Shown here in pieces: positions 1 to 43,709 of a stretch of 43,709 bases of DNA. The translations under genes were made by a program, and so were the position numbers. The stretch is taken from the sequence record OZ035797.1. The stretch is one strand, 5' to 3'. This stretch comes from Vectrevirus T147P1. How positions within the stretch are numbered: the stretch's first letter is position 1; each line of letters begins with the position of its first letter. The notes under the pieces were generated by a model. The model was not told where the DNA came from. It saw only the letters and a list, made by a program, of their open reading frames with translations, and did no database searches.

Positions 1-29
1 TAATAAGTTCAAGATTTGGAGAGAGAAGC

Positions 30-329
30 GTGAGCGTACACAATAAACATGCAGCTACAGAGGATGAGGTTGGCATTCTGCATGGTGCTATTACCAAAAT
101 CTTCAATAAGAAAGCACAGGCAATACTGGACACTATAGAAGAAGACCCTGATGCAGCATTACATTTAGTGTCTGGTAAGGATATTGGTGCGATGTGTAAG
201 TGGGTTCTTGATAACGGCATTACCGCCACACCTGCTGCACAGCAGGAAGAGTCCAAGTTATCTAAGCGCCTCAAGGCTATCCGAGAGGCATCCAGTGGTA
301 AGATAATTCAATTCACTAAGGAGGATTGA
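30..329 (+). CDS. terminase small subunit (gp18-like); true 5' end uncertain
   Basis: 99-aa ORF (GTG start) directly upstream of and overlapping the large terminase start; frame stays open back to window position 1; size and position match T7/SP6-like small terminase. Confidence 0.5.
   Translation: MSVHNKHAATEDEVGILHGAITKIFNKKAQAILDTIEEDPDAALHLVSGKDIGAMCKWVLDNGITATPAAQQEESKLSKRLKAIREASSGKIIQFTKED
124..144 (+). promoter_or_regulatory. partial phage-promoter-like sequence inside small terminase gene
   Basis: TACTGGACACTATAGAAGAAG matches consensus from -15 to +6 but lacks the upstream ATT. Confidence 0.3.
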
Positions 330-2227
330 TGGCTAAGGCAAGAGAATCACAAGCGGAGGCTCTTGCCAGATGGGAGATGCTACAGGAGTTACAGCAGACC
401 TTTCCTTACACAGCGGAAGGTTTGCTTCTCTTTGCAGATACAGTTATTCATAACTTAATTGCAGGCAACCCTCATCTGATTCGTATGCAGGCGGATATCT
501 TGAAGTTCCTATTTTACGGACACAAGTACCGCCTCATCGAAGCGCCTCGTGGTATCGCTAAGACAACACTATCAGCAATCTATACGGTATTCCGTATTAT
601 TCATGAACCGCATAAGCGTATCATGGTTGTGTCCCAAAACGCCAAGCGAGCAGAGGAAATCGCAGGTTGGGTAGTTAAAATCTTCCGTGGCTTAGACTTT
701 CTTGAGTTTATGCTGCCGGATATCTACGCTGGGGACCGTGCATCCGTTAAGGCGTTTGAGATTCATTACACCCTACGTGGCAGTGATAAGTCTCCTTCTG
801 TATCATGTTACTCAATCGAAGCAGGTATGCAGGGTGCTCGTGCTGATATTATTCTAGCGGATGACGTAGAGTCGATGCAGAATGCTCGTACGGCAGCGGG
901 CCGTGCCTTGCTTGAGGAACTGACTAAGGAGTTTGAATCTATCAACCAGTTTGGGGATATCATTTACCTTGGTACACCTCAGAACGTAAACTCTATCTAC
1001 AACAACCTACCTGCTCGTGGTTACTCTGTTCGTATCTGGACTGCGCGTTACCCTTCAGTAGAGCAAGAGCAATGTTATGGCGACTTCCTTGCACCTATGA
1101 TTGTTCAAGATATGAAGGACAACCCAGCACTTCGCTCAGGGTACGGGTTGGATGGTAATAGTGGTGCACCTTGTGCCCCTGAAATGTATGATGATGAAGT
1201 CCTGATTGAGAAGGAAATCTCTCAGGGTGCTGCTAAGTTCCAGCTTCAGTTCATGCTTAACACTCGCATGATGGATGCTGACAGATACCCATTACGCCTG
1301 AACAATCTAATCTTCACCTCGTTTGGTACAGAGGAAGTCCCTGTGATGCCTACGTGGAGTAATGATTCCATAAACATCATTGGTGATGCACCTAAGTATG
1401 GTAACAAGCCTACGGATTTCATGTACAGACCTGTAGCTCGCCCATACGAATGGGGTGCTGTCTCCCGCAAGATTATGTATATTGACCCTGCGGGTGGTGG
1501 TAAGAACGGAGATGAGACGGGTGTAGCCATAGTATTCCTGCACGGCACATTCATTTATGTGTATCAGTGCTTTGGTGTACCTGGCGGATACCGAGAGTCG
1601 TCCCTGAATCGCATTGTGCAGGCCGCAAAGCAGGCGGGTGTTAAAGAGGTATTCATTGAGAAGAACTTTGGTCATGGCGCGTTTGAGGCGGTAATTAAGC
1701 CGTACTTTGAACGAGAGTGGCCTGTAACTCTGGAAGAGGATTACGCCACCGGACAGAAAGAGTTGCGTATCATTGAGACGCTGGAGCCGCTCATGGCAGC
1801 CCATAGGCTTATCTTCAATGCAGAGATGGTGAAGTCAGACTTTGAGTCGGTACAGCACTATCCGCTTGAACTACGCATGTCCTACAGTCTTTTCAATCAA
1901 ATGTCGAACATAACGATTGAGAAGAACAGCCTCCGGCACGATGACCGCCTAGACGCCCTGTATGGCGCTATACGGCAATTAACTTCTCAGATAGACTATG
2001 ACGAGGTTACACGGATTAATCGCCTCAGAGCGCAGGAGATGCGCGATTACATCCATGCTATGAACACACCTCATCTACGCAGGGCAATGCTATATGGAGA
2101 TTACGGTACTGAGCGAAGAGTGACCAACACTTCCGTAGCGATGCAGCAGCGAGTTTACGGACAGAACTACCGAAATAAATCGGCAAGCAGAAATACACTT
2201 TCTGCAAGGATTTCAAGGACTTATTAA
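326..2227 (+). CDS. terminase large subunit (gp19-like)
   Basis: 633-aa ORF; ATPase-like segment PRGIAKTT and acidic ILADDVES, nuclease-like segment YIDPAGGGKNGDETG; follows small terminase with 4-nt overlap. Confidence 0.9.
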   Translation: MMAKARESQAEALARWEMLQELQQTFPYTAEGLLLFADTVIHNLIAGNPHLIRMQADILKFLFYGHKYRLIEAPRGIAKTTLSAIYTVFRIIHEPHKRIMVVSQNAKRAEEIAGWVVKIFRGLDFLEFMLPDIYAGDRASVKAFEIHYTLRGSDKSPSVSCYSIEAGMQGARADIILADDVESMQNARTAAGRALLEELTKEFESINQFGDIIYLGTPQNVNSIYNNLPARGYSVRIWTARYPSVEQEQCYGDFLAPMIVQDMKDNPALRSGYGLDGNSGAPCAPEMYDDEVLIEKEISQGAAKFQLQFMLNTRMMDADRYPLRLNNLIFTSFGTEEVPVMPTWSNDSINIIGDAPKYGNKPTDFMYRPVARPYEWGAVSRKIMYIDPAGGGKNGDETGVAIVFLHGTFIYVYQCFGVPGGYRESSLNRIVQAAKQAGVKEVFIEKNFGHGAFEAVIKPYFEREWPVTLEEDYATGQKELRIIETLEPLMAAHRLIFNAEMVKSDFESVQHYPLELRMSYSLFNQMSNITIEKNSLRHDDRLDALYGAIRQLTSQIDYDEVTRINRLRAQEMRDYIHAMNTPHLRRAMLYGDYGTERRVTNTSVAMQQRVYGQNYRNKSASRNTLSARISRTY

Positions 2228-2247
2228 TTACTGGACACTATAGAAGG
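2226..2247 (+). promoter_or_regulatory. phage RNAP promoter (phiOR-like, overlaps terminase stop)
   Basis: AATTACTGGACACTATAGAAGG, match to the window-wide consensus. Confidence 0.7.
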
Positions 2248-2384
2248 AAGGCCCAGATAATAAGATAAAATAATAGGTAATATATAGGTTAACCTAGGTT
2301 ATATAGGTATGCCTTAGTATGGGTGTACTCCTGTACACCCTATTCCTTACTACCTTACTATATTTACATAATAGGAGAGAGACA

Positions 2385-2663
2385 ATGGCTAATGATTATA
2401 GTAGTCAACCATTAACAGGTAAGTCTAAGAGAAAGCAGGTACAACCTGTAAGTGAAGAACTAATGCTTCCGGTACTCAAAAAAGAGGAAGTTAGTAAGAA
2501 AAGCAATGTTATTAATGATGCCACCAAATCAGGTAAACAGAAAGGGGCCATGGTGTGCCTTGAAGTGGAAGGTGGTGTATTGAAGATTGCTATCGCGGTT
2601 GATGGCAAAGAAGATTCAGAGTGGAAGTTAGTAACAGTGGAACCAACTGTTAACCCAGTTTAA
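2385..2663 (+). CDS. hypothetical small protein, paralog A of tandem pair
   Basis: ATG at 2385 preceded by AGGAGAGAGA; shares SGKQKGAMVxLE...IAxA core with the next ORF; the track ORF from 2319 has a hydrophobic N-extension without SD. Confidence 0.5.
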   Translation: MANDYSSQPLTGKSKRKQVQPVSEELMLPVLKKEEVSKKSNVINDATKSGKQKGAMVCLEVEGGVLKIAIAVDGKEDSEWKLVTVEPTVNPV

Positions 2664-2681
2664 GATAAGGAGGAAGATTAC

Positions 2682-2972
2682 ATGGCTAAATATGGTACTA
2701 CAGGTTCTGTTACTGGTCAGGCTTTTCGAGTAAAAGCAGTACAAACTATTGCAACGGCAATCCCGATGCCTGTTGTTAAAGAAGCAGACCTTAAGAGTAA
2801 AGACCACCCTATCAACATCAAACATTTATCAGGTAAACAGAAAGGTGCAATGGTTGCTCTTGAGAAAGGTGACACAACCCTGCATATTGCTGTTGCACGT
2901 GGCAGTGAACCAACAGACCCTTGGGATGTAACTGGTAGGGAAGAGGAAGCTGTTACTCCAGCAGGGGTATAA
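2682..2972 (+). CDS. hypothetical small protein, paralog B of tandem pair
   Basis: ATG preceded by TAAGGAGGAAG; 96 aa; motif SGKQKGAMVALE shared with the upstream ORF. Confidence 0.55.
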   Translation: MAKYGTTGSVTGQAFRVKAVQTIATAIPMPVVKEADLKSKDHPINIKHLSGKQKGAMVALEKGDTTLHIAVARGSEPTDPWDVTGREEEAVTPAGV

Positions 2973-2974
2973 TA

Positions 2975-3319
2975 ATGCTTAATAAATACTTCAAGCGTAA
3001 AGAGTTTGCTTGCCGTTGTGGCTGCGGTGCATCCACTGTTGATGCTGAATTACTACAGGTAGTAACAGATGTGCGTGAGCACTTTGGTTCTCCTGTAGTT
3101 ATCACTTCGGGGCATCGCTGTGCTAAGCACAATGCTAATGTAGGAGGAGCTAAGAACTCCATGCATCTTACTGGTAAGGCTGCTGACATTAAGGTACGAG
3201 GCATCTTACCTTCTGATGTACATAAGTATCTTACTGATAAGTACCAAGGCAAATATGGGATTGGTAAGTATAACTCCTTTACTCATATTGATGTACGTGA
3301 CGGGTGTGCACGATGGTAG
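2975..3319 (+). CDS. endolysin, peptidase M15-type zinc peptidase (VanY / L-Ala-D-Glu peptidase-like)
   Basis: 114 aa; FACRCGCG, SGHRCAKHN, MHLTGKAAD and FTHIDVRD match the zinc-binding signature of small M15 phage endolysins. Confidence 0.8.
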   Translation: MLNKYFKRKEFACRCGCGASTVDAELLQVVTDVREHFGSPVVITSGHRCAKHNANVGGAKNSMHLTGKAADIKVRGILPSDVHKYLTDKYQGKYGIGKYNSFTHIDVRDGCARW

Positions 3320-3427
3320 GTTGTGTTGCATGGTGTGAACGCATGGTTGCTAAGGCTTCAGAGGAAGGCAACTATGAAGATTGGCAGAACTACTCAACTT
3401 TATTAGCTCAATGGAAAGGGAGATGCA

Positions 3428-3577
3428 ATGAAAAAGCTGTTCAAATCTAAGAAGGTTGTAGGTGCACTAGTTGCATTGGCAATTGCTCTTGTTTCTGTAG
3501 GTCTTGGTGTAGACCTTGGCTCTGGCACGGAATCCTCTGTGACAGACGTGGTCTGCCAAGTGATCACCTGTGAATAA
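3428..3577 (+). CDS. small membrane protein (49 aa), holin-like or antiholin candidate
   Basis: ATG after GGGAGA; MKKLFKSKK then hydrophobic VVGALVALAIALVSVGLGV; below the 60-aa track threshold; sits between endolysin and spanins. Confidence 0.3.
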   Translation: MKKLFKSKKVVGALVALAIALVSVGLGVDLGSGTESSVTDVVCQVITCE

Positions 3578-3791
3578 GTTTCTAGAAGTGCTGGCAGGTC
3601 TTATTGGCCTGCTTGTCTCTGCTAAGAAGAAACAAGAAGAGAAGGAGGCACAAAGTGAAGCGAATCATGTTAGTGACAATCCTGCTGATTGGTTCGCTGA
3701 CCACTTCCGGGTGTCAGCAGGCGTTACCAGAGAAAGCAATGGTGAAACCTCTGAGGCCGACGCTGACGGCAGTTTACGAGGTAGACGATAA
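3570..3791 (+). CDS. i-spanin-like protein (short, N-terminal TMD)
   Basis: 73-aa ORF with hydrophobic FLEVLAGLIGLLVSA then charged KKKQEEKEAQSE; contains the start of the o-spanin ORF in another frame; unusually short and lacks a clear SD. Confidence 0.35.
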   Translation: MNKFLEVLAGLIGLLVSAKKKQEEKEAQSEANHVSDNPADWFADHFRVSAGVTRESNGETSEADADGSLRGRR

Positions 3792-3864
3792 AGTCTGCTT
3801 CAGTAAGCCTGATGCTACAAAATTAGGTTTGTATATTCTTTCGCTAGAACGCGGATATAATTAA
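3655..3864 (+). CDS. o-spanin outer-membrane lipoprotein (Rz1-like), overlapped architecture
   Basis: GTG at 3655 after GAAGGAGG; MKRIMLVTILLIGSLTTSGC gives a signal peptide plus lipobox Cys; starts inside the i-spanin ORF out of frame and extends past it. Confidence 0.5.
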   Translation: MKRIMLVTILLIGSLTTSGCQQALPEKAMVKPLRPTLTAVYEVDDKVCFSKPDATKLGLYILSLERGYN

Positions 3865-3893
3865 TACATAGCTTTATGTATCAGTGTCTTACG

Positions 3894-3916
3894 ATTTACT
3901 GGACACTATAGAAGAG
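3894..3916 (+). promoter_or_regulatory. phage RNAP promoter upstream of tailspike 1
   Basis: ATTTACTGGACACTATAGAAGAG exact consensus. Confidence 0.75.
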
Positions 3917-3995
3917 GTAAGATAGCGCCGTTCTTTTGAGCGGCCTATTACTAGCCAATCTTCATGGTGAGGGTTGGAAAGTAATAGGAGGTTTA

Positions 3996-5888
3996 ATGGC
4001 AAGATTAACTCGCCCTGTTAGTGTATTTAATAGTCTGATGGATATTACTTACCCATGCTCCACTGATGGTGGTAAAGCGGAACTACTACAGGTTATACCC
4101 GGACGTATGTCTGGTGGTGGTATCCTACTTTGGGACGCCAGTATGCCTCAGTCCAATCATAATGGTATTACCATCCTCAGCCCTGAAGCTAAATGGGATG
4201 GTACTCTAGAAGGTTTTAAGGCCTATAGGGAAAGTGGAGGGACTGGCAATGGTTGCTGGGTTCGACCACGCAAAGGTACTGATCTGATGGCATCTTGGGC
4301 TGGTGTTGACACAGACGGGGACTGGATTGCGGATGAGCCACTTATGGCGCTGTGTCAGATTGCACATACACAACGTCGTAATATACGCATAGACTCTGGT
4401 GCTGTCATTCGTTGCGGTTTCACAACTCCGATTTTTCAGCAAGACAAGCACAACATTCTATCTCAAACATCTTTTGTATTACGTGGTTTAAAGAACTTCT
4501 CCATATATGCTGAGCAAGATGCAGAGATAATCACAGACCACCCTGTACATCGTGAGCGTACAGTATTCTTCTTGGACGGTTGCGATAAGGTTACAATTTC
4601 TGGTCTTAAGTTTAATTCTGATTTCAGCGATTATTCTTTCGAACCTAATAGTCCCTATGAGCACCATATCAATGAACACTGGTTAGGTGTAGTTGCAGAG
4701 GCTTGTGGTACTGTTGAGGTTCGCAGATGTATGTTCAATGCACCTCAGTTTGCTGTAAAGGCCGACTGTTTTAATAGAACAGACGGTAGGTGGAATGACA
4801 CAGTTGCAGTAAAAGATTGTTTCTTCCAGTATGCTACAAACTATTGCTTTTTATCACGTAAGTTACGACATTACATCTTCTCTGATAATGAAGTAAGATT
4901 TAATGGACGTAAGTGGCATACATATGGAGAGGCTTGTGCTCCTACTACCTATACTGAGAATCAGATTATCACTCGTAACCGTTTCATAGATCAGATTGCT
5001 GGTCAAAGCTGTATAACTCCTGGTTCTTATGCTAAGCAAGTACTTATTTCAGATAACTTCTGTCAACGTAGTAATGGTATCTTTGTTGAGATAGGCAGTG
5101 CTAGTAATATTAATATTCTTAACAACGTCTCCAAATCTACAGGTGAACGCATCGTCCACGGAAGTGATAAGTATGCAGGAACTACACACATCCTTCTAGT
5201 ATCTGGGGCAGTTGATGATGAACCTGCTGGTGGGCTAAGTAATATCTTGATTCAAGGTAATAACTTCCAAGGCGGTGGTTATGCTTTACAAGAGTACAAT
5301 ACAGGCATCCCTATTCGTCGCGGGTTGGATATTCTTAATAACCACCTTGTAGACTGTATTCCACCAGCCTGTACTAACCAATCCTTTAAGTATATTAGGG
5401 TAGAAGGTAACTACATCCAAGCACCGGATGATTACCCAGATATGGCTATTGCAGGTCAACACCCTATTATCAAGGATAATGTCCTTATCGGTGTGCGATT
5501 GAGGGCTAGAGATTTAGGTTATACTGTTGTAGGGTTAAAAGTAATAGGTAATACTTTTACTGCAAATAGTGTAGCATCTAAGTTCCCTGCACTGATAGAC
5601 TACACTGATCTAGAAGATCTTGAAGCTTATGACAACGCAGCAGGTATTCAGGCATCTTATGATAGCTTTATAGTAGCACCTGATAACTGTAATAAAATTA
5701 GCTTTATGAAAGTCGGTATGGTTGAAGGTTTTACACAGACACCAGCAGTGGTTTATGGTAGTAAGTTGCAAGAACAGAAGGCAGGTGCGATTATTGGCAA
5801 TAGTGCACCTGGGTCTGTACATGGTTGTGCTGCATTCGTGAGTACTTCTAGTGGTGGTTGGGGTTTTATAAACTACGTTCCCGCATAA
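3996..5888 (+). CDS. tailspike protein 1, predicted beta-helix polysaccharide depolymerase; no T7 gp17 N-terminal adaptor domain
   Basis: ATG at 3996 after AGGAGG; ~630 aa with repetitive N/G/I/V-rich segments typical of right-handed beta-helix tailspikes; located after terminase as in SP6/K1-5-type phages. Confidence 0.65.
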   Translation: MARLTRPVSVFNSLMDITYPCSTDGGKAELLQVIPGRMSGGGILLWDASMPQSNHNGITILSPEAKWDGTLEGFKAYRESGGTGNGCWVRPRKGTDLMASWAGVDTDGDWIADEPLMALCQIAHTQRRNIRIDSGAVIRCGFTTPIFQQDKHNILSQTSFVLRGLKNFSIYAEQDAEIITDHPVHRERTVFFLDGCDKVTISGLKFNSDFSDYSFEPNSPYEHHINEHWLGVVAEACGTVEVRRCMFNAPQFAVKADCFNRTDGRWNDTVAVKDCFFQYATNYCFLSRKLRHYIFSDNEVRFNGRKWHTYGEACAPTTYTENQIITRNRFIDQIAGQSCITPGSYAKQVLISDNFCQRSNGIFVEIGSASNINILNNVSKSTGERIVHGSDKYAGTTHILLVSGAVDDEPAGGLSNILIQGNNFQGGGYALQEYNTGIPIRRGLDILNNHLVDCIPPACTNQSFKYIRVEGNYIQAPDDYPDMAIAGQHPIIKDNVLIGVRLRARDLGYTVVGLKVIGNTFTANSVASKFPALIDYTDLEDLEAYDNAAGIQASYDSFIVAPDNCNKISFMKVGMVEGFTQTPAVVYGSKLQEQKAGAIIGNSAPGSVHGCAAFVSTSSGGWGFINYVPA

Positions 5889-5894
5889 TCACAA

Positions 5895-5918
5895 GGCAGT
5901 GCGTAAGCACTGCTTTTC
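5895..5918 (+). terminator. intrinsic terminator-like hairpin between the two tailspike genes
   Basis: GCAGTGC-GTAA-GCACTGC (7-bp stem, GNRA loop) followed by TTTT. Confidence 0.5.
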
Positions 5919-5973
5919 ACGCAACTTTTCTTAAAGGTTATCATGGTGGTAGCCTTTCAGAAAAGGAGGTTAC

Positions 5974-7686
5974 ATGCTTCAAAGATTAAGTGCTTACTTG
6001 GTGAAGTACAAGAGTAAACTAACAGGTACTATTGAGCGCCTGCTATCTGATAAACTATCGGATACAATAGATGTTGCGGATTTTGGAGTTAATCCATCTT
6101 CTAATGACAACAGGCAAGCCCTTCAAGCTGCATTCAATGCGGTCAGATTTCTAGGCGGAGGTACTGTATCAGTCACTAAAGCTGGCGAATATAAACTCAG
6201 TGGTACTGTTGAGATATTTGCTAATACACACTTCAAGGTTGCTAAAGGTGTAACATTTGTACGTGACTACGAAACAGGAGATACGCTATTCAGATTATCA
6301 CAAGGGCAAGCTAGTAATGTAACAGTCAGTGGAGGTGTCTATGAAGGCAATGGTCACATTAAAGGAGATACACCTTTTGTAGTATTTGCATCTACTAGTA
6401 ATAATGATTTGAAGTTTGAAGGCATAACAGTTAACAATGTAGTGGACTACCACGCCATAGATTTAGCAGATTGGAACAACGTAGTTATTCGTGATTGTAA
6501 GTTCCTAGGGTTTAAGAATACAGGCAGTCGTAACTTCTCAGAGGCTATACAGTTAGACCCAGGACTTATTACAGTAGGTCGCTATGTGCAGTCTAGTGGT
6601 TTACTGGTAGAGAATTGCTATGCTGGCCCAAACCTTGATTCTGGATTTGGCGGGTATGGTGCTCTAGTAGGAAATCATGCATCAGCTTATGGTGTTCAAG
6701 ATAACAACATTAGAATCCTAAATTGCACTACAGATGGTGCGCTCTTTGCAGGTGTACGTGTATTTAACTGGAAAAACTGGACAGTACGTGGTTGCACCTT
6801 TAGAAACTCTAATGCAAGAGGTGTTCATGTTACACCTGTCTCCTCTCAAACTAAACCGCAAGGAACTCGACAAGGCAGTGTTGTAGATTGTACTTTTGAT
6901 GGCGTAAGAACACCAGTGCTAATTGCGGCACCATCTTGGCCTTTTACCGATATTAGTGACATTTGGCATGACCATATTGAAATTTCTAATAATACTATGA
7001 TCCTCACAGAGGATGTATCCTATGGTGTAGATGCAAGGTGGTGTAAGAATTTAATTGTAAAAGGTAATACAGGCTCTGGTGGCTTAGGGTTAATCGGTTT
7101 ACGCTTTGGGACAAAATACCACATCGAAGGTAATACTTGGGAAAACGGAAGAGGTAGTGGGATTTGGTTAGGTGAGTCTGATGCTGCTACATTCATTGGT
7201 ACTGGCTTATCGGGCGAAGGTATACTTAGTCGTAATATCCTCTCTAAATTAGGGCAATATGGTATTCATGTAAACTGCAAGGTTGGCGGTCTAGTGATTA
7301 AGGCTAATAATATGAAGGAAGTATCTACAGCTGAAGCAGGTAGGCACTTCATTAGCATAGACACAGGAGCTAACAACATCCTAGTAGAAGGTAATATTGG
7401 AGTAGATGGAGAAAGCCCTAACAAGCCAAGCCTTGGTATTCGTGTTACTTCTTCTTGCTCCAATATTAAACTAATTGGCAATGATTGCTATGGTACGCAA
7501 GCACCTCAGAATAACCAAGGAGTCGGTTCTAGTACGGTGATTGTTTATGGACTAAATGGTAACCCTACAACTTTAGGCGTAGGTGCACCTGTAGGCTCTT
7601 TAGCAACTGATATCAATGGGTCTGGTGGTAGTACATTGTACGTTAAAGAATCTGGTACATCTGCTCAAGGTTGGGTTGCAAAGTAG
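5974..7686 (+). CDS. tailspike protein 2, pectate-lyase-like beta-helix depolymerase
   Basis: 570 aa after AAAAGGAGG; N-terminal IDVADFGVNPSSNDNRQALQAAF resembles the pectate-lyase-3 motif of capsule depolymerases; Gly/Asn-rich repeats. Confidence 0.75.
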   Translation: MLQRLSAYLVKYKSKLTGTIERLLSDKLSDTIDVADFGVNPSSNDNRQALQAAFNAVRFLGGGTVSVTKAGEYKLSGTVEIFANTHFKVAKGVTFVRDYETGDTLFRLSQGQASNVTVSGGVYEGNGHIKGDTPFVVFASTSNNDLKFEGITVNNVVDYHAIDLADWNNVVIRDCKFLGFKNTGSRNFSEAIQLDPGLITVGRYVQSSGLLVENCYAGPNLDSGFGGYGALVGNHASAYGVQDNNIRILNCTTDGALFAGVRVFNWKNWTVRGCTFRNSNARGVHVTPVSSQTKPQGTRQGSVVDCTFDGVRTPVLIAAPSWPFTDISDIWHDHIEISNNTMILTEDVSYGVDARWCKNLIVKGNTGSGGLGLIGLRFGTKYHIEGNTWENGRGSGIWLGESDAATFIGTGLSGEGILSRNILSKLGQYGIHVNCKVGGLVIKANNMKEVSTAEAGRHFISIDTGANNILVEGNIGVDGESPNKPSLGIRVTSSCSNIKLIGNDCYGTQAPQNNQGVGSSTVIVYGLNGNPTTLGVGAPVGSLATDINGSGGSTLYVKESGTSAQGWVAK

Positions 7687-7695
7687 TAGGATTGC

Positions 7696-7845
7696 ATGCC
7701 AATAATCAAATCAGTTAAGCAAAGTGCTGTACGCCAGAACACAGAAGAGCTTATTCAATCAGGCCGTGACCCTAAGCAAGCTTATGCCATTGCCAAGGGT
7801 GTACAACGTCGTGCCTTGAAGAAACCTTCTGCATCTTCTGCGTAA
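7696..7845 (+). CDS. hypothetical small basic protein (49 aa)
   Basis: ATG 10 nt after tailspike 2 stop; MPIIKSVKQSAVRQNTEELIQSGRDPKQAYAIAKGVQRRALKKPSASSA; weak SD. Confidence 0.3.
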   Translation: MPIIKSVKQSAVRQNTEELIQSGRDPKQAYAIAKGVQRRALKKPSASSA

Positions 7846-7849
7846 GCAG

Positions 7850-8700
7850 GTTAATATCTTAGTGTACACAAGGGCAGACCTAGGTTTGCTCTTAGTGTAT
7901 TTACAATGGAGGTCTTATGTATATACCTATTGAAGCAATAGTAGGTTGCCTATGTTTGTTGATAGGTTTCGTTATAGGCGTAATAGCAAAGCCTTAGTAC
8001 TGTACAAGGATTAACCAAAGTCAAAATTTTGATATAGGCGTGTGTCAGCTCTCTCGCCCTCGCCCTCGCCGGGTTGTCCCCATATGGGGTCGGTCGGCGG
8101 TTGACCTAGGAATTTGGCGGGGCGGGTCCGTCTTCAACCTGCTGCCGCAGGAAGCTCGACGGGTGGGCGAGGGCTTGCCTTGTACTCGCTTAGTGGTACA
8201 CAAGGAGAACGCCTAGGAAGCGCTAGGGCACGCCTTAGTATTGGACAAGGTGATTGCCTTAGTTCAACCGCTTAGAGCTTACACGGGCCGTTTTAGGGCC
8301 ATTCCTGAGCGTTTGACAGGGTGTGAGGGCGTGGGCTATCTGTTCGTTTCGTTCACTCCGCTTGCGCTACGTTCACTCGCTCACGTGTACCTTAGGTTAT
8401 TCCTTGATGGATAGCTTAGGTTAGCCTTAGTGGATTACCTTAGTTAAAGCCTTAGTGCTTCACTTAGTATCAGCTTAGTAGTGTACCTTAGTAAGTATTA
8501 GTGTCTTCTCTTAGTGATTGCACATGCAAGCATGTAAGATGCCATTAGGTCGCGGTCGGTAGACCGCTAAAGAAGGAGAATAGTAATAAGATGCAGTAGG
8601 AGGAACACCCGAAACCTAGCCAACCTAGCCTATCCTAGCTCTGTATCTATTGCTTTTCCTTAGTCTAACATGTGAGACAACCTAGATTTATCTTAGTGAT
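7850..8700. repeat. genome terminus-like non-coding region with short repeats
   Basis: no long ORF; two copies of CTTAGTG(G)TACACAAGG near 7859 and 8189; GC-rich island with CTCGCC x3 (8053-8070) and CCCCATATGGGG (8078-8089); >10 copies of CCTTAGT/GCTTAG within 8230-8520; resembles the T7 left-end architecture. Confidence 0.5.
8664..8679. repeat. degenerate copy of the palindromic hairpin family
   Basis: GTCTAACATGTGAGAC, one substitution from the GTCTCACATGTGAGAC palindrome. Confidence 0.35.
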
Positions 8701-8712
8701 GATATCTTAGTG

Positions 8713-8741
8713 TTGACAAGGCCATCTCAATATAATACTAT
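8713..8741 (+). promoter_or_regulatory. host sigma70-like early promoter candidate
   Basis: TTGACA, 17-nt spacer, TACTAT; position corresponds to T7 early promoters near the left end. Confidence 0.45.
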
Positions 8742-8842
8742 TCATCACGTAGGCAGCACTGAGGTGCTTAGTAGCCAGCTAGTAAGGCATACGAAGAGAC
8801 TAGCGCTTACATTGCTCTTTAACAATTTGCTTAGTGTAACCT

Positions 8843-9064
8843 ATGTATGCCGTGGTTAATTACTTATTGAATGAGGGATTAACTATGACATTAAACAACC
8901 GTGAACTATCCGTTCTCTTCACTCTGTTGTGCTACATGATTCGTAACAACGAATTACTTACAGATGATGAGTTAGCCTTGTATCACCGCTTTCTTAACGA
9001 AGGTTGGACCGATACAGTTAATCAATACCGTAACATGATAGATGAGTTGAGGGAGGGTAAATAA
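8843..9064 (+). CDS. hypothetical early protein (start may be ATG 8885)
   Basis: 73-aa ORF; internal ATG at 8885 has a better SD (GAGGGA); first ORF after the early promoter. Confidence 0.5.
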   Translation: MYAVVNYLLNEGLTMTLNNRELSVLFTLLCYMIRNNELLTDDELALYHRFLNEGWTDTVNQYRNMIDELREGK

Positions 9065-9288
9065 TGTATCAACATGAGGTATTCTTTGAATCAGCTAGCG
9101 AAGCTATTCGCTTCCGTGATGATATGATGCAAGCTGGTGTAGGCGTTGATGTGTATCACTATTTGATAGATTACGACACTGAATATCACCGAGTTACCTT
9201 AGTATCTGAGTATGACAACCAAGTCATTACTGAGTACCTAGGCAGTGAAGATTACGATTACGATGAAGTAATCACGACAAATCTCTAA
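9064..9288 (+). CDS. hypothetical acidic early protein
   Basis: 74-aa ORF overlapping the previous stop (TAATG); acidic, Tyr/Asp-rich C-terminus. Confidence 0.5.
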   Translation: MYQHEVFFESASEAIRFRDDMMQAGVGVDVYHYLIDYDTEYHRVTLVSEYDNQVITEYLGSEDYDYDEVITTNL

Positions 9289-9296
9289 ATTAACTG

Positions 9297-9325
9297 TTGA
9301 CAGCCACGGCATACAAGGTTACATT
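9297..9325 (+). promoter_or_regulatory. host sigma70-like early promoter candidate
   Basis: TTGACA, 17-nt spacer, TACATT. Confidence 0.5.
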
Positions 9326-9406
9326 AAGCACATAGCCGATAGGCAACGCTCTTTAACAATACGGTTTGTGTCTTGATAGGCTAACTAACTAACTAAGGTA
9401 ATTATC

Positions 9407-9517
9407 ATGAAAGGTTTAATTTGTGTAGAACGTATGGTCAATGGTAAACTTGAAATATTACCACTGGAAAACCAATCTAGCTTCAAAGAGTGGTATGGCT
9501 GTTTCTCACTGATTTAA
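9407..9517 (+). CDS. hypothetical small early ORF (36 aa)
   Basis: ATG after CTAACTAACTAACTAAGG; follows the conserved GCTCTTTAACAAT leader element. Confidence 0.3.
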   Translation: MKGLICVERMVNGKLEILPLENQSSFKEWYGCFSLI

Positions 9518-9666
9518 GGTAAAGGCTGGCACTAGTCAGCCTATCAAGGCGCAAACCAAGCTCTTTAACAATTTGGATGGTAGCTTCTTAGTCTGGATAG
9601 GTTAAACCTAGGGTATTCTTTTGAGTACCCTATAATGTAACCTAACTAACTAATGAGGATTAAATC

Positions 9667-9999
9667 ATGGAACGCAATGCTAACGCTTACTACAACCTTC
9701 TGGCTGCAACTGTTGAAGCATTCAACGAGCGTATTCAGTTTGATGAGATTCGCGAAGGTGATGATTACTCTGATGCACTACATGAGGTTGTAGACAGCAA
9801 TGTTCCAGTTTATTACAGCGAAATCTTTACAGTGATGGCTGCTGATGGTATTGATGTTGATTTTGAGGATGCTGGTTTGATTCCTGACACGAAGGATGTA
9901 ACCAAGATTCTACAAGCTCGCATCTATGAAGCTCTTTATAATGATGTACCAAATGACAGCGATGTAGTTTGGTGTGAAGGCGAAGAAGAGGAAGAATAA
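9667..9999 (+). CDS. ocr: Ocr (gp0.3) DNA-mimic anti-restriction protein
   Basis: 110 aa, acidic; DEIREGDDYSDALHEVVDSNVPVYYSEIFTVMAADGIDVDFEDAGLIPDTKDVTKILQARIYE aligns closely to T7 Ocr as recalled; poly-Glu C-terminus. Confidence 0.9.
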   Translation: MERNANAYYNLLAATVEAFNERIQFDEIREGDDYSDALHEVVDSNVPVYYSEIFTVMAADGIDVDFEDAGLIPDTKDVTKILQARIYEALYNDVPNDSDVVWCEGEEEEE

Positions 10000-10001
10000 G
10001 G

Positions 10002-10115
10002 ATGGAAAAGCAATATAACTTTATCTTTTCAGACGGTGTAACCCTGAAGTGTTCCCTACGATTCGCACAAATTCGTGAGGAAGTACTAGGCACTACATAC
10101 AAACTATTTAGCTGA
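10002..10115 (+). CDS. small early protein, possibly gp0.4-like
   Basis: 37-aa ORF after AAGGA, directly downstream of ocr as T7 gene 0.4 is; weak similarity (SDxV...SL..AQ..E). Confidence 0.3.
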   Translation: MEKQYNFIFSDGVTLKCSLRFAQIREEVLGTTYKLFS

Positions 10116-10191
10116 CACTATAAGAGAAGGCTTAACAAGGCGTTACTAAGGTAGCGCCTGATTAAACTTTCACTTACTAGAGGTTAAGATT

Positions 10192-10317
10192 ATGAAACTA
10201 TCGCCATCCGCTAAAGGTCTTATTGCAGAACTTAAAGACTCTTTGAGGAATCCAATCATTTGGGCACTTATCTACATACCTTATGGTATCTACCTATTTC
10301 ACCTCATCACTGAGTAA
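10192..10317 (+). CDS. small membrane peptide (41 aa)
   Basis: ATG after AGAGG; hydrophobic C-terminal half IIWALIYIPYGIYLFHLI. Confidence 0.3.
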   Translation: MKLSPSAKGLIAELKDSLRNPIIWALIYIPYGIYLFHLITE

Positions 10318-10380
10318 ATAGCCTATAGCCTACCTGAGTGGGCTATGTGATATTTACTTACACTATATAAGGTGACTATT

Positions 10381-11304
10381 ATGACTACTGAAAACATCCT
10401 CCTGTCTGTCCGTGAAGCTGCAACTGCTGAGATTAAGCAGCATTTGGATAATATCGGCACTTCTTACATCAAAGTTGGCGCTTGTCTGAATGAATTACGC
10501 GGTGATTTCGAAGGTCAAAAAGACTTTTTAGCTTATGTAGAATCAGAGTTCGGCATCAAGAAAGCACAATGCTACAAGCTGATGAGTGTAGCCCGTGTCT
10601 TTGAAGGAGACGAACGCTTTAAAGGTGTGGCTATGCGTGTAATGCTGGCGCTTGTTCCTTTCGCTGATGAAAATATAATCATGGAGAAGGCCGCAGAACT
10701 CGCCGCAGAGGGCAAGCTGGACACTAACGCCGTAAACGCTCTGATTGATCCTAAGAAAGAGACAAAGGCTGAGACGGTACAATCTAAGGCTGAGACAGTA
10801 AAACCGCAGGAGAACGCGACTGAGGCCGCAGAAACTATGCAAGGACATGCAACCTTTGAGGATTTCATCTTAGAGAAGGCGAAAGAGGATTTACAAAGTG
10901 TGCCGCCAGTAAGTGAGTCGGGTAACGACGAATCCGCACCGTGGGAAGAGGAAAGCAAACCGGAAGAGCCAAAGGCAGCTCCGATGGATAACACGGCTAA
11001 TACTGAGAATGCCGCTATTGCTGGTCTGCTGGCACAAATTAAAGCACTGACTGAGCAATTACAGGCAGCCAATGACCGCATCGCCTCCTTAAGTAGCGCA
11101 CGCGAAAGCAAGAAGGCAGCCGCGCCTATGCTGCCGCAATTCAAATCTTCCTGCTTCTATGCTCGCTTAGGTTTAAGCGCTGAGGAGGCAACGAAGAAAA
11201 CAGCAGTTAACAAGGCACGCCGCGAACTGGTTAAGCTAGGCTACGGCGAAGGCCATGAAGCATGGCCCTTAATCTCTGAGGCAGTAGAAGAATTAACTAA
11301 GTAA
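10381..11304 (+). CDS. early protein of unknown function (non-kinase occupant of the T7 0.7 position)
   Basis: ATG at 10381 after AAGGTG; 307 aa; helical N-domain, acidic low-complexity linker with repeated KAETV, C-terminal FYARLGLSAEEATKK...ARREL segment; no protein-kinase motifs. Confidence 0.6.
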   Translation: MTTENILLSVREAATAEIKQHLDNIGTSYIKVGACLNELRGDFEGQKDFLAYVESEFGIKKAQCYKLMSVARVFEGDERFKGVAMRVMLALVPFADENIIMEKAAELAAEGKLDTNAVNALIDPKKETKAETVQSKAETVKPQENATEAAETMQGHATFEDFILEKAKEDLQSVPPVSESGNDESAPWEEESKPEEPKAAPMDNTANTENAAIAGLLAQIKALTEQLQAANDRIASLSSARESKKAAAPMLPQFKSSCFYARLGLSAEEATKKTAVNKARRELVKLGYGEGHEAWPLISEAVEELTK

Positions 11305-11367
11305 CCTTATCGGTGGCATCTTCTTAGGTGTCACCTATTAAGGTTTCTTTCACTAGGAGTAAACAAG

Positions 11368-13995
11368 ATGCAAGACCTACACGCTATTCAACTTCAACTT
11401 GAAGAAGAAATGTTTAACGGCGGTATCCGTCGCTTTGAAGCGGACCAACAACGCCAGATTGCATCCGGTAATGAATCAGACACGGCATGGAATCGCCGCT
11501 TATTGTCCGAGTTAATCGCGCCAATGGCTGAAGGTATTCAGGCTTATAAGGAAGAGTACGAAGGCAAGCGCGGTCGTGCACCACGTGCATTGGCTTTCAT
11601 TAACTGCGTAGAAAATGAAGTGGCAGCGTATATCACGATGAAGATCGTAATGGATATGCTTAACACTGATGTAACCTTGCAAGCTATCGCTATGAATGTA
11701 GCTGACCGCATCGAAGACCAAGTGCGCTTCAGTAAACTAGAAGGCCATGCAGCTAAATATTTTGAGAAGGTCAAGAAGTCACTTAAGGCAAGTAAGACTA
11801 AATCATATCGCCATGCGCACAACGTAGCGGTCGTGGCTGAGAAGTCAGTAGCTGACCGTGACGCTGATTTCTCTCGCTGGGAAGCGTGGCCTAAAGATAC
11901 CTTGCTACAAATTGGGATGACCTTGCTTGAAATCTTAGAGAATAGCGTATTCTTCAACGGGCAACCTGTCTTCCTCCGCACCTTGCGCACTAATGGCGGC
12001 AAACATGGTGTTTACTACCTACAGACTAGCGAACACGTGGGTGAATGGATAACTGCATTTAAAGAGCACGTAGCTCAGCTGAGTCCAGCCTATGCGCCTT
12101 GCGTGATTCCTCCTCGTCCGTGGGTGTCACCTTTTAATGGCGGTTTTCACACGGAGAAGGTGGCAAGCCGTATTCGTCTGGTTAAAGGTAACCGCGAGCA
12201 CGTCCGCAAGCTGACCAAAAAGCAAATGCCAGCGGTTTACAAGGCTGTTAACGCCTTACAAGCTACTAAGTGGCAGGTTAACAAGGAAGTATTGCAGGTA
12301 GTAGAAGATGTTATTCGTCTAGACCTCGGTTATGGTGTACCTTCCTTTAAGCCGCTCATTGACCGCGAGAACAAACCAGCTAACCCTGTTCCTCTTGAGT
12401 TCCAGCACCTGCGAGGCCGTGAACTTAAAGAGATGCTAACGCCGGAACAATGGCAAGCCTTTATAAACTGGAAAGGAGAATGTACCAAGCTGTATACCGC
12501 TGAAACTAAGCGCGGAAGCAAGTCGGCGGCGACCGTTCGCATGGTTGGACAAGCCCGTAAATACAGCCAGTTTGACGCAATTTATTTTGTGTATGCACTG
12601 GACAGCCGTTCACGCGTTTATGCGCAATCTAGCACGCTCTCGCCGCAATCAAACGACTTAGGCAAGGCATTGCTCCGTTTTACCGAAGGGCAGCGTCTTG
12701 ATAGCACTGAGGCGCTTAAGTGGTTTTTGGTGAACGGGGCGAATAACTGGGGTTGGGATAAGAAAACTTTTGACGTGCGCACCGCTAACGTGCTGGATAG
12801 CGAATTTCAAGACATGTGCCGCGACATTGCAGCCGACCCGCTGACCTTCACTCAATGGGTAAATGCTGATTCCCCTTATGGCTTCCTTGCATGGTGCTTT
12901 GAATATGCGCGTTATCTGGATGCACTGGACGAAGGAACGCAAGACCAATTCATGACGCACCTACCCGTCCATCAAGATGGTAGTTGCTCTGGTATCCAGC
13001 ACTATAGCGCGATGTTACGAGATGAAGTAGGTGCGAAAGCAGTAAACCTTAAGCCTTCTGACTCCCCTCAAGATATTTATGGCGCGGTTGCGCAGGTTGT
13101 TATCCAGAAGAATTACGCCTACATGAATGCAGACGACGCAGTGACTTTCACATCCGGAAGCGTCACACTTACAGGTGCAGAACTGCGTAGCATGGCTAGT
13201 GCGTGGGATATGATAGGAATCACTCGCGGATTGACCAAAAAGCCCGTAATGACACTACCTTATGGCAGCACACGTCTAACCTGCCGTGAATCAGTGATTG
13301 ATTATATCGTTGATTTAGAAGAAAAAGAGGCCCAACGGGCTATTGCGGAAGGGCGTACCGCCAATCCTGTACACCCTTTTGATAATGACCGTAAAGACAG
13401 CCTGACACCTAGCGCAGCTTATAACTATATGACAGCTTTAATCTGGCCTTCTATTTCGGAAGTGGTTAAAGCTCCTATAGTGGCAATGAAAATGATTCGT
13501 CAGCTTGCCCGTTTCGCAGCTAAAAGGAATGAAGGCTTAGAGTATACCCTGCCTACTGGCTTCATCTTGCAACAAAAGATTATGGCTACTGATATGCTCC
13601 GCGTATCTACTTGCTTGATGGGAGAAATCAAGATGAGTCTACAGATTGAAACGGACGTAGTAGATGAAACGGCAATGATGGGCGCTGCTGCTCCTAACTT
13701 TGTGCATGGTCATGATGCCAGTCACCTTATCTTAACGGTCTGCGACCTTGTTGATAAAGGGATTACATCTATCGCAGTAATTCATGATTCTTTTGGCACT
13801 CATGCAGGCCGTACAGCCGATCTACGCAACAGCTTAAGGGCAGAAATGGTGAAAATGTACCAAGGCCGTAATGCACTGCAAAGCCTGCTAGATGAGCACG
13901 AAGAACGCTGGTTAGTTGATACAGGAATCCAAGTACCAGAGCAAGGGGAGTTTGACCTTAACGAAATCTTAGTTTCAGACTATTGCTTCGCATAA
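11368..13995 (+). CDS. single-subunit DNA-directed RNA polymerase (T7 gene 1 / SP6 RNAP family)
   Basis: 875 aa; [25 protein letters not shown]-terminal SDYCFA; [18 protein letters not shown] matches the T7 RNAP segment AINIAQNTAWKINKKVL. Confidence 0.95.
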
Positions 13996-14002
13996 TATTA
14001 AT

Positions 14003-14034
14003 AGGCCATTCCTTCGGGAGTGGCCTTTCTTTTA
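14003..14034 (+). terminator. early intrinsic terminator after the RNAP gene (TE-like)
   Basis: GGCCATTCC-TTCG-GGAGTGGCC hairpin with UUCG loop followed by TTTCTTTT. Confidence 0.6.
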
Positions 14035-14068
14035 CCTACTACCTGTAACATTTCATTAACATAAACGT

Positions 14069-14084
14069 GTCTCACACGTGAGAC
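14069..14084. repeat. palindromic hairpin element (family copy A)
   Basis: GTCTCACACGTGAGAC, immediately upstream of the promoter at 14087. Confidence 0.6.
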
Positions 14085-14086
14085 TT

Positions 14087-14109
14087 ATTTACCGGACACT
14101 ATAGGATAA
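14087..14109 (+). promoter_or_regulatory. phage RNAP promoter (phi1.1A-like)
   Basis: ATTTACCGGACACTATAGGAT. Confidence 0.65.
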
Positions 14110-14248
14110 CCGTCGGAGACGGAAAGAGAAGGGAAGATAAGGATATAAAGGAAGTAATAGGTATTAAAGGTTATATAGGTTTACCTAGGAATACCTATTA
14201 CCTTCTTCCTTCCTCTTATTACTACTTAGAGAAGGTCAGACCTAAGTT
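14110..14248. other. candidate primary origin of replication (AT-rich inverted repeat between tandem phage promoters)
   Basis: AT-rich; inverted repeat GGAAGTAATAGGTATT ... AATACCTATTACCTTC flanking GGTTATATAGGTTTACCTAGG; position matches the T7 primary origin between phi1.1A and phi1.1B. Confidence 0.35.
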
Positions 14249-14264
14249 GTCTCACATGTGAGAC
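14249..14264. repeat. palindromic hairpin element (family copy B)
   Basis: GTCTCACATGTGAGAC perfect palindrome, immediately upstream of the promoter at 14270. Confidence 0.6.
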
Positions 14265-14269
14265 TTCGT

Positions 14270-14290
14270 ATTTACCGGACAGTATAGATA
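14270..14290 (+). promoter_or_regulatory. phage RNAP promoter variant (phi1.1B-like)
   Basis: ATTTACCGGACAGTATAGATA; C to G change in the conserved CACTATA core. Confidence 0.45.
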
Positions 14291-14317
14291 AGACTAACTT
14301 ACTTTGGAGATTTAACC

Positions 14318-14446
14318 ATGCGTAACTTTGAGAAGATGACCCGTAAAGCTAACCGTTTTGACATGGAAGAAGGGCAGACGAAAGGCAAGAAGCTGAATAA
14401 ACCTGTCCGTGACCGTGCATCTAAACGCGCAGCATGGGAGTTCTGA
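14318..14446 (+). CDS. gp1.1-like small basic protein
   Basis: 42 aa after GGAG; MRNFEKMTRKANR...KGKKLNK..RDRA.KR resembles T7 gp1.1 as recalled. Confidence 0.55.
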   Translation: MRNFEKMTRKANRFDMEEGQTKGKKLNKPVRDRASKRAAWEF

Positions 14447-14449
14447 GTT

Positions 14450-14668
14450 ATGGCTAAATACAGAATCAAGACCTGTTTAAATAGTCACGGGCAAGAGTTC
14501 TACGTAGTGCAACGTAAAGTATTAGGCTTAATATGGGTCACTTGTATGATGCCTATTGGCTATACTGATACAGAGGCTATCTTCTGCACCGAAAGGGATG
14601 CAAAGAAGTTTATCTCTAAGCGTAGAAAAGCTGACTCTTACCAACCTAGAATTATTAAGGTGAACTAA
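14450..14668 (+). CDS. hypothetical protein
   Basis: 72-aa ORF between the gp1.1-like gene and primase/helicase; 4-nt spacing upstream, overlapping stop/start downstream. Confidence 0.5.
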   Translation: MAKYRIKTCLNSHGQEFYVVQRKVLGLIWVTCMMPIGYTDTEAIFCTERDAKKFISKRRKADSYQPRIIKVN

Positions 14669-16656
14669 TGGCTATTATTAATAACATCCCGTGCCCTGCC
14701 TGTCAAAAGAATGGACATGATATTACTGGCAACCATCTTATGATATTTGAGGATGGCGCTGGTTACTGTAACCGTGGTCACTTCCATGATAATGGTAAGC
14801 CTTATTACCATAAGCCAGAGGGTGGTATCGAGATAACCGAATTGCCTATTACTGGCAATATCAAATATACACCTTCTCAATTCAAAGAAATGGAGAAGGA
14901 AGGGAAGATAAGCGACCCTAAGCTACGCGCCATCGCTCTTGGTGGTATGCGTATGAAAGACCGTTGGGAGGTCATGAATGAGCAAGAAAGGGCAGACCAA
15001 GAAGCAGAGTGGAAACTTGATGTTGAATGGTTCCTCACGCTTAAGCGTAAGAACCTTGTTTCCAGACACATTCGCGGCGACATTTGCGCATTGTATGATG
15101 TACGTGTCGGACACGATGAAGAGGGTAGAGTCTCGCGGCATTACTATCCACGCTTCGAGAAAGGTGAGCTAGTAGGAGCTAAGTGTCGCACATTACCTAA
15201 AGATTTTAAGTTTGGTCATTTAGGTAAACTCTTTGGTATGCAAGATCTTTTCGGTATGAATACTTTGTCTCACGTGTTAGACAAGGGGAGACGAAAGGAT
15301 TGCTTGCTTATTGTAGGCGGTGAACTTGATGCACTAGCAGCGCAGCAGATGCTCCTTGATTCTGCCAAGGGTACTAAGTGGGAGGGTCAGCCATACCATG
15401 TATGGTCTGTCAACAAAGGTGAGTCTTGCCTTGAAGAGATAGTGCAGAACCGTGAGCATATCGCCCAATTCAAGAAGATTATATGGGGTTTTGATGGAGA
15501 TGAGGTAGGGCAGAAGCAGAATCAGCAAGCGGCTCGCCTGTTTCCTGGCAAATCCTATATCCTTGAATACCCCTCTGGTTGCAAAGATGCTAACAAGGCA
15601 TTGATGGCTGGCAAGGCTAAAGAATTTGTAGATGCATGGTTTAATGCCAAGTCATCTGATGAAGTCTTTGGTAGCCAGATTAAATCTATCGCATCTCAAA
15701 GGGATAAGCTCAAGGCTGCACGTCCAGAGCAAGGACTATCATGGCCTTGGCCTAAGCTGAACAAGGTAACGCTAGGTATTCGTAAGAACCAGCTTATCAT
15801 TGTAGGTGCAGGGTCTGGTGTAGGTAAGACTGAGTTCCTTCGTGAAGTAGTTAAGCACCTCATTGAAGAACACGGTGAATCTGTAGGCATCATTTCTACA
15901 GAAGACCCGATGGTCAAGGTGTCCCGTGCTTTTATCGGCAAGTGGATTGATAAGCGTATTGAGTTACCGCCAACCAACGACCCGAAAGAAGACGGATACC
16001 GTGAGGTGTTCGACTACACCGAGGAAGAAGCTAACGCCGCCATTGATTATGTAGCTGATACAGGTAAGCTGTTTGTAGCTGACCTAGAGGGTGACTATTC
16101 GATGGAAAAGGTAGAGCAAACTTGCCTAGAGTTTGAGGCTATGGGCATTTCTAATATCATCATTGATAACTTAACGGGGATTAAATTAGATGAGCGTGCT
16201 TTTGGTGGGAAGGTTGGTGCACTTGATGAATGCGTCAAGCGGATTGGTACTATCAAAGACCGACACCCGGTTACTATATTCCTTGTATCACACCTTACAC
16301 GTCCTCCGGCAAACCGTACCCAACACGAAGAAGGTGGCGAGGTTATCCTTTCTGACTTCCGAGGCTCAGGCGCTATCGGATTCTGGGCATCTTACGCCTT
16401 GGGGATTGAGCGTAACACAAGAGCTGAAACGCTTGACGAAAGGACTACCACGTACATCTCATGTGTCAAAGACCGCGACCAAGGTATCTACACTGGAACC
16501 AAGGTCATGCTTAAGGGTGACATTCAAACCGGACGTTTAATGGAACCACAAGCCCGTACTAAGTCATTTGATACAGGTGAAGCAAGGCAACAAGAAGTAC
16601 CAGATTTACCGGACACTATAGAAGAGACTAACTTCGATGAAGAAAGTGAGTTCTGA
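14668..16656 (+). CDS. DNA primase/helicase (T7 gp4-like)
   Basis: 662 aa; N-terminal zinc ribbon CPACQ...CNRGH; Walker A GAGSGVGKTE; acidic C-terminus ending EESEF. Confidence 0.9.
   Translation: MAIINNIPCPACQKNGHDITGNHLMIFEDGAGYCNRGHFHDNGKPYYHKPEGGIEITELPITGNIKYTPSQFKEMEKEGKISDPKLRAIALGGMRMKDRWEVMNEQERADQEAEWKLDVEWFLTLKRKNLVSRHIRGDICALYDVRVGHDEEGRVSRHYYPRFEKGELVGAKCRTLPKDFKFGHLGKLFGMQDLFGMNTLSHVLDKGRRKDCLLIVGGELDALAAQQMLLDSAKGTKWEGQPYHVWSVNKGESCLEEIVQNREHIAQFKKIIWGFDGDEVGQKQNQQAARLFPGKSYILEYPSGCKDANKALMAGKAKEFVDAWFNAKSSDEVFGSQIKSIASQRDKLKAARPEQGLSWPWPKLNKVTLGIRKNQLIIVGAGSGVGKTEFLREVVKHLIEEHGESVGIISTEDPMVKVSRAFIGKWIDKRIELPPTNDPKEDGYREVFDYTEEEANAAIDYVADTGKLFVADLEGDYSMEKVEQTCLEFEAMGISNIIIDNLTGIKLDERAFGGKVGALDECVKRIGTIKDRHPVTIFLVSHLTRPPANRTQHEEGGEVILSDFRGSGAIGFWASYALGIERNTRAETLDERTTTYISCVKDRDQGIYTGTKVMLKGDIQTGRLMEPQARTKSFDTGEARQQEVPDLPDTIEETNFDEESEF
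16604..16626 (+). promoter_or_regulatory. phage RNAP promoter inside the 3' end of the helicase gene
   Basis: ATTTACCGGACACTATAGAAGAG. Confidence 0.6.
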
Positions 16657-16673
16657 TTAGTGTATTTATCAGG

Positions 16674-16697
16674 GCTTGTCTCACATGTGAGACAGGC
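16674..16697. repeat. palindromic hairpin element (family copy C)
   Basis: GCTTGTCTCACATGTGAGACAGGC; 18-bp perfect palindrome core plus flanking pairs, followed by TCTTATT. Confidence 0.6.
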
Positions 16698-16732
16698 TCT
16701 TATTAAGTACATTAAATAACTGGAGATTAACT

Positions 16733-17416
16733 ATGTGCAAATTAGTATTAAATGAAGGTGATAGGGTTCGTAATATTAATACACAATCTGAACGTAGAGG
16801 TTGGATTGGTTATGTAGGTGTCATTTCAGAGAACTATTATACTGTTATGTACACTAATGGTCATGCTCAAAGCTATCTTAAGCGATTAGCCCATAAATAT
16901 CTTGAGAAAATTGTAGAAGCAGACAACCAATGCAAGTGTATACATGATGAACTTTGTTATAAGTGTGCTCGCCAGATGCATAAGATGTCACTATTCCCTA
17001 CTCGCTATGGTGCTGGCATTCAAACCTTAGCAGAGGCATACGGCAAAGGTAAGACTACACTTAATAAAGATCGCCGCAATGTAATCACTGGTAAGACTCA
17101 AAGTGAAATGATTAAGCAATGTGGCACTGCACTAGGTGTTACGCAGTTTAACACTCGTGCTCTTGGTAAATCCACAGGACAAGCTATGGTAAAGATTGGC
17201 GAAGCCATGATGCATCCAAATGTACCTGTACGAATCATGGATGTTGACCATGCAATCACAGAACACGGTACGCAACGACGTGTAATTAATAAGCATTTTG
17301 CCGACACTATAGAAGGTATTATTCGTAAGCAAGGGTTGAAAGGTCTTCACATCTTGAATGATGAAGAGTTACTGTACCTCCCTATTGTTACTGAAGAAAC
17401 CTACGTGAATATCTAA
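16733..17416 (+). CDS. hypothetical protein
   Basis: 227-aa ORF after GGAGATTAACT; Cys cluster CKCIHDELCYKC; no recognised catalytic motif. Confidence 0.55.
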   Translation: MCKLVLNEGDRVRNINTQSERRGWIGYVGVISENYYTVMYTNGHAQSYLKRLAHKYLEKIVEADNQCKCIHDELCYKCARQMHKMSLFPTRYGAGIQTLAEAYGKGKTTLNKDRRNVITGKTQSEMIKQCGTALGVTQFNTRALGKSTGQAMVKIGEAMMHPNVPVRIMDVDHAITEHGTQRRVINKHFADTIEGIIRKQGLKGLHILNDEELLYLPIVTEETYVNI

Positions 17417-17426
17417 GGAGCTAATC

Positions 17427-17648
17427 ATGACTAAAGTTCTTATTTATATTGGATGGAATGGTTGCAAACACTACGCCATAGTAGCACCCAATGGTGTCAA
17501 AAGATATGGTGGTGAAAAGTGGATTGCGTTGATTGGTGCAAAGATGTGTGCTAGTTTCCAGATGACGCTTACAGGTCATCTGACTGAAAAGCAATTTCGT
17601 AAAGAGCATAAAGTCATTGGCAGCTTCATGGTGAAACATGCAGAATAA
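17427..17648 (+). CDS. hypothetical protein
   Basis: 73-aa ORF after TAAGGAG. Confidence 0.5.
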   Translation: MTKVLIYIGWNGCKHYAIVAPNGVKRYGGEKWIALIGAKMCASFQMTLTGHLTEKQFRKEHKVIGSFMVKHAE

Positions 17649-17820
17649 ACATAGTCTTAAAATGTTCGATGGTCATGAAGACCTGCAAGCCAAGATTACT
17701 AACCAAGCCTTCCTGTTTGCACAGTTAACCATGGCTGAAGCAAAGAAGAATAGCCTGACGCGTGAACAGGTTATCAAGGAAAGTGAAGTGAAACGTAAGA
17801 TTCGCAGTCGATAAGTCAAG

Positions 17821-17844
17821 GGTTGTCTCACACGTGAGACAGCC
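17821..17844. repeat. palindromic hairpin element (family copy D)
   Basis: GGTTGTCTCACACGTGAGACAGCC followed by TTTCAT. Confidence 0.6.
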
Positions 17845-17965
17845 TTTCATCATATTGATTGGAGGTGCATTATGCCACGTGATTATGATTCTGATTGGGA
17901 CTATTATGACTCAATGAATCCAAAACCCGAACGTTCAGATGATTACTACGAAACAGAGGCAATGT

Positions 17966-20512
17966 ATGAAGATTATTGATTGGAAGAATGAGGCAGAAGG
18001 TCGTATCCTCGTGATGGATGCGGAAGCTAAAGGACTCCTTGACGCTATCCGATATGGGCACCGTGAAGATGTGCATATCATTTGCTGCATGGATTTGCTT
18101 ACTACCGAGGAGTTTCTCTTCTTTGACCCGTATGAGATGCGTGACCCTGAAGCAAGAGAACGCCTGAAGGAATGGGAAGGTCATCAAGATGGAACCTTGG
18201 TTGACGGTGTTAACTTCCTGAAGCACTGTGAGGCTATTGTGTCGCAGAACTTCCTAGGGTATGACGGTCTTCTCTTTGAGAAAGCATTCCCTGATATTTG
18301 GAAAGGCTTTAACTATACCGAGAAGCGCGGCAAGGGCAGACTCCGTGCTGACCTGTGTCCGGTGCGAGTCATGGATACGCTGGTGATGAGTCGCCTGTTA
18401 AACCCCGATAGACGCCTTCCTCCGCAAGCATATGCCAAAGGTATGGGTAACGTCGCCCCTCACTCAATTGAGGCGCACGGCATCCGTATAGGCCGCTATA
18501 AACCAGAGAACGAGGACTGGTCTAAACTAACTGATCACATGGTTCACCGTGTACGTGAGGATGTGGCGATTGGTCGTGACCTATTCCTCTGGCTCTTTAA
18601 CGGGGAATGGATGGAGCACAAACGCCGTGGCGTGAACAAACGTACTGGCCTAGGGATTGAGACAGCCTTCCACATGGAGTCCATTGTGGCGCTGGAGATG
18701 AGCCGTCAGGCCGAGCGCGGGTTCCGTCTGGATATTGACAAAGCACTAGCGCGATGCGAAGAATTGGACGCTAAGATTGACGAGACAGTCGCAGCGTTCC
18801 GCCCTCACATGCCTATGCGTATCAAGTCTAAACCTTTTAAACCGGAAGAAAAGAATGAAGTATGCCAACGCGCAAATGAGTATGGAGCTAGCAACAATAT
18901 ACCCACTGTCCTTGACCCCTCACACTTTCTTCATGCCGAGAGACGAGGAGATCGCAAGACAGTATGGAGTGTCACTACTAAGTCTGGTGATTGGTCGGCT
19001 AGTGTCAAGAAAGACTTTCCTCACCTTAGAGGAAACCGTAATGACACGCCAAGCATCAAGTGGATTGGCGCTTACTCGCCTGTTACTTTCGAAGAGATCC
19101 CCTTGGGTAACAGGGATACAGTTAAGCAAGTGCTCTATGATTATGGATGGAAGGGTGTTGAATTTAATGATACCGAGCAAGCACACCTTGATGAGTATGG
19201 AGTGTTACCCAAACCTTGGAGTGGGAAGATAAATGAAAAGTCCCTTACTTTATGGCAAGAGAGAGCCGCACGTGAAGGTAAAACAGTACCCGATTGGTGC
19301 TTGGGTATCGCTGCATGGTACATACTCGTATCCCGTCGTGGTCAGATCCTCAACCGTGGTGACGTTGAAGCCTTCAACGAGAAAGGGACGTGGCCTTCGC
19401 AAGCTGGTGTACGAAAGTGTCGCGGCCTTGTACCTGTAGCATTTAACAAGGAGCTAGGAATCAATGCGCAGCAATACTACGAGAGGTACGGATGCTGGCC
19501 TACGTCAGACAAGGATGACGGAGAGTGGCGTGTTCCAGCTGTTGCTATTAGCATTGGCACTTCTACGTTCCGTATGCGTCATCGTAACGTGGTTAATATT
19601 CCTGCCCGTGGCTTGTATCCTTTACGTGATTTATTCATAGCAGGGAAAGGCAAGCTAATCCTTGGTTGTGACGGTGCAGGTCTTGAACTGCGTGTCCTGT
19701 CTCACTTCATGAATGACCCTGAGTACCAAGAGATTGTACTGCACGGTGATATTCATACGCATAACCAGATGAAGGCTGGTCTTCCTAAGCGTGATATGGC
19801 GAAGACGTTTATATACGCCTTCCTCTATGGCTCTGGTATAGCCAACCTTGCAGCAGTATGTGGTGTTACTGAGGAAGAAATGAAGGAAGTTGTGGCAAGA
19901 TTCGAGATTGAACTGCCGTCTCTTGCACGTCTTCGTGAGAATGTTATCGCACAAGGTAACAAGTTTGGCTACCTGCAAGCACCTGATGGGCATTGGGGTC
20001 GCATCCGCATGTCTGGTGGTGAACTTAAAGAGCACACGATGCTTAACGTATTACTCCAGATGACTGGCTCTTTGTGTATGAAATATGCATTAGTCAAGGC
20101 ATTTGCAGTAATGCGCAAGGAAGGTGTAGCCTTGGATGCTATGGGAAATCCTTGTGGTGTGGCTAACGTGCATGATGAAATCCAGATGGAAGTTCCTGAA
20201 GAGGAGGTCTTGTATCTTAACTACGACCTACCTTTCACCTTAGATGGGTTCGAAACAGAGAAGGCTGCCGTGAAAGCAGTGTTCGATGCAGAGGAGAAAC
20301 GTGTTCATGTGGATTCTGAAGGACGTATGTGGTCTGCTGCAAACCTCGTTAGTGTTGATGCTGATGCTGGTGTATTGCATTGCCAGCGCCGTTATCACCG
20401 TGCAGGTCATATCATTGCCGACGCCATGACTTGGGCAGGGCAGTATCTGAAGATGCGTTGCCCGATGGCAGGCGAATATAAGATTGGCGCAAGTTGGAAG
20501 GAAACACACTGA
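17966..20512 (+). CDS. DNA polymerase, family A (T7 gp5-like) with 3'-5' exonuclease domain
   Basis: ATG at 17966 after AGAGG; Exo I-like LVMDAEAKG; polymerase motifs DGAGLELRVLSH, KTFIYAFLYGSG, VHDEIQ. Confidence 0.9.
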   Translation: MKIIDWKNEAEGRILVMDAEAKGLLDAIRYGHREDVHIICCMDLLTTEEFLFFDPYEMRDPEARERLKEWEGHQDGTLVDGVNFLKHCEAIVSQNFLGYDGLLFEKAFPDIWKGFNYTEKRGKGRLRADLCPVRVMDTLVMSRLLNPDRRLPPQAYAKGMGNVAPHSIEAHGIRIGRYKPENEDWSKLTDHMVHRVREDVAIGRDLFLWLFNGEWMEHKRRGVNKRTGLGIETAFHMESIVALEMSRQAERGFRLDIDKALARCEELDAKIDETVAAFRPHMPMRIKSKPFKPEEKNEVCQRANEYGASNNIPTVLDPSHFLHAERRGDRKTVWSVTTKSGDWSASVKKDFPHLRGNRNDTPSIKWIGAYSPVTFEEIPLGNRDTVKQVLYDYGWKGVEFNDTEQAHLDEYGVLPKPWSGKINEKSLTLWQERAAREGKTVPDWCLGIAAWYILVSRRGQILNRGDVEAFNEKGTWPSQAGVRKCRGLVPVAFNKELGINAQQYYERYGCWPTSDKDDGEWRVPAVAISIGTSTFRMRHRNVVNIPARGLYPLRDLFIAGKGKLILGCDGAGLELRVLSHFMNDPEYQEIVLHGDIHTHNQMKAGLPKRDMAKTFIYAFLYGSGIANLAAVCGVTEEEMKEVVARFEIELPSLARLRENVIAQGNKFGYLQAPDGHWGRIRMSGGELKEHTMLNVLLQMTGSLCMKYALVKAFAVMRKEGVALDAMGNPCGVANVHDEIQMEVPEEEVLYLNYDLPFTLDGFETEKAAVKAVFDAEEKRVHVDSEGRMWSAANLVSVDADAGVLHCQRRYHRAGHIIADAMTWAGQYLKMRCPMAGEYKIGASWKETH

Positions 20513-20628
20513 TGGATAGGCTTGACATTGTTTGCCTATTCTTCACTTTCTTTCTTACACTCCTTATGCTTGCTTGTTATGGGAGTATGAGACTAGATAT
20601 ACCTGATGAAGAAGAGGGTTACGACTAA
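20512..20628 (+). CDS. tiny membrane peptide 1 (38 aa)
   Basis: ATG overlaps DNAP stop (TGATG); hydrophobic LFFTFFLTLLMLA then acidic tail ending GYD. Confidence 0.3.
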   Translation: MDRLDIVCLFFTFFLTLLMLACYGSMRLDIPDEEEGYD

Positions 20629-20726
20629 TGCAAACTGCTTTTATTATTCTTGGTATCATATTATTTATGGTAGTACTCTGGGCCTTCTCTGGCATTGACC
20701 CGGATTGTGATGGTAACTACGACTGA
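20628..20726 (+). CDS. tiny membrane peptide 2 (32 aa)
   Basis: ATG overlaps previous stop (TAATG); hydrophobic FIILGIILFMVVLWAF then acidic tail ending NYD. Confidence 0.3.
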   Translation: MQTAFIILGIILFMVVLWAFSGIDPDCDGNYD

Positions 20727-20784
20727 GTTATACTCAAGGTCACTTACGAGTGGCCTTTATGAATAACTTAACTAAGGAAATATT

Positions 20785-21045
20785 ATGATTAAATATACTG
20801 CTTATCAGTTAACTAAAGACCGTAAGATAGGTATTGAGGTTAAGGCTTGGGAGCGAGGTCATATCTCTGGAGTAATAGAGGTGCGTTCCAATGAAGGTAT
20901 GATGATTAGAAGACACTTTAGTTTCGCTAAATCTACTTGTAAGCATTTAACAGAGGAACAATTCTTACATCATATTATTAATAATATTAAAGCTATCCAG
21001 CCTTATGCCAAGCAAGTTGTAGGTAATGTCACAGTAGTACATTGA
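20785..21045 (+). CDS. hypothetical protein
   Basis: 86-aa ORF after AAGGAAATATT. Confidence 0.5.
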   Translation: MIKYTAYQLTKDRKIGIEVKAWERGHISGVIEVRSNEGMMIRRHFSFAKSTCKHLTEEQFLHHIINNIKAIQPYAKQVVGNVTVVH

Positions 21046-21066
21046 TTTACTGGACACTATAGAAGG
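21045..21066 (+). promoter_or_regulatory. phage RNAP promoter
   Basis: ATTTACTGGACACTATAGAAGG. Confidence 0.7.
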
Positions 21067-21131
21067 AAAGCCTAGACAATCTAGGTTTATAAGGTAGTAT
21101 AGGTAATTAAGTAAATATAGGAGATATAAAC

Positions 21132-21509
21132 ATGTCTATGGTAACTACTCTGGTATTTGTAGCTCAATACTTTCGTGGTCTGGCTAATAAGTTCAAGTCC
21201 AAGGCTATCAAAGCTATTGAGTCTCGCATCGAGGCAGTACAGGCAGAGCAAGTTAAAGTTGAAGAACATCGTAGTTCTCAAATGATTGACTGCCATAACC
21301 GCTACTATGAATCTCGTGATGACCTTAATGCACGCCAAGTCAAAGAGGTTGAAGAGATGCTGGCACGTCACCAGCAAGAGCGCGACAGCCTGAAAGCTGA
21401 ATTTGAAGAGAACAAGGCATCCATCGCCCTTGTACATCAAGCCGCATCTGACAGCCTGAAGAAAGAGATTGTTATGCTGGAAATTGAGTTAGACAACCTG
21501 ACCAAATAA
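21132..21509 (+). CDS. hypothetical protein (hydrophobic N-terminus, coiled-coil-like)
   Basis: 125-aa ORF after TAGGAGATATAAAC. Confidence 0.5.
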   Translation: MSMVTTLVFVAQYFRGLANKFKSKAIKAIESRIEAVQAEQVKVEEHRSSQMIDCHNRYYESRDDLNARQVKEVEEMLARHQQERDSLKAEFEENKASIALVHQAASDSLKKEIVMLEIELDNLTK

Positions 21510-21530
21510 TTACTGGACACTATAGAACAA
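21508..21530 (+). promoter_or_regulatory. phage RNAP promoter
   Basis: AATTACTGGACACTATAGAACAA. Confidence 0.65.
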
Positions 21531-21586
21531 TAGGTCGGCTTAGTTCGGCCTATGATTGTGTAGTGTAACAATAGGAGACTAAATAA

Positions 21587-22393
21587 ATGGCACGTGGTGA
21601 TTTTGATTTTGGTGCTCAGGTTACTAAAGCTGAAGGTAAGGTTTTTAAGAACCCTGAAGTTGGTGATCATGAAGCAGTAATCTCTGGCATCATTCATGTG
21701 GGTTCCTTCCAAGATATCTTTAAGAAAGGTAATACCACTGAAGTTAAGAAGCCAGCAAACTTTGTTCTTGTTAAGATTGTACTGATGGGTGACGATGACA
21801 AGAACGAAGATGATTCTCGCATGGAACAATGGATGGCTGTTCCTCTGAAGTCTGGTGATAAGGCAACACTGACTAAGTTCCTGAATGCAGTTGACCCCAA
21901 AGAATTGCTTGGTGGCTTCGATGATTTTATCGGGGAATGCCTGACTGCAACTATGGTTGGCTCTGGTGACAAGAATGACGATGGTTCATTCAAGTATGTT
22001 AACTGGAAAGGATTCGGTGGTATGCCTGACAAGCTTAAGAAACTTGTCATTGCTCAGGTTGAAGAAGAGGGTCTGTCTATGACAGGTCACATCACCTTCG
22101 ACAAGCTGACCAAAGAAATCCTTGATGACATTCCTGCTAACTTGGTACGCCAATACTTCCTTAATGAAACACCTCGTGGTAAGAACCTGTCTGTTGCTGG
22201 TTCTCACGTAGAAGCAATCATTAAAGCTGCTCGTGAAGAAGACCCAGAGTGGAAGAAAGCCAAGAAGAAAGATGACGAGGATGCTACTCCAGCTAATCGT
22301 AAATCTCTGGATACTGGTGAGTCTGTTCCACAGGAAGTACCTGAAGCAGAAGATACTCCTGCACCGGAGATGGATGAGGACGCGGAATATTAA
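21587..22393 (+). CDS. hypothetical protein with acidic C-terminal tail (possible ssDNA-binding or replisome accessory protein)
   Basis: 268 aa after TAGGAGACTAAATAA; C-terminus ends EMDEDAEY; size compatible with a gp2.5-type SSB but no direct similarity recognised. Confidence 0.5.
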   Translation: MARGDFDFGAQVTKAEGKVFKNPEVGDHEAVISGIIHVGSFQDIFKKGNTTEVKKPANFVLVKIVLMGDDDKNEDDSRMEQWMAVPLKSGDKATLTKFLNAVDPKELLGGFDDFIGECLTATMVGSGDKNDDGSFKYVNWKGFGGMPDKLKKLVIAQVEEEGLSMTGHITFDKLTKEILDDIPANLVRQYFLNETPRGKNLSVAGSHVEAIIKAAREEDPEWKKAKKKDDEDATPANRKSLDTGESVPQEVPEAEDTPAPEMDEDAEY

Positions 22394-22402
22394 GGAGAAA
22401 GG

Positions 22403-22621
22403 ATGAAAGTACAAATCGTAACCCTGCACTGCAAGAAAGGTATCACAACGCTCGGAGGTGGCACTTTCCACTCTTTCTCCGAAGGGGAGATTTATGCTGA
22501 CCTGCACTACATCTGGCGCGACGGACAGCACGTGGTGAACTACAGCGACCCAGCTACGGGGAAACGCCACGGCGTATCGCTTCCGGCGCATGACATTGCT
22601 CAGGTGAACACAGTTTTATAA
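22403..22621 (+). CDS. hypothetical protein
   Basis: 72-aa ORF after AAGGAGAAAGG. Confidence 0.5.
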   Translation: MKVQIVTLHCKKGITTLGGGTFHSFSEGEIYADLHYIWRDGQHVVNYSDPATGKRHGVSLPAHDIAQVNTVL

Positions 22622-22622
22622 A

Positions 22623-22638
22623 GTCTCACGTGTGAGAC
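22623..22638. repeat. palindromic hairpin element (family copy E, reverse-orientation centre)
   Basis: GTCTCACGTGTGAGAC, upstream of the promoter at 22654. Confidence 0.6.
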
Positions 22639-22653
22639 AAATCGGTGTCCGGT

Positions 22654-22676
22654 ATTTACTGGACACTATAGAAGAG
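22654..22676 (+). promoter_or_regulatory. phage RNAP promoter
   Basis: ATTTACTGGACACTATAGAAGAG exact consensus. Confidence 0.75.
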
Positions 22677-22726
22677 AAGAATTTTAATCGGTGATAATGC
22701 CATAACCAACAAAAGGAGAATTTAAT

Positions 22727-23098
22727 ATGTTCAAGATTGAAACTATCGTAAACCGTGTTGTTAAAGGTGCTGCTCTGGTATCCGTTGAGTCTTTCATTAT
22801 CGTCGATGAAGCTGATCAACTGGTAGCTGGTACTAAGGCTTACGATACCCGTGAAGAAGCTCAGGCTAAGATTGACAGCATGGGTAACTTCGCTGCTGGT
22901 CTGGAGTTCGCTCGTGCTTGCTTCCCTGAGCAGGCTGACAAAGCTCAGATTGGTAAGGCTAATATCGTAGCTGAATATCTGGATTGGGTTGCTGCTGGTA
23001 AACCAGTGAAAGAAGTTAAGGCTGCTGAAGAAGCTGAAGCTCCAGCAGAAGAAGTAGCTGCACCGGAAACTCCGGTAAGCGAAGAGGAAGAATTTTGA
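22727..23098 (+). CDS. small acidic protein with C-terminal EEEEF tail; function unknown
   Basis: 123 aa; strong SD AAAAGGAGAA; own promoter upstream and terminator-like hairpin downstream. Confidence 0.6.
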   Translation: MFKIETIVNRVVKGAALVSVESFIIVDEADQLVAGTKAYDTREEAQAKIDSMGNFAAGLEFARACFPEQADKAQIGKANIVAEYLDWVAAGKPVKEVKAAEEAEAPAEEVAAPETPVSEEEEF

Positions 23099-23157
23099 TA
23101 ATAGCAGGTGTTGCCTCTGTTAGTCCTGGTTGACTATCACGCTCACCTCATCTAATG

Positions 23158-23190
23158 CCCTGTCTGCCTTAGTGTAGGCAGGGTCTTTTG
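23158..23190 (+). terminator. terminator-like hairpin after the small acidic protein gene
   Basis: CCCTGTCTGCC-TTAGTGTA-GGCAGGG followed by TCTTTTG. Confidence 0.45.
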
Positions 23191-23215
23191 CGTAATAGTT
23201 ATTGGAGAATGAATT

Positions 23216-23512
23216 ATGCCGACTATTGAATCTCGTTTACGCGCTGACTATAATAGATACTTTAGCCGCTTACATAGGGATTATATGACACACGTTACAG
23301 TATGGTTAGATGGTGAGATATTCTTAGTGTATGAGTATTTACATGATACGGATGACCGCTATGACCCTAGTTCCTTCCAAGTAGCAAAGTCTATTGTAGA
23401 GCACATCTTGAAGGAGTGGCCTACATGCGACCAAACTTCGACTTCGGAGCTACAGTATCGGAAGACAATAACCTGTTGCTGTGGCCAACTGAAGGTAATA
23501 GAATCGCTTTAA
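23216..23512 (+). CDS. hypothetical protein overlapping the exonuclease start
   Basis: 98-aa ORF after TTGGAGAATGAATT; 3' ~90 nt overlap the exonuclease gene in another frame. Confidence 0.35.
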   Translation: MPTIESRLRADYNRYFSRLHRDYMTHVTVWLDGEIFLVYEYLHDTDDRYDPSSFQVAKSIVEHILKEWPTCDQTSTSELQYRKTITCCCGQLKVIESL

Positions 23513-24453
23513 TAGATGCTGACATGTTACCCTACATCGTAGGTTATACAATCAGTGACATGACTTATGTACGAGCCACAACTCGTGTTAAGTCAGGACA
23601 AGTCCCATCAATCAAAGATACACCTGAATGTAAGCAAGCGTGTGACCGTGTGAACTCCTTGCTCAACTCTTGGGTGTATGCAGCAGAGTGTGATGCAGCT
23701 AAGTTATTCATGACGAAATCAGAAGCTAACTTCCGTGTTCGCCTAGCCTTCACCAAGCCTTATAAGGGTCAACGTAAGACCGAGAAGCCTCCATTCTTCT
23801 ATGAATTGCGAGAGCATCTCTTAGAGGTTCATGGTGCAATCTTGGCAGATGGAGAAGAGGCTGATGACCTCATGAGCATTGCACAATGGGACAGCCACCG
23901 CCGCTTCCAGCAAGATACAGGTAACGAGTTCCCTATCGGTAGTCCAGAGCATAAAGCATTCTCTGATACTTGCATCGTTTCCTTAGATAAGGATTTGATG
24001 ATTGTTCCCGGTTGGCATCTTCAGCCGGGTCAAGAGAAGAAATGGGTAGAGCCTATGGGTTGGCTTGAGTTACGCCGTAAGGCTAATGGTCAGGTTAAAG
24101 ACCTTAAAGGTGCTGGCCTCATGTTTCATTATGCACAGATGATTATCGGTGATGATATTGATAACTATGCTGGCATACCTGGACGTGGTGCTAAATACGC
24201 CTATGATCTTCTCAAAGATTGTAAGACAGAGAAAGAGTTGTACATGGCAGTGCTTGGTGCTTACAAGGCTAAGTTCGGACATGGACAAGTTAAGATTAAG
24301 AATTACCGAGGTGGTTATCGTATCGGCAAGGCTTTTGACCTGATGCTCGAATGTGGTCGCCTAGCTCACATGGCAAGATTCAAAGGTGATATATGGCGAG
24401 CCGATAAGAACCCAATCTTGTGGGGAGATGATGCGGAATGGTTAGCAAATTAA
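23425..24453 (+). CDS. 5'-3' exonuclease (T7 gp6-like, FEN family)
   Basis: ATG at 23425 after AAGGAG; LIDADMLPY, ADDLM, SLDKDLMIVPG and GDDIDNYAGIPGRGAKYA parallel T7 gp6 motifs as recalled. Confidence 0.85.
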   Translation: MRPNFDFGATVSEDNNLLLWPTEGNRIALIDADMLPYIVGYTISDMTYVRATTRVKSGQVPSIKDTPECKQACDRVNSLLNSWVYAAECDAAKLFMTKSEANFRVRLAFTKPYKGQRKTEKPPFFYELREHLLEVHGAILADGEEADDLMSIAQWDSHRRFQQDTGNEFPIGSPEHKAFSDTCIVSLDKDLMIVPGWHLQPGQEKKWVEPMGWLELRRKANGQVKDLKGAGLMFHYAQMIIGDDIDNYAGIPGRGAKYAYDLLKDCKTEKELYMAVLGAYKAKFGHGQVKIKNYRGGYRIGKAFDLMLECGRLAHMARFKGDIWRADKNPILWGDDAEWLAN

Positions 24454-24848
24454 AATCATCGGAGGTAGCAGCTTATAAGAGGGAATTGCTAGAGAAGCAA
24501 GGATGGAGGTGCCCACTATGTGGCGGCAGTCTCAAGGCTGTTACTCCTATAAACCGTGTACTTGACCATGACCATGAGACAGGCTTCTGCCGTGCTGTTG
24601 TATGCCGAGGCTGCAATGGTGCAGAAGGAAAGATTAAGGGTGTTATCTCTGGTTACGGTAAGGCTGGTAACAACCGTTACTTCCAGCTTCAATGGTTAGA
24701 GCGACTATATGAATACTGGAAGTTACATAGTACGCCTCAGACAGATAAGTTATATCACAAACATCAAACGGAGGCAGAGAAGCGCGAGGCTAAGAACCGT
24801 AAGGCACGCCTTGCTTATGCAAGAAAGAAGGAGGTTAAAGTTGGGTAA
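24438..24848 (+). CDS. endonuclease VII-like Holliday junction resolvase
   Basis: 136 aa; WRCPLCGG...LDHDHETGFCRAVVCRGCNGAEG matches the recombination endonuclease VII zinc/catalytic signature. Confidence 0.75.
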   Translation: MVSKLKSSEVAAYKRELLEKQGWRCPLCGGSLKAVTPINRVLDHDHETGFCRAVVCRGCNGAEGKIKGVISGYGKAGNNRYFQLQWLERLYEYWKLHSTPQTDKLYHKHQTEAEKREAKNRKARLAYARKKEVKVG

Positions 24849-25848
24849 GCTTCGCAGCTTGTACAAAGACTCCGAGGTACTTGATGCAATCGAGCAAGCT
24901 ACCGACGAGAAAGGTAATGTTAATTACAATGAGATGGCACGTGTATTATCGTGTCACCCTGTGGGTAAGAAGATTACCCGCCAGTTGGCTCGATACTGGC
25001 ATGGTCAATTCAAGAAGACCAAGAAGAATGGTGATTATTACCAGACCCTTCTGCAAGAAGATAAGCGTATCAAAGAAGAGCGTAAGCTCAGGACTCCTGA
25101 CCGCTACGAGGATTTGGCTATTGTACCATTGCCTGACTCGCCTCATCGAAGTGTACTGGTAATCCCTGATACTCATGCACCTTATGAGCATCCAGATACC
25201 TTAGAGTTCCTTGCAGCAGTCGCGGCACGTTACCGTCCAGATACAGTGGTTCACTTAGGAGATGAGGCAGATAAACACGCCCTCTCCTTCCATGACTCTG
25301 ACCCGAATCTGGATAGTGCTGGCATGGAGCTAGAGAAGTCTCGTGTCTTCATGCACAAATTGCACAAGATGTTCCCTGTGATGAGACTGTGTCACTCCAA
25401 CCACGGCTCTATGCACTTCCGTAAGGCAAGCGCTAAGGGCATCCCTGTGCAATACCTGCGCACCTACCGTGAAGTCTTCTTCCCGCAGGGAGGTGGCGAC
25501 CAGTGGGATTGGCAACATACGCACGTCCTTGAGTTGCCGAATGGTGAACAAGTGGCATTCAAGCATCAACCTGCTGGCTCTGTCCTAGCAGATGCAGCGC
25601 ATGAGCGTATGAACCTTGTGTGTGGTCACTTGCACGGTAAGATGTCTGTGGAGTACGCACGTAATACACATGAACAGTATTGGGCTGTGCAAGGTGGCTG
25701 CTTAATTGATGAGTCATCCCGTGCATTTGCCTATGGTCGTGAGTCTAAATACAAGCCAGCATTAGGTTGTGTGGTCATTCTGGAGGGTGTACCTCATATT
25801 GTCCCGATGCAAACCAATAGCGACAACCGTTGGATTGGCAAGATTTAG
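24841..25848 (+). CDS. calcineurin-like metallophosphoesterase
   Basis: TTG start at 24841 after AAGGAGG (the track ORF from 24709 overlaps the previous gene); motifs IPDTHAPY, HLGDEAD, HSNHG, GHLHG. Confidence 0.65.
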   Translation: MGKLRSLYKDSEVLDAIEQATDEKGNVNYNEMARVLSCHPVGKKITRQLARYWHGQFKKTKKNGDYYQTLLQEDKRIKEERKLRTPDRYEDLAIVPLPDSPHRSVLVIPDTHAPYEHPDTLEFLAAVAARYRPDTVVHLGDEADKHALSFHDSDPNLDSAGMELEKSRVFMHKLHKMFPVMRLCHSNHGSMHFRKASAKGIPVQYLRTYREVFFPQGGGDQWDWQHTHVLELPNGEQVAFKHQPAGSVLADAAHERMNLVCGHLHGKMSVEYARNTHEQYWAVQGGCLIDESSRAFAYGRESKYKPALGCVVILEGVPHIVPMQTNSDNRWIGKI

Positions 25849-25865
25849 TTGACACTATAGAACAA
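25843..25865 (+). promoter_or_regulatory. phage RNAP promoter variant
   Basis: ATTTAGTTGACACTATAGAACAA; differs from consensus at -12 to -10. Confidence 0.5.
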
Positions 25866-25948
25866 AGGGCTAGGTAAGACTTTATCGGCTGGCGTATCCA
25901 AATGATATTGCACTAGCCCTTGATTGTATAGTGAATGGAGGATTCAAT

Positions 25949-26452
25949 ATGTCACACTATGAATGTAAGAAGTGTAATAAGCGTTATGATTACTGTACTT
26001 GTGGTCAAGAGAAAACATCTTTTAAAGTTGGAGACAAGGTATTTCGTAATGAAAAAGATTCGATTCCTTGGAATCAATACTGCAAAGAAGCTGGTATTGA
26101 CCCTGATAGCCCTGTAACCATAGATGATATTGATGGCATTAACTTGTGCTTTCGTGAGGTGAGGGGTACAGGTTGGGATTCCAAAAAATTCAAACTTGCA
26201 TCTGATAAGTTAGACAACAATATGGTAACTCAGCCTAAACACTACGAGTTCTTCGAAGGTGTAGAGGCAATCACTATCATTGCCCGTAGCATGACCGAGA
26301 AGCAATTCGCTGGGTATTGCATGGGTAACGCTTTGAAATATCGTCTGCGTGCAGGTAAGAAACTCAACACTGAAGAAGATCTGAAGAAAGCAGACTACTA
26401 CAAAGAGTTATTTCAGAAGCACCGTCACGAATGTATCGATGAGGATATTTGA
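25949..26452 (+). CDS. T7 gp1.7-like protein (putative nucleotide kinase)
   Basis: ATG at 25949 after GGAGG; C-terminal PKHYEFFEGVEAITIIARSMTEKQFAGYCMGNALKYRLRAGKK...KADYYKELFQKH resembles the T7 gp1.7 C-terminus as recalled; N-terminal Cys cluster CKKCNKRYDYCTCG. Confidence 0.55.
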   Translation: MSHYECKKCNKRYDYCTCGQEKTSFKVGDKVFRNEKDSIPWNQYCKEAGIDPDSPVTIDDIDGINLCFREVRGTGWDSKKFKLASDKLDNNMVTQPKHYEFFEGVEAITIIARSMTEKQFAGYCMGNALKYRLRAGKKLNTEEDLKKADYYKELFQKHRHECIDEDI

Positions 26453-26627
26453 TATGGAAGGTAAACTGTATAGAGGGTACTTTGGTAACTTATATAAAGT
26501 AAGCCCTCGCGGTTTTGTATTGACCTCTAACGATGAAGGTGTAACGTGGTATTTAAGTGCCTATGGTTCTGACTTAGCGTACTTTAAAGAGGCAATAGTC
26601 AAAGGTGTGATGAAGGAGGTGAAATGA
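26439..26627 (+). CDS. hypothetical protein
   Basis: 62-aa ORF overlapping neighbours at both ends. Confidence 0.4.
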   Translation: MRIFDMEGKLYRGYFGNLYKVSPRGFVLTSNDEGVTWYLSAYGSDLAYFKEAIVKGVMKEVK

Positions 26628-27571
26628 ATATCTTCCAATTCCTAGGCCTTCCAGAAGGCCACCGCAACCACCCATTCATGCTGGTGAAGCATCGCGGTGA
26701 AGTACCTGAGAAGAAACTAACATTTCCATGTTATGCACAGGTGAAACGAGATGGTATCTTTTCTGCTGTTGTTGTTCGCACTGATGGTGTCGTTGGCATT
26801 TTTGGTCGCACTGGTAAGAAACTGGCAAACACTGAAGGCCTCGAACAAACATTTGCTACCTTTCCGGTTGGCATTTATCTTGGTGAGCTTCAGTCTATGG
26901 CCATTGATATCTACCTTGAGGCAATCTCTGGGGTTGTGAACCCTAATCGCACTGAGCCACTTGATTTCATAGGCCAGCAGATTAAAGACAACCTGTATAT
27001 CGACTTCTTCGATATGTTAACTATTAAGGCATTCCATGATGGATTCACTGATGTTTCTTATCTCAAACGTTACGATGCTTTACATCGCCGCATCGGCGCT
27101 CATCTTAGCGGGTACAACGCTATCCTTCCTATTACTCCTTGCCATAATGAGCGAGAAGTTGAAGCGTTTGCGCAAGAGCAGATAGACGCAGGCCGAGAAG
27201 GTGCTGTGTTTAAACTGGACTGTGATTATGAAGCAGGACATAAAGGTTATCGTCAGACTAAAGAAGTCCGTAAGGTAACTTATGACCTTACTTGTATTGG
27301 CTTTGAAGAAGGTAAAGGCAAATACAAAGGTAAGGTAGCTAACCTCATTTTCAAATGGAAAGGAGGCAAGACAATCAAAGCTATGTTAGGTAAGGGGTGG
27401 ACTCATGCAGATGCAGAACAGATGTTCCACGACATTAAACATGGTGGACGATTGAATGTCATTGGTAAAATCTTTGAAGTCAAAGGTCTTCAGGATTCAA
27501 GCAAGGGCAACATTCGTCTGCCCAAAGCGGGAGAATTAAGACATGACAAAGATGAACCAGATTTCTTTTGA
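26624..27571 (+). CDS. ATP-dependent DNA ligase (T7 gp1.3-like)
   Basis: 315 aa; adenylation motif KRDG in YAQVKRDGIF; size and fold pattern of small phage ligases. Confidence 0.7.
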   Translation: MNIFQFLGLPEGHRNHPFMLVKHRGEVPEKKLTFPCYAQVKRDGIFSAVVVRTDGVVGIFGRTGKKLANTEGLEQTFATFPVGIYLGELQSMAIDIYLEAISGVVNPNRTEPLDFIGQQIKDNLYIDFFDMLTIKAFHDGFTDVSYLKRYDALHRRIGAHLSGYNAILPITPCHNEREVEAFAQEQIDAGREGAVFKLDCDYEAGHKGYRQTKEVRKVTYDLTCIGFEEGKGKYKGKVANLIFKWKGGKTIKAMLGKGWTHADAEQMFHDIKHGGRLNVIGKIFEVKGLQDSSKGNIRLPKAGELRHDKDEPDFF

Positions 27572-27758
27572 TAGCATGAAGGCAACTCGTGCAGTTGAGG
27601 TAGCAGAAGCTATCTTTGAAACTTTATCCTGTGGCATGGAAGTGCCATATACTTTACTTGCTGATGCAGAAGAACTTGGTCTTTCTGTAGAAGCTATCCA
27701 AGAGAAGGTTGACGAATTATATGGTACAGACGAAGAAGAAACCGACGATTTCATTTGA
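27543..27758 (+). CDS. hypothetical acidic protein
   Basis: 71-aa ORF overlapping the ligase 3' end. Confidence 0.45.
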   Translation: MTKMNQISFDSMKATRAVEVAEAIFETLSCGMEVPYTLLADAEELGLSVEAIQEKVDELYGTDEEETDDFI

Positions 27759-27762
27759 AGGA

Positions 27763-27891
27763 ATGGAGATGCTTGAGATTATTCTCAAGCCTTCTTCTCC
27801 GAAGGTGACTAAGACTCATGAAGAGTTAATCGTTGATGAAGTGAAGCGTTACATCATGGATTGTGTCAGAGCACAACTGGTGGTCCAATGA
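27763..27891 (+). CDS. hypothetical small protein (42 aa)
   Basis: ATG at 27763 after GAAGGA; stop overlaps the acetyltransferase start (ATGA). Confidence 0.3.
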   Translation: MEMLEIILKPSSPKVTKTHEELIVDEVKRYIMDCVRAQLVVQ

Positions 27892-28349
27892 TACGTCCAG
27901 CTTCCTTCCTAGATATTCCTGAGATTATAAACCTTGGGAATAAATATGTGGAAGAGGAAGTCAAGGTTGTAGCACACCACTCAGCCTCATGGAATGCAGA
28001 ACAAAGTGCACATAACCTTTGTGCATCTCTTAGTAGAGAAGATTTATTCCTATGGGTTGCTGTAGATGAAGGGCAGATTGTAGGGTTCCTGTGGGCTGGC
28101 TATCACGAGTTGGCACCTTGGACACCTGTAAGAGTTGCCTCTGACATTCTCTTTTATATTATACCAGAGAGGCGAGGAACACTACTTGGTATGCGTCTCA
28201 TCAAAGCCCTAAAGCAATGGGCCAATGAGAATGAATGCTCTGAAGTTCGTCTATCTATCGCCTCTGGTATCAATGAAGAACGTGTCGGACGTATGTATAA
28301 GCGACTTGGCTTTGAACCGTTTGGCACTGTGTACAACCTGAAGTTCTAA
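27888..28349 (+). CDS. GNAT-family N-acetyltransferase
   Basis: ATG at 27888; motif-A-like RRGTLLGMRLIKAL and C-terminal YKRLGFEP are typical of the GNAT fold. Confidence 0.6.
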   Translation: MIRPASFLDIPEIINLGNKYVEEEVKVVAHHSASWNAEQSAHNLCASLSREDLFLWVAVDEGQIVGFLWAGYHELAPWTPVRVASDILFYIIPERRGTLLGMRLIKALKQWANENECSEVRLSIASGINEERVGRMYKRLGFEPFGTVYNLKF

Positions 28350-28358
28350 GGAGATAAC

Positions 28359-28568
28359 ATGGGTGTTGTAAAGAAAGCATTTAAGGCTATCGGTCTTGCT
28401 CAAGATGCACCACGTATTGAAGCGAAAGTGCCAGCACAGCAGCTTGAGCGTAAGCCAGAGACTGAAGCTGAAGATATTCAGATTGGTGCAGGAGATGATG
28501 ATGCTACTGCATCTGCAAAAGGCAAGCGTGGCCTTGTCCGTCCTGTAGCTTCTAGCTTGAAGGTGTGA
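28359..28568 (+). CDS. small virion-associated protein candidate (gp6.7/7.3-like by position)
   Basis: 69-aa ORF after AAGGAGATAAC immediately upstream of portal; Ala/Lys-rich. Confidence 0.4.
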   Translation: MGVVKKAFKAIGLAQDAPRIEAKVPAQQLERKPETEAEDIQIGAGDDDATASAKGKRGLVRPVASSLKV

Positions 28569-28569
28569 T

Positions 28570-30120
28570 ATGAAACAGAGCACAGATTTGGAGTATGGAG
28601 GTAAGAGATCTAAGATACCTAAGCTATGGGAGAAGTTCTCCAATAAACGTAGCTCTTTCCTTGATAGGGCGAAGCATTACTCCAAATTAACCTTGCCCTA
28701 TCTGATGAATGACAAAGGTGATAACGAGACTTCGCAGAATGGATGGCAAGGTGTAGGTGCTCAGGCAACCAACCATCTAGCCAACAAGCTAGCGCAAGTA
28801 CTATTCCCTGCACAGCGTTCCTTCTTCCGTGTAGACTTAACTGCACAAGGTGAGAAGGTTCTTAATCAGCGTGGCCTGAAGAAGACAGAGCTAGCTACCA
28901 TCTTCGCTCAAGTGGAAACACGGGCAATGAAAGAGTTAGAGCAACGTCAATTCCGGCCTGCTGTAGTAGAAGCATTTAAGCATCTTATTGTTGCTGGCAG
29001 CTGTATGCTATACAAGCCGAGCAAAGGTGCAATCAGTGCTATCCCAATGCATCACTACGTAGTTAACCGTGATACCAATGGCGACCTGTTAGACATTATC
29101 TTGCTACAAGAGAAAGCCTTACGTACCTTTGACCCAGCTACACGTGCTGTAGTAGAGGTTGGCCTGAAAGGTAAGAAGTGCAAGGAAGATGACAGCGTTA
29201 AGCTGTACACACATGCTAAGTATCTTGGTGATGGATTTTGGGAACTCAAGCAATCTGCTGATGATATCCCTGTGGGTAAGGTGAGTAAAATCAAATCAGA
29301 AAAGCTACCTTTCATCCCATTAACTTGGAAGCGAAGCTATGGTGAGGATTGGGGTCGCCCTCTTGCAGAGGATTACTCCGGTGATTTATTCGTTATCCAA
29401 TTCTTATCTGAAGCGGTTGCCCGTGGTGCTGCGCTGATGGCAGATATCAAGTACCTGATTCGTCCGGGTGCTCAAACTGATGTTGACCACTTTGTTAACT
29501 CTGGCACTGGTGAGGTTGTCACTGGTGTAGAAGAAGACATCCATATTGTACAGTTAGGTAAGTATGCAGACCTCACACCTATTAGCGCGGTTCTAGAGGT
29601 ATACACTCGCCGTATCGGTGTTGTCTTCATGATGGAGACAATGACACGCCGTGACGCCGAACGTGTTACTGCTGTAGAAATCCAGCGAGATGCGTTAGAG
29701 ATTGAGCAGAACATGGGCGGTGTATACTCCCTCTTTGCTACTACTATGCAATCGCCAGTAGCGATGTGGGGTCTGCTGGAGGCAGGGGAGTCCTTCACTA
29801 GTGACCTAGTGGACCCTGTGATTATCACAGGTATTGAAGCTTTAGGACGCATGGCTGAGTTGGATAAACTGGCTAACTTTGCTCAGTATATGTCACTGCC
29901 ATTACAATGGCCTGAGCCTGTCCTAGCTGCTGTGAAATGGCCTGACTATATGGATTGGGTGCGTGGTCAAATCTCTGCTGAACTGCCGTTCCTTAAATCA
30001 GCTGAAGAGATGGCACAAGAACAGGAAGCACAGATGCAAGCACAGCAAGCACAGATGCTTGAAGAAGGTGTGGCTAAGGCCGTGCCGGGTGTAATTCAAC
30101 AAGAACTTAAGGAGGCGTAA
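28570..30120 (+). CDS. portal (head-to-tail connector) protein, gp8-like
   Basis: 516 aa; QGWQGVGAQATNHLANKLAQVLFPAQ and AVEIQRDALEIEQNMGGVYS align with T7 gp8 segments as recalled. Confidence 0.95.
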   Translation: MKQSTDLEYGGKRSKIPKLWEKFSNKRSSFLDRAKHYSKLTLPYLMNDKGDNETSQNGWQGVGAQATNHLANKLAQVLFPAQRSFFRVDLTAQGEKVLNQRGLKKTELATIFAQVETRAMKELEQRQFRPAVVEAFKHLIVAGSCMLYKPSKGAISAIPMHHYVVNRDTNGDLLDIILLQEKALRTFDPATRAVVEVGLKGKKCKEDDSVKLYTHAKYLGDGFWELKQSADDIPVGKVSKIKSEKLPFIPLTWKRSYGEDWGRPLAEDYSGDLFVIQFLSEAVARGAALMADIKYLIRPGAQTDVDHFVNSGTGEVVTGVEEDIHIVQLGKYADLTPISAVLEVYTRRIGVVFMMETMTRRDAERVTAVEIQRDALEIEQNMGGVYSLFATTMQSPVAMWGLLEAGESFTSDLVDPVIITGIEALGRMAELDKLANFAQYMSLPLQWPEPVLAAVKWPDYMDWVRGQISAELPFLKSAEEMAQEQEAQMQAQQAQMLEEGVAKAVPGVIQQELKEA

Positions 30121-31040
30121 TGTCTTTCTCATTTACTGAACCGTCAACCACTCACCCTACTACTGAAGAGGGTCCGGTAGAAACCAAGGAGGTAACAACT
30201 GATGCTGCTACTACTGATGCTACTGCTGACGCTGGCACTGCTGTACAAGATGACAATGCTGGTGCACAACCTACTGAAGACACCGGAGGAGAAGCTTCTG
30301 GACAGCCTTCAGAAAAAGGAGACAATGACGGAGAGAATGGTGAATCTAAGCCAGATGATACCGCGACCGACACTGAGGAAGTGCAATACTTCTTCGGAGA
30401 ACATGAAGTAACAATAGACATCCCACAGGATGTAACTGACAGCCTTAAAGAGAAAGGCATTGATGCCAAGCAGGTTGCCAAGGAACTATATTCCAAAGGT
30501 GGCAAGTTTGAACTGTCAGATGCAACCAAGCAGAAATTGTATGATGCTTTTGGCAAGTTTGCGGTAGATGCTTACCTGTCAGGTCTTAAGGCTCAAAATG
30601 AAGCCTTCTTCCTGAAAGAAGCCAACGCAGCTAAAGAGTTGGAAGCAGCTAACACCCAACGCTTCTCTGATGTTTCTAAGGAAATTGGTGGCGAAGAAGG
30701 TTGGTCCCGTCTTGAGGAGTGGGCGCTTGAAACGCTATCCGATGACGAACTCACGGCATTCAATGCTGTGATGGAGTCTGGCAACCAGTACCTCCAGCAG
30801 TACGCTGTGCGTGAACTGGAGAGCCGCCGTAAGGCTGCACAGGGTGATGATAGGCCATCCCTGATTGAGCCATCAGCACCTGCTAAGGCTAATGAAGAGA
30901 ATGGCCCACTGACGCGAGATCAGTACGTTCAAGCAATCGCAACTCTTAGCCAGAAGTACGGCAATGACCGTAAAGCTATGGCAGAAGCTCAGGCTAAACT
31001 GGACGCCCGTCGCCGTGCTGGCATGGCTCGCGGTATCTAA
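30120..31040 (+). CDS. capsid assembly (scaffolding) protein, gp9-like
   Basis: 306 aa, highly acidic low-complexity N-terminus; between portal and major capsid genes. Confidence 0.8.
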   Translation: MSFSFTEPSTTHPTTEEGPVETKEVTTDAATTDATADAGTAVQDDNAGAQPTEDTGGEASGQPSEKGDNDGENGESKPDDTATDTEEVQYFFGEHEVTIDIPQDVTDSLKEKGIDAKQVAKELYSKGGKFELSDATKQKLYDAFGKFAVDAYLSGLKAQNEAFFLKEANAAKELEAANTQRFSDVSKEIGGEEGWSRLEEWALETLSDDELTAFNAVMESGNQYLQQYAVRELESRRKAAQGDDRPSLIEPSAPAKANEENGPLTRDQYVQAIATLSQKYGNDRKAMAEAQAKLDARRRAGMARGI

Positions 31041-31046
31041 TTCAGT

Positions 31047-31069
31047 ATTTACTGGACACTATAGAAGGG
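31047..31069 (+). promoter_or_regulatory. phage RNAP promoter upstream of the capsid gene (phi10-like)
   Basis: ATTTACTGGACACTATAGAAGGG exact consensus; downstream strong SD TAAGGAGA. Confidence 0.8.
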
Positions 31070-31119
31070 AGAAAAGTTCTCCCTAGTTATCAATTTGATT
31101 TATAAGGAGATTATAATAC

Positions 31120-32328
31120 ATGTCTACACCGAATACTCTGACTAACGTTGCTGTATCTGCATCCGGTGAGGTTGACAGCCTTCTCATTGAGAAGTTTAAT
31201 GGTAAGGTCAATGAGCAGTACCTGAAAGGTGAGAACATTCTGTCCTACTTTGATGTACAAACTGTTACTGGCACTAACACAGTGAGCAACAAATATTTGG
31301 GCGAAACTGAGTTGCAGGTGCTAGCACCGGGTCAGTCTCCTAATGCCACCCCTACTCAGGCGGATAAAAACCAGTTGGTAATTGATACCACTGTCATTGC
31401 TCGTAACACTGTGGCTCACATCCACGATGTACAAGGTGACATCGATAGCCTGAAACCAAAACTGGCTATGAACCAAGCCAAGCAACTGAAACGTCTGGAA
31501 GACCAGATGGCAATTCAGCAGATGCTGTTAGGCGGTATTGCTAACACCAAGGCCAAACGTAACAAGCCGCGTGTTAAAGGGCATGGCTTCTCTATCAACG
31601 TTAACGTAACTGAGAGTGAAGCACTGGCTAACCCTCAGTATGTTATGGCTGCGGTAGAGTATGCTCTGGAGCAACAGCTTGAGCAGGAAGTGGACATCTC
31701 TGATGTAGCTATCATGATGCCGTGGAAGTTCTTCAATGCTCTGCGTGATGCAGACCGAATTGTAGATAAGACTTACACTATCAGCCAGTCTGGTGCAACC
31801 ATTAATGGCTTCGTTCTCTCTTCTTATAACTGCCCTGTGATCCCGTCTAACCGATTCCCTACCTTCGCTCAGAATCAGGCTCACCACCTGTTGTCTAATG
31901 AAGATAACGGCTATCGTTATGACCCTATCGCAGAGATGAATGGTGCAGTTGCTGTTCTGTTCACTGCCGACGCACTGCTGGTGGGTCGTACCATTGAAGT
32001 GACTGGTGACATCTTCTATGAGAAGAAAGAGAAGACTTATTACATTGACACCTTCATGGCTGAGGGTGCAATCCCTGACCGTTGGGAAGCAGTGTCTGTA
32101 GTTACCACTAAACGTAATGCAACTACTGGTGCTGCTGAAGGTTCTGGTGATGATCACGCAACCGTACTGGCTCGTGCACAGCGTAAGGCTGTATATGTCA
32201 AAACCGAAGGTGCTGCGGCTGCATTCTCTGCTGCCCCAGCAGGTATCCAAGCGGAAGACCTTGTAGCGGCGGTACGTGCTGTAATGGCAAATGACATCAA
32301 GCCGACTGCAATGAAACCTGCTGAGTAA
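31120..32328 (+). CDS. major capsid protein, gp10-like
   Basis: 402 aa; strong promoter and SD upstream, hairpin terminator downstream; position after scaffold. Confidence 0.85.
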   Translation: MSTPNTLTNVAVSASGEVDSLLIEKFNGKVNEQYLKGENILSYFDVQTVTGTNTVSNKYLGETELQVLAPGQSPNATPTQADKNQLVIDTTVIARNTVAHIHDVQGDIDSLKPKLAMNQAKQLKRLEDQMAIQQMLLGGIANTKAKRNKPRVKGHGFSINVNVTESEALANPQYVMAAVEYALEQQLEQEVDISDVAIMMPWKFFNALRDADRIVDKTYTISQSGATINGFVLSSYNCPVIPSNRFPTFAQNQAHHLLSNEDNGYRYDPIAEMNGAVAVLFTADALLVGRTIEVTGDIFYEKKEKTYYIDTFMAEGAIPDRWEAVSVVTTKRNATTGAAEGSGDDHATVLARAQRKAVYVKTEGAAAAFSAAPAGIQAEDLVAAVRAVMANDIKPTAMKPAE

Positions 32329-32335
32329 TACCTAT

Positions 32336-32370
32336 GCCCTATCTACCTTGCGTAGGTAGGGTTATTTTTG
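32336..32370 (+). terminator. phage late terminator after the capsid gene (Tphi-like)
   Basis: CCCTATCTAC-CTTGC-GTAGGTAGGG hairpin followed by TTATTTTTG. Confidence 0.7.
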
Positions 32371-32382
32371 TTAGGAGGATTC

Positions 32383-33120
32383 ATGCCTGTAATTAGACAA
32401 ACCAGTAAAGTAGGACACATGATGGAAGATGTGGCCTTCCAGATTATTGATAGTAAACTTGAAGCGGTCAACCTGTGTATGCGAGCTATTGGTCGTGAGG
32501 GTGTGGATTCTCTCGACTCAGGGGACTTGGACGCAGAAGATGCAAGCAAGATGATCGACATCGTATCCCAGCGGTTCCAGTACAACAAAGGAGGTGGCTG
32601 GTGGTTCAATCGTGAACCAAATTGGCAGATTGCACCTGATACCAATGGTGAAGTCAATTTACCTAACAACTGCCTAGCAGTATTGCAGTGTTACGCTTTA
32701 GGTGAAAAGAAAGTACCTATGACTATGCGAGCAGGTAAGCTCTACTCTACTTGGAGTCACACCTTTGATATGCGTAAGCATGTTAATGCTAATGGTATGA
32801 TTCGTCTTACCTTACTCACCTTACTACCCTACGAGCATTTACCTACAAGTGTAATGCAGGCTATTGCCTATCAAGCTGCTGTAGAGTTTATTGTGTCTAA
32901 GGATGCAGATCAGACTAAGCTAGCCACTGCGCAGCAGATAGCCACTCAGCTTCTTATGGATGTACAATCTGAGCAAATGTCACAGAAGCGATTAAACATG
33001 CTGGTACATAACCCCACTCAGCGTCAGTTTGGTATCATGGCTGGTGGCTCTCAGAATGTACCTGCTTACTCTCATTCACCTTATGAGAGTTGGGCGCTCC
33101 GTCCGTGGGAGGATCGTTAA
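32383..33120 (+). CDS. tail tubular protein A, gp11-like
   Basis: ATG at 32383 after AGGAGG; 245 aa; between capsid and tail tubular B. Confidence 0.7.
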   Translation: MPVIRQTSKVGHMMEDVAFQIIDSKLEAVNLCMRAIGREGVDSLDSGDLDAEDASKMIDIVSQRFQYNKGGGWWFNREPNWQIAPDTNGEVNLPNNCLAVLQCYALGEKKVPMTMRAGKLYSTWSHTFDMRKHVNANGMIRLTLLTLLPYEHLPTSVMQAIAYQAAVEFIVSKDADQTKLATAQQIATQLLMDVQSEQMSQKRLNMLVHNPTQRQFGIMAGGSQNVPAYSHSPYESWALRPWEDR

Positions 33121-35522
33121 TGGAAGTACAAGGTTCATTAGGTAGACAAATCCAAGGGATTAGCCAGCAGCCGCCAGCGGTACGCTTGGATGGTCAGTGC
33201 ACAGCTATGGTTAATATGATACCTGATGTAGTGAATGGTACTCAATCACGCATGGGTACAACTCATATTGCAAAGATACTTGATGCGGGGACTGATGACA
33301 TGGCTACTCATCATTATCGCAGAGGTGATGGTGATGAAGAGTATTTCTTCACGTTGAAGAAAGGACAAGTTCCTGAGATATTTGATAAGTATGGGCGCAA
33401 ATGTAATGTGACTTCACAAGATGCACCTATGACTTACTTAACTGAAGTAGTCAACCCAAGGGAAGATGTGCAATTTATGACTATTGCAGATGTAACCTTT
33501 ATGCTTAATCGAAGAAAGGTAGTTAAAGCTCGTACTGATAAATCACCAAAGGTTGGAAATAAGGCGATTGTCTTCTGCGCCTATGGCCAATATGGGACTA
33601 CTTATAAAATTATAATTGATGGCAATGTAGCAGCTACACGTACCACCCCTGACGGTGGTGAAGCGGGTCAAGTTGTAAATATAAGAACAGAAGACATTAC
33701 AAACCACCTTTATGATAGTTTACAGCAATGGAGTGGTATTAATGCCTACAACATCCAGAAAGATGGAACAAGTATCTTTATTGAAAAGAAAGATGGTAGC
33801 TCTTTTAATATTACTACAGAAGATGGTGCAAAAGGTAAGGACTTAGTAGCCATAAAGAACCGTGTAGCCTCTACCGACCTTCTACCCTCCCGTGCACCTG
33901 AAGGTTACAAAGTGCAAGTATGGCCTACTGGAAGTAAACCGGAGTCACGTTATTGGCTGGAAGCAGAGCCAAAAGAGGGGAATTTAGTATCATGGCAAGA
34001 GACAGTAGCGGCGGATGTTTTACTTGGCTTTGATAAAGGGACCATGCCGTATATTATTGAGCGTACAGGTATCATTGATGGTATTGCTCAATTTAAGATT
34101 AGGCAGGGTGACTGGGAAGACCGCAAGGTGGGGGATGACCTCACTAACCCTATGCCGTCTTTCATTGATGAAGAAGTTCCTCAGACAATTGGCGGAATGT
34201 TCATGGTGCAGAACCGTTTATGCTTTACAGCAGGTGAAGCTGTCATTGCATCACGCACTTCCTACTTCTTTGATTTCTTTCGTTATACGGTTATCTCTGC
34301 ATTGGCAACTGACCCATTTGATATTTTCTCAGATGCTAGTGAAGTCTACCAGTTAAAACATGCAGTGACCTTAGATGGCGCTACCGTGTTGTTCTCTGAT
34401 AAGTCACAATTCATACTGCCAGGCGATAAGTCTTTAGAGAAGTCAAATGCACTGCTTAAGCCTGTTACAACATTTGAAGTGAACAATAAAGTGAAGCCAG
34501 TAGTAACTGGTGAATCGGTAATGTTTGCCACTAATGATGGTTCTTACTCTGGTGTACGAGAGTTCTATACAGACTCTTATAGTGACACTAAGAAGGCACA
34601 AGCAATCACAAGTCATGTGAATAAACTCATCGAAGGTAACATTACCAACATGGCAGCAAGCACCAATGTCAACAGGTTACTTGTCACTACCGATAAGTAT
34701 CGTAACATAATCTACTGCTACGATTGGTTATGGCAAGGAACAGACCGTGTACAATCAGCATGGCATGTATGGAAGTGGCCTATAGGTACAAAGGTGCGAG
34801 GTATGTTTTATTCTGGTGAATTACTTTACCTGCTCCTTGAGAGAGGAGATGGCGTATATCTGGAGAAGATGGACATGGGTGATGCACTAACCTACGGTTT
34901 GAATGACCGCATCAGAATGGATAGGCAAGCAGAGTTAGTCTTCAAGTATTTTAAAGCAGAAGATGAATGGGTGTCTGAACCTCTTCCTTGGACCCCTACT
35001 AACCCAGAGCTTTTGGATTGCATCTTAATAGAAGGATGGGATTCATATATTGGTGGTTCTTTCCTATTCAAATACAACCACGGTGATAACACCTTGTCTA
35101 CAACCTTTGATATGCATGATGATAGCCACGTAAAAGCGAAGGTTATTGTTGGTCAGATTTACCCTCAAGAGTTTGAACCAACACCTGTAGTTATCAGAGA
35201 TAGGCAAGACCGTGTATCCTATATTGATGTACCTGTTGTGGGATTAGTTCACCTTAATCTTGATATGTATCCTGATTTCTCCGTGGAGGTTAAGAATGTG
35301 AAGAGTGGTAAAGTACGCAGGGTGCTAGCGTCAAACCGTATAGGTGGTGCTCTCAACAATACAGTAGGTTATGTTGAACCAAGAGAAGGTGTCTTCAGAT
35401 TCCCACTGAGAGCTAAGAGTACGGATGCTGTTTATCGTATTATTGTAGAATCACCTCACACATTCCAGCTTCGTGATATTGAGTGGGAAGGGAGCTACAA
35501 TCCAACCAAAAGGAGGGTCTAA
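33120..35522 (+). CDS. tail tubular protein B, gp12-like
   Basis: ATG overlaps the gp11 stop; ~800 aa; N-terminal GISQQP motif as in T7 gp12. Confidence 0.9.
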   Translation: MEVQGSLGRQIQGISQQPPAVRLDGQCTAMVNMIPDVVNGTQSRMGTTHIAKILDAGTDDMATHHYRRGDGDEEYFFTLKKGQVPEIFDKYGRKCNVTSQDAPMTYLTEVVNPREDVQFMTIADVTFMLNRRKVVKARTDKSPKVGNKAIVFCAYGQYGTTYKIIIDGNVAATRTTPDGGEAGQVVNIRTEDITNHLYDSLQQWSGINAYNIQKDGTSIFIEKKDGSSFNITTEDGAKGKDLVAIKNRVASTDLLPSRAPEGYKVQVWPTGSKPESRYWLEAEPKEGNLVSWQETVAADVLLGFDKGTMPYIIERTGIIDGIAQFKIRQGDWEDRKVGDDLTNPMPSFIDEEVPQTIGGMFMVQNRLCFTAGEAVIASRTSYFFDFFRYTVISALATDPFDIFSDASEVYQLKHAVTLDGATVLFSDKSQFILPGDKSLEKSNALLKPVTTFEVNNKVKPVVTGESVMFATNDGSYSGVREFYTDSYSDTKKAQAITSHVNKLIEGNITNMAASTNVNRLLVTTDKYRNIIYCYDWLWQGTDRVQSAWHVWKWPIGTKVRGMFYSGELLYLLLERGDGVYLEKMDMGDALTYGLNDRIRMDRQAELVFKYFKAEDEWVSEPLPWTPTNPELLDCILIEGWDSYIGGSFLFKYNHGDNTLSTTFDMHDDSHVKAKVIVGQIYPQEFEPTPVVIRDRQDRVSYIDVPVVGLVHLNLDMYPDFSVEVKNVKSGKVRRVLASNRIGGALNNTVGYVEPREGVFRFPLRAKSTDAVYRIIVESPHTFQLRDIEWEGSYNPTKRRV

Positions 35523-36268
35523 TGGCTATAGGTTCAGCCGTTATGGCTGGTATGTCTTCTATTGGTAGTATGTTTGCAGGTAGCGGTGCAGCCGCCGCTG
35601 CTGGTGGTACTGCCGCAGCAGCAGGAGGGACAGCCGCCGCAGGTGGCGGAGGTTTGCTTGGCTCCCTTGGTAGTTTCTTAGGAGGTACTTCTGCTGGCTT
35701 CTCTAATGCAGGACTGCTTAGTGCAGGTATGCAAGGTCTTGGTCTTCTAGGCAATCTTTTTGGTGGAAGTGATGAAGCCAAAGCTATGAAGAAAGCTCAG
35801 GAGGAGCAATGGCGGCAGCAGTTAATTGCTACACAAGAAGCATATAAGACAGTGGCAGATGCAGAACGCTCTGCTGCTAAACAGTATCATGCGGATGCAA
35901 TAAGCAATCAGGCTTCACTGCTACAGCAAAGAGCGCAGGTTGCACTACTTGCAGGTGCAACTGGCACTGGTGGTAACTCTGTATCTTCTATGCTGAATGA
36001 CTTAGCAGCAGAGGGCGGGAGGAACCAGAGTACAATTATTGATAACTATGAGAATCAGAAGATTAACTTCACCAATCAGCTTAAGTCTATCCAGCGAGGT
36101 GGACAGATGCAGATGCGTGAGTTTAAGAAGCCTTCTGCCGTGAGCACCTTGGTGCAAGGTATACCGAGTCTGGCATCTGCCTATGTAACAGGTAGTAAGT
36201 CCGGCATGGCTTTAGGTAAAGCTTTAACTGATTCTCGTACATATTCATCTGGAACAAGAGGTATTTAA
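35522..36268 (+). CDS. internal virion protein (gp14-like)
   Basis: ATG at 35522 after AAGGAGGG; Gly/Ala-rich hydrophobic N-terminus; position before the large internal virion proteins. Confidence 0.55.
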   Translation: MAIGSAVMAGMSSIGSMFAGSGAAAAAGGTAAAAGGTAAAGGGGLLGSLGSFLGGTSAGFSNAGLLSAGMQGLGLLGNLFGGSDEAKAMKKAQEEQWRQQLIATQEAYKTVADAERSAAKQYHADAISNQASLLQQRAQVALLAGATGTGGNSVSSMLNDLAAEGGRNQSTIIDNYENQKINFTNQLKSIQRGGQMQMREFKKPSAVSTLVQGIPSLASAYVTGSKSGMALGKALTDSRTYSSGTRGI

Positions 36269-39216
36269 TGGCAATTGAGCGACAAGCAGTACAAGGTCTG
36301 CCACAAGTGCAGGCCACTTCTCCTAATGTCATGACCTTTGCACCTCAGCGAGTTGGAGGTGTGGAGGCTGGCGTAGCTTCTACCTCCGGTAGTCGATTTA
36401 TCGAAGACCTTATTCGAGCAGCCAGTAGTGTAGCTGATGTAACCACTGGTATCCTTAATCAAAAGATTGAGGAAGATAAGGTTGTTCAAATGGAACGGGC
36501 ATATAACGGATTAATGCCTTCTGAGGATGCAACTCGTGGTGGCGCTCGTGCTAACATGCTTGTCAAAGCTCAACTGCTAGCTAATGATGAAGCAGCACGA
36601 ATGAAAGACATGGCTACTCGTTTCCAAGGAACGGATGACGAGTGGACACAACTTATGGTTGACTCTCGTAATGAGATGCAGAATAAGCTGTTCCAGCAAT
36701 ACCCTGAGTTGCAAGGTGACAAAGATACTATGCGTATGGTCACTAATGTCTTCCAAGAACAGCAGCCTCAGATTTGGGCTACACGAACCCAGCATAAACT
36801 TGACCGTGAACAAGCAGACCGTGAGGATACCTTTGACGGGCGAGTGGCTTCTACTTGGGATTCTAATATTGACCCTGAAGCCTCTGGCTATGCTTTACAG
36901 GAACGGATCCGCGAAGGTCTTACTCAAGGATTACTACCTGAACAGATGCACAAGAAGTTAGTCCAGCGAGCAATTTCACTTGCACAAGGCGGTGATGTTA
37001 GCATGGCTGAAGCCCTGAAGTATGTGAAGGACGATAAGGGTGTTTCTGTTTATGCTAAGAATCCACAGCTTATCACAGCCATCACTAGTGGTAATGCAGT
37101 TTGGGCTAGGAATAATATAGCTGATGTAACTCGTATGTCTTTCGAAGTTAAAGAATCCTACCTTGCAGGTGATTTAACTGATGAAGAATTGTTGGAACGA
37201 GCACAGCACATTAATAATCTGACAGGTAACTCTGTCTTCTCTAATCCAGAGCTAGAGGCACTGATGCGCCAACGGGCTAAGCAGAATGCAGAGCTAGGTG
37301 CAATGCAGGATATGCGACGTGAGCTTTACTCCGACCGCCTGACTGGCTTCCAAGGTAAGACTGATAAAGAGAAGAAGGCTTACATTGATGTTATCAAACA
37401 GGATAGCCAACTTTATGCAGACCAGCAAATCAAACAACGTGGCTTGGACCCTTACAGTCAAGAGGCTGAAGCTATTCGTGGTGCAGTGGAAGTGCAGCGC
37501 CTGCAATTCATGAACTCCAAAGGCTTAGTGGATGATACCTTTGAGTCTCGTATCAAAGCCATGGAGTCTATGCTATCGCCTGAGCACTTTGCCAAGGGCG
37601 AACCACAGGAGTTGATGACTATTCGCCAGTTGTGGGAACAGTTGCCAGAAGAGAGCCGAGGTGTCTTTGGTGACACGGTGAATGGCTACATGGATAACTA
37701 CAACACTGCACTACAAATGGGAGAGACACCTTTGCAGGCTGCAAGGTTTGCGCGTGAAGCACAGCAGAAATTCTCTCGTACTGAGAAGGAAACCAAGAAG
37801 TTCAACTCAGCTATTGGAGATGCACTGGATGAGGTATCTGGTGCTGGCTGGTTTGATGGTAAAACCGAAGTGTCAGACTTAGGTAAAGCTATTGCGGAAG
37901 AAGAGTTACGAGCTAAGGCCAATATGTTGTGGTCTAGTGGTATGCGTAACATGGATTCTATCAAGAAGGCTTTAATTACTTGGGGCAATAAACGCTACAC
38001 TCAAACAGAGGATGCAAAGACTTCCGGTGGCTATTTCATTAAAGGTGATTACACTTCTGCATCTGATATGCTTATGTCAGTTGGGAAAGGCGTAAACCCT
38101 ACCGATGTACCTCTGGCGCTTGGTAGGTATGTAGAAATACAGATGCCAGAATTGAAGAAGGAGCTTCAAGAGTGGGAAACTAAAGATGATATATACATTG
38201 ATTACAATGAACAGAAAGGAACTTTTGTGATTCGTGCTGGTGCAGCAGGTCGCCCTCTTTCTGGAGTAATCCCTGTAACCTCTTTAGATACTACTTCACT
38301 ACTAGATTCTGCCTATCAGAAGAAAGTAGAGGAACGAGATAAAGGCGAGTATGTCCACCCGTATCGTACAGATATTGGTGCACAAGAGCCTATGCCAGCT
38401 AAACCAACTGCCAAAGATATTGGTAAATTTGGACTAGCTAACTTCCTCATGTCTTCTGCTTTTGCTTCTGGTGAGAATCTGCCTTCTAACTTCGAGATTA
38501 ACTATCGAGGTAATATGCAACAATTCTATGACAAGCTAGCTATGGATGAGAATAAAGATAAAGTTGGCTTTAATAAGGCAACTGGAACCTTTACTCCATA
38601 TAAAGACGCTCACGGTGAGTCTATCGGTTACGGTCATTTCTTAACGGAAGAAGAGAAGCGAAACGGGTATATTAAGATTGGCGATGAACTAGTTCCCTAT
38701 CGAGGGTCTATGTCTCAGCTTACAGAGAGCAAGGCTCGTGCTCTTATGGAGCAAGATGCTAAGAAGCATGTGCCTCCTACTCGCGACTGGAAGATTCCGT
38801 TTGACCAGATGCACCCTGCACAGCAACGTGGCTTGATGGATTTAAGCTACAATTTAGGTAAAGGTGGAATCCAGGACTCACCGCGTGCTCTTGCTGCATT
38901 CAAAGCTGGTAAGCTTACGGAAGGCTTTATCGAAATGCTGGGCACTGCATCAAGTGAAGGTAAGCGTATCCCTGGCCTACTGAAGCGACGCGCTGAGGCA
39001 TACAATATGGCATCTGCTGGTGGTGTGCCTAAGATTACCGAAGTGGAGACTCGTGAAGATGGCTCCATGTGGGTTAGGTTTGGTGGACCTATGCCAGCAG
39101 GTTCTGTCTCGGCATGGACTCATAAACGTATTGGCGCGGATGGTTGGTATCAGGTTTATGAGGCTGCACCTACCAAGTTAGCTAAAGGTTCTAAGGTAGG
39201 TAAAGTTAAGTTGTAG
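36268..39216 (+). CDS. internal virion protein (gp15-like) with C-terminal lysozyme-like domain
   Basis: 982 aa; C-terminal YKDAHGESIGYGHFLTEEE...QQRGLMDLSYNLG resembles the T4-lysozyme-type motif YKDxEGxxTIGIGH. Confidence 0.75.
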   Translation: MAIERQAVQGLPQVQATSPNVMTFAPQRVGGVEAGVASTSGSRFIEDLIRAASSVADVTTGILNQKIEEDKVVQMERAYNGLMPSEDATRGGARANMLVKAQLLANDEAARMKDMATRFQGTDDEWTQLMVDSRNEMQNKLFQQYPELQGDKDTMRMVTNVFQEQQPQIWATRTQHKLDREQADREDTFDGRVASTWDSNIDPEASGYALQERIREGLTQGLLPEQMHKKLVQRAISLAQGGDVSMAEALKYVKDDKGVSVYAKNPQLITAITSGNAVWARNNIADVTRMSFEVKESYLAGDLTDEELLERAQHINNLTGNSVFSNPELEALMRQRAKQNAELGAMQDMRRELYSDRLTGFQGKTDKEKKAYIDVIKQDSQLYADQQIKQRGLDPYSQEAEAIRGAVEVQRLQFMNSKGLVDDTFESRIKAMESMLSPEHFAKGEPQELMTIRQLWEQLPEESRGVFGDTVNGYMDNYNTALQMGETPLQAARFAREAQQKFSRTEKETKKFNSAIGDALDEVSGAGWFDGKTEVSDLGKAIAEEELRAKANMLWSSGMRNMDSIKKALITWGNKRYTQTEDAKTSGGYFIKGDYTSASDMLMSVGKGVNPTDVPLALGRYVEIQMPELKKELQEWETKDDIYIDYNEQKGTFVIRAGAAGRPLSGVIPVTSLDTTSLLDSAYQKKVEERDKGEYVHPYRTDIGAQEPMPAKPTAKDIGKFGLANFLMSSAFASGENLPSNFEINYRGNMQQFYDKLAMDENKDKVGFNKATGTFTPYKDAHGESIGYGHFLTEEEKRNGYIKIGDELVPYRGSMSQLTESKARALMEQDAKKHVPPTRDWKIPFDQMHPAQQRGLMDLSYNLGKGGIQDSPRALAAFKAGKLTEGFIEMLGTASSEGKRIPGLLKRRAEAYNMASAGGVPKITEVETREDGSMWVRFGGPMPAGSVSAWTHKRIGADGWYQVYEAAPTKLAKGSKVGKVKL

Positions 39217-39228
39217 TACCTAACTCAA

Positions 39229-39254
39229 GGCTTGTCTCACATGTGAGACAGGTC
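39229..39254. repeat. palindromic hairpin element (family copy F)
   Basis: GGCTTGTCTCACATGTGAGACAGGTC between gp15-like and gp16-like genes, followed by TTTATG. Confidence 0.6.
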
Positions 39255-39280
39255 TTTATGATAGGCACTATGGAGGAATT

Positions 39281-42200
39281 ATGGAACAAGACATTAAGAC
39301 TAATTGGGCTGGATATGTCCAGTCTACTCCTGAGCCGTTTTCTATTGAGGCGGCTCCAGTATTGGCTCCTACGATACGCCAGCGTAATGAGTTACAAGAG
39401 CAAGTTCTTGAAGCTAAAGCTGACGCTGATATCTTAGGTGCTGTAGGTGCTGCCTTCCAGAATGAGTGGTTGGCATTCGGAGGCAAGCGGTGGTATGACC
39501 GTGCCACTGCTGATTTCACACCTCAACCAGACTTTGAGATACAACCTGAGCAACGTGAAGCACTACGTTTCAAATATGGTACGGATATGATGCAGACAAT
39601 CACGGAGGGTGTTCGTTCTGAGGATGAATTGAACTTCCGTATTCAGAATGCTGATGAAGACCTTGAGCGCAATAAGCGCATTGCTCAGGCTGGCTGGGTT
39701 GGCTCTGTGGCGACGATTGGCGCTGCTGTGCTTGACCCTGTGGGATGGGTTGCCTCTATTCCAACCGGTGGTGCCGCTAAAGTTGGACTCGTAGGCCGTG
39801 CTGTGCGTGGCGCTATCGCCGCTGGCGTAAGTAATGCCGCTATTGAATCCGTATTGGTCCAAGGTGACATGACTCGTGATTTAGATGACATTATGGTAGC
39901 ACTAGGCTCCGGTATGGCTATGGGTGGCGTTATTGGCGCTGTAGCGCGTGGTAGGGCCACTAAGCTCAGTGAGCAAGGGGATGACAGGGCTGCGAGCATT
40001 GTGCGCAGTGCAGACGCAGGGGACCGCTATGTGCGTGCTGTTGCTGATGATAGTATCGGTGCGATGCGTGTTAAGGGTGAAGAGGTACTCACTGAGGGTG
40101 CATTTGATATCTCTAGCAAAGGTGAAGATTTGCTGAAAACCCTACAGCGGGAAGGTAATGCAATTGATATGACCCCTCGCCGCTGGGCCGGAACTCTGTC
40201 TGCCCTTGGTACTGTCGTACATTCCTCTCAGGATGCAAGTGTACGCGGCCTTGGTGCTCGCCTGTTTGAGTCCCCCCAAGGCTTAGGTATGCAGAAGGCA
40301 TCTGCTAGTCTCATGCAGAATACTAACTTGAACCGTCTGAAATCTGCTGATATGAATCGTTTCAACGATGGGTTCGATTTATGGCTCAAAGAGAATAATA
40401 TCAACCCGGTTGCAGGTCATACTAACTCTCACTATGTGCAGCAATATAATGAGAAGGTATGGGAAGCTGTACGCATCGGTATGGATGAGTCTACGCCTAA
40501 GTCTATCCGTATGGCAGCAGAAGGGCAGCAAGCTATGTATCGTGAAGCATTAGCATTACGTCAACGCTCTGGTGAAGCTGGGTTTGAAAAGGTTAAAGCA
40601 GATGATAAGTACATGCCTGATATTTTTGACAGTATGAAGGCTCGTCGTCAGTTCAGTATGCACGATAAAGAGGACATCATTGAGTTATTCTCTCGTGCAT
40701 ACCAGAATGGTTCTCGTAAGGTTCCAAAGGAAGTGGCTGATGATATTGCACGAGCACAAGTAAACCGCGTTGCTGATGCCACCTTGACCGGACAGCTTAG
40801 CTTTGAAAAGGCTATGTCTGGTCAAACCAAAGCAGAATATGAAGCACTCATGCGCAAAGCAGGCTTTAGTGATGAAGAGATTGAAAAGATGGTAGAAGCT
40901 CTGGATAATAAAGAAACCAGAGATAATATCTCTAACCGAGCTAAGATGAGTTTAGGCTTAGATGTTACTCAAGAGTACAATGGTATTCGTATGCGTGACT
41001 TTATGAACACTAACGTGGAAGAGTTAACAGATAACTACATGAAGGAAGCGGCAGGTGGTGCTGCCTTGGCTCGTCAAGGTTTCTCTACCTATCAGGCTGC
41101 ACTTAATGCAATTGATCTTGTAGAGCGAAATGCACGAAATGCAGCTAAAGATACAAAAGCACACGCACAATTTGAAGCGGAGTCGGCTAAGATCCGTCAA
41201 TCAGAGCCTGATTACAAGAAGGCACAAGAGAAGATTGAAGAGTTAAAGAAGCGACTTAAATTGAAAGAGAAAGATGAAGCAGCAGGTCTGGCTATTGATG
41301 AAGAAATCCGTCAGATGCGAGAGGGGCTTCGCTTGATTATGGGTAAATCTATCGATTCAAACCCACAAGATTTGTCTACTAAAATGCTGCGTCGTGGGCG
41401 TGACATTACAGGTGTACTTCGCTTAGGTCAGATGGGCTTCGCACAGCTAGGTGAACTTGCTAACTTCATGGGTGAGTTTGGTATTGCTGCCACCACTATG
41501 GCTTTAGGTAAGCAATTCCGCTTCACCTCTAAGGCGTTGCGTAATGGCGATGGCTTCTTTCGAGATAAGAATTTAGCTGAGGTTGAGCGAATGGTAGGTT
41601 ACATTGGTGAAGACAACTGGCTAACAACTAAGGGTGCGCGTCCAGATGAGTTTGGTGATGTAACCACAGTGCGAGGTATGATGGCTCATTTTGACCAGTC
41701 CATGAACTCTATACGACGTGCTCAGACAAACCTATCCCTCTTCCGCATGGCTCAAGGTTCTCTAGAGCGAATGACTAATAGGCAAATAGCCCTATCTTTC
41801 ATTGACCACCTTGAAGGCAAGAAGATTATTCCTCAGAAGAAACTGGAGGAACTTGGTCTTACTCAGGAGTTCATGACTAACCTACAGAAGCACTATGATG
41901 CTAACTCTAAAGGTTCTGGCTTGCTTGGCTTTGATACAATGCCTTATGCCATGGGTGAAACTTTAGCTAATGCTATTCGTCGTAAGTCAGGTCTAATTAT
42001 CCAACGTAACTTCATTGGTGATGAAGGTATCTGGATGAACAAAGCACTAGGTAAGACATTTGCACAGCTTAAGTCATTCTCTCTTGTATCTGGTGAGAAG
42101 CAATTTGGTCGAGGGATTCGCCACGATAAAATTGGTCTTGCTAAGAAGACAGCTTACGGTTTTGCTTTGGGTTCAATAGTGTATGCGGCAAAAGCCTATG

Positions 42201-42589
42201 TGAACTCTATTGGACGAGAAGACCAAGATGAATATCTGGAAGAGAAGTTATCGCCTAAAGGGTTGGCCTTTGGTGCAATGGGTATGATGAGTACAACTGC
42301 TGTATTTAGTCTAGGTGGAGATTTCTTAGGTGGCCTAGGTGTTCTACCTTCTGAGTTAGTACAATCCCGTTATGAGGCTGGCTTTCAGACTAAGGGTTTG
42401 ATAGACCAAATACCACTAGTAGGTGTTGGTCAAGATGCATATCGTTTAGCAGATTCTATAACTAAATACGCAGAGGGTGATACAGAAGGTGTAGATGTGG
42501 CACGTAGGGCTTTACGCTTAGTGCCTCTAGCTAATGTAATAGGAATCCAGAACGCATTGCGTTATGGCTTAGATGAACTGGAGGATTAA
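39281..42589 (+). CDS. internal virion protein (gp16-like, ejection/core protein)
   Basis: 1102 aa after TGGAGGAATT; largest structural gene, located between the gp15-like gene and the tail-fibre adaptor. Confidence 0.8.
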   Translation: MEQDIKTNWAGYVQSTPEPFSIEAAPVLAPTIRQRNELQEQVLEAKADADILGAVGAAFQNEWLAFGGKRWYDRATADFTPQPDFEIQPEQREALRFKYGTDMMQTITEGVRSEDELNFRIQNADEDLERNKRIAQAGWVGSVATIGAAVLDPVGWVASIPTGGAAKVGLVGRAVRGAIAAGVSNAAIESVLVQGDMTRDLDDIMVALGSGMAMGGVIGAVARGRATKLSEQGDDRAASIVRSADAGDRYVRAVADDSIGAMRVKGEEVLTEGAFDISSKGEDLLKTLQREGNAIDMTPRRWAGTLSALGTVVHSSQDASVRGLGARLFESPQGLGMQKASASLMQNTNLNRLKSADMNRFNDGFDLWLKENNINPVAGHTNSHYVQQYNEKVWEAVRIGMDESTPKSIRMAAEGQQAMYREALALRQRSGEAGFEKVKADDKYMPDIFDSMKARRQFSMHDKEDIIELFSRAYQNGSRKVPKEVADDIARAQVNRVADATLTGQLSFEKAMSGQTKAEYEALMRKAGFSDEEIEKMVEALDNKETRDNISNRAKMSLGLDVTQEYNGIRMRDFMNTNVEELTDNYMKEAAGGAALARQGFSTYQAALNAIDLVERNARNAAKDTKAHAQFEAESAKIRQSEPDYKKAQEKIEELKKRLKLKEKDEAAGLAIDEEIRQMREGLRLIMGKSIDSNPQDLSTKMLRRGRDITGVLRLGQMGFAQLGELANFMGEFGIAATTMALGKQFRFTSKALRNGDGFFRDKNLAEVERMVGYIGEDNWLTTKGARPDEFGDVTTVRGMMAHFDQSMNSIRRAQTNLSLFRMAQGSLERMTNRQIALSFIDHLEGKKIIPQKKLEELGLTQEFMTNLQKHYDANSKGSGLLGFDTMPYAMGETLANAIRRKSGLIIQRNFIGDEGIWMNKALGKTFAQLKSFSLVSGEKQFGRGIRHDKIGLAKKTAYGFALGSIVYAAKAYVNSIGREDQDEYLEEKLSPKGLAFGAMGMMSTTAVFSLGGDFLGGLGVLPSELVQSRYEAGFQTKGLIDQIPLVGVGQDAYRLADSITKYAEGDTEGVDVARRALRLVPLANVIGIQNALRYGLDELED

Positions 42590-43551
42590 TGAGTTATACT
42601 TTCACAGAACATATAGCCAACGGTACGCAAGTAACCTATCCCTTTAGCTTTGCTGGTAGGGATAAAGGTTATCTTCGTGCCTCAGATGTGATAGTGGAGT
42701 CTCTTCAAGGTAACACTTGGATTGAGGTTACATCTGGCTGGCAACTAACTGGCACGCACCAGATTACTTTTGATGTAGCACCAGTTGCAGGTTTGAAGTT
42801 CCGTATTCGAAGGGAAGTACAAAAGGAGTATCCATACGCTGAGTTTGACCGTGGTGTTACCTTGGATATGAAGTCTTTAAATGGTTCTTTCATTCATATA
42901 CTGGAGATTACACAGGAGTTACTTGACGGGTTTTATCCAGAAGGATACTTCATTAAACAGAATGTAAGCTGGGGCGGCAATAAGATTACTGATTTGGCTG
43001 ATGGCACAAATCCTGGAGATGCAGTAAATAAAGGGCAGCTTGATGCCATCGACAAGAAGCATACAGATTGGAACGCCAAACAGGACATTGAGATTGCTGG
43101 CCTTAAGGCTGGTATGACTTCTGGTATTGCGCACAGAACTGTTCCTTGGTACACGATAGCCCAAGGTGGTGAGATTTCCGTAAAACCACCTTATGAATTT
43201 CAAGATGCACTAGTTTTCCTTAATGGGGTATTGCAGCACCAAATTGTAGGCGCATACTCTATAAGCAACAACACTATCACTTTCGCAGAGCCGCTTGTGG
43301 CGGGTACAGAGGTGTATGTGCTGATTGGTAGTCGTGTGGCTACATCTGAACCTAATATTCAGTTAGAGTTGAACTTTGACTTAGTAGAAGGCCAACAAGT
43401 AGTACAGATTGGCTCTGCATTTAAGTACATTGAGGTCTACCTTGATGGATTATTACAACCTAAACTTGCTTATCAGGTAGGCGGTGACATTGTTACTTTC
43501 TCAGAGGGAGTGCCAGAATGCCGGATGACTGCTAAGATTATCACAGAATAA
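42589..43551 (+). CDS. tail fibre adaptor protein with T7 gp17-like N-terminal domain
   Basis: 320 aa; N-terminal region has the character of the gp17 tail-attachment domain but lacks the receptor-binding C-terminal part; separate tailspikes are at 3996-7686. Confidence 0.65.
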   Translation: MSYTFTEHIANGTQVTYPFSFAGRDKGYLRASDVIVESLQGNTWIEVTSGWQLTGTHQITFDVAPVAGLKFRIRREVQKEYPYAEFDRGVTLDMKSLNGSFIHILEITQELLDGFYPEGYFIKQNVSWGGNKITDLADGTNPGDAVNKGQLDAIDKKHTDWNAKQDIEIAGLKAGMTSGIAHRTVPWYTIAQGGEISVKPPYEFQDALVFLNGVLQHQIVGAYSISNNTITFAEPLVAGTEVYVLIGSRVATSEPNIQLELNFDLVEGQQVVQIGSAFKYIEVYLDGLLQPKLAYQVGGDIVTFSEGVPECRMTAKIITE

Positions 43552-43560
43552 GGAGGTGGG

Positions 43561-43709
43561 ATGATTAACTCCGAACTGGTAGATAGTGGTGTGAAGCTTG
43601 CGCCACCTGCACTCGTATCAGGTGGGTACTTCCTCGGTATCAGTTGGGATAATTGGGTGTTAATAGCAACATTCATTTATACCGTGTTGCAAATTGGGGA
43701 CTGGTTTTA
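43561..43709 (+). CDS. holin (T7 gp17.5-like), truncated at window end
   Basis: ATG after AAGGAGGTGGG; WDNWVLIATFIYTVLQIGDWF resembles the T7 gp17.5 segment LNEWFYVAAIAYTVVQIG; frame open at the window end. Confidence 0.6.
   Translation, partial: MINSELVDSGVKLAPPALVSGGYFLGISWDNWVLIATFIYTVLQIGDWF

Follow-up and report, generated by a model that had tools for sequence, protein, structure and literature searches.

The question raised by this locus is whether the short non-coding stretch that follows the RNA polymerase gene serves the phage as its primary origin of replication. The window analyzed, 43,709 nt of Vectrevirus T147P1 (OZ035797.1), is a complete, circularly permuted genome of a K1E/K1-5-like coliphage. 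Phages of the K1E, K1-5 and SP6 type are used in therapy and are a source of orthogonal RNA polymerases, and no mapping of their replication origins was found in the literature searched. A sequence-only reading had proposed a candidate primary origin between two tandem phage promoters, the layout being likened to that of T7, where replication starts at phi1.1A/phi1.1B and where phiOR and phi6.5 are secondary origins (PMC8373140).

The junction downstream of the RNA polymerase gene

The locus is flanked by two genes which anchor it to the T7 map. On the left is the gene of the single-subunit RNA polymerase (RNAP; 875 aa, 11368-13995, + strand), an open reading frame annotated as RNAP in K1-5, K1E and LL11 and syntenic with T7 gene 1. 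On the right is gene 8 (42 aa, 14318-14446, + strand), whose product was 59% identical to T7 gp1.1 by BLASTP (E 1e-13) and matched Pfam family PF08200 (Phage_1_1) with 58.8 bits (cut-off 21; E 7e-16). Gene 8 is followed by gene 8.5 and the primase-helicase gene, and the neighbours include a 72-aa protein of phrog_24605 with no assigned function. No open reading frame of 30 aa or more was found between 13995 and 14299, and an Rfam scan of 13900-14400 (E up to 1) returned chance-level matches far under the gathering scores and no family. Measured from the physical left end, the locus lies at approximately 6.0 kb, or 13.7%; T7 carries its primary origin in the same position, at about 15% and between the RNAP gene and gene 1.1. 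These flanks and this position of about 14% identify the locus as the positional homologue of T7 phi1.1A–R1.1–phi1.1B.

The terminator scan located an intrinsic terminator at 14003-14034 (+ strand). Its 10-bp stem (AGGCCATTCC/GGAGTGGCCT) is capped by a TTCG loop and followed by the tail TTCTTTT. It is present in all relatives, and a counterpart hairpin was named TE in the phiA318/AS51 paper (PMC4099482). There is strong support for the conclusion that host RNAP stops transcribing the early genes at this terminator, and that newly made phage RNAP can then initiate at the two phage promoters downstream, P1 and P2.

P1 (TATTTACCGGACACTATAG, 14086-14104, + strand; promoter proper ATTTACCGGACACTATAG, 14087-14104) has a consensus core and starts at the G at 14104. 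P2 (TATTTACCGGACAGTATAG, 14269-14287, + strand; promoter proper ATTTACCGGACAGTATAG, 14270-14287) starts at the G at 14287 and carries, as had been pointed out, a G for C in its core, at position -5 (14282). The spacing, given earlier as 180 bp, is 183 bp start to start. From P1, 165 nt of non-coding DNA are transcribed first; P2 lies only 31 nt from the gene 8 start codon, which leaves a leader of 30 nt. The promoter pattern with up to three mismatches occurred at 10 sites genome-wide, all on the + strand, and at none in 100 shuffles; a looser scan added an eleventh site at 25843. No phage promoter is present at the left genome end in this phage, while PM85 and Era103 have one. P1 and P2 are thus both rightward promoters of the phage's own RNAP, and every T7 origin needs a T7 RNAP promoter (PMC8373140).

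Among relatives, P1 was kept in all cases, each time with the promoter specificity of its own clade. The G at -5 of P2 is fixed among the Vectrevirus locus records, all 14 of which carry it (K1-5 is counted twice, the distinct sources numbering 13), and the P2 core is off-consensus in most other clades too, so the deviation looks like a selected trait and not like decay. This consistently off-consensus P2 core is new here.

The order of terminator, palindrome, promoter, stem-loop, AGG array/hairpin, (palindrome) and second promoter was kept in 25 relatives, which have RNAP C-terminal regions 72-100% identical and at least six different promoter specificities. Absence of the region from close relatives had been named as grounds for giving up the origin proposal; the same layout was instead found in every SP6-like relative examined. 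Beyond these, Erwinia phage Era103 and Pantoea phage Nifs112 have a promoter with an AGG array behind it at the end of the RNAP gene, and Vibrio phage AS51 has a promoter pair with a purine-rich spacer. A second, profile-based scan of IMG/VR yielded no more SP6-group relatives, the next matches having RNAP C-terminal regions at most 33% identical.

Pairing elements and transcript-level explanations

The A+T content of the spacer, which had been described as AT-rich, was indeed 62% as compared to a genome mean of 55%, with a peak of 70% in 100 bp, but at least six other 100-bp windows of the genome equal or exceed this peak. Close to the start of the P1 transcript (+7 to +19) is a small stem-loop, CCGTC-GGA-GACGG (14110-14122, + strand), which pairs at every position in all 16 distinct sequences. 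Its middle pair is G-C in nine of them, A-U in five, C-G in one and U-A in one, and the covariation score was reached in 0 of 500 shuffles.

The long inverted repeat reported between the promoters was also found. It forms a long imperfect hairpin (14124-14217, + strand) with outer arms at 14124-14137 and 14204-14217 and inner arms at 14148-14165 and 14190-14207, the inner arms being 18 nt long and 89% complementary. The minimum free energy (MFE) structure starts about 20 nt past the +1 of P1 and has stems of 5, 8 and 11-12 bp with internal loops between them. Taken alone the inverted repeat is only modestly better than chance: in this genome the + strand folds with MFE z-scores of -1.7 to -2.0, the - strand with -3.2 to -4.1. 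What makes the hairpin credible is its occurrence at the same place in all seven clades despite their differing sequence; every clade folds it, with + strand z-scores from -1.7 to -4.9. Because the arms fail to align between clades, RNAalifold recovered no more of the long hairpin than its apex, with a covariation term of +0.58; in the consensus fold of the SP6 clade, where it is the 3' arms that fail to align, the 5' stem-loop and the palindrome appeared besides this apical hairpin.

An irregular hairpin of about two turns within a transcribed spacer is also the shape of T7 R1.1, which Dunn and Studier are said to have placed, in 1983, between phi1.1A and phi1.1B, and several T7 promoters run directly into RNase III sites. 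Since the hairpin occupies the place of T7 R1.1, a role at the RNA level explains the inverted repeat at least as well as a role in the origin. The long hairpin, put forward earlier as an origin mark, is best read as a transcript element (processing, pausing or termination) and not as an origin determinant.

The whole locus may be concerned with transcription and RNA processing only. It would then be the class II transcription start, the hairpin an RNase III site like R1.1, and the stem-loop and palindromes would stabilize, pause or end transcripts, while replication would begin elsewhere, for example behind the promoter after the DNA polymerase gene, behind the one after the terminase gene or near the ends. 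We consider this a real possibility, although short of a probable one. It accounts well for the place of the hairpin and for its persistence in all clades through sequence change. However, the strand asymmetry of the folding energies is mixed between clades, with no steady preference for the + strand, so that the signature of pairing at the RNA level is lacking. An RNase III hairpin also needs no sequence-conserved TAGG array with a period of about 10 bp, and one such array, at 21045, has no complementary arm at all. Moreover, processing is compatible with origin function, as the T7 DNA does both jobs.

The palindromes upstream of each promoter were confirmed, at 14069-14084 (GTCTCACACGTGAGAC, GTCTCAC-AC-GTGAGAC; 16 bp, -35 to -20 of P1) and at 14249-14264 (GTCTCACATGTGAGAC, GTCTCAC-AT-GTGAGAC; 16 bp, -38 to -23 of P2). 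As marks of an origin they did not hold up: they belong to a syntenic family with eight copies at gene boundaries across the genome. No member of this family was found in T7. Both fit a loose terminator scan, with a 6-bp stem, three G-C pairs and a T-rich tail which doubles as the upstream part of the promoter, and palindrome 2 with the following TTCGTATTTA had a terminator-like score. A stem of 6 bp with three G-C pairs would be a weak terminator. At 16678, 17825 and 39234 the palindrome core sits on far longer stems, which contain G·U pairs and run into a U-rich tail; this favours the processing explanation. Mismatches in the palindrome arms (11 G·U, 5 A·C and 13 other) decide nothing, as the copies are not independent. 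Operators of CRP, LexA and LacI-family proteins were considered as readers of the palindrome and set aside on the geometry of their consensus sequences. The palindromes are not origin-specific and, like the hairpin, are best read as transcript elements (processing, pausing or termination).

The same elements can be assembled into a discrete, abundant non-coding RNA of approximately 165-175 nt, made from P1, ending just before P2 and acting in trans, for example by titrating a host or phage RNA-binding protein or ribosomes through seven Shine-Dalgarno-like AGG units. The consensus P1, the non-coding character of the spacer, the covarying 5' stem-loop, the terminator pattern of the hairpin at 14249-14264 with its tail and the separate expression of gene 8 from P2 would all suit such an RNA. 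We nevertheless find it quite improbable: the 3' hairpin that would have to end it is weak, palindrome 2 is missing altogether in clades L024 to L029, Rfam gave no match, the units in most clades are AGGT and not the GGA of CsrA-type sponge RNAs, and the comparable arrays downstream of 2226 and 21045 sit in mRNA leaders.

Periodic arrays, duplex stability and possible origin function

The AGG units form a purine-rich array (14126-14192, + strand) of seven copies, at 14130, 14140, 14149, 14159, 14168, 14177 and 14187, spaced by 9-10 bp. Part of it falls within the 60-mer that has the highest purine content of the genome. Tandem Repeats Finder gave it a score of 35 with 2.8 copies, and it found period-10 arrays of 4.8 to 5.7 copies in the corresponding position of SP6, L024 and L027. 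The motif [AT]AGG[TA] was present in 5-6 copies between +1 and +110 at three of the 11 promoters and in 0-2 copies at the others; 0.8% of all 110-nt windows reach five. The same three promoters, those following the RNAP, terminase and DNA polymerase genes, are array-rich in K1-5, SP6 and Era103; in Proteus phage PM85 this holds for two of the three. The array core is kept across four genera, and each genome has arrays at two or three specific sites. The units, AGGT in most clades, look like the part of the phage promoter from -4 to +4, and the 6.5 perfect copies in Era103 point to concerted evolution. These arrays with a period of about 10 bp (AGG/TAGGTA) behind P1 and the post-terminase and post-DNA-polymerase promoters are new here.

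The arrays, the syntenic palindrome family and the off-consensus P2 are annotated in none of the public records examined, and constitute testable regulatory elements. Possible, though on balance unlikely, is a broader function: SP6-like phages (Molineuxvirinae) may mark the promoters after the RNAP, the terminase and, in most genera, the DNA polymerase genes with TAGGTA arrays of about 10-bp periodicity as an undescribed cis-element that makes an ordinary promoter into a site of replication initiation or of handover from RNAP to DNA polymerase, with the palindrome GTCYMAC-NN-GTKRGAC as a second, independent cis-element for some factor. If true, the arrays would be the SP6-group counterpart of the T7 primary and secondary origins, with a sequence-specific component that T7 lacks. 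An iteron-type origin, in which a dedicated phage initiator would bind the TAGGTA units and melt the adjacent DNA with the promoters merely supporting, would suit direct repeats about one helical turn apart with a core common to four genera and perfect in Era103, but is highly improbable given units that are short and degenerate in this genome, no initiator-like gene among the neighbours (gp1.1, the 72-aa protein and the primase-helicase) and, to our knowledge, no T7 supergroup phage that uses an initiator.

Duplex stability was scanned by the nearest-neighbour method in windows of 60, 80 and 100 bp with T7 as the positive control, in which the four least stable windows lay directly behind phiOL, phi1.1B, phi6.5 and phiOR. 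In the present genome the segment behind P1 (approx. 14134-14233), which overlaps the long hairpin and the AGG array, ranked third for low stability at a window of 100, fifth at 60 and sixth at 80. P1 is thus followed by an easily unwound segment; P2 lacks one, which counts against the origin reading. Of the 80-bp windows of K1-5, the three with the lowest stability lie behind the post-DNA-polymerase promoter, the post-terminase promoter and P1 (third). In Era103 the stability test did not single out these promoter sites, again a point against an origin. The segment 14094-14153 was among the five 60-nt windows of the genome that most favour RNA-DNA hybrid over duplex. Such a bias towards R-loops was dropped as a general criterion for origins; the T7 origins are without it and in SP6 it is weak.

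Two sister modules emerged. One follows the post-terminase promoter (2226-2385, + strand, +1 at 2243), in the position of T7 phiOR, and has a TAGGTA array, a hairpin and very unstable duplex. The other follows the post-DNA-polymerase promoter (21045-21131, + strand, +1 at 21062) with TAGGTT/AAGGTA/TAGGTA units and very unstable duplex. Both are as unstable as the P1 segment or more so, and K1-5, SP6 and PM85 have their least stable DNA in the post-DNA-polymerase region. This weakens the case for an origin at P1 and favours the view that replication begins elsewhere. The full-text literature searches returned no statement on an SP6-group origin except one second-hand remark, in PMC4837284, by which Dobbins et al. 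2004 are said to put the bidirectional SP6 origin at the DNA polymerase gene; this too speaks against P1. With the same module at two other promoters, the sequence does not decide which is "primary"; the P1 module would be the likeliest of the three by position only.

Further points weigh against an origin at P1. GCA is reportedly the primase recognition triplet of SP6, a finding attributed to Tseng et al. in 2000. On the presumption that this triplet, 5'-GCA-3', holds for the present phage too, a search of both strands between 13990 and 14318 found none, against about seven (7.2) expected in 183 nt, and a lagging-strand primase site therefore seems to be missing. Most relatives have a single GCA, within GGGCAGAC. 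T7 itself tolerates the loss of its primary origin by deletion. The cumulative GC skew of the re-oriented genome climbs steadily, but this rise is driven by transcription and is thus uninformative on the origin.

As the counterpart of the T7 primary origin region, the locus is a reasonable though unproven origin candidate. Weighing the evidence as a whole, we judge the chances to be about even that this early/middle transcription junction, the homologue of T7 phi1.1A–R1.1–phi1.1B, acts as a T7-type promoter-dependent origin, one of three promoter-plus-unwinding modules. Transcription from P1 would open the easily melted stretch, as at the T7 primary origin, the phage DNA polymerase would extend the nascent RNA from its 3' end and so begin leading-strand synthesis to the right, and the primase-helicase would load on the displaced purine-rich strand. 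The homology to the T7 origin, together with a T7-calibrated stability test that picks out the locus along with exactly two sister sites, provides a concrete target for origin mapping and deletion work. It also gives genome engineers an indication of the non-coding DNA to keep and of what a minimal replicon would need.

Comparison with T7 and other systems

The T7 primary origin is flanked by the same two genes, that of the RNAP and gene 1.1. It likewise has two rightward phage promoters in tandem with a hairpin between them and exceptionally unstable duplex just downstream of a promoter, and it lies at about 14-15% from the left end. The layout that had been likened to T7 thus agrees in flanking genes, tandem promoters, position and the unstable duplex behind P1. 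It departs from T7 in the place of the unstable AT-rich stretch, which lies between the promoters here but downstream of both in T7. The promoters are also further apart, at 183 bp as compared to 75 bp in T7 (phi1.1A at 5848, phi1.1B at 5923), and the intrinsic terminator comes straight after the RNAP gene, whereas T7 TE comes after gene 1.3. The AGG array with its period of about 10 bp, the covarying 5' stem-loop and the two palindromes of the spacer are all without counterpart in T7, and no clear 10-bp repeats were found in the AT-rich segment of the T7 origin. The T7 origin in turn has a lagging-strand primase site, while none is apparent here. Origin activity has been established experimentally for T7 only; the present locus is a candidate by sequence.

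T7 R1.1 likewise forms an irregular hairpin, and like the present one it is transcribed from the spacer that separates the two promoters behind the RNAP gene. It has no sequence similarity to the hairpin described here, which is longer, has one purine arm and one pyrimidine arm, and is a putative cleavage site. With respect to phiOR, phi6.5 and phiOL of T7, the sister modules match as promoter plus unstable DNA by the same stability test; they carry TAGGTA arrays, which the T7 secondary origins do not have. A promoter that reads into a hybrid-favouring stretch is found likewise at ColE1 RNA II, at oriF/oriG of phage T4 and at mitochondrial OH/CSB. As compared to these R-loop or transcript-primed origins, hybrid formation at P1 is a prediction.

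Setting of the locus and its promoters

At 43,709 bp the window holds the entire genome of a K1E/K1-5-like coliphage (Autographiviridae, Molineuxvirinae, Vectrevirus) in circularly permuted form, and alignment placed window position 1 at K1-5 position 35368. With K1-5 aligned to the window the physical left end fell at approximately 8100, which puts the locus behind the RNA polymerase (RNAP) gene some 6.0 kb in from that end (13.7% of the genome length). The direct terminal repeat occurs only once (about 8054-8290), positions 1 to 43709 being a circular permutation of the linear genome. Beside the terminal-repeat region, at about 8200-8520, is an array of about 15 CTTAG(T/G) units, part of which forms a 24-bp tandem repeat (8388-8457); the array is reminiscent of the short-repeat arrays adjoining the terminal repeats of T7. 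Over the 600 bp spanning the locus, identity was 99.5% with Vectrevirus DIJ06P1 and about 95-96% with K1E and K1-5, and 90 phage records in GenBank matched.

The locus is flanked on the left by the RNAP gene (11368-13995) and on the right by gene 8 (14318-14446, 42 codons); beyond gene 8 come a 72-codon gene and the primase-helicase gene, in that order. Eight bases past the RNAP stop codon is an intrinsic terminator of textbook form, a 10-bp stem (14003-14026) followed by TTCTTTT; the corresponding hairpin of a related Vibrio phage has been described as a terminator ending early, host-polymerase transcription (PMC4099482). The sequence-only reading had described two phage promoters about 180 bp apart, each preceded by a palindromic element, with a C to G change in the core of the second, and all of these were found. 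Promoter P1 (TATTTACCGGACACTATAG) occupies 14086-14104 on the plus strand with +1 at 14104, and P2 (TATTTACCGGACAGTATAG) occupies 14269-14287 on the same strand with +1 at 14287, a distance of 183 bp. The promoter pattern had ten matches in the genome, all on the plus strand, and none in shuffled sequences, and a looser scan added an eleventh site; promoters are already known in this phage group. Two promoter sub-classes were apparent, ACCGGACA before DNA-metabolism genes (14087, 14270, 16604) and ACTGGACA elsewhere (2226, 3894, 21045, 21508, 22654, 31047). The first transcribed bases are GGATAA at P1 and GATAAG at P2, the usual start being GAAG.

The altered base of P2 is G at 14282 (position -5), and it was present in all 14 Vectrevirus records of the locus (13 distinct sources, as K1-5 was counted twice), with C in none. 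Among the relatives' loci compared (L016-L030) the change differed by clade: Vectrevirus and Proteus phages share C-5G, the SP6 group has A-1T, L025 carries A-1G and L019 A-6C, and the consensus core was retained in two clades. In most lineages, therefore, a non-consensus core looks selected, and what has been favoured may be an attenuated or special promoter.

The 16-bp palindromes before the promoters (14069-14084 and 14249-14264) belong to a family, GTCYMAC-NN-GTKRGAC, with eight sites in the genome (8663, 14069, 14249, 15267, 16678, 17825, 22623, 39234) against 0.27 expected. Their positions are common to K1-5, SP6, Era103 and PM85; Vibrio phage AS51 has one copy, before a promoter, and a search of T7 for the motif found nothing comparable. 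The arms differ jointly between genera (TCTCAC/GTGAGA vs TCCAAC/GTTGGA), and non-complementary mixtures were also found. The palindromes are not specific to an origin: some lie directly 5' of phage promoters, three (16678, 17825, 39234) form the tips of 13-15-bp stems with G·U pairs and U-rich tails 3' of genes and are terminator-like, and others are within primase and RNAP coding regions. Those inside reading frames (15267-15282; position 738 in L016-L026; Era103 5754) occupy conserved positions in the primase-helicase (about codon 200) and, in several relatives, the RNAP.

The spacer and its conservation

At its 5' end the P1 transcript has a 5-bp stem-loop (14110-14122), after which comes a purine-rich tract with seven AGG at 9-10-bp intervals (14130 to 14187), overlapping the most purine-rich 60-mer of the genome. 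Pairing of this tract with a CCT-rich arm gives a long hairpin. The long inverted repeat claimed for the spacer is present, with inner arms at 14148-14165 and 14190-14207 (18 nt, 89% complementary) and an outer pair at 14124-14137 and 14204-14217, and taken alone it improved on shuffled sequence by only some 2 to 4 standard deviations. The description of the segment as AT-rich held, but modestly: A+T is 62% against 55% for the genome, and the peak of 70% per 100 bp is equalled at several other places. The spacer contained no ORF of at least 30 codons and matched no Rfam family. The triplet GCA is absent from both strands between 13990 and 14318 (~330 nt), where 183 nt alone would be expected to contain about seven; in most relatives a single GCA is present, inside GGGCAGAC.

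The same order of elements (terminator, palindrome, promoter, stem-loop, AGG array with hairpin, in most a second palindrome, and second promoter) was observed in 25/25 loci of the SP6 group (72-100% identity to the query in the RNAP C-terminal region), and was kept despite divergence of the promoters into at least six specificities. All pairs of the 5' stem-loop were intact in 16 distinct sequences; the middle one was G-C, A-U, C-G or U-A, and none of 500 shuffles reached the observed covariation score. The long hairpin folds at the same place in every clade with a different sequence; its arms are not alignable between clades, so no formal covariation was demonstrated. Further afield, the terminator, palindromes, a promoter and a TAGGTAGG array are present in Erwinia phage Era103 and Pantoea phage Nifs112, and in AS51 a purine-rich spacer separates two promoters lying 82 bp apart.

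Arrays and duplex stability behind three promoters

The motif [AT]AGG[TA] occurs six times between +1 and +110 of P1, five times behind each of the promoters at 2226 (post-terminase) and 21045 (post-DNA-polymerase), and 0-2 times behind each of the remaining eight; a count of five or more was reached in only 0.8% of all 110-nt windows. The pattern recurs at the same three promoters in K1-5 and SP6. Proteus phage PM85 has arrays, genome-wide, at the post-RNAP and post-terminase promoters only, and those of Era103 consist of 6.5 perfect copies of 27-bp and 16-bp repeats. Tandem Repeats Finder reported period-10 arrays behind P1 in SP6 and in two further relatives (L024, L027). The array units (TATAGGTA, AATAGGTA) are similar to promoter positions -4 to +4. 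At the two sister modules TAGGTA-type arrays with very unstable duplex lie at 2243-2385 and 21062-21131, with counterparts at K1-5 37610 and 12597, SP6 37790 and 12559, Era103 40265-40440 and 13562-13665, and PM85 38649. An 18-nt stretch, TATATAGGTT(A/T)ACCTAGG, is common to 2281-2298 and 14172-14189.

Nearest-neighbour duplex stability was computed along whole genomes and calibrated on T7, where the four least stable windows lay directly behind phiOL, phi1.1B, phi6.5 and phiOR at all window sizes tried. Of these, phi1.1B belongs to the primary origin and phi6.5 and phiOR are secondary origins; phiOL is named as a possible T7 origin because AT-rich DNA follows it. The segment behind P1 (about 14134-14233) ranked third least stable with 100-bp windows, fifth with 60 and sixth with 80, alongside the segments behind 2226 and 21045 and an AT-rich inserted ORF; the three unstable promoter segments are those of the array-bearing promoters, and no others carry arrays. 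The three 80-bp windows of lowest stability in K1-5 lay behind P1 and the post-terminase and post-DNA-polymerase promoters, and in SP6 the same three sites were within the top four. The test did not pick out these promoter sites in Era103. The AT-rich segment 20770-21039, with an 86-codon ORF (20785-21045), supplies two of the genome's least stable windows; it did not align to K1-5 and looks like an insertion directly 5' of the post-DNA-polymerase promoter.

Transcription junction and candidate origin

The locus is, with near certainty, the junction of early and middle transcription and homologous to T7 phi1.1A–R1.1–phi1.1B. The gene 8 product was 59% identical to T7 gp1.1 (E 1e-13) and matched Pfam Phage_1_1 with 58.8 bits (cut-off 21), the SP6 counterpart is annotated likewise in RefSeq, and in T7 it is gene 1 and gene 1.1 that flank phi1.1A (5848) and phi1.1B (5923). 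Given this gene-order homology, the analogy with the T7 primary origin drawn in the sequence-only reading is therefore more than resemblance, the same locus being found in a sister subfamily between RNAP and gp1.1 flanks. In T7 the R1.1 RNase III hairpin reportedly lies between phi1.1A and phi1.1B and a 61-bp AT-rich segment behind phi1.1B, the whole forming the primary origin.

The locus may also be a T7-type origin primed by P1 transcripts, which we consider plausible, with about an even chance of being correct. The main rival is that it solely starts and processes transcripts, the hairpin being a putative RNase III site; this fits the anatomy equally well, and in T7 transcript-processing and origin roles coexist at one locus. 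Folding energies compared across clades did not discriminate between an RNA-level and a DNA-level role of the hairpin. Several points argue against an origin. The unwinding element lies between the promoters and not behind both, in which respect the T7 layout does not hold, and GCA, which we take to be the SP6 primase recognition triplet, is missing. According to a secondary source, Dobbins et al. placed the SP6 origin at the DNA polymerase gene. The position matches that of the T7 primary origin, but the two sister modules are equally good candidates, which weakens the word "primary"; the T7 primary origin is itself only third least stable, so the rank is silent on which module would be primary.

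Three additional regularities, annotated in none of the records examined, are directly testable: TAGG arrays confined to particular promoters, a syntenic family of palindromes, and a P2 core that is fixed off consensus. T7 replication starts at phi1.1A/phi1.1B, with phiOR and phi6.5 as secondary origins, and every T7 origin requires a T7 promoter (PMC8373140).

Follow-up and report, generated by a model that had tools for sequence, protein, structure and literature searches.

Three sequences lying wholly within genes of Vectrevirus T147P1 are best explained, taken together, as promoters for the phage's own RNA polymerase, of full strength at the end of the primase/helicase gene (position 16604), of moderate strength in the small terminase gene (121) and weak in the gene for gp10 (17295), a reading to which we assign a probability of roughly 0.8. 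The first-pass annotation had interpreted all three as phage promoters embedded in coding sequence. That interpretation holds strongly for 16604, where the site covaries with promoter sequence across six lineages, while promoter activity at 17295 and 121 is plausible only.

The window, by which we mean the whole 43,709-nt stretch of DNA that was analyzed (OZ035797.1), is by its sequence a complete, circularly permuted K1E/K1-5-like coliphage genome of the genus Vectrevirus, subfamily Molineuxvirinae, in the SP6 supergroup. Many Vectrevirus phages are 92-96% identical to it at the nucleotide level, and in the region of the helicase and gp10 sites its identity to the K1-5 and K1E genomes is 91-96%. 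Pfam and PHROGs identify an RNA polymerase, a primase/helicase, a DNA polymerase and a small terminase in the window. The RNA polymerase, the presumed reader of the embedded promoters, is a single-subunit enzyme of the T7/SP6 type (11368..13995, + strand; PF00940, 5e-90, and PF14700) that shares 99.2% identity with the K1-5 enzyme and 85.5% with the SP6 enzyme.

What does this polymerase have to read? A weight matrix trained on the 10 intergenic copies only finds 13 copies of a 23-bp promoter (-17 to +6), all 13 on the + strand and all scoring at least 19.5 bits, against 9.0 bits for the next best match in the genome and 12.6 bits for the top match in 20 shuffled genomes. When up to two mismatches are allowed, the 13-nt core GACACTATAGAAG has 14 matches where 1.19 are expected, a number reached in none of 100 shuffles, and the exact core is present in all three embedded sites. 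The promoter class is recognized by an invariant core from about -9 to +1 (GACACTATAG), a start at G, and an AT-rich stretch from -17 to -13. At 16604, 17295 and 121, respectively, that stretch reads ATTTA (the full form), ATTTT and CAATA, and the specificity region from -12 to -8, for which the genome consensus is C(C/T)GGA, reads CCGGA, GCCGA and CTGGA. Positions +1 to +3 are GAA at each of the three, and GAA is the most active +1 to +3 sequence for SP6 RNA polymerase (PMC7429497). A scan for sigma-70 promoters around the sites gave matches no commoner than in shuffles.

The 10 intergenic copies, all on the + strand, include those at 3894..3916, at 14087..14109 (3' of the RNA polymerase gene), at 22654..22676 and at 31047..31069 (5' of the major capsid gene), together with variant copies at 10106..10128 (ATTTAGCTGACACTATAAGAGAA) and 14270..14292 (GACAGTATAGATAAG). 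The other four overlap the 3' end of the upstream gene by 1-6 nt: 2226..2248 and 21508..21530 share 2 nt with its stop codon, 21045..21067 shares 1 nt with the gene, and 25843..25865 overlaps its final 6 nt. Promoter copies sit 25-350 nt 5' of gene starts in uniform orientation, and the leaders of the embedded sites are 112 nt (16604), 115 nt (17295) and 188 nt (121) in length. Only three of the 13 promoters are fully intragenic, in a genome that is 89% coding (binomial P = 6e-8); promoters thus shun coding DNA, and the embedded ones are exceptions that need a reason.

The primase/helicase gene (14668..16656, + strand; gene 9 of K1E and K1-5) encodes a protein in which Pfam finds Toprim and, at residues 357-604, DnaB_C. 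The full-consensus promoter ATTTACCGGACACTATAGAAGAG (16604..16626, + strand; +1 = G16621) begins 53 nt before the end of the stop codon, in agreement with the promoter noted earlier at the end of this gene, and occupies codons 646-653 of the acidic C-terminal tail (ending in VPDLPDTIEETNFDEESEF and the stop), past DnaB_C. It scores 37.0 bits, the level of the best intergenic copies, and is oriented toward the DNA polymerase gene (17939-20512). Six lineages with six promoter consensus sequences each carry their own promoter at this place: ATTTACCGGACACTATAGAAGAG with the protein tail LPDTIEE in Vectrevirus, AATTAGGTGACACTATAGAAGAG with LGDTIEE in SP6-type phages, ATATGTGTTGCACTATAGAAGAT with MCCTIED in L037, CAATAGTGGCGAGTATAGAAGAG with VASIEE in Klebsiella phage L015, ACTTAGGGCGGACTATAGAACAA with GRTIEQ in L041, and AATTAGAGACCACTATAGAAGAA with ETTIEE in L042. 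The comparison loci are mostly uncultivated IMG/VR contigs, and the L037 assembly may be chimeric. Among these lineages the specificity-loop region of the RNA polymerase varies together with the promoters; in T7-like phages, positions -8 to -12 are described as determining specificity (PMC4099482). Because the site covaries with the promoter consensus across six specificity groups, these alignments strongly support 16604 as a genuine promoter, one that sets the protein sequence around it. Conservation within the genus is uninformative here, with 3 of 23 positions variable in a set of 11 Vectrevirus sequences, against a mean of 3.2 for the helicase gene, and we therefore rely on the cross-lineage covariation.

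Between this promoter and the ATG of gene 10 lies a conserved extended hairpin containing the palindrome GTCTCACATGTGAGAC (16657..16715, + strand). It exhibits compensatory changes relative to SP6 and belongs to a repeated family of which the genome holds seven or eight members, and the fold of 16621-16740 has an energy of -36.5 kcal/mol (z = -4.1). An Rfam scan of the window, this hairpin included, returned no matches. Within the transcript it falls in the 5' leader, where it is a candidate for RNA processing of the RNase III type.

The small terminase gene (T7 gp18-like; 30..329, + strand; PF11123, phrog_891) contains the promoter-like site CAATACTGGACACTATAGAAGAA (121..143, + strand; +1 = G138), which had been described as a partial promoter. 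It is perfect from -14 to +5, is without ATT at -17 to -15, and precedes the large terminase ORF by 188 nt. Among the Vectrevirus small-terminase genes examined, nearly all have the site, with core variants in relatives consisting of T at -7 in L020, G at -8 in L026 and G at +3 in L022. The homologues of SP6-type phages encode ILDAIED in common codons (ATC CTC GAT GCT ATC GAG GAT/GAC), and relative to them site 121 shows five synonymous and two replacement changes, every one of them toward the promoter. On this comparison of sequences, site 121 appears as a Vectrevirus-specific gain.

The remaining site is found, as had been proposed, inside the ORF at 16733..17416 (+ strand), which encodes gp10, a 227-aa protein of unknown function (phrog_6703; no Pfam match). 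The sequence ATTTTGCCGACACTATAGAAGG is present at 17295-17316, with no matches expected in shuffles, and forms part of the variant promoter-like site ATTTTGCCGACACTATAGAAGGT (17295..17317, + strand; +1 = G17312), 115 nt downstream of which is the ATG of the next gene, at 17427. The earlier ranking of this site as near-consensus, ahead of the partial one in the terminase gene, is reversed by the scores, 19.5 bits against 25.7 bits, the gp10 site being the weakest of the 13. Its departures from the consensus are a T at -13, a G at -12 and a C at -10. Neither a C at -10 nor a base other than A at -13 is found in the accepted promoters of the set; G at -12 and C at -11 do occur in accepted copies. 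Since position -10 varies (G, T, A) among the accepted promoters of the genus, C there may be tolerated. The 50-nt stretch around the site (17283-17332) has matches in 75 phage records with 89-100% identity, and each of the 14 sequences read retains an unaltered core. In four records drawn from the lower-identity part of a spread listing, -17 to +4 is identical in every one and the mismatches are confined to the flanks. None of the four DTIE codons varies, against an invariant share of 43% among comparable codons, which, in the generally conserved C-terminal half of Vectrevirus gp10, amounts to only p of about 0.03. SP6-type phages have a site of their own, TATTACGTGACACTATAGG, in the homologous gene (gp11), displaced downstream by four codons, and there the five L-R-D-T-I codons are all invariant where 34% are (p about 0.0045). 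An IMG/VR pattern scan for the gp10 site with its downstream sequence found no contigs beyond those already compared. Judged on these alignments, 17295 is probably a weak promoter.

Might only the helicase-end site work, with 17295, and perhaps 121, being promoter-like sequences that the resident RNA polymerase uses poorly or not at all? We consider this doubtful, though it deserves serious weight; the two could then be relics of recombination or gene conversion, kept by a slowly evolving region and by suitable DTIE residues. The lowest score of the 13 and the mismatches at -13, -12 and -10 in and beside the specificity region of 17295 speak for it, as do the modest significance of its invariant codons and the absence of an equivalent gp10/gp11 site from L011, L015, L041 and L042. 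The gene for gp10 itself appears dispensable, being frameshifted in L012 and L013 and deleted in L043. A further point comes from L037, in which all six orthologous promoters, the helicase-end one included, have switched to TGTTGCACTATAG and the gp11-internal site has not, retaining the SP6-type sequence (GTGACACTATAG); an important promoter should have switched. On the other side, an exact 13-nt core together with ATTT is not a chance product, the codon set contains the rare ATA, and each of two sister clades has a promoter-like core in this gene, at codons that differ between the clades, with the synonymous positions fully invariant. The confinement of mismatches to the flanks in the lower-identity records, with none from -17 to +4, and the possible tolerance of C at -10 also weigh against the two sites being idle.

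Because L037 keeps the SP6-type site, synonymous positions too, despite a changed polymerase specificity loop, DVFMSLQVDTD, and a switch of all its other promoters, one may also ask whether the gp10/gp11 core is kept for a role independent of recognition by the resident RNA polymerase. We think this improbable. Possible candidates for such a role are recognition by the polymerase of a co-infecting relative, a pause or binding site in the priming of replication, and a selected recombination hotspot for gain and loss of gp10.

There is a similarly slim chance that the embedded copies are chiefly dispersed repeats, substrates for recombination or junctions between modules, as in the loss or swapping of gp10, with transcription secondary. 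The evidence for this is the SP6-type locus L043, which is without gp11. The upstream half of its junction is the end of an HNH gene plus a promoter, as in the Vectrevirus L058, the downstream half matches the sequence that follows the gp11-internal site, and the junction is the product expected of recombination between two promoter copies. We had also considered L043 as a case in which the internal site was upgraded to consensus after release from coding, and dropped that idea because L058 has the same HNH gene end abutting its helicase-end promoter; from the sequences, the full-consensus promoter of L043 and the 3' remnant of gp11 behind it are better explained by recombination between promoter copies than by selection acting on the internal site. 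However, this is one example only, and a function as repeats leaves unexplained both the helicase-end copy that tracks RNA polymerase specificity in six lineages and the uniform orientation and 25-350-nt spacing to gene starts. A search of phage records, those of Vectrevirus included, for the hybrid junction expected of gp10 deletion, the helicase-end promoter fused to the sequence beyond 17312, found none.

The codons themselves bear on the promoter reading. All three embedded sites are read in the same frame, GAC-ACT-ATA-GAA (Asp-Thr-Ile-Glu), which is one of two stop-free frames of the core, another having a TAG stop. Given DTIE and the codon usage of this genome, in which only 14% of Ile codons are ATA, the probability of GACACTATAGAA is 0.012 per occurrence and 1.7e-6 for three sites. 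The DTIE peptides of the proteome, three of three, are spelled with exactly these codons, and the sole other DTI is GAT ACA ATA. The earlier suggestion that embedded promoters constrain codon choice is borne out by this spelling and by the direction of the terminase changes. That a conserved Asp-Thr-Ile-Glu peptide is spelled like a promoter by accident would fit the in-frame DTIE at all three sites and the conservation of DTI(E/G) in the protein within each clade, but this has next to no probability and is effectively refuted by the codon probabilities, by the SP6-type terminases, which write DAIE in ordinary codons, by a match that reaches 8 nt 5' of the peptide, and by lineage-specific tail peptides that change to spell other promoters (MCCTIE, VASIE, GRTIE and ETTIE).

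With the three sites taken as promoters, we infer initiation at three G residues, with the following strengths and transcript extents. The phage RNA polymerase would take over after early host transcription and initiate at the 23-bp promoter, of consensus ATTTAC(C/T)GGACACTATAGAAG(A/G)(G/A), transcription beginning at the G of GAAG. Site 16604 would act as a full-strength middle (DNA-metabolism) promoter, and the transcript from G16621 would have a 112-nt leader carrying the processing-type hairpin and would span gene 10, genes 10.5 to 12 and the DNA polymerase gene. Here the DNA signal outranks the protein, such that after a shift in polymerase specificity the tail residues respell the promoter. 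In the most likely case, the Vectrevirus lineage gained at G138 a promoter of moderate strength that would raise the level of large-terminase mRNA, and G17312 would serve as a weak additional start for genes 10.5 to DNA polymerase. The window has few terminator-like hairpins: a G+C-rich hairpin followed by a T-run (23157..23184, + strand) is a possible 3' boundary for transcripts from 16621 or 17312, and a second hairpin followed by a T-run (32336..32362, + strand) lies just 3' of the major capsid gene, matching the position of T7 Tphi. As such hairpins are rare, the embedded starts would add nested, 3'-co-terminal mRNAs in the fashion of T7; the proposed nested transcription units are suggested by this scarcity and by the T7 paradigm.

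Promoters that overlap genes or lie inside them have been documented for T7/SP6-type polymerases since the annotation of the T7 genome, and embedded promoters are ordinary, already known architecture in phages of this type. The T7 promoter phi4c resembles 16604 in being a promoter for the phage's own RNA polymerase, wholly inside the primase/helicase gene, that reads toward the DNA polymerase gene; the T7 annotation places it at 12672, inside gene 4 (4A/4B) at 11566-13266. Unlike the window's site, which is in the final 53 nt of its gene and past DnaB_C, phi4c is in the helicase part, with approximately 600 nt of gene 4 still to follow, and the two belong to different promoter sequence classes (TAATACGACTCACTATAG for phi4c and ATTTACCGGACACTATAG for the window). 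The closer positional analogue of 16604 is phi4.3, just 3' of genes 4/4.2, but it is intergenic. Seven T7 promoters, phi1.3, phi1.5, phi1.6, phi2.5, phi4.3, phi9 and phi17, start in the upstream stop codon and resemble the window's four 1-6-nt overlaps, in which bases are used by both promoter and gene. The T7 overlaps touch the stop codon alone and so impose no amino acid constraint, whereas the window's three embedded sites are fully translated.

Closer relatives share the arrangement. The three sites recur in K1-5, at 8320 (end of gene 9), 9010 (gp10) and 35488 (gp39), with a C to T change at -7 of the helicase-end copy, and K1E shares those of gene 9 and gp10. SP6 has a site at the end of gene 10 (8411) and one in gp11 (9112), four codons off the Vectrevirus position, and is without the terminase site. 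The genome papers of 2004 and 2006 reportedly listed predicted promoters. Promoter features are absent from the annotation of the GenBank records for K1E, K1-5 and SP6, and a literature search found no transcriptome or start-site study for Vectrevirus or SP6-like phages.

As the long-sequenced K1-5, K1E and SP6 carry these sites, general understanding is changed little. The practical consequences are modest. In Vectrevirus annotation the stretches concerned are labeled only "hypothetical protein" or "primase/helicase" and the promoters are missed, and in engineered K1 phages promoters would be silently lost with any recoding or truncation of the helicase tail, of gp10 or of the small terminase. 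Natural pairs of RNA polymerase and promoter, from close kin with different specificity, may interest builders of orthogonal transcription systems. The helicase tail also offers an example of dual coding: the comparison of lineages shows that protein sequence can yield to a DNA signal, as where a Cys-Cys pair arises in an acidic tail purely to spell a new promoter.

Three copies of the phage RNA polymerase promoter sequence lie wholly within genes of Vectrevirus T147P1, exactly where the first-pass annotation had placed them: ATTTACCGGACACTATAGAAGAG at 16604-16626 in the primase/helicase gene (14668-16656, Toprim and DnaB_C), ATTTTGCCGACACTATAGAAGG at 17295-17316 in ORF 16733-17416, and CAATACTGGACACTATAGAAGAA at 121-143 in the T7 gp18-like small terminase gene (30-329). 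Pfam and PHROGs, which identify the helicase and terminase, also identify a single-subunit T7/SP6-type RNA polymerase (11368-13995) and a family-A DNA polymerase (17939-20512), and ORF 16733-17416 is K1E/K1-5 gp10 (phrog_6703, function unknown), for which a Pfam search gave zero matches. Over the 6 kb around the sites, the DNA shares 92-96% identity with dozens of Vectrevirus genomes, among them K1E, vB_EcoP_B and many "Vectrevirus" assemblies; reading the window as circularly permuted, with its start within the small terminase gene, gives the gene order of K1-5 and K1E.

With ≤2 mismatches allowed, the 13-nt promoter core has 14 occurrences, compared with an expected 1.19. A weight matrix trained only on the ten intergenic copies and scanned over both strands finds 13 sites at 19.5-37.8 bits, 13/13 on the + strand; the next genome match scores 9.0 bits and the top score across 20 shuffled genomes is 12.6, so that the observation as a whole is confirmed. 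The helicase site (37.0 bits) is on a par with the strongest intergenic promoters and the terminase site (25.7 bits) outscores two accepted intergenic variants, which reach 23.4 and 21.1 in leave-one-out scoring, whereas the gp10 site, at 19.5 bits, is the lowest of the 13. The gp10 copy had been called near-consensus and the terminase copy partial; both sites stand, but their order must be swapped. Between -14 and +5 the terminase copy has no mismatch, and its sole departure is the missing ATT further upstream (-17 to -15). The gp10 copy deviates at -13, -12 and -10, within or beside the region reported to determine promoter specificity in T7-like phages (PMC4099482). Promoters avoid coding DNA, since only 3/13 are wholly intragenic despite 89% coding sequence (P = 6e-8), and four more of the 13 (2226, 21045, 21508 and 25843) share 1-6 nt with the 3' end of the gene before them. 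In the copies at 2226 and 21508, positions -17 and -16 are supplied by the last two bases of the upstream gene, the end of its stop codon, which resembles the T7 habit of beginning a promoter in a TAA stop codon. Directly 5' of the GTG at 10372 (K1-5 gene 6 homologue) is a promoter-like sequence, TATTTACTTACACTATATAAGGT (10351-10373), with one base absent before ACACTATA and the +1 G absent; it received no promoter score in the weight-matrix scan of the window, and similar sequences are conserved in the relatives' loci L007 (338) and L010 (218) and in K1-5 (around 2331).

Might the embedded motif be merely a by-product of a recurrent peptide? All three copies share one frame, GAC-ACT-ATA-GAA (Asp-Thr-Ile-Glu, DTIE); of the remaining two frames, one holds TAG and one is open. 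Under the genome's codon usage, the chance of DTIE being spelled in this way is 0.012, ATA accounts for only 14% of Ile codons, and DTI occurs just once elsewhere in the proteome, written GAT ACA ATA. The by-product explanation is therefore excluded, and the proposal that embedded promoters constrain codon choice is strongly supported.

For the helicase-end site, the telling comparison is the one across lineages. Within the genus, conservation of the site does not exceed that of the helicase gene around it; K1-5 has a natural -7 C>T change inside it (8320-8342, GGATACTATAG), a variant that recurs in the terminase site of the related locus L020, and two other relatives, L005 (6372) and L006 (6371), have -10 G>A. 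Relatives were gathered via gp10, SP6 gp11 and the helicase, and a promoter consensus was derived for each lineage from its own intergenic copies. Six distinct promoter specificities were found, and in 6/6 lineages the lineage's own promoter is followed by the final 24-36 nt of the primase/helicase gene, the encoded tail differing accordingly: ATTTACCGGACACTATAGAAGAG and VPDLPDTIEE in Vectrevirus, AATTAGGTGACACTATAGAAGAG and VPDELGDTIEE in SP6-type phages, ATATGTGTTGCACTATAGAAGAT and VPDDMCCTIED in IMGVR_UViG_3300045988_000861 (L037), CAATAGTGGCGAGTATAGAAGAG and VPEPIVASIEE in Klebsiella phage K22PH164C1, ACTTAGGGCGGACTATAGAACAA and VPDLGRTIEQ in L041, and AATTAGAGACCACTATAGAAGAA and VPELETTIEE in L042. 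The polymerase segment aligned with the T7 specificity loop varies in step with the promoters (DIKMSLQVETD in SP6 versus DVFMSLQVDTD in L037). Because the promoter has been rewritten at the same codons with each change of polymerase, even at the cost of Cys-Cys in an acidic tail, we infer from these comparisons that the helicase-end site must be a real promoter under selection as such. The embedded-promoter reading is thus strongly supported for 16604 by six-lineage covariation, and is plausible for 121 and 17295. The location makes sense. The tail falls outside the helicase domain (of the 662 residues, DnaB_C ends at 604), and the amino acids that it has at the promoter vary by lineage. Its last residue is aromatic, as is that of the T7 gp4 tail.

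Judged by sequence, L037 and SP6 are a natural, closely related pair of polymerase and promoter systems differing in specificity: the L037 polymerase (1304-3991) is 92.6% identical to that of SP6, and its promoter, ATTTGTGTTGCACTATAGAAG, with copies at 103, 4093, 4262, 6383, 10663, 11125 and 12749, is changed at -13, -12, -9 and -8. Further distinct consensus sequences are found in K22PH164C1 (TAATAGTGGCGAGTATAGAAGAG), L041 (AATTAGGGCGGACTATAGAACAA) and L042 (AATTAGAGACCACTATAGAAGAA). In Vectrevirus PDP21P3 (OZ035769.1, about 2411-3007) and the related locus L043 (6022-6504), the helicase gene is followed by an inserted HNH endonuclease gene whose end reads ..SGKRKSHKGWTI; the upstream helicase tails are without promoter (..VPEEVVDKGGFIADEVEEF and ..VPEEGEVTGADETQEF), the HNH gene 3' end runs into a promoter copy, and in PDP21P3 the original helicase-tail codons are orphaned 3' of the promoter.

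Starting at G16621, a transcript would begin with a leader of 112 nt that includes a hairpin (16657-16715), and would continue through gene 10, several small genes and the DNA polymerase gene. This extended hairpin is conserved, with compensatory changes relative to SP6. K1E has an additional small gene, 9.5 (3159-3320), between the helicase stop codon and the hairpin, and keeps both promoter and hairpin as its flanks. A perfect 16-bp palindrome, GTCTCAC(A/G)(T/C)GTGAGAC, has intergenic copies, often adjoining promoters, at 8663, 14069, 14249, 16678, 17825, 22623 and 39234 (16 nt each), with flanks that lengthen it into stems of 25-30 bp, which include G.U pairs that work on + strand RNA only. 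Relatives preserve it by compensatory changes (SP6 GTCTAACATGTTGGAC; L037 and L041 GTCCAACGTGTTGGAC, 4-5 copies; K22PH164C1 GTCCAACGCGTTGGAC), and an Rfam search gave no match; it is a candidate RNase III/processing hairpin or dimer-binding site.

The small-terminase site seems to have been gained specifically in this lineage, with selection acting on the DNA itself. It is found in K1-5 and nearly all Vectrevirus terminase genes sampled, with the codons GCA ATA CTG GAC ACT ATA GAA GAA, whereas SP6 and SP6-type relatives encode the same region (AQAILDAIEDDPD) in ordinary codons (GCA ATC CTC GAT GCT ATC GAG GAT/GAC); the five synonymous and two replacement differences (Ala to Thr, Asp to Glu) are all toward the promoter consensus. 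Core variants in relatives (-7 T in L020, -8 G in L026, +3 G in L022) mean that the constraint is not absolute. Activity of this predicted promoter is likely, and it would provide extra large-terminase mRNA from G138.

For the candidate gp10 site, initiation at a biologically meaningful level is only somewhat better than an even bet. The 50 nt around it (17283-17332) have matches in 75 phage records, at 89-100% identity, and in 4/4 records from the lower-identity part of a spread listing -17 to +4 is the same as in the window, differences being confined to the flanks. Its four DTIE codons are invariant, compared with 43% of comparable codons (p about 0.03). In SP6-type phages the homologous gene (gp11) has a promoter-like site matching their own promoter type, T[AGC]TTACGTGACACTATAGG, four codons downstream and therefore not aligned with the Vectrevirus copy; in this more divergent clade the codons TTA CGT GAC ACT ATA are invariant, compared with 34% of comparable codons (p about 0.0045). 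Accepted Vectrevirus promoters have G, T or A at -10, so the C here may be tolerated, and GAA at +1 to +3 is the best initiating sequence for SP6 RNA polymerase (PMC7429497). These features argue for function; against it are the last-place score, the absence of an own-type promoter from this gene in four lineages (L011, K22PH164C1, L041 and L042), and L037, where the helicase-end and five other orthologous promoters are all on the new consensus whereas the gp11-internal site is still SP6-type.

Two metagenome-derived relatives, L012 (6501-7079) and L013 (560-994), have a frameshifted gp10 with the promoter-like core intact in both; in L012 a 1-nt deletion brings the promoter's own TAG in frame as a stop codon. 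The frameshifts may reflect either sequencing error or genuine decay of a gene that the phage can do without. Inside SP6 gene 36 lies another embedded promoter-like site, CGCTAGGTGACACTATAGGTGCC (29393-29415), again in the GAC-ACT-ATA frame and with the GGTG start of the gp11-internal site. In L043 a full-consensus promoter precedes what is left of the gp11 3' end, gp11 itself being missing. This locus was dropped as support for the internal site after PDP21P3: there the same HNH gene end (..KSHKGWTI) adjoins a helicase-end promoter, so L043 is more simply read as a deletion in which two promoter copies, the helicase-end and the gp11-internal one, recombined. So read, L043 shows gp11 to be dispensable and repeated promoters to be capable of mediating deletions, and is uninformative on whether the internal copy fires.

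The only strong + strand terminator-like hairpins near the sites, each with a T-run, are at 14003-14026 (after the RNA polymerase gene), 23157-23184 (after ORF 22727-23098) and 32336-32362 (just after the major capsid gene, the position of T7's Tphi), and they are probably the main transcript boundaries. With so few of them, transcripts starting at 16621 and 17312 would overlap each other and those from upstream and share 3' ends, which, by analogy with T7, is consistent with the nested transcription units that the first-pass annotation proposed.

The annotated T7 genome has promoter phi4c inside gene 4A/4B, and at least seven other T7 promoters have -17 inside the stop codon of the upstream gene. 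These embedded sites recur in K1-5, K1E and SP6, whose GenBank records have no annotated promoter features. Embedded promoters such as those described here are already known, and the phage that carries them is closely related to well-studied ones. Without introducing a new principle, the covariation of promoter and helicase tail across lineages is a clear illustration of dual coding.

Follow-up and report, generated by a model that had tools for sequence, protein, structure and literature searches.

The two small open reading frames that follow the DNA polymerase gene in record OZ035797.1 (ORF1 and ORF2) are genuine coding genes under purifying selection. We propose, with a probability of roughly 60%, that they are separate accessory genes of the middle phase, and that their products are independently acting single-pass inner-membrane micro-proteins with a role at the envelope. 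The window, i.e. the whole stretch of 43,709 nucleotides that was analysed, represents an SP6/K1-5-like podophage (Vectrevirus) according to database comparison, with matches to Vectrevirus and Zindervirus genomes. The coordinates of the relevant features are collected in Table 1. For the polymerase gene the start was adopted from the 2547-nt gene of K1E, the earliest in-frame ATG being at 17939; its TGA stop occupies 20510-20512.

Table 1. Features at and around the 3' end of the polymerase gene (positions in the window)
Feature	Position	Strand	Remarks
Phage-RNAP promoter-like site, further upstream	16604-16621	+	same promoter scan as the nearest site
Phage-RNAP promoter-like site, nearest upstream	17295-17312	+	ATTTTGCCGACACTATAG
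Family A DNA polymerase gene	17966-20512	+	K1E gp13 homologue, 848 aa; PF00476, E 5.6e-23
Shine-Dalgarno-like AAGGA	20498-20502	+	last polymerase codons, 9 nt before ORF1 ATG; -5.7 kcal/mol; RBS in LL11
ORF1, 38 aa	20512-20628	+	K1E/K1-5 gp13.5, phrog_15860; from sequence and ORF list
Shine-Dalgarno-like GAGG	20614-20617	+	ORF1 tail codons, 10 nt before ORF2 ATG; -6.3 kcal/mol
ORF2, 32 aa	20628-20726	+	K1E/K1-5 gp14, SP6 gp15, phrog_4539; from sequence and ORF list
Conserved RNA hairpin	20724-20770	+	inner stem-loop 20736-20757, 9 bp, UACG loop
Variable 86-aa accessory ORF	20785-21045	+	second slot, in the hairpin-to-promoter interval; outside the peptide pair
Next phage promoter-like site	21045-21062	+	ATTTACTGGACACTATAG; opens the following transcription unit

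Coding potential and composition of the peptides

ORF1 encodes MDRLDIVCLFFTFFLTLLMLACYGSMRLDIPDEEEGYD (ATG at 20512, TAA at 20626-20628) and ORF2 encodes MQTAFIILGIILFMVVLWAFSGIDPDCDGNYD (ATG at 20628, TGA at 20724-20726). In each product a single hydrophobic segment, 17 residues long or more, reaches transmembrane-level hydropathy. The predicted helix spans approximately residues 6-23 in ORF1 (nt 20527-20580) and residues 4-20 in ORF2 (nt 20637-20687), and the Kyte-Doolittle means over 17 residues, 2.72 and 2.96 respectively, are clearly TM-like. The tail of ORF1 is acidic, DIPDEEEGYD (nt 20596-20625), and that of ORF2 follows the invariant pattern DPDxDGNYD (nt 20697-20723), with DPDCDGNYD in this phage. 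Sequence and hydropathy agree with an earlier sequence-only reading, in which two tiny ORFs had been described, each with a hydrophobic helix followed by an acidic tail that closes with YD. The charges leave the topology ambiguous, as ORF1 has a single Arg on either side of the helix and ORF2 has neither Lys nor Arg. In the family alignments the invariant columns concentrate at A21-S25 and D32-D38 of ORF1 and at W18-G22 and D24-D32 of ORF2.

Hydrophobicity by itself is no better than chance as an argument for a gene, because 12 of the 18 small hydrophobic plus-strand ORFs in the window sit inside real genes. ORF1 and ORF2 rise above this chance level since they occupy intergenic space of their own, keep their frames, accept an in-frame indel (a 3-nt insertion in the relative P0008), retain the stop/start overlap and possess Shine-Dalgarno pairing. 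In a comparison based on 11-12 closely related sequences, pN/pS in the annotated frame was 0.22 for ORF1 and 0.23 for ORF2, whereas the two alternative frames gave 0.8-1.1 and the C-terminus of the polymerase 0.10; the conservation check suggested along with the sequence-only reading thus found the reading frames kept in relatives. One could argue that the peptides are inert, that only translation up to the hairpin matters or that the frames are open by chance in a spacer, given that spurious small hydrophobic ORFs are common in this genome and that either ORF is dispensable. We regard this as scarcely probable in view of the in-frame ratio of about 0.22 against about 1 out of frame, the invariant tail residues and the tolerated in-frame indel. 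In addition, no spacer is required, because in relatives with neither ORF only 6 nt separate the polymerase stop from the hairpin.

Coupling, transcription and cassette organization

The ORF1 start overlaps the polymerase stop (TGATG), and the ORF2 start overlaps the ORF1 stop (TAATG). An overlap of this kind (TGATG, TAATG or TAGTG) is present in all relatives at each junction with a complete upstream ORF. In phage R4596 a double change from TGATG to TAGTG retains it with a GTG start, and in P0014, an ORF1 relative at 56% identity, the start still lies on the polymerase stop. The overlapping junctions and the coupling arrangement, both remarked on before from the sequence, are thus kept among relatives, and by this layout both genes appear to be arranged for translational coupling. 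Ribosomes that end the polymerase could re-initiate at ORF1 and next at ORF2, which would lead to modest, timed expression. Independent initiation would also be possible because ORF1 and ORF2 each have their own Shine-Dalgarno site, with pairing energies close to that of the polymerase gene (-5.8 kcal/mol). A -1 ribosomal frameshift at the polymerase end, producing a fusion with ORF1 and hence a membrane-anchored polymerase, was considered since ORF1 is in frame -1 relative to the polymerase, no stop interrupts this frame over the 30 nt before the ATG, and the SD-like AAGGA is close by. Its probability is next to nil: by direct reading the interval 20482-20511 is free of an X XXY YYZ slippery heptamer, the start codon at the junction is always conserved (ATG; GTG in R4596), and in phage NTNC80A ORF1 comes after a homing endonuclease gene instead. 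We rejected the fusion because of the missing slippery site and the conserved start codon.

The scan for phage promoters returned 11 matches in comparison to 0.06 expected. As two promoter-like sites lie upstream at 16604 and 17295 and the next one follows only at 21045, ORF1 and ORF2 are predicted to be co-transcribed with the polymerase gene on one middle-phase transcript. The hairpin noticed earlier at 20737-20756 is real, and its stem-loop is part of a longer structure (Table 1) with an energy of -17.5 kcal/mol (z = -3.5 compared to shuffled sequences) and three compensatory pair changes in L013/L015. A search of Rfam over positions 20000-21600 gave no match, and the hairpin, which has no T-run, was not flagged in a scan for sigma-70 promoters and intrinsic terminators. 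It could form the RNA 3' end of the transcription unit of the polymerase or act in the processing of its RNA.

The hairpin also forms the 3' edge of the slot in which the small genes are found, and it occurs whether a relative has both of them, one or none. Relatives carry both ORFs, either one alone, or neither, and both singleton states were seen. The cassettes between the polymerase stop and the hairpin are exact, with 116 nt for ORF1 and 98 nt for ORF2, and are bounded by short repeats (ACTRA / TACGACTRA); among close relatives the distance from polymerase stop to hairpin is only 6, 104, 122 or 220 nt. The presence of ORF2 differs among phages whose polymerase ends are merely 0.5-0.8% different. 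ORF1 is broken in some isolates, namely frameshifted in ULINTec6, truncated in Mt1B1_P10 and fused in P0012, where sequencing error is a possible cause. In NTNC80A a homing endonuclease gene is situated between the polymerase gene and ORF1, and comparison of relatives identifies the locus just 3' of the polymerase gene as a general hot spot at which unrelated cassettes insert. The order of polymerase gene, small ORF(s) and gp15 homologue is kept in K1E, LL11 and SP6 and at about 30 loci. From this distribution both genes appear to be dispensable accessory cassettes that are present or absent independently of each other.

Prior annotation and relation between the two genes

The sequence-only reading had called the pair unexplained by standard annotation. 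This does not hold, as both are annotated CDSs in K1E (gp13.5 and gp14), and annotation also exists in K1-5, SP6 and LL11. The genes of K1E and K1-5 (gp13.5, gp14) and SP6 (gp15) are the same genes as ORF1 and ORF2, sharing position, overlapping starts and TMD annotation, and the annotated CDSs are 84-100% identical. In LL11 both CPT_LL11_019 and 020 carry the TMHMM-based note "TMD N in C out" together with RBSs; many other genome records omit one or both ORFs. ORF1 and ORF2 are therefore already known as hypothetical proteins, belonging to PHROG families with unassigned function: the PHROG 15860 profile matches ORF1 over residues 1-38 of 38 (E 1.7e-28), and the PHROG 4539 profile matches residues 1-28 of ORF2 (E 2e-16). 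Literature searches returned no paper characterising gp13.5 or gp14 and no report on expression, localisation or phenotype.

Homologues outside the SP6/K1-5-like phages were not found in the collections searched. Pfam, NCBIfam, the PADLOC defence models (E up to 1) and a PDB profile search gave no match, and 185,579 bacterial species genomes contained no homologue of either ORF. A metagenome scan yielded two ordinary relatives, and a search of IMG/VR with the ORF2 alignment only contigs already found. With ORF1 as query, HMMER returned only 2 clusters from 1.84 billion representatives; database cluster P0001 matches ORF1 with 100% identity. A query with the fused ORF1+ORF2 protein detected only 12 ORF1 clusters and no ORF2 members, in a collection that may omit such short peptides.

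The two peptides had also been taken for paralogues, a claim that found no support here. The hhalign probability was 0.9% with only the last 8 residues aligned, and the similarity is confined to PDxxxxYD. A segment-preserving shuffle test gave p = 0.09 for ORF1 compared to ORF2, with p = 0.045 for the tails only and p = 0.23 at the nucleotide level. The ORFs fall into separate PHROG families, and tblastn with either of them never found the other, because each record yielded one place only. ORF1 and ORF2 are accordingly not demonstrably duplicates, and at such a length an ancient duplication might leave the same picture.

As things stand the significance is small: the genes were already annotated when the SP6, K1-5 and K1E genomes appeared, and they belong to a large class of phage accessory ORFans. 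The present analysis adds purifying selection on both frames and the description of two independent, precisely bounded cassettes of non-demonstrable paralogy in a recombination-prone slot beside a conserved hairpin. Selection, precise cassettes and independence therefore make them clean, easily deleted candidates for studies of micro-membrane proteins in lytic phages.

Potential functions

For the proposed membrane role, the helix would insert N-in/C-out, leaving the short acidic tail in the periplasm, where either peptide may by itself target a component of the host envelope or an ion. The role could be host-envelope takeover, superinfection exclusion or counter-defence, and not replication; analogy and the accessory distribution point in this direction. 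T4 Imm and Sp and HK97 gp15 are small, non-essential inner-membrane phage proteins that are expressed before lysis and occur patchily among relatives, and ORF1 and ORF2 resemble such superinfection-exclusion or moron proteins in these traits. They differ in that T4 Imm, Sp and HK97 gp15 have 80-100 or more residues, larger soluble parts and zero sequence similarity to ORF1 or ORF2. The host-encoded MgrB, AcrZ, KdpF and CydX have 30-50 residues and a single TM helix, and bind a larger membrane protein. Here the likeness consists of size, one TM helix and conservation at the helix end plus short tail; in contrast to the phage peptides, to which they have no homology, these regulators are encoded by the host.

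A function in replication, as implied by the earlier suggestion of membrane anchors, would have the peptides tether the replisome in an N-out/C-in orientation, with acidic tails in the cytoplasm that attach to a basic patch, either of the phage polymerase or of some other protein in the replisome. In this they would imitate the tails of T7-type SSB and helicase, which are acidic and end in an aromatic residue, and replication would be organised at the membrane. The idea draws on the coupled position directly 3' of the polymerase gene, on the penultimate Tyr of the acidic tails and on two neighbouring replication-region proteins that end in ...DEDAEY and ...SEEEEF. The tails of T7 gp2.5 and gp4 bind gp5, and phi29 p16.7 and p1 are precedents of membrane-organised replication, being phage membrane proteins likewise encoded among replication genes. 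However, the DNA-binding domain of p16.7 comprises about 70 aa, while ORF1 and ORF2 have acidic tails of 10-15 residues and are dispensable among near-identical phages. Phages with polymerases 0.5-0.8% different are devoid of ORF2, and others of ORF1 or of both; plaque-forming isolates have a disrupted ORF1; the LL11 annotators predicted N-in/C-out; and both the endonuclease gene that parts ORF1 from the polymerase gene in NTNC80A and the use of the site as an insertion hot spot weaken the argument from position. With both genes missing next to nearly identical polymerases, the anchor suggestion could not be upheld, and we consider a tether highly improbable.

A toxin-like or regulatory role, which the sequence-only reading had offered as well, could also apply. 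Membrane-active peptides modelled on type I toxins or on holin/antiholin-like proteins would oligomerise and disturb membrane potential or permeability for host shut-off or the timing of lysis. A very small hydrophobic peptide with strong TM-like hydropathy is the usual form of such effectors, and a toxic product would fit low, coupled expression. This is nevertheless unlikely, since the lysis genes (endolysin and holin PHROG 4712) are 17 kb away, the tails are strongly acidic and neither basic nor amphipathic, and conservation is highest in the tails and boundary residues and not on a helix face. Each gene can be dispensed with and is found without the other, and with both singleton states on record a toxin/antidote pair was rejected. 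Proteins of the lysis cassette (holin, antiholin, spanin) were likewise discarded, because endolysin (phrog_894) and holin (phrog_4712) genes are located at 2975-3577; ORF1 and ORF2 match only PHROGs of unknown function. Processed, exported products are somewhat less likely still. Here ORF1 would be a lipoprotein precursor that yields a 17-residue acidic lipopeptide, its LMLA|C fitting the PROSITE lipobox rule (pattern [LIVMFWSTAG]2-[LIVMFYSTAGCQ]-[AGS]-C), and ORF2 a signal-peptide-like precursor cleaved at AFS|G into an 11-residue acidic periplasmic peptide. A lipoprotein should moreover show a positively charged n-region and conservation throughout the family. Read directly, the ORF1 sequence shows R3, an h-region free of charges and L-M-L-A-C22, close relatives fit, and A21 and C22 are invariant across the close family; in ORF2, G22 is preceded at -3 and -1 by small residues that are invariant. 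On the other hand, P0014 has I-F-C-C and an N-terminus without Lys or Arg, P0009 has no N-terminal positive charge, ORF2 has no positive n-region, and the LL11 pipeline included LipoP yet a TMD was annotated.

The resemblance of the ORF2 tail to a truncated EF-hand loop is a lead only. The invariant AFSGIDPDCDGNYD matches the end of the entering helix (A-F-x-x-hydrophobic) of EF-hand or lanmodulin loops (DPDKDGTLD), and the tail agrees with loop positions 1, 3, 5, 6 and 9, with Pro at position 2 as in lanmodulin. D24-P-D26-x-D28-G29 is invariant in ORF2, and the window, translated in all six frames, contains DxDxDG only a single time; the motif is absent from ORF1. The chance of DxDxDG is 2.8% given the composition of the ORF2 tail and 0.24% for the whole peptide, for a motif that was noticed post hoc. 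In contrast to EF-hand loops, position 8 is Tyr and the peptide stops at position 9, so that Glu12 and the exiting helix are missing. Profile evidence was negative as well, with no Pfam EF-hand match, a PDB single-sequence E of 0.78 and nothing from the PDB profile search. It is very unlikely, taken as a whole, that ORF2 is a minimal membrane-anchored metal-binding peptide in which the TM helix serves as entering helix and the tail as a truncated lanmodulin-like loop, with the cation, Ca2+ or another, bound at the membrane surface. Oligomerisation or the C-terminal carboxylate would then have to complete the loop, and ORF1 would be an independent acidic-tail analogue. The phage might in this way alter the ion status of the envelope or block a cation-dependent step, e.g. 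the entry of superinfecting DNA. Should cation binding by the ORF2 tail be real, few natural metal-binding units anchored in a membrane would be smaller.

Two small genes behind the polymerase gene

The family A DNA polymerase gene of the window is followed by two short open reading frames, ORF1 and ORF2, which start on overlapping stop/start junctions, TGATG between the polymerase gene and ORF1 and TAATG between ORF1 and ORF2. Each peptide has one strongly hydrophobic stretch (KD17 of 2.72 in ORF1 and 2.96 in ORF2) and an acidic tail, the last three residues being GYD in ORF1 and NYD in ORF2. Positions, junctions, helices, YD tails and the hairpin that follows had been described accurately by the sequence-only reading. 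It had also regarded the pair as not explained by standard annotation, which does not hold, as ORF1 and ORF2 are accessory genes already known from SP6-like phages and annotated there. ORF1 is gp13.5 of K1E and K1-5, ORF2 is gp14 of the same phages and gp15 of SP6, and the record of LL11, whose annotation pipeline included TMHMM and LipoP, gives each of the two genes an RBS and labels it “TMD N in C out”. Among database clusters, one with 17 member sequences is identical to ORF1; the PHROG assignments (15860 for ORF1, 4539 for ORF2) are both labelled unknown function. One or both genes are left out of many GenBank records, and annotation is therefore inconsistent, though not missing. A literature search found no paper characterizing gp13.5 or gp14.

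Features of the window discussed in the text
Feature	Position	Strand	Remarks
Tiny hydrophobic ORF	7917-7997		in its own space
Tiny hydrophobic ORF	17834-17917		in its own space
35-aa acidic ORF	17872-17979		overlaps polymerase gene start
Polymerase gene	17966-20512	+	K1E gp13 homologue
gp13.1/gp13.2 open frames	~18777-19439		equivalent of K1E frames
Polymerase stop TGA	20510-20512	+	from sequence
ORF1	ATG 20512, TAA 20626-20628	+	38 aa, from sequence
ORF2	ATG 20628, TGA 20724-20726	+	32 aa, from sequence
Hairpin, longer structure	20724-20770		
Hairpin, inner stem-loop	20736-20757		9-bp stem, UACG loop
86-aa ORF	20785-21045	+	second variable slot, between conserved hairpin and phage promoter at 21045
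phrog_862 protein	21587-22393		tail ...DEDAEY
phrog_4429 protein	22727-23098		tail ...SEEEEF

Small ORFs with a hydrophobic stretch often arise here as artefacts, 12 of the 18 on the plus strand of the window lying inside real genes, and the case for ORF1 and ORF2 is therefore a comparative one. In the annotated frames pN/pS is 0.22 for ORF1 and 0.23 for ORF2 (12 and 11 distinct nucleotide versions), compared to 0.82-1.07 in the two other frames and 0.10 for the polymerase C-terminus. In one relative (P0008) a Gly is inserted in frame. The start/stop overlap is retained in every relative with a complete upstream ORF; in phage R4596 TGATG has become TAGTG, preserving both stop and start, and P0014, a relative 56% identical to ORF1, likewise starts on the polymerase stop. 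As the upstream TTG at 20494 is missing from the relatives' loci L005 and L008, ATG 20512 is the conserved start. SD pairing amounts to -5.7 kcal/mol for ORF1 and -6.3 kcal/mol for ORF2 (top ~15% of all ATGs), the polymerase gene's own value being -5.8. Judged by these comparisons ORF1 and ORF2 are real genes, and the gene arrangement makes translational coupling from the polymerase gene to ORF1 and on to ORF2 structurally plausible. Of the coupled membrane micro-proteins proposed earlier for a replication operon, the real and coupled-looking genes stand, while their link to replication does not reach beyond position.

Cassettes between the polymerase gene and a conserved hairpin

The surrounding region matches 83 phage records with 84-99% identity, nearly all of them Vectrevirus (K1E, K1-5, LL11 and relatives), Zindervirus (SP6) being more distant. 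The window has about the length of one genome. Its genes include those for a large terminase, an endolysin, a holin, an RNA polymerase and the capsid, and it carries eleven SP6-type promoter-like sites (consensus ATTTACYGGACACTATAG) versus 0.06 expected by chance.

Among close relatives the hairpin core lies at one of only four distances behind the polymerase stop: 6 nt (neither ORF), 104 nt (ORF2 only; SP6, mutPK1A2 and locus L010), 122 nt (ORF1 only; KMB14, LF31P3, CrRp3 and R4596) and 220 nt (both ORFs). The modules therefore measure exactly 116 nt (ORF1) and 98 nt (ORF2). Loci L044 and L003 are without ORF2 though the last 600 nt of their polymerase genes differ by 0.5-0.8% from the window. 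The cassette junctions are short repeats, ...CACTGA(TG) at the end of the polymerase gene, ...TACGACTAA(TG) at the end of ORF1 and ...TACGACTGA(GTTATAC) at the end of ORF2; ORF2-only phages carry the ORF1/ORF2-type TAATG junction immediately after the polymerase gene, and ORF1-only phages have TACGACTGAGTTATAC. This pattern fits a precise loss or gain of cassettes, which could have occurred through recombination at the repeats.

ORF1 and ORF2 are independent, neither needing the other. ORF1 is broken by a frameshift in ULINTec6, a premature TAG in Mt1B1_P10 and an out-of-frame fusion in cluster P0012; ORF2 is degraded in L006, and in one divergent contig its slot holds a 22-aa non-hydrophobic ORF in which ...EPDCNN... 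is still present. NTNC80A has a homing endonuclease gene between the polymerase gene and ORF1, and in more distant relatives the same place is occupied by HNH endonucleases, other ORFs or an unrelated tiny TM ORF pair. These varied insertions indicate that the adjacency reflects an insertion hot spot and not a functional link to replication.

Several relatives have homing-endonuclease-type genes (HNH-like, Endonuclease_7) inserted in the polymerase gene or beside it (L043, i.e. NTNC80A, 286-714; L018 and L024, after the gene; L063, 454-888), which makes this region a hot spot of mobile insertions. The unrelated pair, 28-32-aa hydrophobic ORFs ~10-204 nt after the polymerase stop, occurs in L031-L034, where the polymerase C-terminus is 53% identical and a ThyX-like gene comes next; its first ORF shows a frameshift difference between contigs.

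The hairpin at the 3' edge of the slot was confirmed, with -17.5 kcal/mol and z = -3.5. Its element TGAGTTATACTCAAGGTCACTTACGAGTGGCCTTTATGAATAACTTA is nearly invariant across all four architectures, and three compensatory stem-pair changes were found in L013 and L015 (AAGGUCAC/GUGGCCUU to AAGGCAUC/GGUGCCUU); divergent relatives have different hairpins at the equivalent place. It has no T-run and no Rfam match. K1E-type genomes have a phage promoter within ~35 nt downstream; in the window this promoter, at 21045, comes only after the variable ORF of 86 aa. We infer an RNA 3'-end, processing or stabilizing element of the polymerase transcription unit, which may act as terminator, stabilizer or processing site. 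The conservation of the hairpin exceeds that of the flanking coding sequence. The 86-aa ORF, present in some relatives only, is split or carries a frameshift in L004 and in SP6 (L014). It matches phrog_35123 and weakly resembles PDDEXK_15, below the threshold (E 1.3e-3); elsewhere this second slot holds a 194-aa ORF (L012, L013, L015) or, in K1E, nothing.

Relationship and possible function of the peptides

ORF1 and ORF2 have a common architecture and the C-terminal pattern PDxxxxYD, and had been taken for paralogues. Common descent is not supported by our comparisons, the peptides being too short for its exclusion: hhalign gave a probability of 0.9% with only the eight PDxxxxYD columns aligned, shuffling gave p = 0.09 with helix and tail composition preserved, 0.045 for the tail alone and 0.23 for nucleotides, PHROGs keeps separate families, and tblastn with either peptide did not match its partner ORF in the same record. 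As the shared ending TAC GAC TRA is also the repeat bounding the cassettes, it could owe as much to past recombination as to common ancestry.

The invariant residues cluster at the helix end and tail (A21-C-Y-G-S25 and D32...GYD in ORF1; W18, F20-S-G22 and D24-P-D-x-D-G-N-Y-D32 in ORF2), which points to a specific interaction of the tail at the membrane surface. Homologues outside this phage group were found neither in bacterial genomes or 1.84-billion protein representatives nor in Pfam, NCBIfam, PADLOC or PDB. Two dispensable, mutually independent genes with a patchy distribution and expression in the middle phase fit what is expected of phage accessory envelope proteins, for instance of the exclusion, takeover or counter-defence type. 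This is the reading we favour; its functional step alone we rate at roughly 30%.

An anchoring of replication at the membrane by ORF1 and ORF2, one form of the membrane anchors suggested earlier, is undercut because the cassettes are present in some and absent from other phages with near-identical polymerases. Toxin or lysis-timing peptides are hard to reconcile with acidic, conserved tails and a distant lysis cassette (17 kb away). The pN/pS values speak against a role of translation through the region alone, with inert peptides, and a -1 frameshift fusion of ORF1 to the polymerase is at odds with the conserved start codon and with a sequence that has no slippery site.

The segment AFSGIDPDCDGNYD of ORF2 resembles the last part of the entering helix of an EF-hand together with loop positions 1-9, and across all six translated frames of the window the motif DxDxDG is present a single time. 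The PDB search with ORF2 matched only lanmodulin loops (DPDKDGTLD; E 0.78, non-significant). The ORF2 loop, however, is truncated, and neither a profile search nor Pfam gave a match. LMLAC of ORF1 satisfies the PROSITE lipobox rule, divergent ORF1 members do not, and the LL11 annotators, with LipoP in their pipeline, called no lipoprotein.

Other small or acidic reading frames

The 35-aa ORF is extremely acidic and Tyr/Asp-rich (MPRDYDSDWDYYDS...EAMYEDY; phrog_15473), and by its overlap micro-ORFs flank the polymerase gene on both sides. Of the two further tiny hydrophobic ORFs, the 26-aa one matches phrog_37692 (E 5.8e-12), and the 27-aa GTG-start one had no match in the PHROG search. K1E (L001, 56-640) has the CDSs gp13.1 and gp13.2 embedded in another frame of the polymerase gene, which are also open in the window and probably represent over-annotation. 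The phrog_862 and phrog_4429 proteins are conserved unknown proteins with acidic tails and a terminal aromatic residue, recalling the tails of T7 gp2.5 and gp4, and by this analogy could possibly be SSB-like replisome partners.

Follow-up and report, generated by a model that had tools for sequence, protein, structure and literature searches.

Acidic, aromatic-ended tails on a predicted single-stranded DNA-binding protein and on a second, non-OB-fold protein in the replication module of a Vectrevirus

Results

Three tailed proteins in one replication module

The window, by which we mean the whole stretch of 43,709 nt of DNA that was analysed (OZ035797.1), is that of a Vectrevirus (K1-5/SP6-like), and all genes discussed here lie on the plus strand. 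Its replication module houses three proteins with an acidic, aromatic-ended C-terminus: a primase-helicase of 662 aa (14668..16656; assigned from the ORF and its translation, with K1-5 gp9 being annotated as DNA primase/helicase), a protein of 268 aa (21587..22393) and a protein of 123 aa (22727..23098). The latter two correspond to K1-5 gp16 and to K1-5 gp18/SP6 gp20, respectively, and are called gp16 (family A) and gp18 (family B) in what follows. The neighbourhood also contains a family-A DNA polymerase of 857 aa with similarity to T7 gp5 (17939..20512), a 72-aa ORF between the gp16 and gp18 genes (22403..22621; K1-5 gp17, phrog_5791, PHROG match 8.6e-42), and an ATP-dependent DNA ligase of 315 aa (26624..27571), whose Pfam ligase domains end at aa 306. 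By eye, gp17-like proteins are also found between the family A and family B genes of phi-A318 (gp17, 91 aa) and L013 (101 aa).

A tail was counted if the last eight residues held at least four D/E and no K/R/H, and if the final residue was aromatic. Three of the 50 plus-strand ORFs carry such a tail, and these are exactly the primase-helicase and the two further proteins that a sequence-only reading of this DNA had singled out. The C-termini quoted there agree with the translations, which end ...ETNFDEESEF for the helicase (acidic tip FDEESEF, 16633-16653), ...PAPEMDEDAEY for gp16 and ...PVSEEEEF for gp18. Shuffling within proteins yielded a mean of 0.03 tailed ORFs and never attained three in 5000 rounds, and internal 8-mers from the same proteins predicted 0.02. 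When T7 was subjected to the same kind of scan, only gp2.5 and gp4 were flagged among 56 CDS.

Weaker versions of the tail are seen in the same module on the ligase (...DKDEPDFF; C-terminal end DEPDFF in the translation, 27551-27568) and on a 71-aa ORF (...EETDDFI). The ligase may also count among the tail-bearing proteins of the module; phi-A318, ECBP5, L006 and L012 retain its C-terminal aromatic residue, which the T7 and phiKMV ligases lack. The genome also encodes an Ocr DNA mimic that ends ...EGEEEEE with no terminal aromatic residue, and an ORF of 44 aa, hydrophobic in its N-terminal half, that ends ...EEEGYD.

Both tips are conserved, and the linkers ahead of them vary in length and sequence. 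The gp16 tip (PAPEMDEDAEY, 22358-22390) is kept in all 45 full-length homologues, down to 33% identity. The last residue is Y or F in 43 of these, F stands at position -2 in the remaining two, and E is found at -2 in 40 of 43 sequences. For family B, whose tip in this phage is SEEEEF (23078-23095), 166 of 182 sequences close with F or Y, 164 of these 166 have E at -3, and position -2 is variable; the ...E-E-x-F tip persists down to about 33% identity, and 46/62 distant relatives keep it. The register thus differs, with E-Y in family A vs E-x-F in family B, such that the two tips may bind different pockets. The I-P-F motif is absent from both families, and neither tip has the D-D-D-I-P-F-like motif of bacterial SSBs.

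gp16 is predicted to contain an OB fold

Of the 215 GenBank phage records with a gp16 gene, essentially all label the product "hypothetical protein" or give it no name. gp16 matches phrog_862 (E 3.5e-60, residues 10-258), which is without annotated function and includes phiKMV ORF21. In each of the five other phage loci that were inspected, its gene sits between those for the DNA polymerase and the exonuclease. The AlphaFold model (mean pLDDT 82) shows a conserved disordered N-terminal arm (aa 1-18, 21587-21640), a five-stranded beta-barrel with OB topology (about aa 25-145, 21659-22021; strands of the barrel within residues 26-144), a helical domain (aa 148-230, 22028-22276) and a disordered linker plus tail (aa 231-268, 22277-22390), with pLDDT below 50 over residues 230-252. 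The tail is disordered, acidic and aromatic-ended, as is that of SSBs of the T7 gp2.5 type. Foldseek returned many phage proteins for this model, two of which are named DUF669 (E 2.5e-5 and 1.4e-4).

Profile and hhalign comparisons gave no sequence-level link between gp16 and any characterised SSB. No Pfam match at E<=1 was obtained for gp16 and 34 homologues (SBB_T7, Enc34_ssDNA-bd and DUF669 included), and Pfam, NCBIfam and PDB searches by phmmer/hmmsearch, using single sequences as well as family profiles, were empty for both gp16 and gp18, apart from a sub-threshold match of gp16 to NCBIfam NGO0469 "replication initiation protein" (E 8.5e-4; 18.9 bits, where the cut-off is 75). The hhalign comparisons of the gp16 family with T7 gp2.5, PrgE, N4 SSB and phiKMV ORF21, which are weak in that the templates were single sequences, were non-significant. 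Among the window ORFs that were scanned (about half of the 50), none matched a known SSB family. The predicted fold and tail suggest that gp16 very probably is an unannotated phage SSB.

gp18 is a conserved partner gene without an OB fold

gp18 matches phrog_4429, a family without annotated function, over its full length (E 7.6e-58), and distant relatives match at 1e-18 to 1e-24. Its model has a pLDDT of about 90 over residues 1-95 and consists of a beta-hairpin and a helical hairpin of two long helices (folded part aa 1-97, 22727-23017), which precede a disordered Ala/Glu/Pro-rich linker with the tip (aa 98-123, 23018-23095). The predicted model has no convincing structural relative and no detectable nucleic-acid-binding fold, and by residue count the folded domain is mildly acidic. 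It had been suggested, as one of two options, that the two tails reflect a split or duplicated SSB function, with an OB fold as the feature to look for in each protein. Structure prediction delivers the barrel for the 268-aa protein and, for the 123-aa protein, a confident non-OB model, and there is no profile similarity between the two. Hence, the split-or-duplicated option is not supported, and a duplicated SSB is rejected. The analogy to the tails of T7 gp2.5 and gp4 that had been drawn is reasonable. A paralogous relationship of gp18 to the helical domain of gp16 was likewise rejected.

The two genes travel together: gp18 is found in 212 phage records vs 215 for gp16, with nearly equal counts per genus, and across these records the gp18 gene lies about 0.3-1 kb downstream of the gp16 gene. 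The tip is the same in phages of Vibrio, Pseudomonas, Marinomonas and Erwinia. HMMER, run exhaustively against 1.84 billion representatives, gave only 26 matches of 59-149 aa for gp18, none of them fused to another domain. One sub-clade lacks both the beta-hairpin and the tail, so that the tip is not needed for gp18's core function.

Expression signals

A 21-mer that resembles a phage RNA polymerase promoter occurs ten times in the window, where none would be expected by chance. A promoter-like site, AATTACTGGACACTATAGAAC (21508..21528, plus strand), has two mismatches to this recurrent 21-mer and lies 58 nt upstream of the gp16 gene. Another, ATTTACTGGACACTATAGAAG (22654..22674, plus strand), is a perfect match to the consensus and lies 52 nt upstream of the gp18 gene; a 16-bp palindrome (22623-22638) is located just ahead of it. 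At the equivalent position, phi-A318 has an annotated phage promoter, phiA54. Downstream, 59 nt past the gp18 stop codon, there is a terminator-like hairpin with an 11-bp stem followed by CTTTTG (23157..23184, plus strand; -18.4 kcal/mol, z -2.5). The hairpin is identical in K1-5, and the phi-A318 gp18 orthologue is followed by a different, GC-rich 11-bp hairpin with a T-run, such that the unit of promoter, gp18 and hairpin is present in both K1-5 and phi-A318. With a consensus phage promoter ahead of its gene and a terminator-like hairpin behind it, gp18 is probably abundant and apparently highly expressed, although such signals do not prove high expression.

Tail endings agree within a phage

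The type of helicase tail seen here recurs in phi-A318 (...DDTQEF), ECBP5 (...DTDGEF) and L013 (...KVEEF), and the helicases of L006 and L012 end ...DFA or ...DFG. T7 has ...D-F on gp2.5 and gp4 alike, and in SP6-like phages both the helicase and the SSB end ...E-F or ...E-Y. Two divergent contigs have a helicase and an SSB that end ...D-F plus one residue, and there the gp18 tail is lost. In phiKMV, ORF21 and the helicase candidate ORF15 are both tail-less, and the interval from ORF21 to the exonuclease gene holds no separate gene.

Discussion

On balance, we think it probable that gp16 is the replicative SSB of this phage, equipped with a replisome-docking tail, and that gp18 is a tail-bearing accessory, adaptor or regulator that is not itself an SSB. 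gp16 would be an ssDNA-binding protein with a strongly diverged OB-fold core and an extra helical domain, and the conserved N-terminal arm may mediate cooperative binding. The flexible gp16 tail, with its conserved tip P-A-P-x-M/L-D-x-x-x-E-Y/F, would dock on a basic site of the replisome, most likely on the DNA polymerase, in the manner of the T7 gp2.5 and gp4 tails. gp18 would combine a novel alpha/beta domain with a variable linker of about 25 residues, and its ...E-E-x-F tip would occupy the same class of tail-receptor site, which may make gp18 a third client of the docking site. Once docked, it would act in the replication-recombination machinery as accessory, adaptor or regulator.

With respect to the receptor, the DNA polymerase is proposed by analogy. 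Its best PDB sequence match is the T7 polymerase, and it aligns to T7 gp5 with 35% identity over palm and fingers only. Because the thumb does not align with T7, no tail-receptor patch was located in this alignment, and the positions equivalent to the front basic patch of T7 are only partly basic.

The earlier reading had also offered a small decoy, or a regulator, as a competitor for the polymerase docking site. This putative role is compatible with all findings on gp18, namely the conserved tip, the strict co-occurrence with the SSB and the gene's own promoter and terminator-like hairpin. A farther-reaching version, which we hold to be rather unlikely, would have SP6-type replisomes use one acidic, aromatic-ended tail code shared by four or more proteins, among them the helicase, the SSB, gp18 and the ligase. 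gp18 would then be a dedicated, abundant and small factor that does not bind DNA, has an SSB-like tip as its sole docking element and supplies a tail in trans. If this were true, gp18 could act as a gatekeeper of the polymerase towards the other clients, regulating exchange or recycling, or, alternatively, it could be a phage-encoded polymerase accessory subunit that replaces the host thioredoxin used by T7.

Could the gp18 tip be directed at the host instead? As an abundant small protein with an SSB-like, acidic, Phe-ended tip, gp18 might saturate the pockets that receive the E. coli SSB C-terminus on ExoI, RecQ, RecJ, PriA, the chi subunit and others. Host repair or nuclease activities would thereby be disabled, or else diverted to the DNA of the phage. 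The conservation of the tip and the strong expression signals agree with this, as does a register unlike that of the phage SSB and helicase tails, which would fit another receptor; furthermore, SSB-type tips on phage proteins that may engage host factors have been proposed, as for Bas52_0087 (10.64898/2026.04.29.721553). However, the tip reads ...E-E-x-F and not ...D-D-D-I-P-F as in enterobacterial SSBs, and, being the same across phages of several hosts, it tracks the phage replication module and not one host. gp18 moreover strictly co-occurs with the phage SSB family, and in both sampled contigs with a tail-less gp18 the tails of helicase and SSB, too, have another ending, which leaves a host decoy quite unlikely in our estimation. 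It is likewise very doubtful that gp16 and gp18 form a heteromeric split SSB, in which gp18 would, as a non-OB subunit, add a second tail or bind the OB cleft of gp16 with its own tail and so tune the affinity for DNA. Such a partnership would account for the near-perfect co-occurrence and tight linkage in at least three Autographiviridae lineages and for the own phage promoters of both genes, and the tail of T7 gp2.5 is known to compete with ssDNA for the protein's own binding cleft (PMC10359462). But the two genes also accompany the SP6-type replication module as a whole, so that their linkage is not specific evidence, and gp18 has a mildly acidic folded domain without a detectable nucleic-acid-binding fold.

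Doubts can also be directed at gp16 or at the tails as such. That gp16 is some other OB-fold factor, acting in replication initiation, origin melting or strand annealing while the host SSB serves the phage, would agree with the sub-threshold match to NGO0469, a "phage replication initiation protein", and with a genome paper that calls DUF669 proteins distant homologues of annealing proteins (PMC9145550). Furthermore, LUZ19 Gp21, which is assumed to be the orthologue of phiKMV ORF21, is toxic on its own and lowers transcription and translation rather than DNA synthesis (PMC3604761). In infected cells, however, the same protein ranks with the most abundant early-middle proteins (PMC3604761), and this apparent abundance, together with the OB core and the disordered, acidic, aromatic-ended tail, constitutes a canonical SSB signature; in addition, no known SSB family is matched by the scanned ORFs of the window. 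We therefore regard a non-SSB gp16 as improbable to a high degree, and SSB and annealing roles are not exclusive in any case, because T7 gp2.5, according to its annotation, combines both. Most improbable is a generic role of the tails of gp18 and other small ORFs in solubility, DNA mimicry or charge balance, with an incidental aromatic end. Acidic ends do occur on unrelated proteins of this genome, as on Ocr and the 44-aa ORF. Yet Ocr lacks the terminal aromatic residue, and the conserved F/Y and E of the gp18 tip next to a freely varying linker indicate a short linear motif and not bulk charge.

SP6- and K1-5-like phages are in wide use as candidates for therapy, in capsule-depolymerase work and as the source of SP6 RNA polymerase. 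Should gp16 be their SSB, this would close a central gap in the replication module across several Autographiviridae subfamilies, and gp16 would become a candidate trigger for SSB-sensing defence systems; papers on these systems do not deal with SP6-like phages. gp18 is of interest as a third tailed protein, apparently neither SSB nor helicase, whose tip is conserved and whose gene seems to form a transcription unit of its own. It thus offers a simple, genetically tractable system in which to ask whether replisome traffic is regulated by a dedicated tail-bearing competitor or adaptor.

Comparison with known systems

The coordination of the T7 replisome is explained by two acidic tails that compete for sites on the polymerase. 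gp16 would resemble T7 gp2.5 in its predicted OB core and its disordered, acidic, aromatic-ended tail, the helicase of the same phage bears a matching tail as gp4 does in T7, and, as with gp2.5, the gp16 gene has its own promoter-like site. By analogy, the proposed docking of the tip on the phage DNA polymerase would be shared as well; for gp2.5, deletion of the terminal Phe is reported to abolish polymerase binding and to leave ssDNA binding unaffected (summarised in 10.64898/2026.02.22.705581). However, gp16 has no match to SBB_T7 (PF21265), which gp2.5 itself matches at 1.1e-89, the hhalign probability for the gp16 family profile against gp2.5 is 0.1%, and the gp16 model is not specifically like 1JE5 with its long alpha-1 helix.

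DUF669 proteins and the SSB of phage N4 have been proposed as diverged OB-fold SSBs with acidic tails (PMC4889955, Kazlauskas et al. 2016). The likeness to gp16 lies in phage proteins with acidic C-terminal tails and weak OB-fold signals from genomes with no recognisable SSB. However, the Pfam DUF669 model matches 0/35 gp16 family members, and N4 SSB, which gives a non-significant hhalign E of 0.16 against the gp16 family, ends ...SLFGKK with no acidic-aromatic tip. PrgE of plasmid pCF10 (PDB 8S4S) shares 14% identity with gp16 and no profile similarity, and it differs from gp16 in its length of 144 aa, in being without the helical domain and the acidic-aromatic tail, and in binding dsDNA besides ssDNA. 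phiKMV ORF21 is a member of phrog_862 (9.2e-95), and its gene likewise lies between the polymerase and exonuclease genes, but the protein, of 349 aa, has ...IPAVPQV as its C-terminus and thus lacks the acidic-aromatic tip.

The C-terminal tip of E. coli SSB (...DFDDDIPF) is a hub for protein interactions. There, a short, acidic, Phe-ended peptide on a disordered linker recruits partners, and it is this principle that we invoke for gp16, gp18 and the helicase. The phage tips differ in having no I-P-F, and gp16 would belong to another OB family. Furthermore, the tip described here is also borne by phage-encoded proteins that are not SSBs.

Acidic C-termini with a terminal aromatic residue

The window (about 43.7 kb, with all genes of interest on the plus strand) is 93-98% identical to the Vectrevirus Escherichia phages K1-5, K1E, LL11 and vB-Eco-KMB14, with Salmonella phage SP6 as a further relative. 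The sequence-only reading had pointed to acidic, aromatic-ended tails on three of its proteins, and the translations read exactly as it had them: the primase-helicase (14668-16656) ends ...FDEESEF, a 268-aa protein (21587-22393) ...PAPEMDEDAEY and a 123-aa protein (22727-23098) ...PVSEEEEF. The latter two, here called gp16 and gp18, correspond to K1-5 genes 16 and 18, which are unnamed there and lie between the genes for the DNA polymerase and the 5'-3' exonuclease. When a tip was defined as an aromatic last residue, with at least four D/E and no K/R/H among the last eight residues, these three proteins were the only ones found among 50 ORFs. Chance expectation was 0.02 from internal 8-mers of real proteins and averaged 0.03 for shuffled proteins, where three were never reached in 5000 trials. 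A similar scan of T7 flagged only gp2.5 and gp4 among 56 CDS.

A relaxed criterion added two ORFs. One encodes 44 aa (20494-20628; K1-5 gene 13.5), starts before the polymerase gene has ended and has the acidic end ...PDEEEGYD; its hydrophobic N-terminal half is probably membrane-spanning, and the protein is probably unrelated to replisome docking. The other (27543-27758; K1-5 gp25) encodes 71 aa of "unknown function" (phrog_5860) and runs across the stop codon of the ligase gene; its end is ...DEEETDDFI, against ...EEDDFDDE in phi-A318 gp25 and ...EPEGED, without an aromatic residue, in ECBP5 0033. An Ocr-type DNA mimic of 110 aa (9667-9999; Pfam PF08684, 9.6e-31) ends ...EGEEEEE, likewise with no aromatic residue, and illustrates, within the window itself, an acidic C-terminus that is not a docking tip.

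The ATP-dependent DNA ligase (26624-27571) ends ...RHDKDEPDFF, with its tip (27551-27568) just past the last position of the Pfam ligase OB domain. An aromatic C-terminus is kept in the ligases of phi-A318 (...SEPDF), ECBP5 (...TGDY) and two divergent metagenomic contigs, L006 (...DEPDY) and L012 (...ETPDY), and is absent from those of T7 and phiKMV. This end may serve in docking too, as a fourth tip.

Conservation of the tips

The gp16 family was sampled in 47 clusters, down to 33% identity, with 45 full-length members. The last residue is Y or F in 43 of these and the end is ...DFS in the other two; Glu stands at -2 in 40 of the 43. A P-A-P-x-M/L-D motif lies ahead of the tip, and the 30 residues before that are variable. 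A word-indexed search gave 203 matches for the gp18 family; since HMMER, run exhaustively over 1.84 billion representatives, yielded no more than 26 additional representatives, the family is narrow. Its last residue is F or Y in 166 of 182 members, 164 of which have Glu at -3, while -2 is unconstrained (E, T, A or Q). In the linker, which is rich in Ala, Glu and Pro, neither length nor sequence is constant, and a sub-clade of 84-100 residues has neither the N-terminal beta-hairpin nor the tail. A fixed tip after a variable linker is what characterises a short linear docking motif. The register is E-Y in gp16 and E-x-F in gp18, which cautions against presuming one common pocket.

The helicase, SSB (gp16 family) and gp18 endings are ...DDTQEF, ...DEEQEF and ...AEDEEF in phi-A318 (Colwellvirinae), and ...DTDGEF, ...NTDEEF and ...AEDETF in ECBP5 (Gajwadongvirus). 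In L006 and L012 the helicases end ...DFA and ...DFG and the SSBs ...DFG and ...DFS, and the gp18 tail is lost; T7 has gp4 ...DTDF, gp2.5 ...DGDF and no third tailed protein. Because the endings are thus concordant by lineage, albeit in a small sample with kinship ignored, they suggest that the tips have evolved together with a receptor that they share. In phiKMV, ORF21 (9043-10092 of that locus) belongs to phrog_862, as gp16 does, but differs from it in having 349 aa and a Pro/Val/Ala-rich tail (...IPAVPQV), and ORF21 and the exonuclease gene have no separate gene between them. Since ORF21, the helicase candidate ORF15 and the ligase of phiKMV are all without acidic-aromatic ends, the tail system appears specific to SP6-type and T7-type modules.

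gp16 as a candidate SSB

Neither as a single sequence nor as a profile did gp16 match Pfam, PDB sequences or NCBIfam above threshold. It falls in phrog_862, labelled "unknown function", and the phage records listed annotate the matched feature as a "hypothetical protein" or leave the gene unnamed, except for one that carries a different gene label. The AlphaFold model (35-sequence alignment; mean pLDDT 82, confident) comprises an N-terminal arm predicted to be disordered (residues 1-18, window 21587-21640; pLDDT 35-42), a beta-barrel (residues 26-144), a helical domain (residues 148-230) and a disordered tail. The barrel is in keeping with the OB fold for which the sequence-only reading had proposed a structure prediction.

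A Foldseek search of this model against BFVD returned 72 matches at E<=1e-3, nearly all uncharacterised phage proteins, among them proteins of the phiKMV-type Pseudomonas phage P3_CHA, Ralstonia phages and Xp10, and two named DUF669. For DUF669 and N4 SSB, which come from phages without a recognisable SSB, it has been argued that they are acidic-tailed SSBs whose OB fold has diverged strongly (Kazlauskas et al., PMC4889955). Known SSB families found no match among the window ORFs scanned, roughly half of the 50. In combination, the model, the Foldseek and DUF669 matches, phrog_862 and the SSB-family scan make gp16 most likely the phage SSB.

The best structural match of gp16 is PrgE, whose N-terminal arm is used to form filaments on DNA (PMC11137577). 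In the gp16 arm M1, F6, G9, A10 and G17 are invariant among 35 homologues (motif M-A-R-x-F-D-F-G-A), and we speculate that, by analogy, the invariant FDFGA arm may have a filament role as in PrgE.

Linkage and expression signals of gene 18

Using tblastn, gp16 was detected in 215 phage records and gp18 in 212; genus by genus the two counts are almost equal, and the genes are 0.3-1 kb apart. A 21-nt phage-promoter consensus occurs ten times in the window (none expected by chance). On the plus strand, gene 16 has one such site, with two mismatches, 58 nt ahead of it, and gene 18 a perfect copy (22654) 52 nt ahead. A terminator-like hairpin of 11 bp (23157-23184), followed by a T-run, lies 59 nt past the gene 18 stop codon and is identical in K1-5; the phi-A318 orthologue has an annotated phage promoter before it and a different GC-rich hairpin and T-run after it. 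Strong Shine-Dalgarno sequences precede both genes. The promoter, hairpin and Shine-Dalgarno signals make gene 18 look like a nearly monocistronic unit, separately and strongly transcribed. Co-occurrence, persistence of the tip across subfamilies and expression signals speak for a tie of gp18 to the SSB and the replisome.

The promoter-gene 18-hairpin layout of window 22654-23184 also occurs in K1-5 and phi-A318 (8876-9347 of the latter's locus). A 16-bp palindrome, GTCTCACRYGTGAGAC, has eight occurrences in the window (0 expected by chance), six of them exact and all intergenic (14069, 14249, 16678, 17825, 22623, 39234) and two with one mismatch (8663, 15267). A phage promoter site follows each of the copies at 14069 and 22623 within about 15 nt, and the palindrome could act as a hairpin in RNA processing or in regulation. 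A 98-aa ORF (23216-23512; phrog_10319, labelled "DNA repair protein") overlaps the longest (GTG) exonuclease reading (23416-24453) by about 100 nt in a different frame; the true exonuclease start is uncertain, because public records place it differently.

Possible function of the tips

In T7, the tails of gp4 and gp2.5 use one set of basic patches. The terminal Phe of gp2.5 is required for polymerase binding and not for ssDNA binding (summarised in 10.64898/2026.02.22.705581). The polymerase of the window (857 aa, 17939-20512) shares 35% identity with T7 gp5 in palm and fingers, the thumb being unalignable. By analogy, the helicase and gp16 tips would dock on the SP6-type polymerase, and gp18 would be a further client of a tail-receptor site, as an adaptor, regulator or accessory subunit. 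The analysis itself reaches as far as the sequence features, the predicted folds, the gene linkage and the signals for expression; binding to DNA, the receptor of the tips and what gp18 does are inferred.

Such features may also be read differently. The tails may be merely generic acidic ends, though the motif-like conservation of the tips speaks against this. Instead of serving the phage replisome, gp18 may be a decoy aimed at the host, or it may form a heteromer with gp16, which itself may be an initiator or annealing factor.

With gp16 as SSB and gp18 as a client of a tail-receptor site, the comparison with known systems is as follows. On its predicted fold, gp16 joins the known OB-fold, acidic-tailed phage SSBs as a new and unannotated member (the 2004 SP6/K1-5 genome papers lie outside this comparison); it is proposed to work like T7 gp2.5, yet stands outside the gp2.5 sequence family. 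A third phage-encoded protein that bears a conserved SSB-like tip, is neither SSB nor helicase and apparently forms a transcription unit by itself is a variant with no described counterpart in T7.

Follow-up and report, generated by a model that had tools for sequence, protein, structure and literature searches.

In T7-like phages, middle proteins that act stoichiometrically are normally made in large amounts; T7 gp2.5, for example, has a class II promoter of its own and is highly expressed. The closest described counterparts of the locus reported here are two capsid units, phi10-gene 10-T-phi of T7 and gene 32-t5 of SP6, in which a strong promoter, a good ribosome-binding site and an open leader precede a codon-adapted open reading frame and a class I hairpin with a U-run. 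T-phi and t5 stop the phage polymerase partly, and downstream genes get less. We know of no second terminator of this sort in the class II region of T7. For t5, SP6 RNA polymerase was found to stop at about 85% in vitro (Song et al. 2024, PMC11347151). The name t5 itself implies that several SP6 terminators have been catalogued, and the genome paper on the SP6-like phage UAB_Phi78 gives 4 or 5 predicted terminators at the same positions as those of SP6, among them terminators 3' of genes of unknown function (PMC4837284).

Several proteins of the T7 replication module, gp2.5 and gp4, carry disordered acidic tails with an aromatic end, as do three proteins of the genome described here. The tail of gp4 ends in Phe, and acidic tails ending in Phe are also found on proteins with other partners, such as E. 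coli SSB, whose tip reads ...DDDIPF. The tails of T7 gp4 and gp2.5 bind basic patches of the DNA polymerase, namely a front basic patch and a patch on the thioredoxin-binding domain, and compete with each other (PMC12339929; bioRxiv 10.64898/2026.05.20.726333); for gp2.5, the terminal Phe is named in titles cited in PMC12339929.

Gene 18 and its genomic context

The window analyzed here is the complete, circularly permuted genome (43,709 bp) of an SP6-like Vectrevirus of the K1-5/K1E type (Autographiviridae, Molineuxvirinae). DNA identities of 97.6 to 99.5% were found with Vectrevirus genomes, K1-5 and EEc2 among them; for the 1-kb stretch around the gene of interest, identity is 99.5% to the Escherichia phages EEc2 and KMB14 and 97.6% to K1-5. 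By sequence comparison, the open reading frame at 22727-23098 (+ strand) is gene 18 of K1-5 (YP_654119.1) and gene 20 of SP6, without annotation in either phage. Its product (gp18 in K1-5, gp20 in SP6) is, as originally predicted, an acidic protein of 123 aa (pI 4.3), and the TGA stop codon is followed by in-frame TAA and TAG codons. The gene order runs from DNA polymerase through small open reading frames, gp15, gp16 (268 aa) and gp17 (72 aa) to gp18, and continues with a variable gp19 (“DNA repair protein”), an exonuclease, an endonuclease VII and a metallophosphoesterase. Gene 18 is placed in a DNA-metabolism block, with the DNA polymerase on one side and the exonuclease on the other, a position that fits its designation as a middle gene. 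Judged from its predicted elements, the interval 22654-23190 is the gene 18 transcription unit, from promoter to terminator.

Promoter, leader and terminator

A predicted phage-RNA-polymerase promoter of the SP6/K1-5 type, ATTTACTGGACACTATAGAAGAG, was identified at 22654-22676 on the + strand. Promoters of this type precede a gene on its coding strand and follow a consensus of about 23 nt, ATTTA(C/G)(T/G)(G/T)GACACTATAGAAG; this site is an exact match to the 23-nt query, with 2 exact copies genome-wide and 0 expected by chance. The genome contains 13 phage-polymerase promoters with a ACACTATA core, every one of them on the + strand, and the gene 18 promoter agrees with the internal 26-nt consensus of these 13 at 25 of 26 positions, tied for best; the consensus phage promoter of the original prediction was therefore borne out. 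We infer from the sequence that the transcript starts at G22671, the G after TATA.

A perfect 16-bp palindrome, GTCTCACGTGTGAGAC (22623-22638, + strand), is found 2 nt past the gp17 stop codon and 16 nt ahead of the promoter, and had been counted as part of the gene 18 cassette. The element is present, but the GTCTCACNNGTGAGAC palindrome has 8 dispersed copies in the genome (0.15 expected by chance), the majority of them intergenic; as one of these eight, it is a genome-wide repeat and not specific to the gene 18 unit. Kindred palindromes precede the homologous promoter in SP6, Proteus PM85, Pectobacterium PP1 and Vibrio AS51. The predicted leader (22671-22726, + strand; 56 nt) is A/U-rich and carries the SD AAGGAG at 22713-22718, 8 nt from the ATG. 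With a folding energy of -4.3 kcal/mol, the start region (-35 to +35) belongs with the most open ones of the genome (capsid gene, -3.8 kcal/mol). The SD had been described as strong; by the energy of its duplex with the anti-SD (-8.7 kcal/mol), it ranks only 17 of 45, in the middle of the field.

Downstream of gene 18, a class I-type intrinsic terminator is predicted at 23157-23190 (+ strand), with an 11-bp stem of the GCCCTGTCTGC/GCAGGCAGGGT type and a 6-nt loop. The hairpin (23157-23184; -17.8 kcal/mol) is retained when the full transcript is folded and leads into the U-run CUUUUG (23185-23190), which has only 4 U. It shows the features by which class I terminators are recognized, a stable G+C-rich hairpin with a U-run immediately after it and a structure conserved over sequence at the homologous position. 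A hairpin with a U-tract had been placed directly after the stop codon; both are there, but the hairpin starts 58 nt past the stop, and the identical hairpin in SP6 starts 5 nt past it.

A stringent scan of the + strand for canonical hairpin-plus-T-run terminators right after genes returned three only, at 14003, 23157 and 32336. The terminator at 14003-14026 (+ strand) follows the RNA polymerase gene, which has no promoter of its own immediately upstream. The third, GCCCTATCTACCTTGCGTAGGTAGGGT plus U-run (32336-32369, + strand; hairpin 32336-32362), follows the capsid gene (31120-32328, + strand), which has its own adjacent promoter at 31047. An own adjacent promoter combined with a strong terminator is found at gene 18 and the capsid gene only, in agreement with the original prediction. 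The two terminators are relatives in sequence: 2 pair changes and 1 loop base separate the gene 18 hairpin (GCCCTGTCTGCC...GGCAGGGT) from its capsid-gene counterpart (GCCCTATCTACC...GGTAGGGT), and the two stem pairs are A-T in the capsid terminator and G-C in the gene 18 terminator. On this comparison, the two hairpins are paralogues. The stem-loop of the capsid terminator has exactly the sequence that the supplement of PMC11347151 gives for the SP6 t5 template. The t5 tail, UCUUUUG, is nearly the same as the gene 18 tail, CUUUUG. Because t5 terminates at about 85%, a failure of the gene 18 hairpin to terminate the phage RNA polymerase appears unlikely. A search of the whole 43,709-nt genome against Rfam returned 0 families.

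The suggestion that a middle gene with such an arrangement is unusual was overstated, because bulk middle proteins are normal in T7-like phages. T7-type phages ordinarily regulate their genes in this way, and published SP6-like genomes have shown the design since 2004. For an SP6-like phage, terminators at SP6 positions that follow genes of unknown function were already reported (PMC4837284), and, given the prior annotation in UAB_Phi78 and SP6, the regulatory elements are not new. The gene 18 unit differs from those of T7 gene 10 and SP6 gene 32 in its product, a 123-aa protein from the DNA-metabolism block and not a capsid protein.

Conservation of the unit and distribution of gp18

We examined the arrangement in 37 IMG/VR loci with a gp18 homologue, 36 of which had enough downstream sequence for the terminator count. 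A hairpin of -14 kcal/mol or stronger with a T-run no more than 130 nt past the stop codon was found in 35 of these 36 loci, compared with 4 of 120 other open reading frames in the same loci. A TATAG(A/G)(A/T) core was present upstream of the homologue in 33 of 36 loci. The terminator stems vary in sequence between lineages, with pairing maintained. Nine annotated relatives from two subfamilies all have a strong hairpin plus T-run 0-58 nt past the homologue's stop codon, and eight of the nine also have a lineage-specific promoter motif about 50-65 nt upstream of the homologue; the sole exception is Marinomonas CB5A, in which no promoter motif was evident upstream of the homologue. The promoter-gene-terminator arrangement is conserved in the two subfamilies.

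The gp18 family itself is narrow, with 27 cluster representatives (50% identity) among 1.84 billion proteins. It was found in 212 phage records, SP6-like throughout (Molineuxvirinae and Colwellvirinae), and tblastn and profile searches found relatives only in SP6-like phages. The hosts of these phages include Escherichia, Salmonella, Klebsiella, Proteus, Erwinia, Pectobacterium, Vibrio, Pseudomonas, Marinomonas, Aeromonas and Shewanella. gp18 is a core gene of the two subfamilies, with fixed synteny across at least 10 host genera. Among the annotated records listed, it is labelled hypothetical, with the exception of OR594181.1, which uses head-protein labels; further records among the 212 carry no annotation for it. 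We rejected a structural or scaffolding role, which those names suggest, as the labels look misplaced in view of the “hypothetical” entries for this sequence in every other record and the location in the replication block.

Codon usage and expected expression

Gene 18 has the highest E. coli CAI of the 45 genes (0.668; capsid gene 0.496, gp16 0.484), with gp15 and gp16 at ranks 3 and 4. GCT accounts for 22 of the 24 Ala codons, and every Gly, Leu and Arg is encoded by the preferred codon. Synonymous resampling of gp18 at genome-average usage gave a CAI of 0.374 ± 0.037; the observed value is 8 SD higher and was reached by 0 of 10,000 resamples, and the bias is found in the folded part and the tail alike. 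The E. coli CAI weights followed the Sharp and Li table, and we repeated the test with weights from each phage's capsid gene. This capsid-referenced CAI, which is independent of the E. coli weights, left the ranking of gene 18 unchanged and placed the gp18 homologue first in 5 of 5 genomes: the Vectrevirus genome, SP6, Erwinia phiEa100, Pseudomonas Nerthus and Vibrio AS51.

High expression of gene 18 is a well-supported prediction, drawn from three independent lines: codon usage, the conserved arrangement and the measured paralogue of the terminator. Expression at the level of the capsid protein, which had been proposed from the arrangement alone, gains support from the CAI rank (1 of 45), the five-genome ranking and the conservation of the arrangement. 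Expression, termination or binding data on gene 18 homologues, in any phage, were not found in the searchable literature. The phage vB_Eco_K1B4, which has a published transcriptome, is a Kagunavirus.

The terminator and the downstream nuclease genes

Downstream of the terminator is a block without a phage promoter (23216-25848, + strand), consisting of the gp19-like “DNA repair protein,” exonuclease, endonuclease VII and metallophosphoesterase genes. No promoter core was found between 22662 and 25851; the promoter that follows occupies 25843-25868 (+ strand; 26 nt), with the conserved core at 25851-25863. The phage polymerase should therefore reach the nuclease block only via read-through of the gene 18 terminator. 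Since this terminator is the sole stop signal between the class II promoters and the nuclease block, it can be regarded as an attenuator of the downstream genes as much as the end of gene 18, and it probably also restricts transcription into the promoterless nuclease genes. The CAI of the genes in this block is 0.20-0.28 (ranks 27-45 of 45). Gene 18 does have a promoter and a terminator of its own, but to call the cassette self-contained was too strong, given that the palindrome is dispersed and that the terminator would also attenuate the nuclease block.

We propose that, through this unit, gp18 is produced in larger amounts than any other class II protein and that, by the logic of T-phi behind gene 10 of T7, only a fraction of polymerases would pass the terminator into the gp19, exonuclease, endonuclease VII and phosphoesterase genes. 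The bulk proteins (gp15, gp16 and gp18) would in this way be split from enzymes needed sparingly. That gp18 is the top class II product, and that the terminator limits flow into the promoterless nuclease genes, is in our view quite probable. Gene 18 may also collect read-through that started at class II promoters further upstream. Part of this transcription might be stopped by the extended palindrome hairpins at 16672-16699 and 17821-17844, and the cumulative read-through into gene 18 is for this reason uncertain.

The gp18 protein and its acidic tail

An AF2 model of gp18 has a pLDDT of about 85-92 for residues 1-95 and below 50 for residues 98-122, which are disordered. The model consists of a beta-hairpin and three helices, with no OB fold. 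As modelled, gp18 is a folded domain of ~95 residues followed by a disordered acidic tail ending in ...PVSEEEEF. Sequence and profile searches of the PDB returned no relative of the domain among solved structures, and gp18 had no match in Pfam, NCBIfam or PADLOC; its only PHROGs match was phrog_4429, to which no function is assigned there. The folded part (90 residues) contains 14 D/E and 9 K/R residues, and direct DNA binding by the domain is not suggested because of its net charge of about -5; the lysines K37, K72 and K77 are conserved. In the tail, 11 of 33 residues are acidic. A terminal F or Y is present in at least 90% of 79 diverse homologues, while the rest of the tail is variable yet always acidic, with endings such as EEEEF, EAEEY, GEDF, DEEF and ETFE.

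We also considered the small DUF1508/UPF0339 (PF07411, YegP-like) domains, for which the scores were below every threshold: Vectrevirus gp18 had no Pfam hit, and the best PF07411 E-value among gp18 homologues was 0.031, in 4 of 79 members. gp18 differs from DUF1508 by two additional helices and the acidic tail, and the likeness would explain nothing, since DUF1508 has no known function.

Two other proteins of this genome carry tails of the same type: the primase-helicase, which ends in ...ETNFDEESEF (16627-16656, + strand), and gp16 (21587-22393, + strand; 268 aa), which has its own promoter at 21508-21530, a high CAI and the tail ...MDEDAEY. Of 49 proteins, only these two and gp18 end in an aromatic residue and have, among their last 10 residues, 5 that are acidic and 0 that are basic. 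The trio recurs in SP6, Ea100, Nerthus and AS51; in the SP6 helicase the Phe stands three residues before the C-terminus, and gp16 (...EQEFGE) and gp18 (...ETFE) of Nerthus continue past the Phe. The distribution of gp16 is close to that of gp18 (215 vs 212 phage records), and both keep a conserved synteny next to the exonuclease and endonuclease VII genes. gp16 had no match in Pfam or the PDB, and a profile search and Pfam scan of 9 homologues were also empty. In NCBIfam it had a sub-threshold match to “phage replication initiation protein NGO0469” (E value 8.5e-4, 18.9 bits vs a cutoff of 75), and its single-sequence structure model was uninformative (pLDDT 39). Comparison of gp16 and gp18 with T7 gp2.5 by hhalign found no similarity (probability 0.35% for gp18). 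When the Vectrevirus DNA polymerase was compared with T7 gp5 by BLASTP, the palm/fingers and part of the exonuclease domain aligned, and no more.

Because its tail type is shared with the primase-helicase and gp16, as it is between T7 gp4 and gp2.5, we propose that gp18 would be a stoichiometric accessory of the replication/recombination machinery, whose tail would bind the DNA polymerase or vie for it with the tails of the helicase and gp16. By analogy with T7, such a tail-docking role is a tentative proposal to which we give rather less than an even chance. The docking target is a guess, since Phe-ending acidic tails serve other partners too. A wider reading would have a “three-tail” replisome in SP6-like phages, made up of the primase-helicase, a gp2.5-like gp16 and a very abundant gp18 of new fold docking on the polymerase, where gp18 would serve as a processivity or bridging factor or as a competitor timing polymerase exchange. 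We regard this wider reading, likewise drawn by analogy, as unlikely; to our knowledge, the T7 replisome has no third tail-bearing counterpart of gp18. The best explanation overall, a high-expression unit whose product is a replisome accessory, is one that we hold to be about evenly balanced between right and wrong.

Alternative explanations

Several features of gp18 would also suit a factor for host takeover or anti-defence, made in bulk as a mimic of DNA or of the SSB tail so as to titrate RecBCD or the binders of the SSB C-terminus. It is small, has a pI of 4.3 and is apparently very abundant, its ...EEEEF end resembles the tip of E. coli SSB, and it has no known fold, as is common for such inhibitors. 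Its gene lies between those of the DNA polymerase and the exonuclease, where T7 encodes gp5.5 and gp5.9, the latter an acidic protein that targets RecBCD and acts stoichiometrically; gp18 shares genome neighbourhood, small size and high expression with these two, but no sequence similarity, and gp5.5 and gp5.9 are accessory genes. Phage proteins that inhibit host proteins usually vary and are tied to particular hosts, whereas gp18 is a core gene that keeps its synteny throughout Molineuxvirinae and Colwellvirinae, with hosts from Escherichia to Vibrio, Pseudomonas and Marinomonas. DNA mimics such as Ocr and gp5.9 combine a densely acidic folded surface with an accessory, host-specific gene, and gp18 has neither, its acidity being mostly in the tail with a domain of only about -5. 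The early region of SP6, moreover, has an annotated Ocr-like gene, of which the acidic 110-aa early open reading frame at 9667-9999 is probably the counterpart, as a putative homologue. With no PADLOC match and a tail of the type carried by the phage's own helicase and gp16, a role against the host seems quite unlikely. A further reading takes gp18 itself as the phage SSB, with a non-OB fold and an abundance that comes from coating ssDNA. The layout of domain, linker and Phe-ending acidic tail is that of T7 gp2.5 and E. coli SSB, an SSB annotation is absent from all 212 records, K37, K72 and K77 are conserved, and the phi29 SSB is comparable in being very abundant and about 124 aa long. Of the attributes of a gp2.5-like SSB, however, gp18 has the acidic, aromatic-ended tail and lacks the OB fold and the sequence similarity (beta-hairpin and three helices in the model; 0.35% by hhalign), and its folded domain is net negative. 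gp16 is at least an equal candidate, being nearer gp2.5 in size, with the same tail and high codon adaptation, though likewise without detectable similarity; we consider gp18 very unlikely to be the SSB.

The remaining alternative concerns the hairpin, which might be an mRNA 3'-end stabiliser or processing product, or might stop host RNA polymerase only, so that the phage polymerase reads through and gp18 abundance would rest on translation alone. The U-run is short (4 U), the intergenic hairpins of the palindrome family are clearly not all terminators, and the record of Vibrio phage AS51 annotates three terminators, none of them after the gp18 homologue. These points are outweighed, in our view, by the near-identical tail of the paralogue t5 with its termination of about 85% in vitro, by the two extra G-C pairs of the gene 18 stem relative to t5, by the T-rich tail that adjoins the hairpin in 35 of 36 loci and by the predicted terminators of UAB_Phi78 at SP6 positions (PMC4837284). 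Read-through of this kind by the phage polymerase is accordingly a highly improbable account of the hairpin.

Implications

What appears to be new is that gp18 is the most codon-adapted protein in the five SP6-like genomes compared, that it is a core gene of two subfamilies and that it shares its tail type with the helicase and gp16. The searchable literature, a body that excludes the 2004 SP6 and K1-5 genome papers, yielded no prior mention of the gene's rank in codon usage, of its conserved tail or of the tail trio. Being compact, the gene 18 terminator is a candidate for use with SP6-type polymerases, and the complete gene 18 unit offers a natural template for driving high expression with SP6 RNA polymerase. 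If the reading of gp18 as a replisome accessory is true, gp18 would be a missing component of a widely used therapeutic and biotechnological phage family (K1-5, K1E and SP6), one against which the T7 model of polymerase docking by tails could naturally be compared.

Dispersed palindromes and the gene 18 unit

Gene 18 (22727-23098, + strand) encodes the 123-aa gp18 with its acidic tail. The window carries a dispersed family of the palindrome GTCTCACNNGTGAGAC, a 16 bp element with copies at 8663, 14069, 14249, 15267, 16678, 17825, 22623, and 39234. Six of these are perfect and two carry one mismatch, versus 0.15 copies expected in the window. Nearly all are intergenic, and many lie immediately 3' of a stop codon or adjoin a phage promoter. 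Three longer copies form hairpins of 24-28 nt (16672-16699, 17821-17844, and 39229-39254). In SP6, Proteus PM85, Pectobacterium PP1, and Vibrio AS51, related palindromes precede the gp18 promoter. These elements could serve as hairpins for RNA processing or stability, act as weak terminators, or form a site for protein binding. The copy at 8663 falls within a segment of about 1 kb (7846-8842) in which no ORF is called; this segment probably represents the genome ends or a terminal repeat plus the early promoter region of a permuted genome.

The gene 18 leader contains a small stem-loop (22688-22702) that is kept across Molineuxvirinae, with GGT-N6-GCC in the window compared to GGC-N6-GCC in K1-5, SP6, PM85, and PP1. 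At its other end, gene 18 closes with a triple in-frame stop, TGA TAA TAG, back to back (23096-23156 region). In K1-5-like genomes, the stop and the terminator are set apart by a spacer of approximately 53 nt; SP6 does not have this spacer, and its hairpin begins 5 nt past the stop. The published annotation of Vibrio phage AS51 (NC_047737.1) lists three terminators, none of them after the gp18 homologue. We found at 15320-15355 of that record, following the homologue, a hairpin GCCCTGCCGCACTAGATGCGGTGGGGC and then UUAUUUUU, resembling the capsid terminator of AS51 itself.

Downstream, DNA-level conservation in SP6, PM85, and PP1 covers the gene 19 leader and its opening codons (23190-23240, GTAATAGTTATTGGAGAATGAATTATGCCGACTATTGAA). 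As similarity between the window and many Vectrevirus genomes ends at approximately 23230-23240, the alignments suggest a recombination breakpoint just within gene 19. One matching record, OR594181.1 (Escherichia phage vB_EcoM_SHAK7704; match to 22400-23235), names the features over gp18 and the neighboring 72-aa gp17 "similar to major head protein" and "similar to head scaffolding protein." These labels are at odds with all other records and with gene position, and the annotation is probably shifted.

Proteins with acidic C-termini

Acidic C-termini containing Phe were also observed in a 71-aa protein (27543-27758; pI 4.05, codon adaptation index rank 5; ...TDEEETDDFI) and a 315-aa ligase-like protein (26624-27571; ...DKDEPDFF). 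The 268-aa gp16 (21587-22393), a core protein that carries no annotation, occurs together with gp18 and has its own promoter and a high codon adaptation index. All nine of nine gp16 homologues carry an acidic tail with a final Tyr or Phe, and the primase-helicase (14668-16656) has a tail of the same kind. An SSB or annealing protein is otherwise missing, and gp16 stands out as the obvious candidate for that role.

Follow-up and report, generated by a model that had tools for sequence, protein, structure and literature searches.

The product of the gene 35 homologue in the window (i.e., the whole stretch of DNA analyzed, 43,709 nt) is very probably a virion-associated peptidoglycan hydrolase of a K1-5/K1E-like podophage (Vectrevirus, SP6-like), in which a GH24 muramidase domain is attached, via a probably flexible linker of about 50 residues, to the C-terminus of a helical ejection protein. 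This assignment is based on the domain identity, fold and catalytic residues, on the gene order, on a gp16-like protein devoid of an SLT domain and on a separate lysis endolysin, all of which were established in the present analysis (Table 1). The lysozyme on the gene 35 product and its contrast with gp16 of phage T7 are already known from the literature.

Gene 35 homologue and its orthologues

The window represents a whole Vectrevirus-type genome, which is written from the small terminase gene, unlike the start chosen in the record of phage K1-5 (Autographiviridae, Molineuxvirinae, Vectrevirus). Orthologues in K1-5 (gp35), K1E (gp35) and other Vectrevirus members are encoded by the same gene at the same position. 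K1-5 gp35 (YP_654136.1) also has a length of 982 aa, and pairwise comparison with the gene 35 product revealed 973 of the 982 residues to be identical (99.1 %). The nine substitutions relative to K1-5 gp35 (R28Q, H228Y, I284V, E497K, T580S, I624T, W636G, D870N and G974D) leave the catalytic positions untouched, with D870N being the sole difference inside the lysozyme domain. On the DNA level, gene 35 shares 98.8–99.5 % nucleotide identity over its full length with 64 phage records (K1-5 gene 35 included), the names of which refer to Escherichia phage or Vectrevirus, except for one labelled Klebsiella phage.

The full length of the 982-aa protein is covered by PHROG 4290 ('lysozyme domain-containing protein'), and orthologues already carry this label in GenBank and RefSeq records. 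Other orthologue records are labelled 'putative endolysin', 'baseplate hub' or 'hypothetical protein'. For annotation purposes, 'internal virion protein with lysozyme domain' would be preferable to these three designations.

Table 1 Features of the gene 35 region and of the lysis endolysin in the window (nt positions; residue numbers refer to the gene 35 product)
Feature	Position	Strand	Basis
Lysis endolysin, M15 peptidase, 114 aa, lysis cassette	2975..3319	+	Pfam PF08291 Peptidase_M15_3 (E=8e-33)
Upstream gp14-family internal virion protein, 248 aa, ATG overlapping the upstream stop codon	35522..36268	+	Pfam PF24072 T7_gp14 (E=1.2e-32); PHROG 805; start compared with K1-5 gp34
Gene 35 homologue, 982-aa internal virion (ejection) protein with C-terminal lysozyme domain	36268..39216	+	ORF list; PHROG 4290
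N-terminal body, residues 1–694, presumed periplasmic-tunnel (gp15-position) part	36268..38349	+	AF2 model; DSSP
Low-confidence, probably flexible linker, residues about 695–744	38350..38499	+	pLDDT <50 at 694–709 and 720–744
GH24 / T4-lysozyme-type muramidase domain, residues about 745–918 (Pfam match 776–910)	38500..39021	+	
E761 codon, candidate catalytic general acid, equivalent to T4 lysozyme E11	38548..38550	+	HMMER / MAFFT alignments
D780 to S785 codons (DAHGES), D780 equivalent to T4 lysozyme D20 and S785 to T26	38605..38622	+	phmmer alignment; MAFFT columns
Small beta-rich C-terminal domain, residues 921–982, after the lysozyme fold	39028..39213	+	Confidently modelled strands and helix
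Downstream gp16-like internal virion protein, 1102 aa, without N-terminal SLT	39281..42589	+	PHROG 342

Family and fold of the C-terminal domain

An earlier note on this DNA had proposed a catalytic region of the T4-lysozyme type at the C-terminus of the protein (38540–39060, corresponding to residues 758–931), which was borne out by profile, fold and catalytic residues. Both motifs quoted there are present, YKDAHGESIGYGHFLTEEE at residues 778–796 (nt 38599–38655) and QQRGLMDLSYNLG at residues 852–864 (nt 38821–38859). An HMM search against GH24 and lysozyme-like families, suggested in the same place, matched Pfam PF00959 (Phage_lysozyme, GH24) to residues 776–910 (E=6.1e-10, profile positions 9–124 of 125), the score of 39.9 bits lying above the curated gathering cut-off of 22.3 bits. 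The C-terminal part of the gene 35 product is also matched by the endolysin PHROGs 7 and 31077, and NCBIfam returned an endolysin match below threshold and nothing else. Weak T4 lysozyme matches (E=1.5e-3, residues 777–890) were obtained from PDB sequences with the single sequence (phmmer), and a full-length profile of 23 homologues retrieved GH24 lysozymes, a fungal GH24 muramidase, T4 lysozyme and T4 gp5 from the PDB with E-values of 6e-12 to 1e-7.

The AlphaFold2 model of residues 721–982 (30-sequence alignment) has a mean pLDDT of 93 and a pTM of 0.86, and the two-lobed alpha/beta fold resembling T4 lysozyme is present in the C-terminal domain. Its structural neighbours in the PDB (Foldseek) comprise the R endolysin of phage 21, the DLP12 endolysin, the GH24 muramidase 8b2s, PHAb10 and many entries of T4 lysozyme. 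A chance similarity to lysozymes was rejected in view of the E-values together with the fold. According to tblastn, the domain is conserved in SP6-like phages of Escherichia, Salmonella, Klebsiella, Proteus, Citrobacter, Pectobacterium and Erwinia.

Catalytic residues

With the C-terminal 262 aa as query, a word-indexed search recovered three homologous proteins only; for a diverse alignment, 1.8 billion representative proteins had to be searched exhaustively, which yielded 75 homologue segments. At the position of T4 lysozyme E11, taken by E761 (within MDENKD) in the gene 35 product, Glu was found in 74 of the 75 segments (MAFFT), and the alignment of full-length homologues shows no variation at E761, G789, H790 and D830. 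The position of D20 holds Ser in 54/75 and Asp in 14/75 of the segments; since Ser predominates there in the wider family, the Asp is, as judged from the aligned sequences, a less strict family feature than the Glu, and the second acidic residue may not have precisely the same function in all family members. At the T26 position, Thr (51/75) or Ser (10/75) is encountered, the Thr often being immediately preceded by Asp, and S785 represents a conservative Thr-to-Ser change. Compared to T4 lysozyme, the stretch from the catalytic Glu to the YKD strand is longer by about 11 residues (VGFNKATGTFTP), an insertion common to most relatives. Considering the conserved Glu and the aligned D780 and S785, the active site appears to be intact.

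The Ser instead of Thr at the T26 equivalent and the variability of the D20 position across the family may indicate a catalytically dead, structural remnant of a lysozyme. Such a loss of function is, however, very improbable, because the catalytic Glu is retained in all but one of the homologues, G789, H790, D830 and N862 are kept as well, and D780 together with S785 chemically fits the triad of T4 lysozyme. Moreover, the review literature reports activity for the virions of K1-5 (99.1 % identical) and SP6 and for phiKMV gp36C.

The sequence does not discriminate between a hydrolase and a transglycosylase mechanism. Single T26 substitutions in T4 lysozyme can alter the reaction outcome, and the catalytic loop reads D...ES in the gene 35 product versus S...DT in most relatives. 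Both points, as well as the functional analogue in T7 being a lytic transglycosylase, would agree with a domain that forms a 1,6-anhydro-MurNAc product in parallel to the chemistry of T7 gp16, rather than acting as a hydrolytic muramidase. Yet this is quite improbable in view of the GH24 affiliation by profile and fold, the description of T4 lysozyme, P22 lysozyme and phiKMV gp36C as lysozymes or muramidases, and the term 'lysozyme' used in reviews for the activity of K1-5 and SP6.

Architecture of the carrier protein

The full-length AF2 model (mean pLDDT 79) shows well-modelled domains, but the pTM of 0.37 indicates that their arrangement relative to each other is poorly modelled. Residues 1–61 are of low confidence and are followed by a body which is almost wholly alpha-helical up to about residue 690 (AF2, DSSP); a Pfam search provided no family for this N-terminal body. 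At the other end of the protein, the terminal 68 aa yielded no match in Pfam. The domain formed by residues 921–982 is kept in SP6-like homologues, the matches reaching the end of the query, and in 23 of the 24 homologues of at least 850 aa the lysozyme domain ends at most 60 aa from the C-terminus. One may speculate, although this is unlikely, that the Vectrevirus loop (D780...E784-S785), being shorter than the S...D-T loop of most relatives, changes the reaction chemistry, and/or that residues 921–982 constitute an undescribed peptidoglycan-binding or ejectosome-docking module which positions the enzyme.

The carrier, addressed as gp15-like in the earlier note, is so by its place in the gene order, by its size and helical content, and by its assignment in the literature. 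This part of the claim holds, whereas a measurable similarity to T7 gp15 did not emerge: hhalign of T7 gp15 against the 23-sequence profile resulted in a probability of 0.2 %, a PDB profile search with the latter retrieved lysozymes only and no gp15 among the best 60 matches, and sequence similarity of the gene 35 product to T7 gp15 was undetectable in these comparisons, nor did a clear similarity in fold emerge. T7 gp15 itself is without a Pfam family in the same search.

Genomic context and role in entry

The succession of gp14-family gene, gene 35 and gp16-like gene is the same in K1-5, T7 and phiKMV. The three ejection proteins sum up to 2332 aa (248 + 982 + 1102), which is within the 2378 ± 162 of the Ar-KM preprint (bioRxiv 10.64898/2026.05.18.726046). 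PHROG 342 ('internal virion protein with endolysin domain') matches the 1102-aa gp16-like protein only from profile position 194 on, and its BLASTP alignment to T7 gp16 begins no earlier than at about residue 275 of the latter. The Pfam search yielded no match to the SLT domain (PF01464) in the 1102-aa protein; applied to T7 gp16 as positive control, it located SLT at residues 15–127 (E=1.7e-31), in agreement with the N-terminal position stated in the earlier note for the wall-degrading domain of T7. Thus, GH24 is the only peptidoglycan glycosidase domain detected by these searches on the three ejection proteins, and by the same searches it is not the lysis enzyme.

A role of the GH24 domain as endolysin, i.e., in lysis at the end of infection instead of in entry, might be considered, since GH24 domains most often are endolysins, as are the nearest solved structures, and since records label the orthologue as 'putative endolysin' and PHROG 4290 falls into the category 'lysis'. 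It is nevertheless extremely improbable: the domain is joined to a helical protein of ~700 aa, the gene of which is flanked by structural genes of the gp14 family and of the gp16-like type, reviews class the proteins of K1-5 and SP6 as virion-associated lysins, and a lysis cassette with the M15 endolysin (2975..3319), a holin and a spanin is present separately in the genome. In the K1-5 record, the M15 orthologue is annotated as endolysin and is located beside a holin and an Rz-like spanin. Endolysin identity of the domain was rejected on account of this separate M15 endolysin with its lysis cassette. Lack of SLT in the gp16-like protein and presence of the M15 endolysin therefore point to the GH24 domain as the virion-borne, entry-stage enzyme for opening the cell wall.

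Virion location and muralytic activity are taken from the literature on near-identical proteins, whereas tunnel formation and timing are proposed by analogy with T7 gp15 and phiKMV-like gp42. The gene 35 product would be stored in the internal core within the capsid and, at infection, be ejected via portal and tail once the gp14-like protein has left, and may then help to form the periplasmic stretch of the DNA-delivery channel. From there, the tethered GH24 domain could cut glycan strands locally, with E761 as general acid and with D780 and S785 completing a triad of the T4 lysozyme type. Local cutting of the wall would enable the channel and the gp16-like protein to reach the inner membrane, such that the GH24 domain would take the role of the N-terminal SLT domain of T7 gp16.

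It had also been suggested in the earlier note that the enzymatic module moved from gp16, its carrier in T7, to a different ejection protein. The function indeed resides on a different carrier, and the gp16-like protein is devoid of SLT. However, since the SLT domain of T7 (PF01464) and GH24 (PF00959) are different families, the function changed its carrier, but the same module did not move.

Comparison with known systems

The lysozyme activity that T7 has on gp16 is carried by the gp15-like gp35 in K1E and K1-5 (Swanson et al. 2022, PMC8954989). A review (Latka et al. 2017, PMC5380687) includes SP6 Gp36 and K1-5 Gp38 (YP_654136.1, 109 kDa) among the virion-associated lysozymes, with reference to Moak & Molineux 2004, and likewise phiKMV gp36. 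In another review (Drulis-Kawa et al. 2011, PMC3082699), a C-terminal lysozyme domain is placed on gp35 of two SP6-like viruses, following Lavigne et al. 2006, and the transglycosylase of T7-like viruses at the N-terminus of gp16. Lysozyme activity has also been ascribed to SP6 Gp36, an internal protein of the head, with the same contrast to T7 gp16 (Bardina et al. 2016, PMC4837284). SP6 gp36 (NP_853596.1) and the internal virion lysozymes of Molineuxvirinae/SP6-like phages share architecture and gene order with the gene 35 product. The SP6 protein is about 64 % identical to the latter across its C-terminal 262 aa, but has 978 aa and belongs to a phage of a different genus and host. In several more distant relatives, the catalytic loop is longer than in the gene 35 product.

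The same layout, composed of a gp14-like gene, a ~900-aa protein with C-terminal GH24 domain and a gp16-like gene, is shared by phiKMV (gp36) and the phiKMV-like phage Ar-KM (gp42). The catalytic motif YKDADGYSVGLGHYL is found at residues 760–774 of phiKMV gp36 versus 778–792 of the gene 35 product, but no significant similarity between the two proteins was detected outside the lysozyme part (BLASTP, hhalign). Furthermore, phiKMV gp36 has 898 aa and ends soon after the lysozyme domain, and the endolysin of phiKMV is a lysozyme, in contrast to the M15 peptidase encoded here. Cryo-EM of Ar-KM revealed a T4-lysozyme-like domain (residues 740–881) on the gp15-like tunnel protein, which is predicted to be directed outward at cell-wall level, in a position analogous to that of the T7 gp16 domain (bioRxiv 10.64898/2026.05.18.726046). 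There is also practical interest in such virion-associated lysins as thermostable antibacterials, for which phiKMV gp36C provides a reported case.

T4 lysozyme (gpe) and the lysozyme domain of T4 gp5 have the same fold and the same catalytic Glu/Asp/Thr(Ser) arrangement, although they display only about 18–20 % identity to the present domain, which differs from them by its ~11-residue insertion. T4 gp5 likewise represents a virion-borne GH24 domain for entry, but is part of the baseplate spike of a contractile tail.

Across 205 Autographivirales genomes, a wall-degrading domain was identifiable in 127, being located N-terminally on the gp16-like protein (86/127), C-terminally on the gp15-like protein (31/127) or in a central position (10/127) (bioRxiv 10.64898/2026.05.18.726046). 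The gene 35 product provides an example of podophage ejection proteins swapping wall-degrading domains while the overall ejectosome architecture is kept. The N-terminal domain of T7 gp16 has the same presumed role, i.e., that of a virion-borne enzyme opening the peptidoglycan for the ejectosome, but it is an SLT domain (PF01464) at the N-terminus of gp16, whereas in the present phage a GH24 domain (PF00959) is found at the C-terminus of the protein in gp15 position.

Catalytic loop and terminal domain of the gp35 homologue

The catalytic loop of the lysozyme domain is shorter in the gp35 homologue and, unlike that of the majority of relatives, has the arrangement D780...E784-S785, in which D780 aligns with D20 and S785 with T26 of T4 lysozyme (T4L). 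At the position of T4L-D20, 54 of the 75 aligned homologue segments carry Ser, and an Asp often stands immediately before the equivalent of Thr26. The version present in the window (AYKDAHG.SIGYGHF) is common to a few proteins of unrelated length, about 560–600 aa (P0020, P0021 and P0052 of the protein search). The lysozyme fold is followed by a beta-rich terminal domain, which is unannotated and is matched by no Pfam family. SP6-like homologues, as well as some short lysozyme proteins, have kept this domain, which could represent a wall-binding or docking module.

Features of the T147P1 genome, by window position
Feature	Position	Residues or product	Basis
Small and large terminase genes	1-2227		
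First tailspike gene	3936-5888	650 aa	
Second tailspike gene	5974-7686	570 aa	
Gene of gp14-like product	35522-36268		
Catalytic loop of lysozyme domain	38599-38622	residues 778-785	
Beta-rich terminal domain	39028-39213	residues 921-982 (protein length 982 aa)	confidently modelled, small
Gene of gp16-like product	39281-42589		

Orthologues of the gp35 homologue are labelled inconsistently in public records, i.e., as 'baseplate hub', 'putative endolysin', 'tail lysin' or 'hypothetical protein' (matching records H8, H11-H14, H34, H39, H44 and H47). The label 'baseplate hub', which probably stems from similarity to the lysozyme domain of T4 gp5, is misleading for a podophage protein.

Comparison with K1-5 and K1E

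Since the window opens with the genes of the small and large terminase, the genome is represented in rotated (circularly permuted) form as compared to the K1-5 reference record. The 811-aa endosialidase of K1-5 is absent. The two tailspike genes constitute the usual mosaic host-range module: the full-length pair is found in only three phage records (Vectrevirus T147P9 and T147P1), and in other Vectrevirus genomes it is matched over only about half its length. The Pfam beta-helix match is significant for the second tailspike (E=4.9e-10) and sub-threshold for the first (E=9.3e-4).

Both neighbouring ejection-protein genes differ from their K1-5 counterparts. The gp14-like product comprises 248 aa versus 240 aa for K1-5 gp34; relative to the latter, 8 residues of its Ala/Gly-rich N-terminal region are duplicated in tandem (TAAAAGGT). 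Relative to K1-5 gp36 (1061 aa), the gp16-like product contains a Lys/Glu-rich insertion of 41 residues (627–667), and its 1102 aa equal the length reported for K1E gp36.
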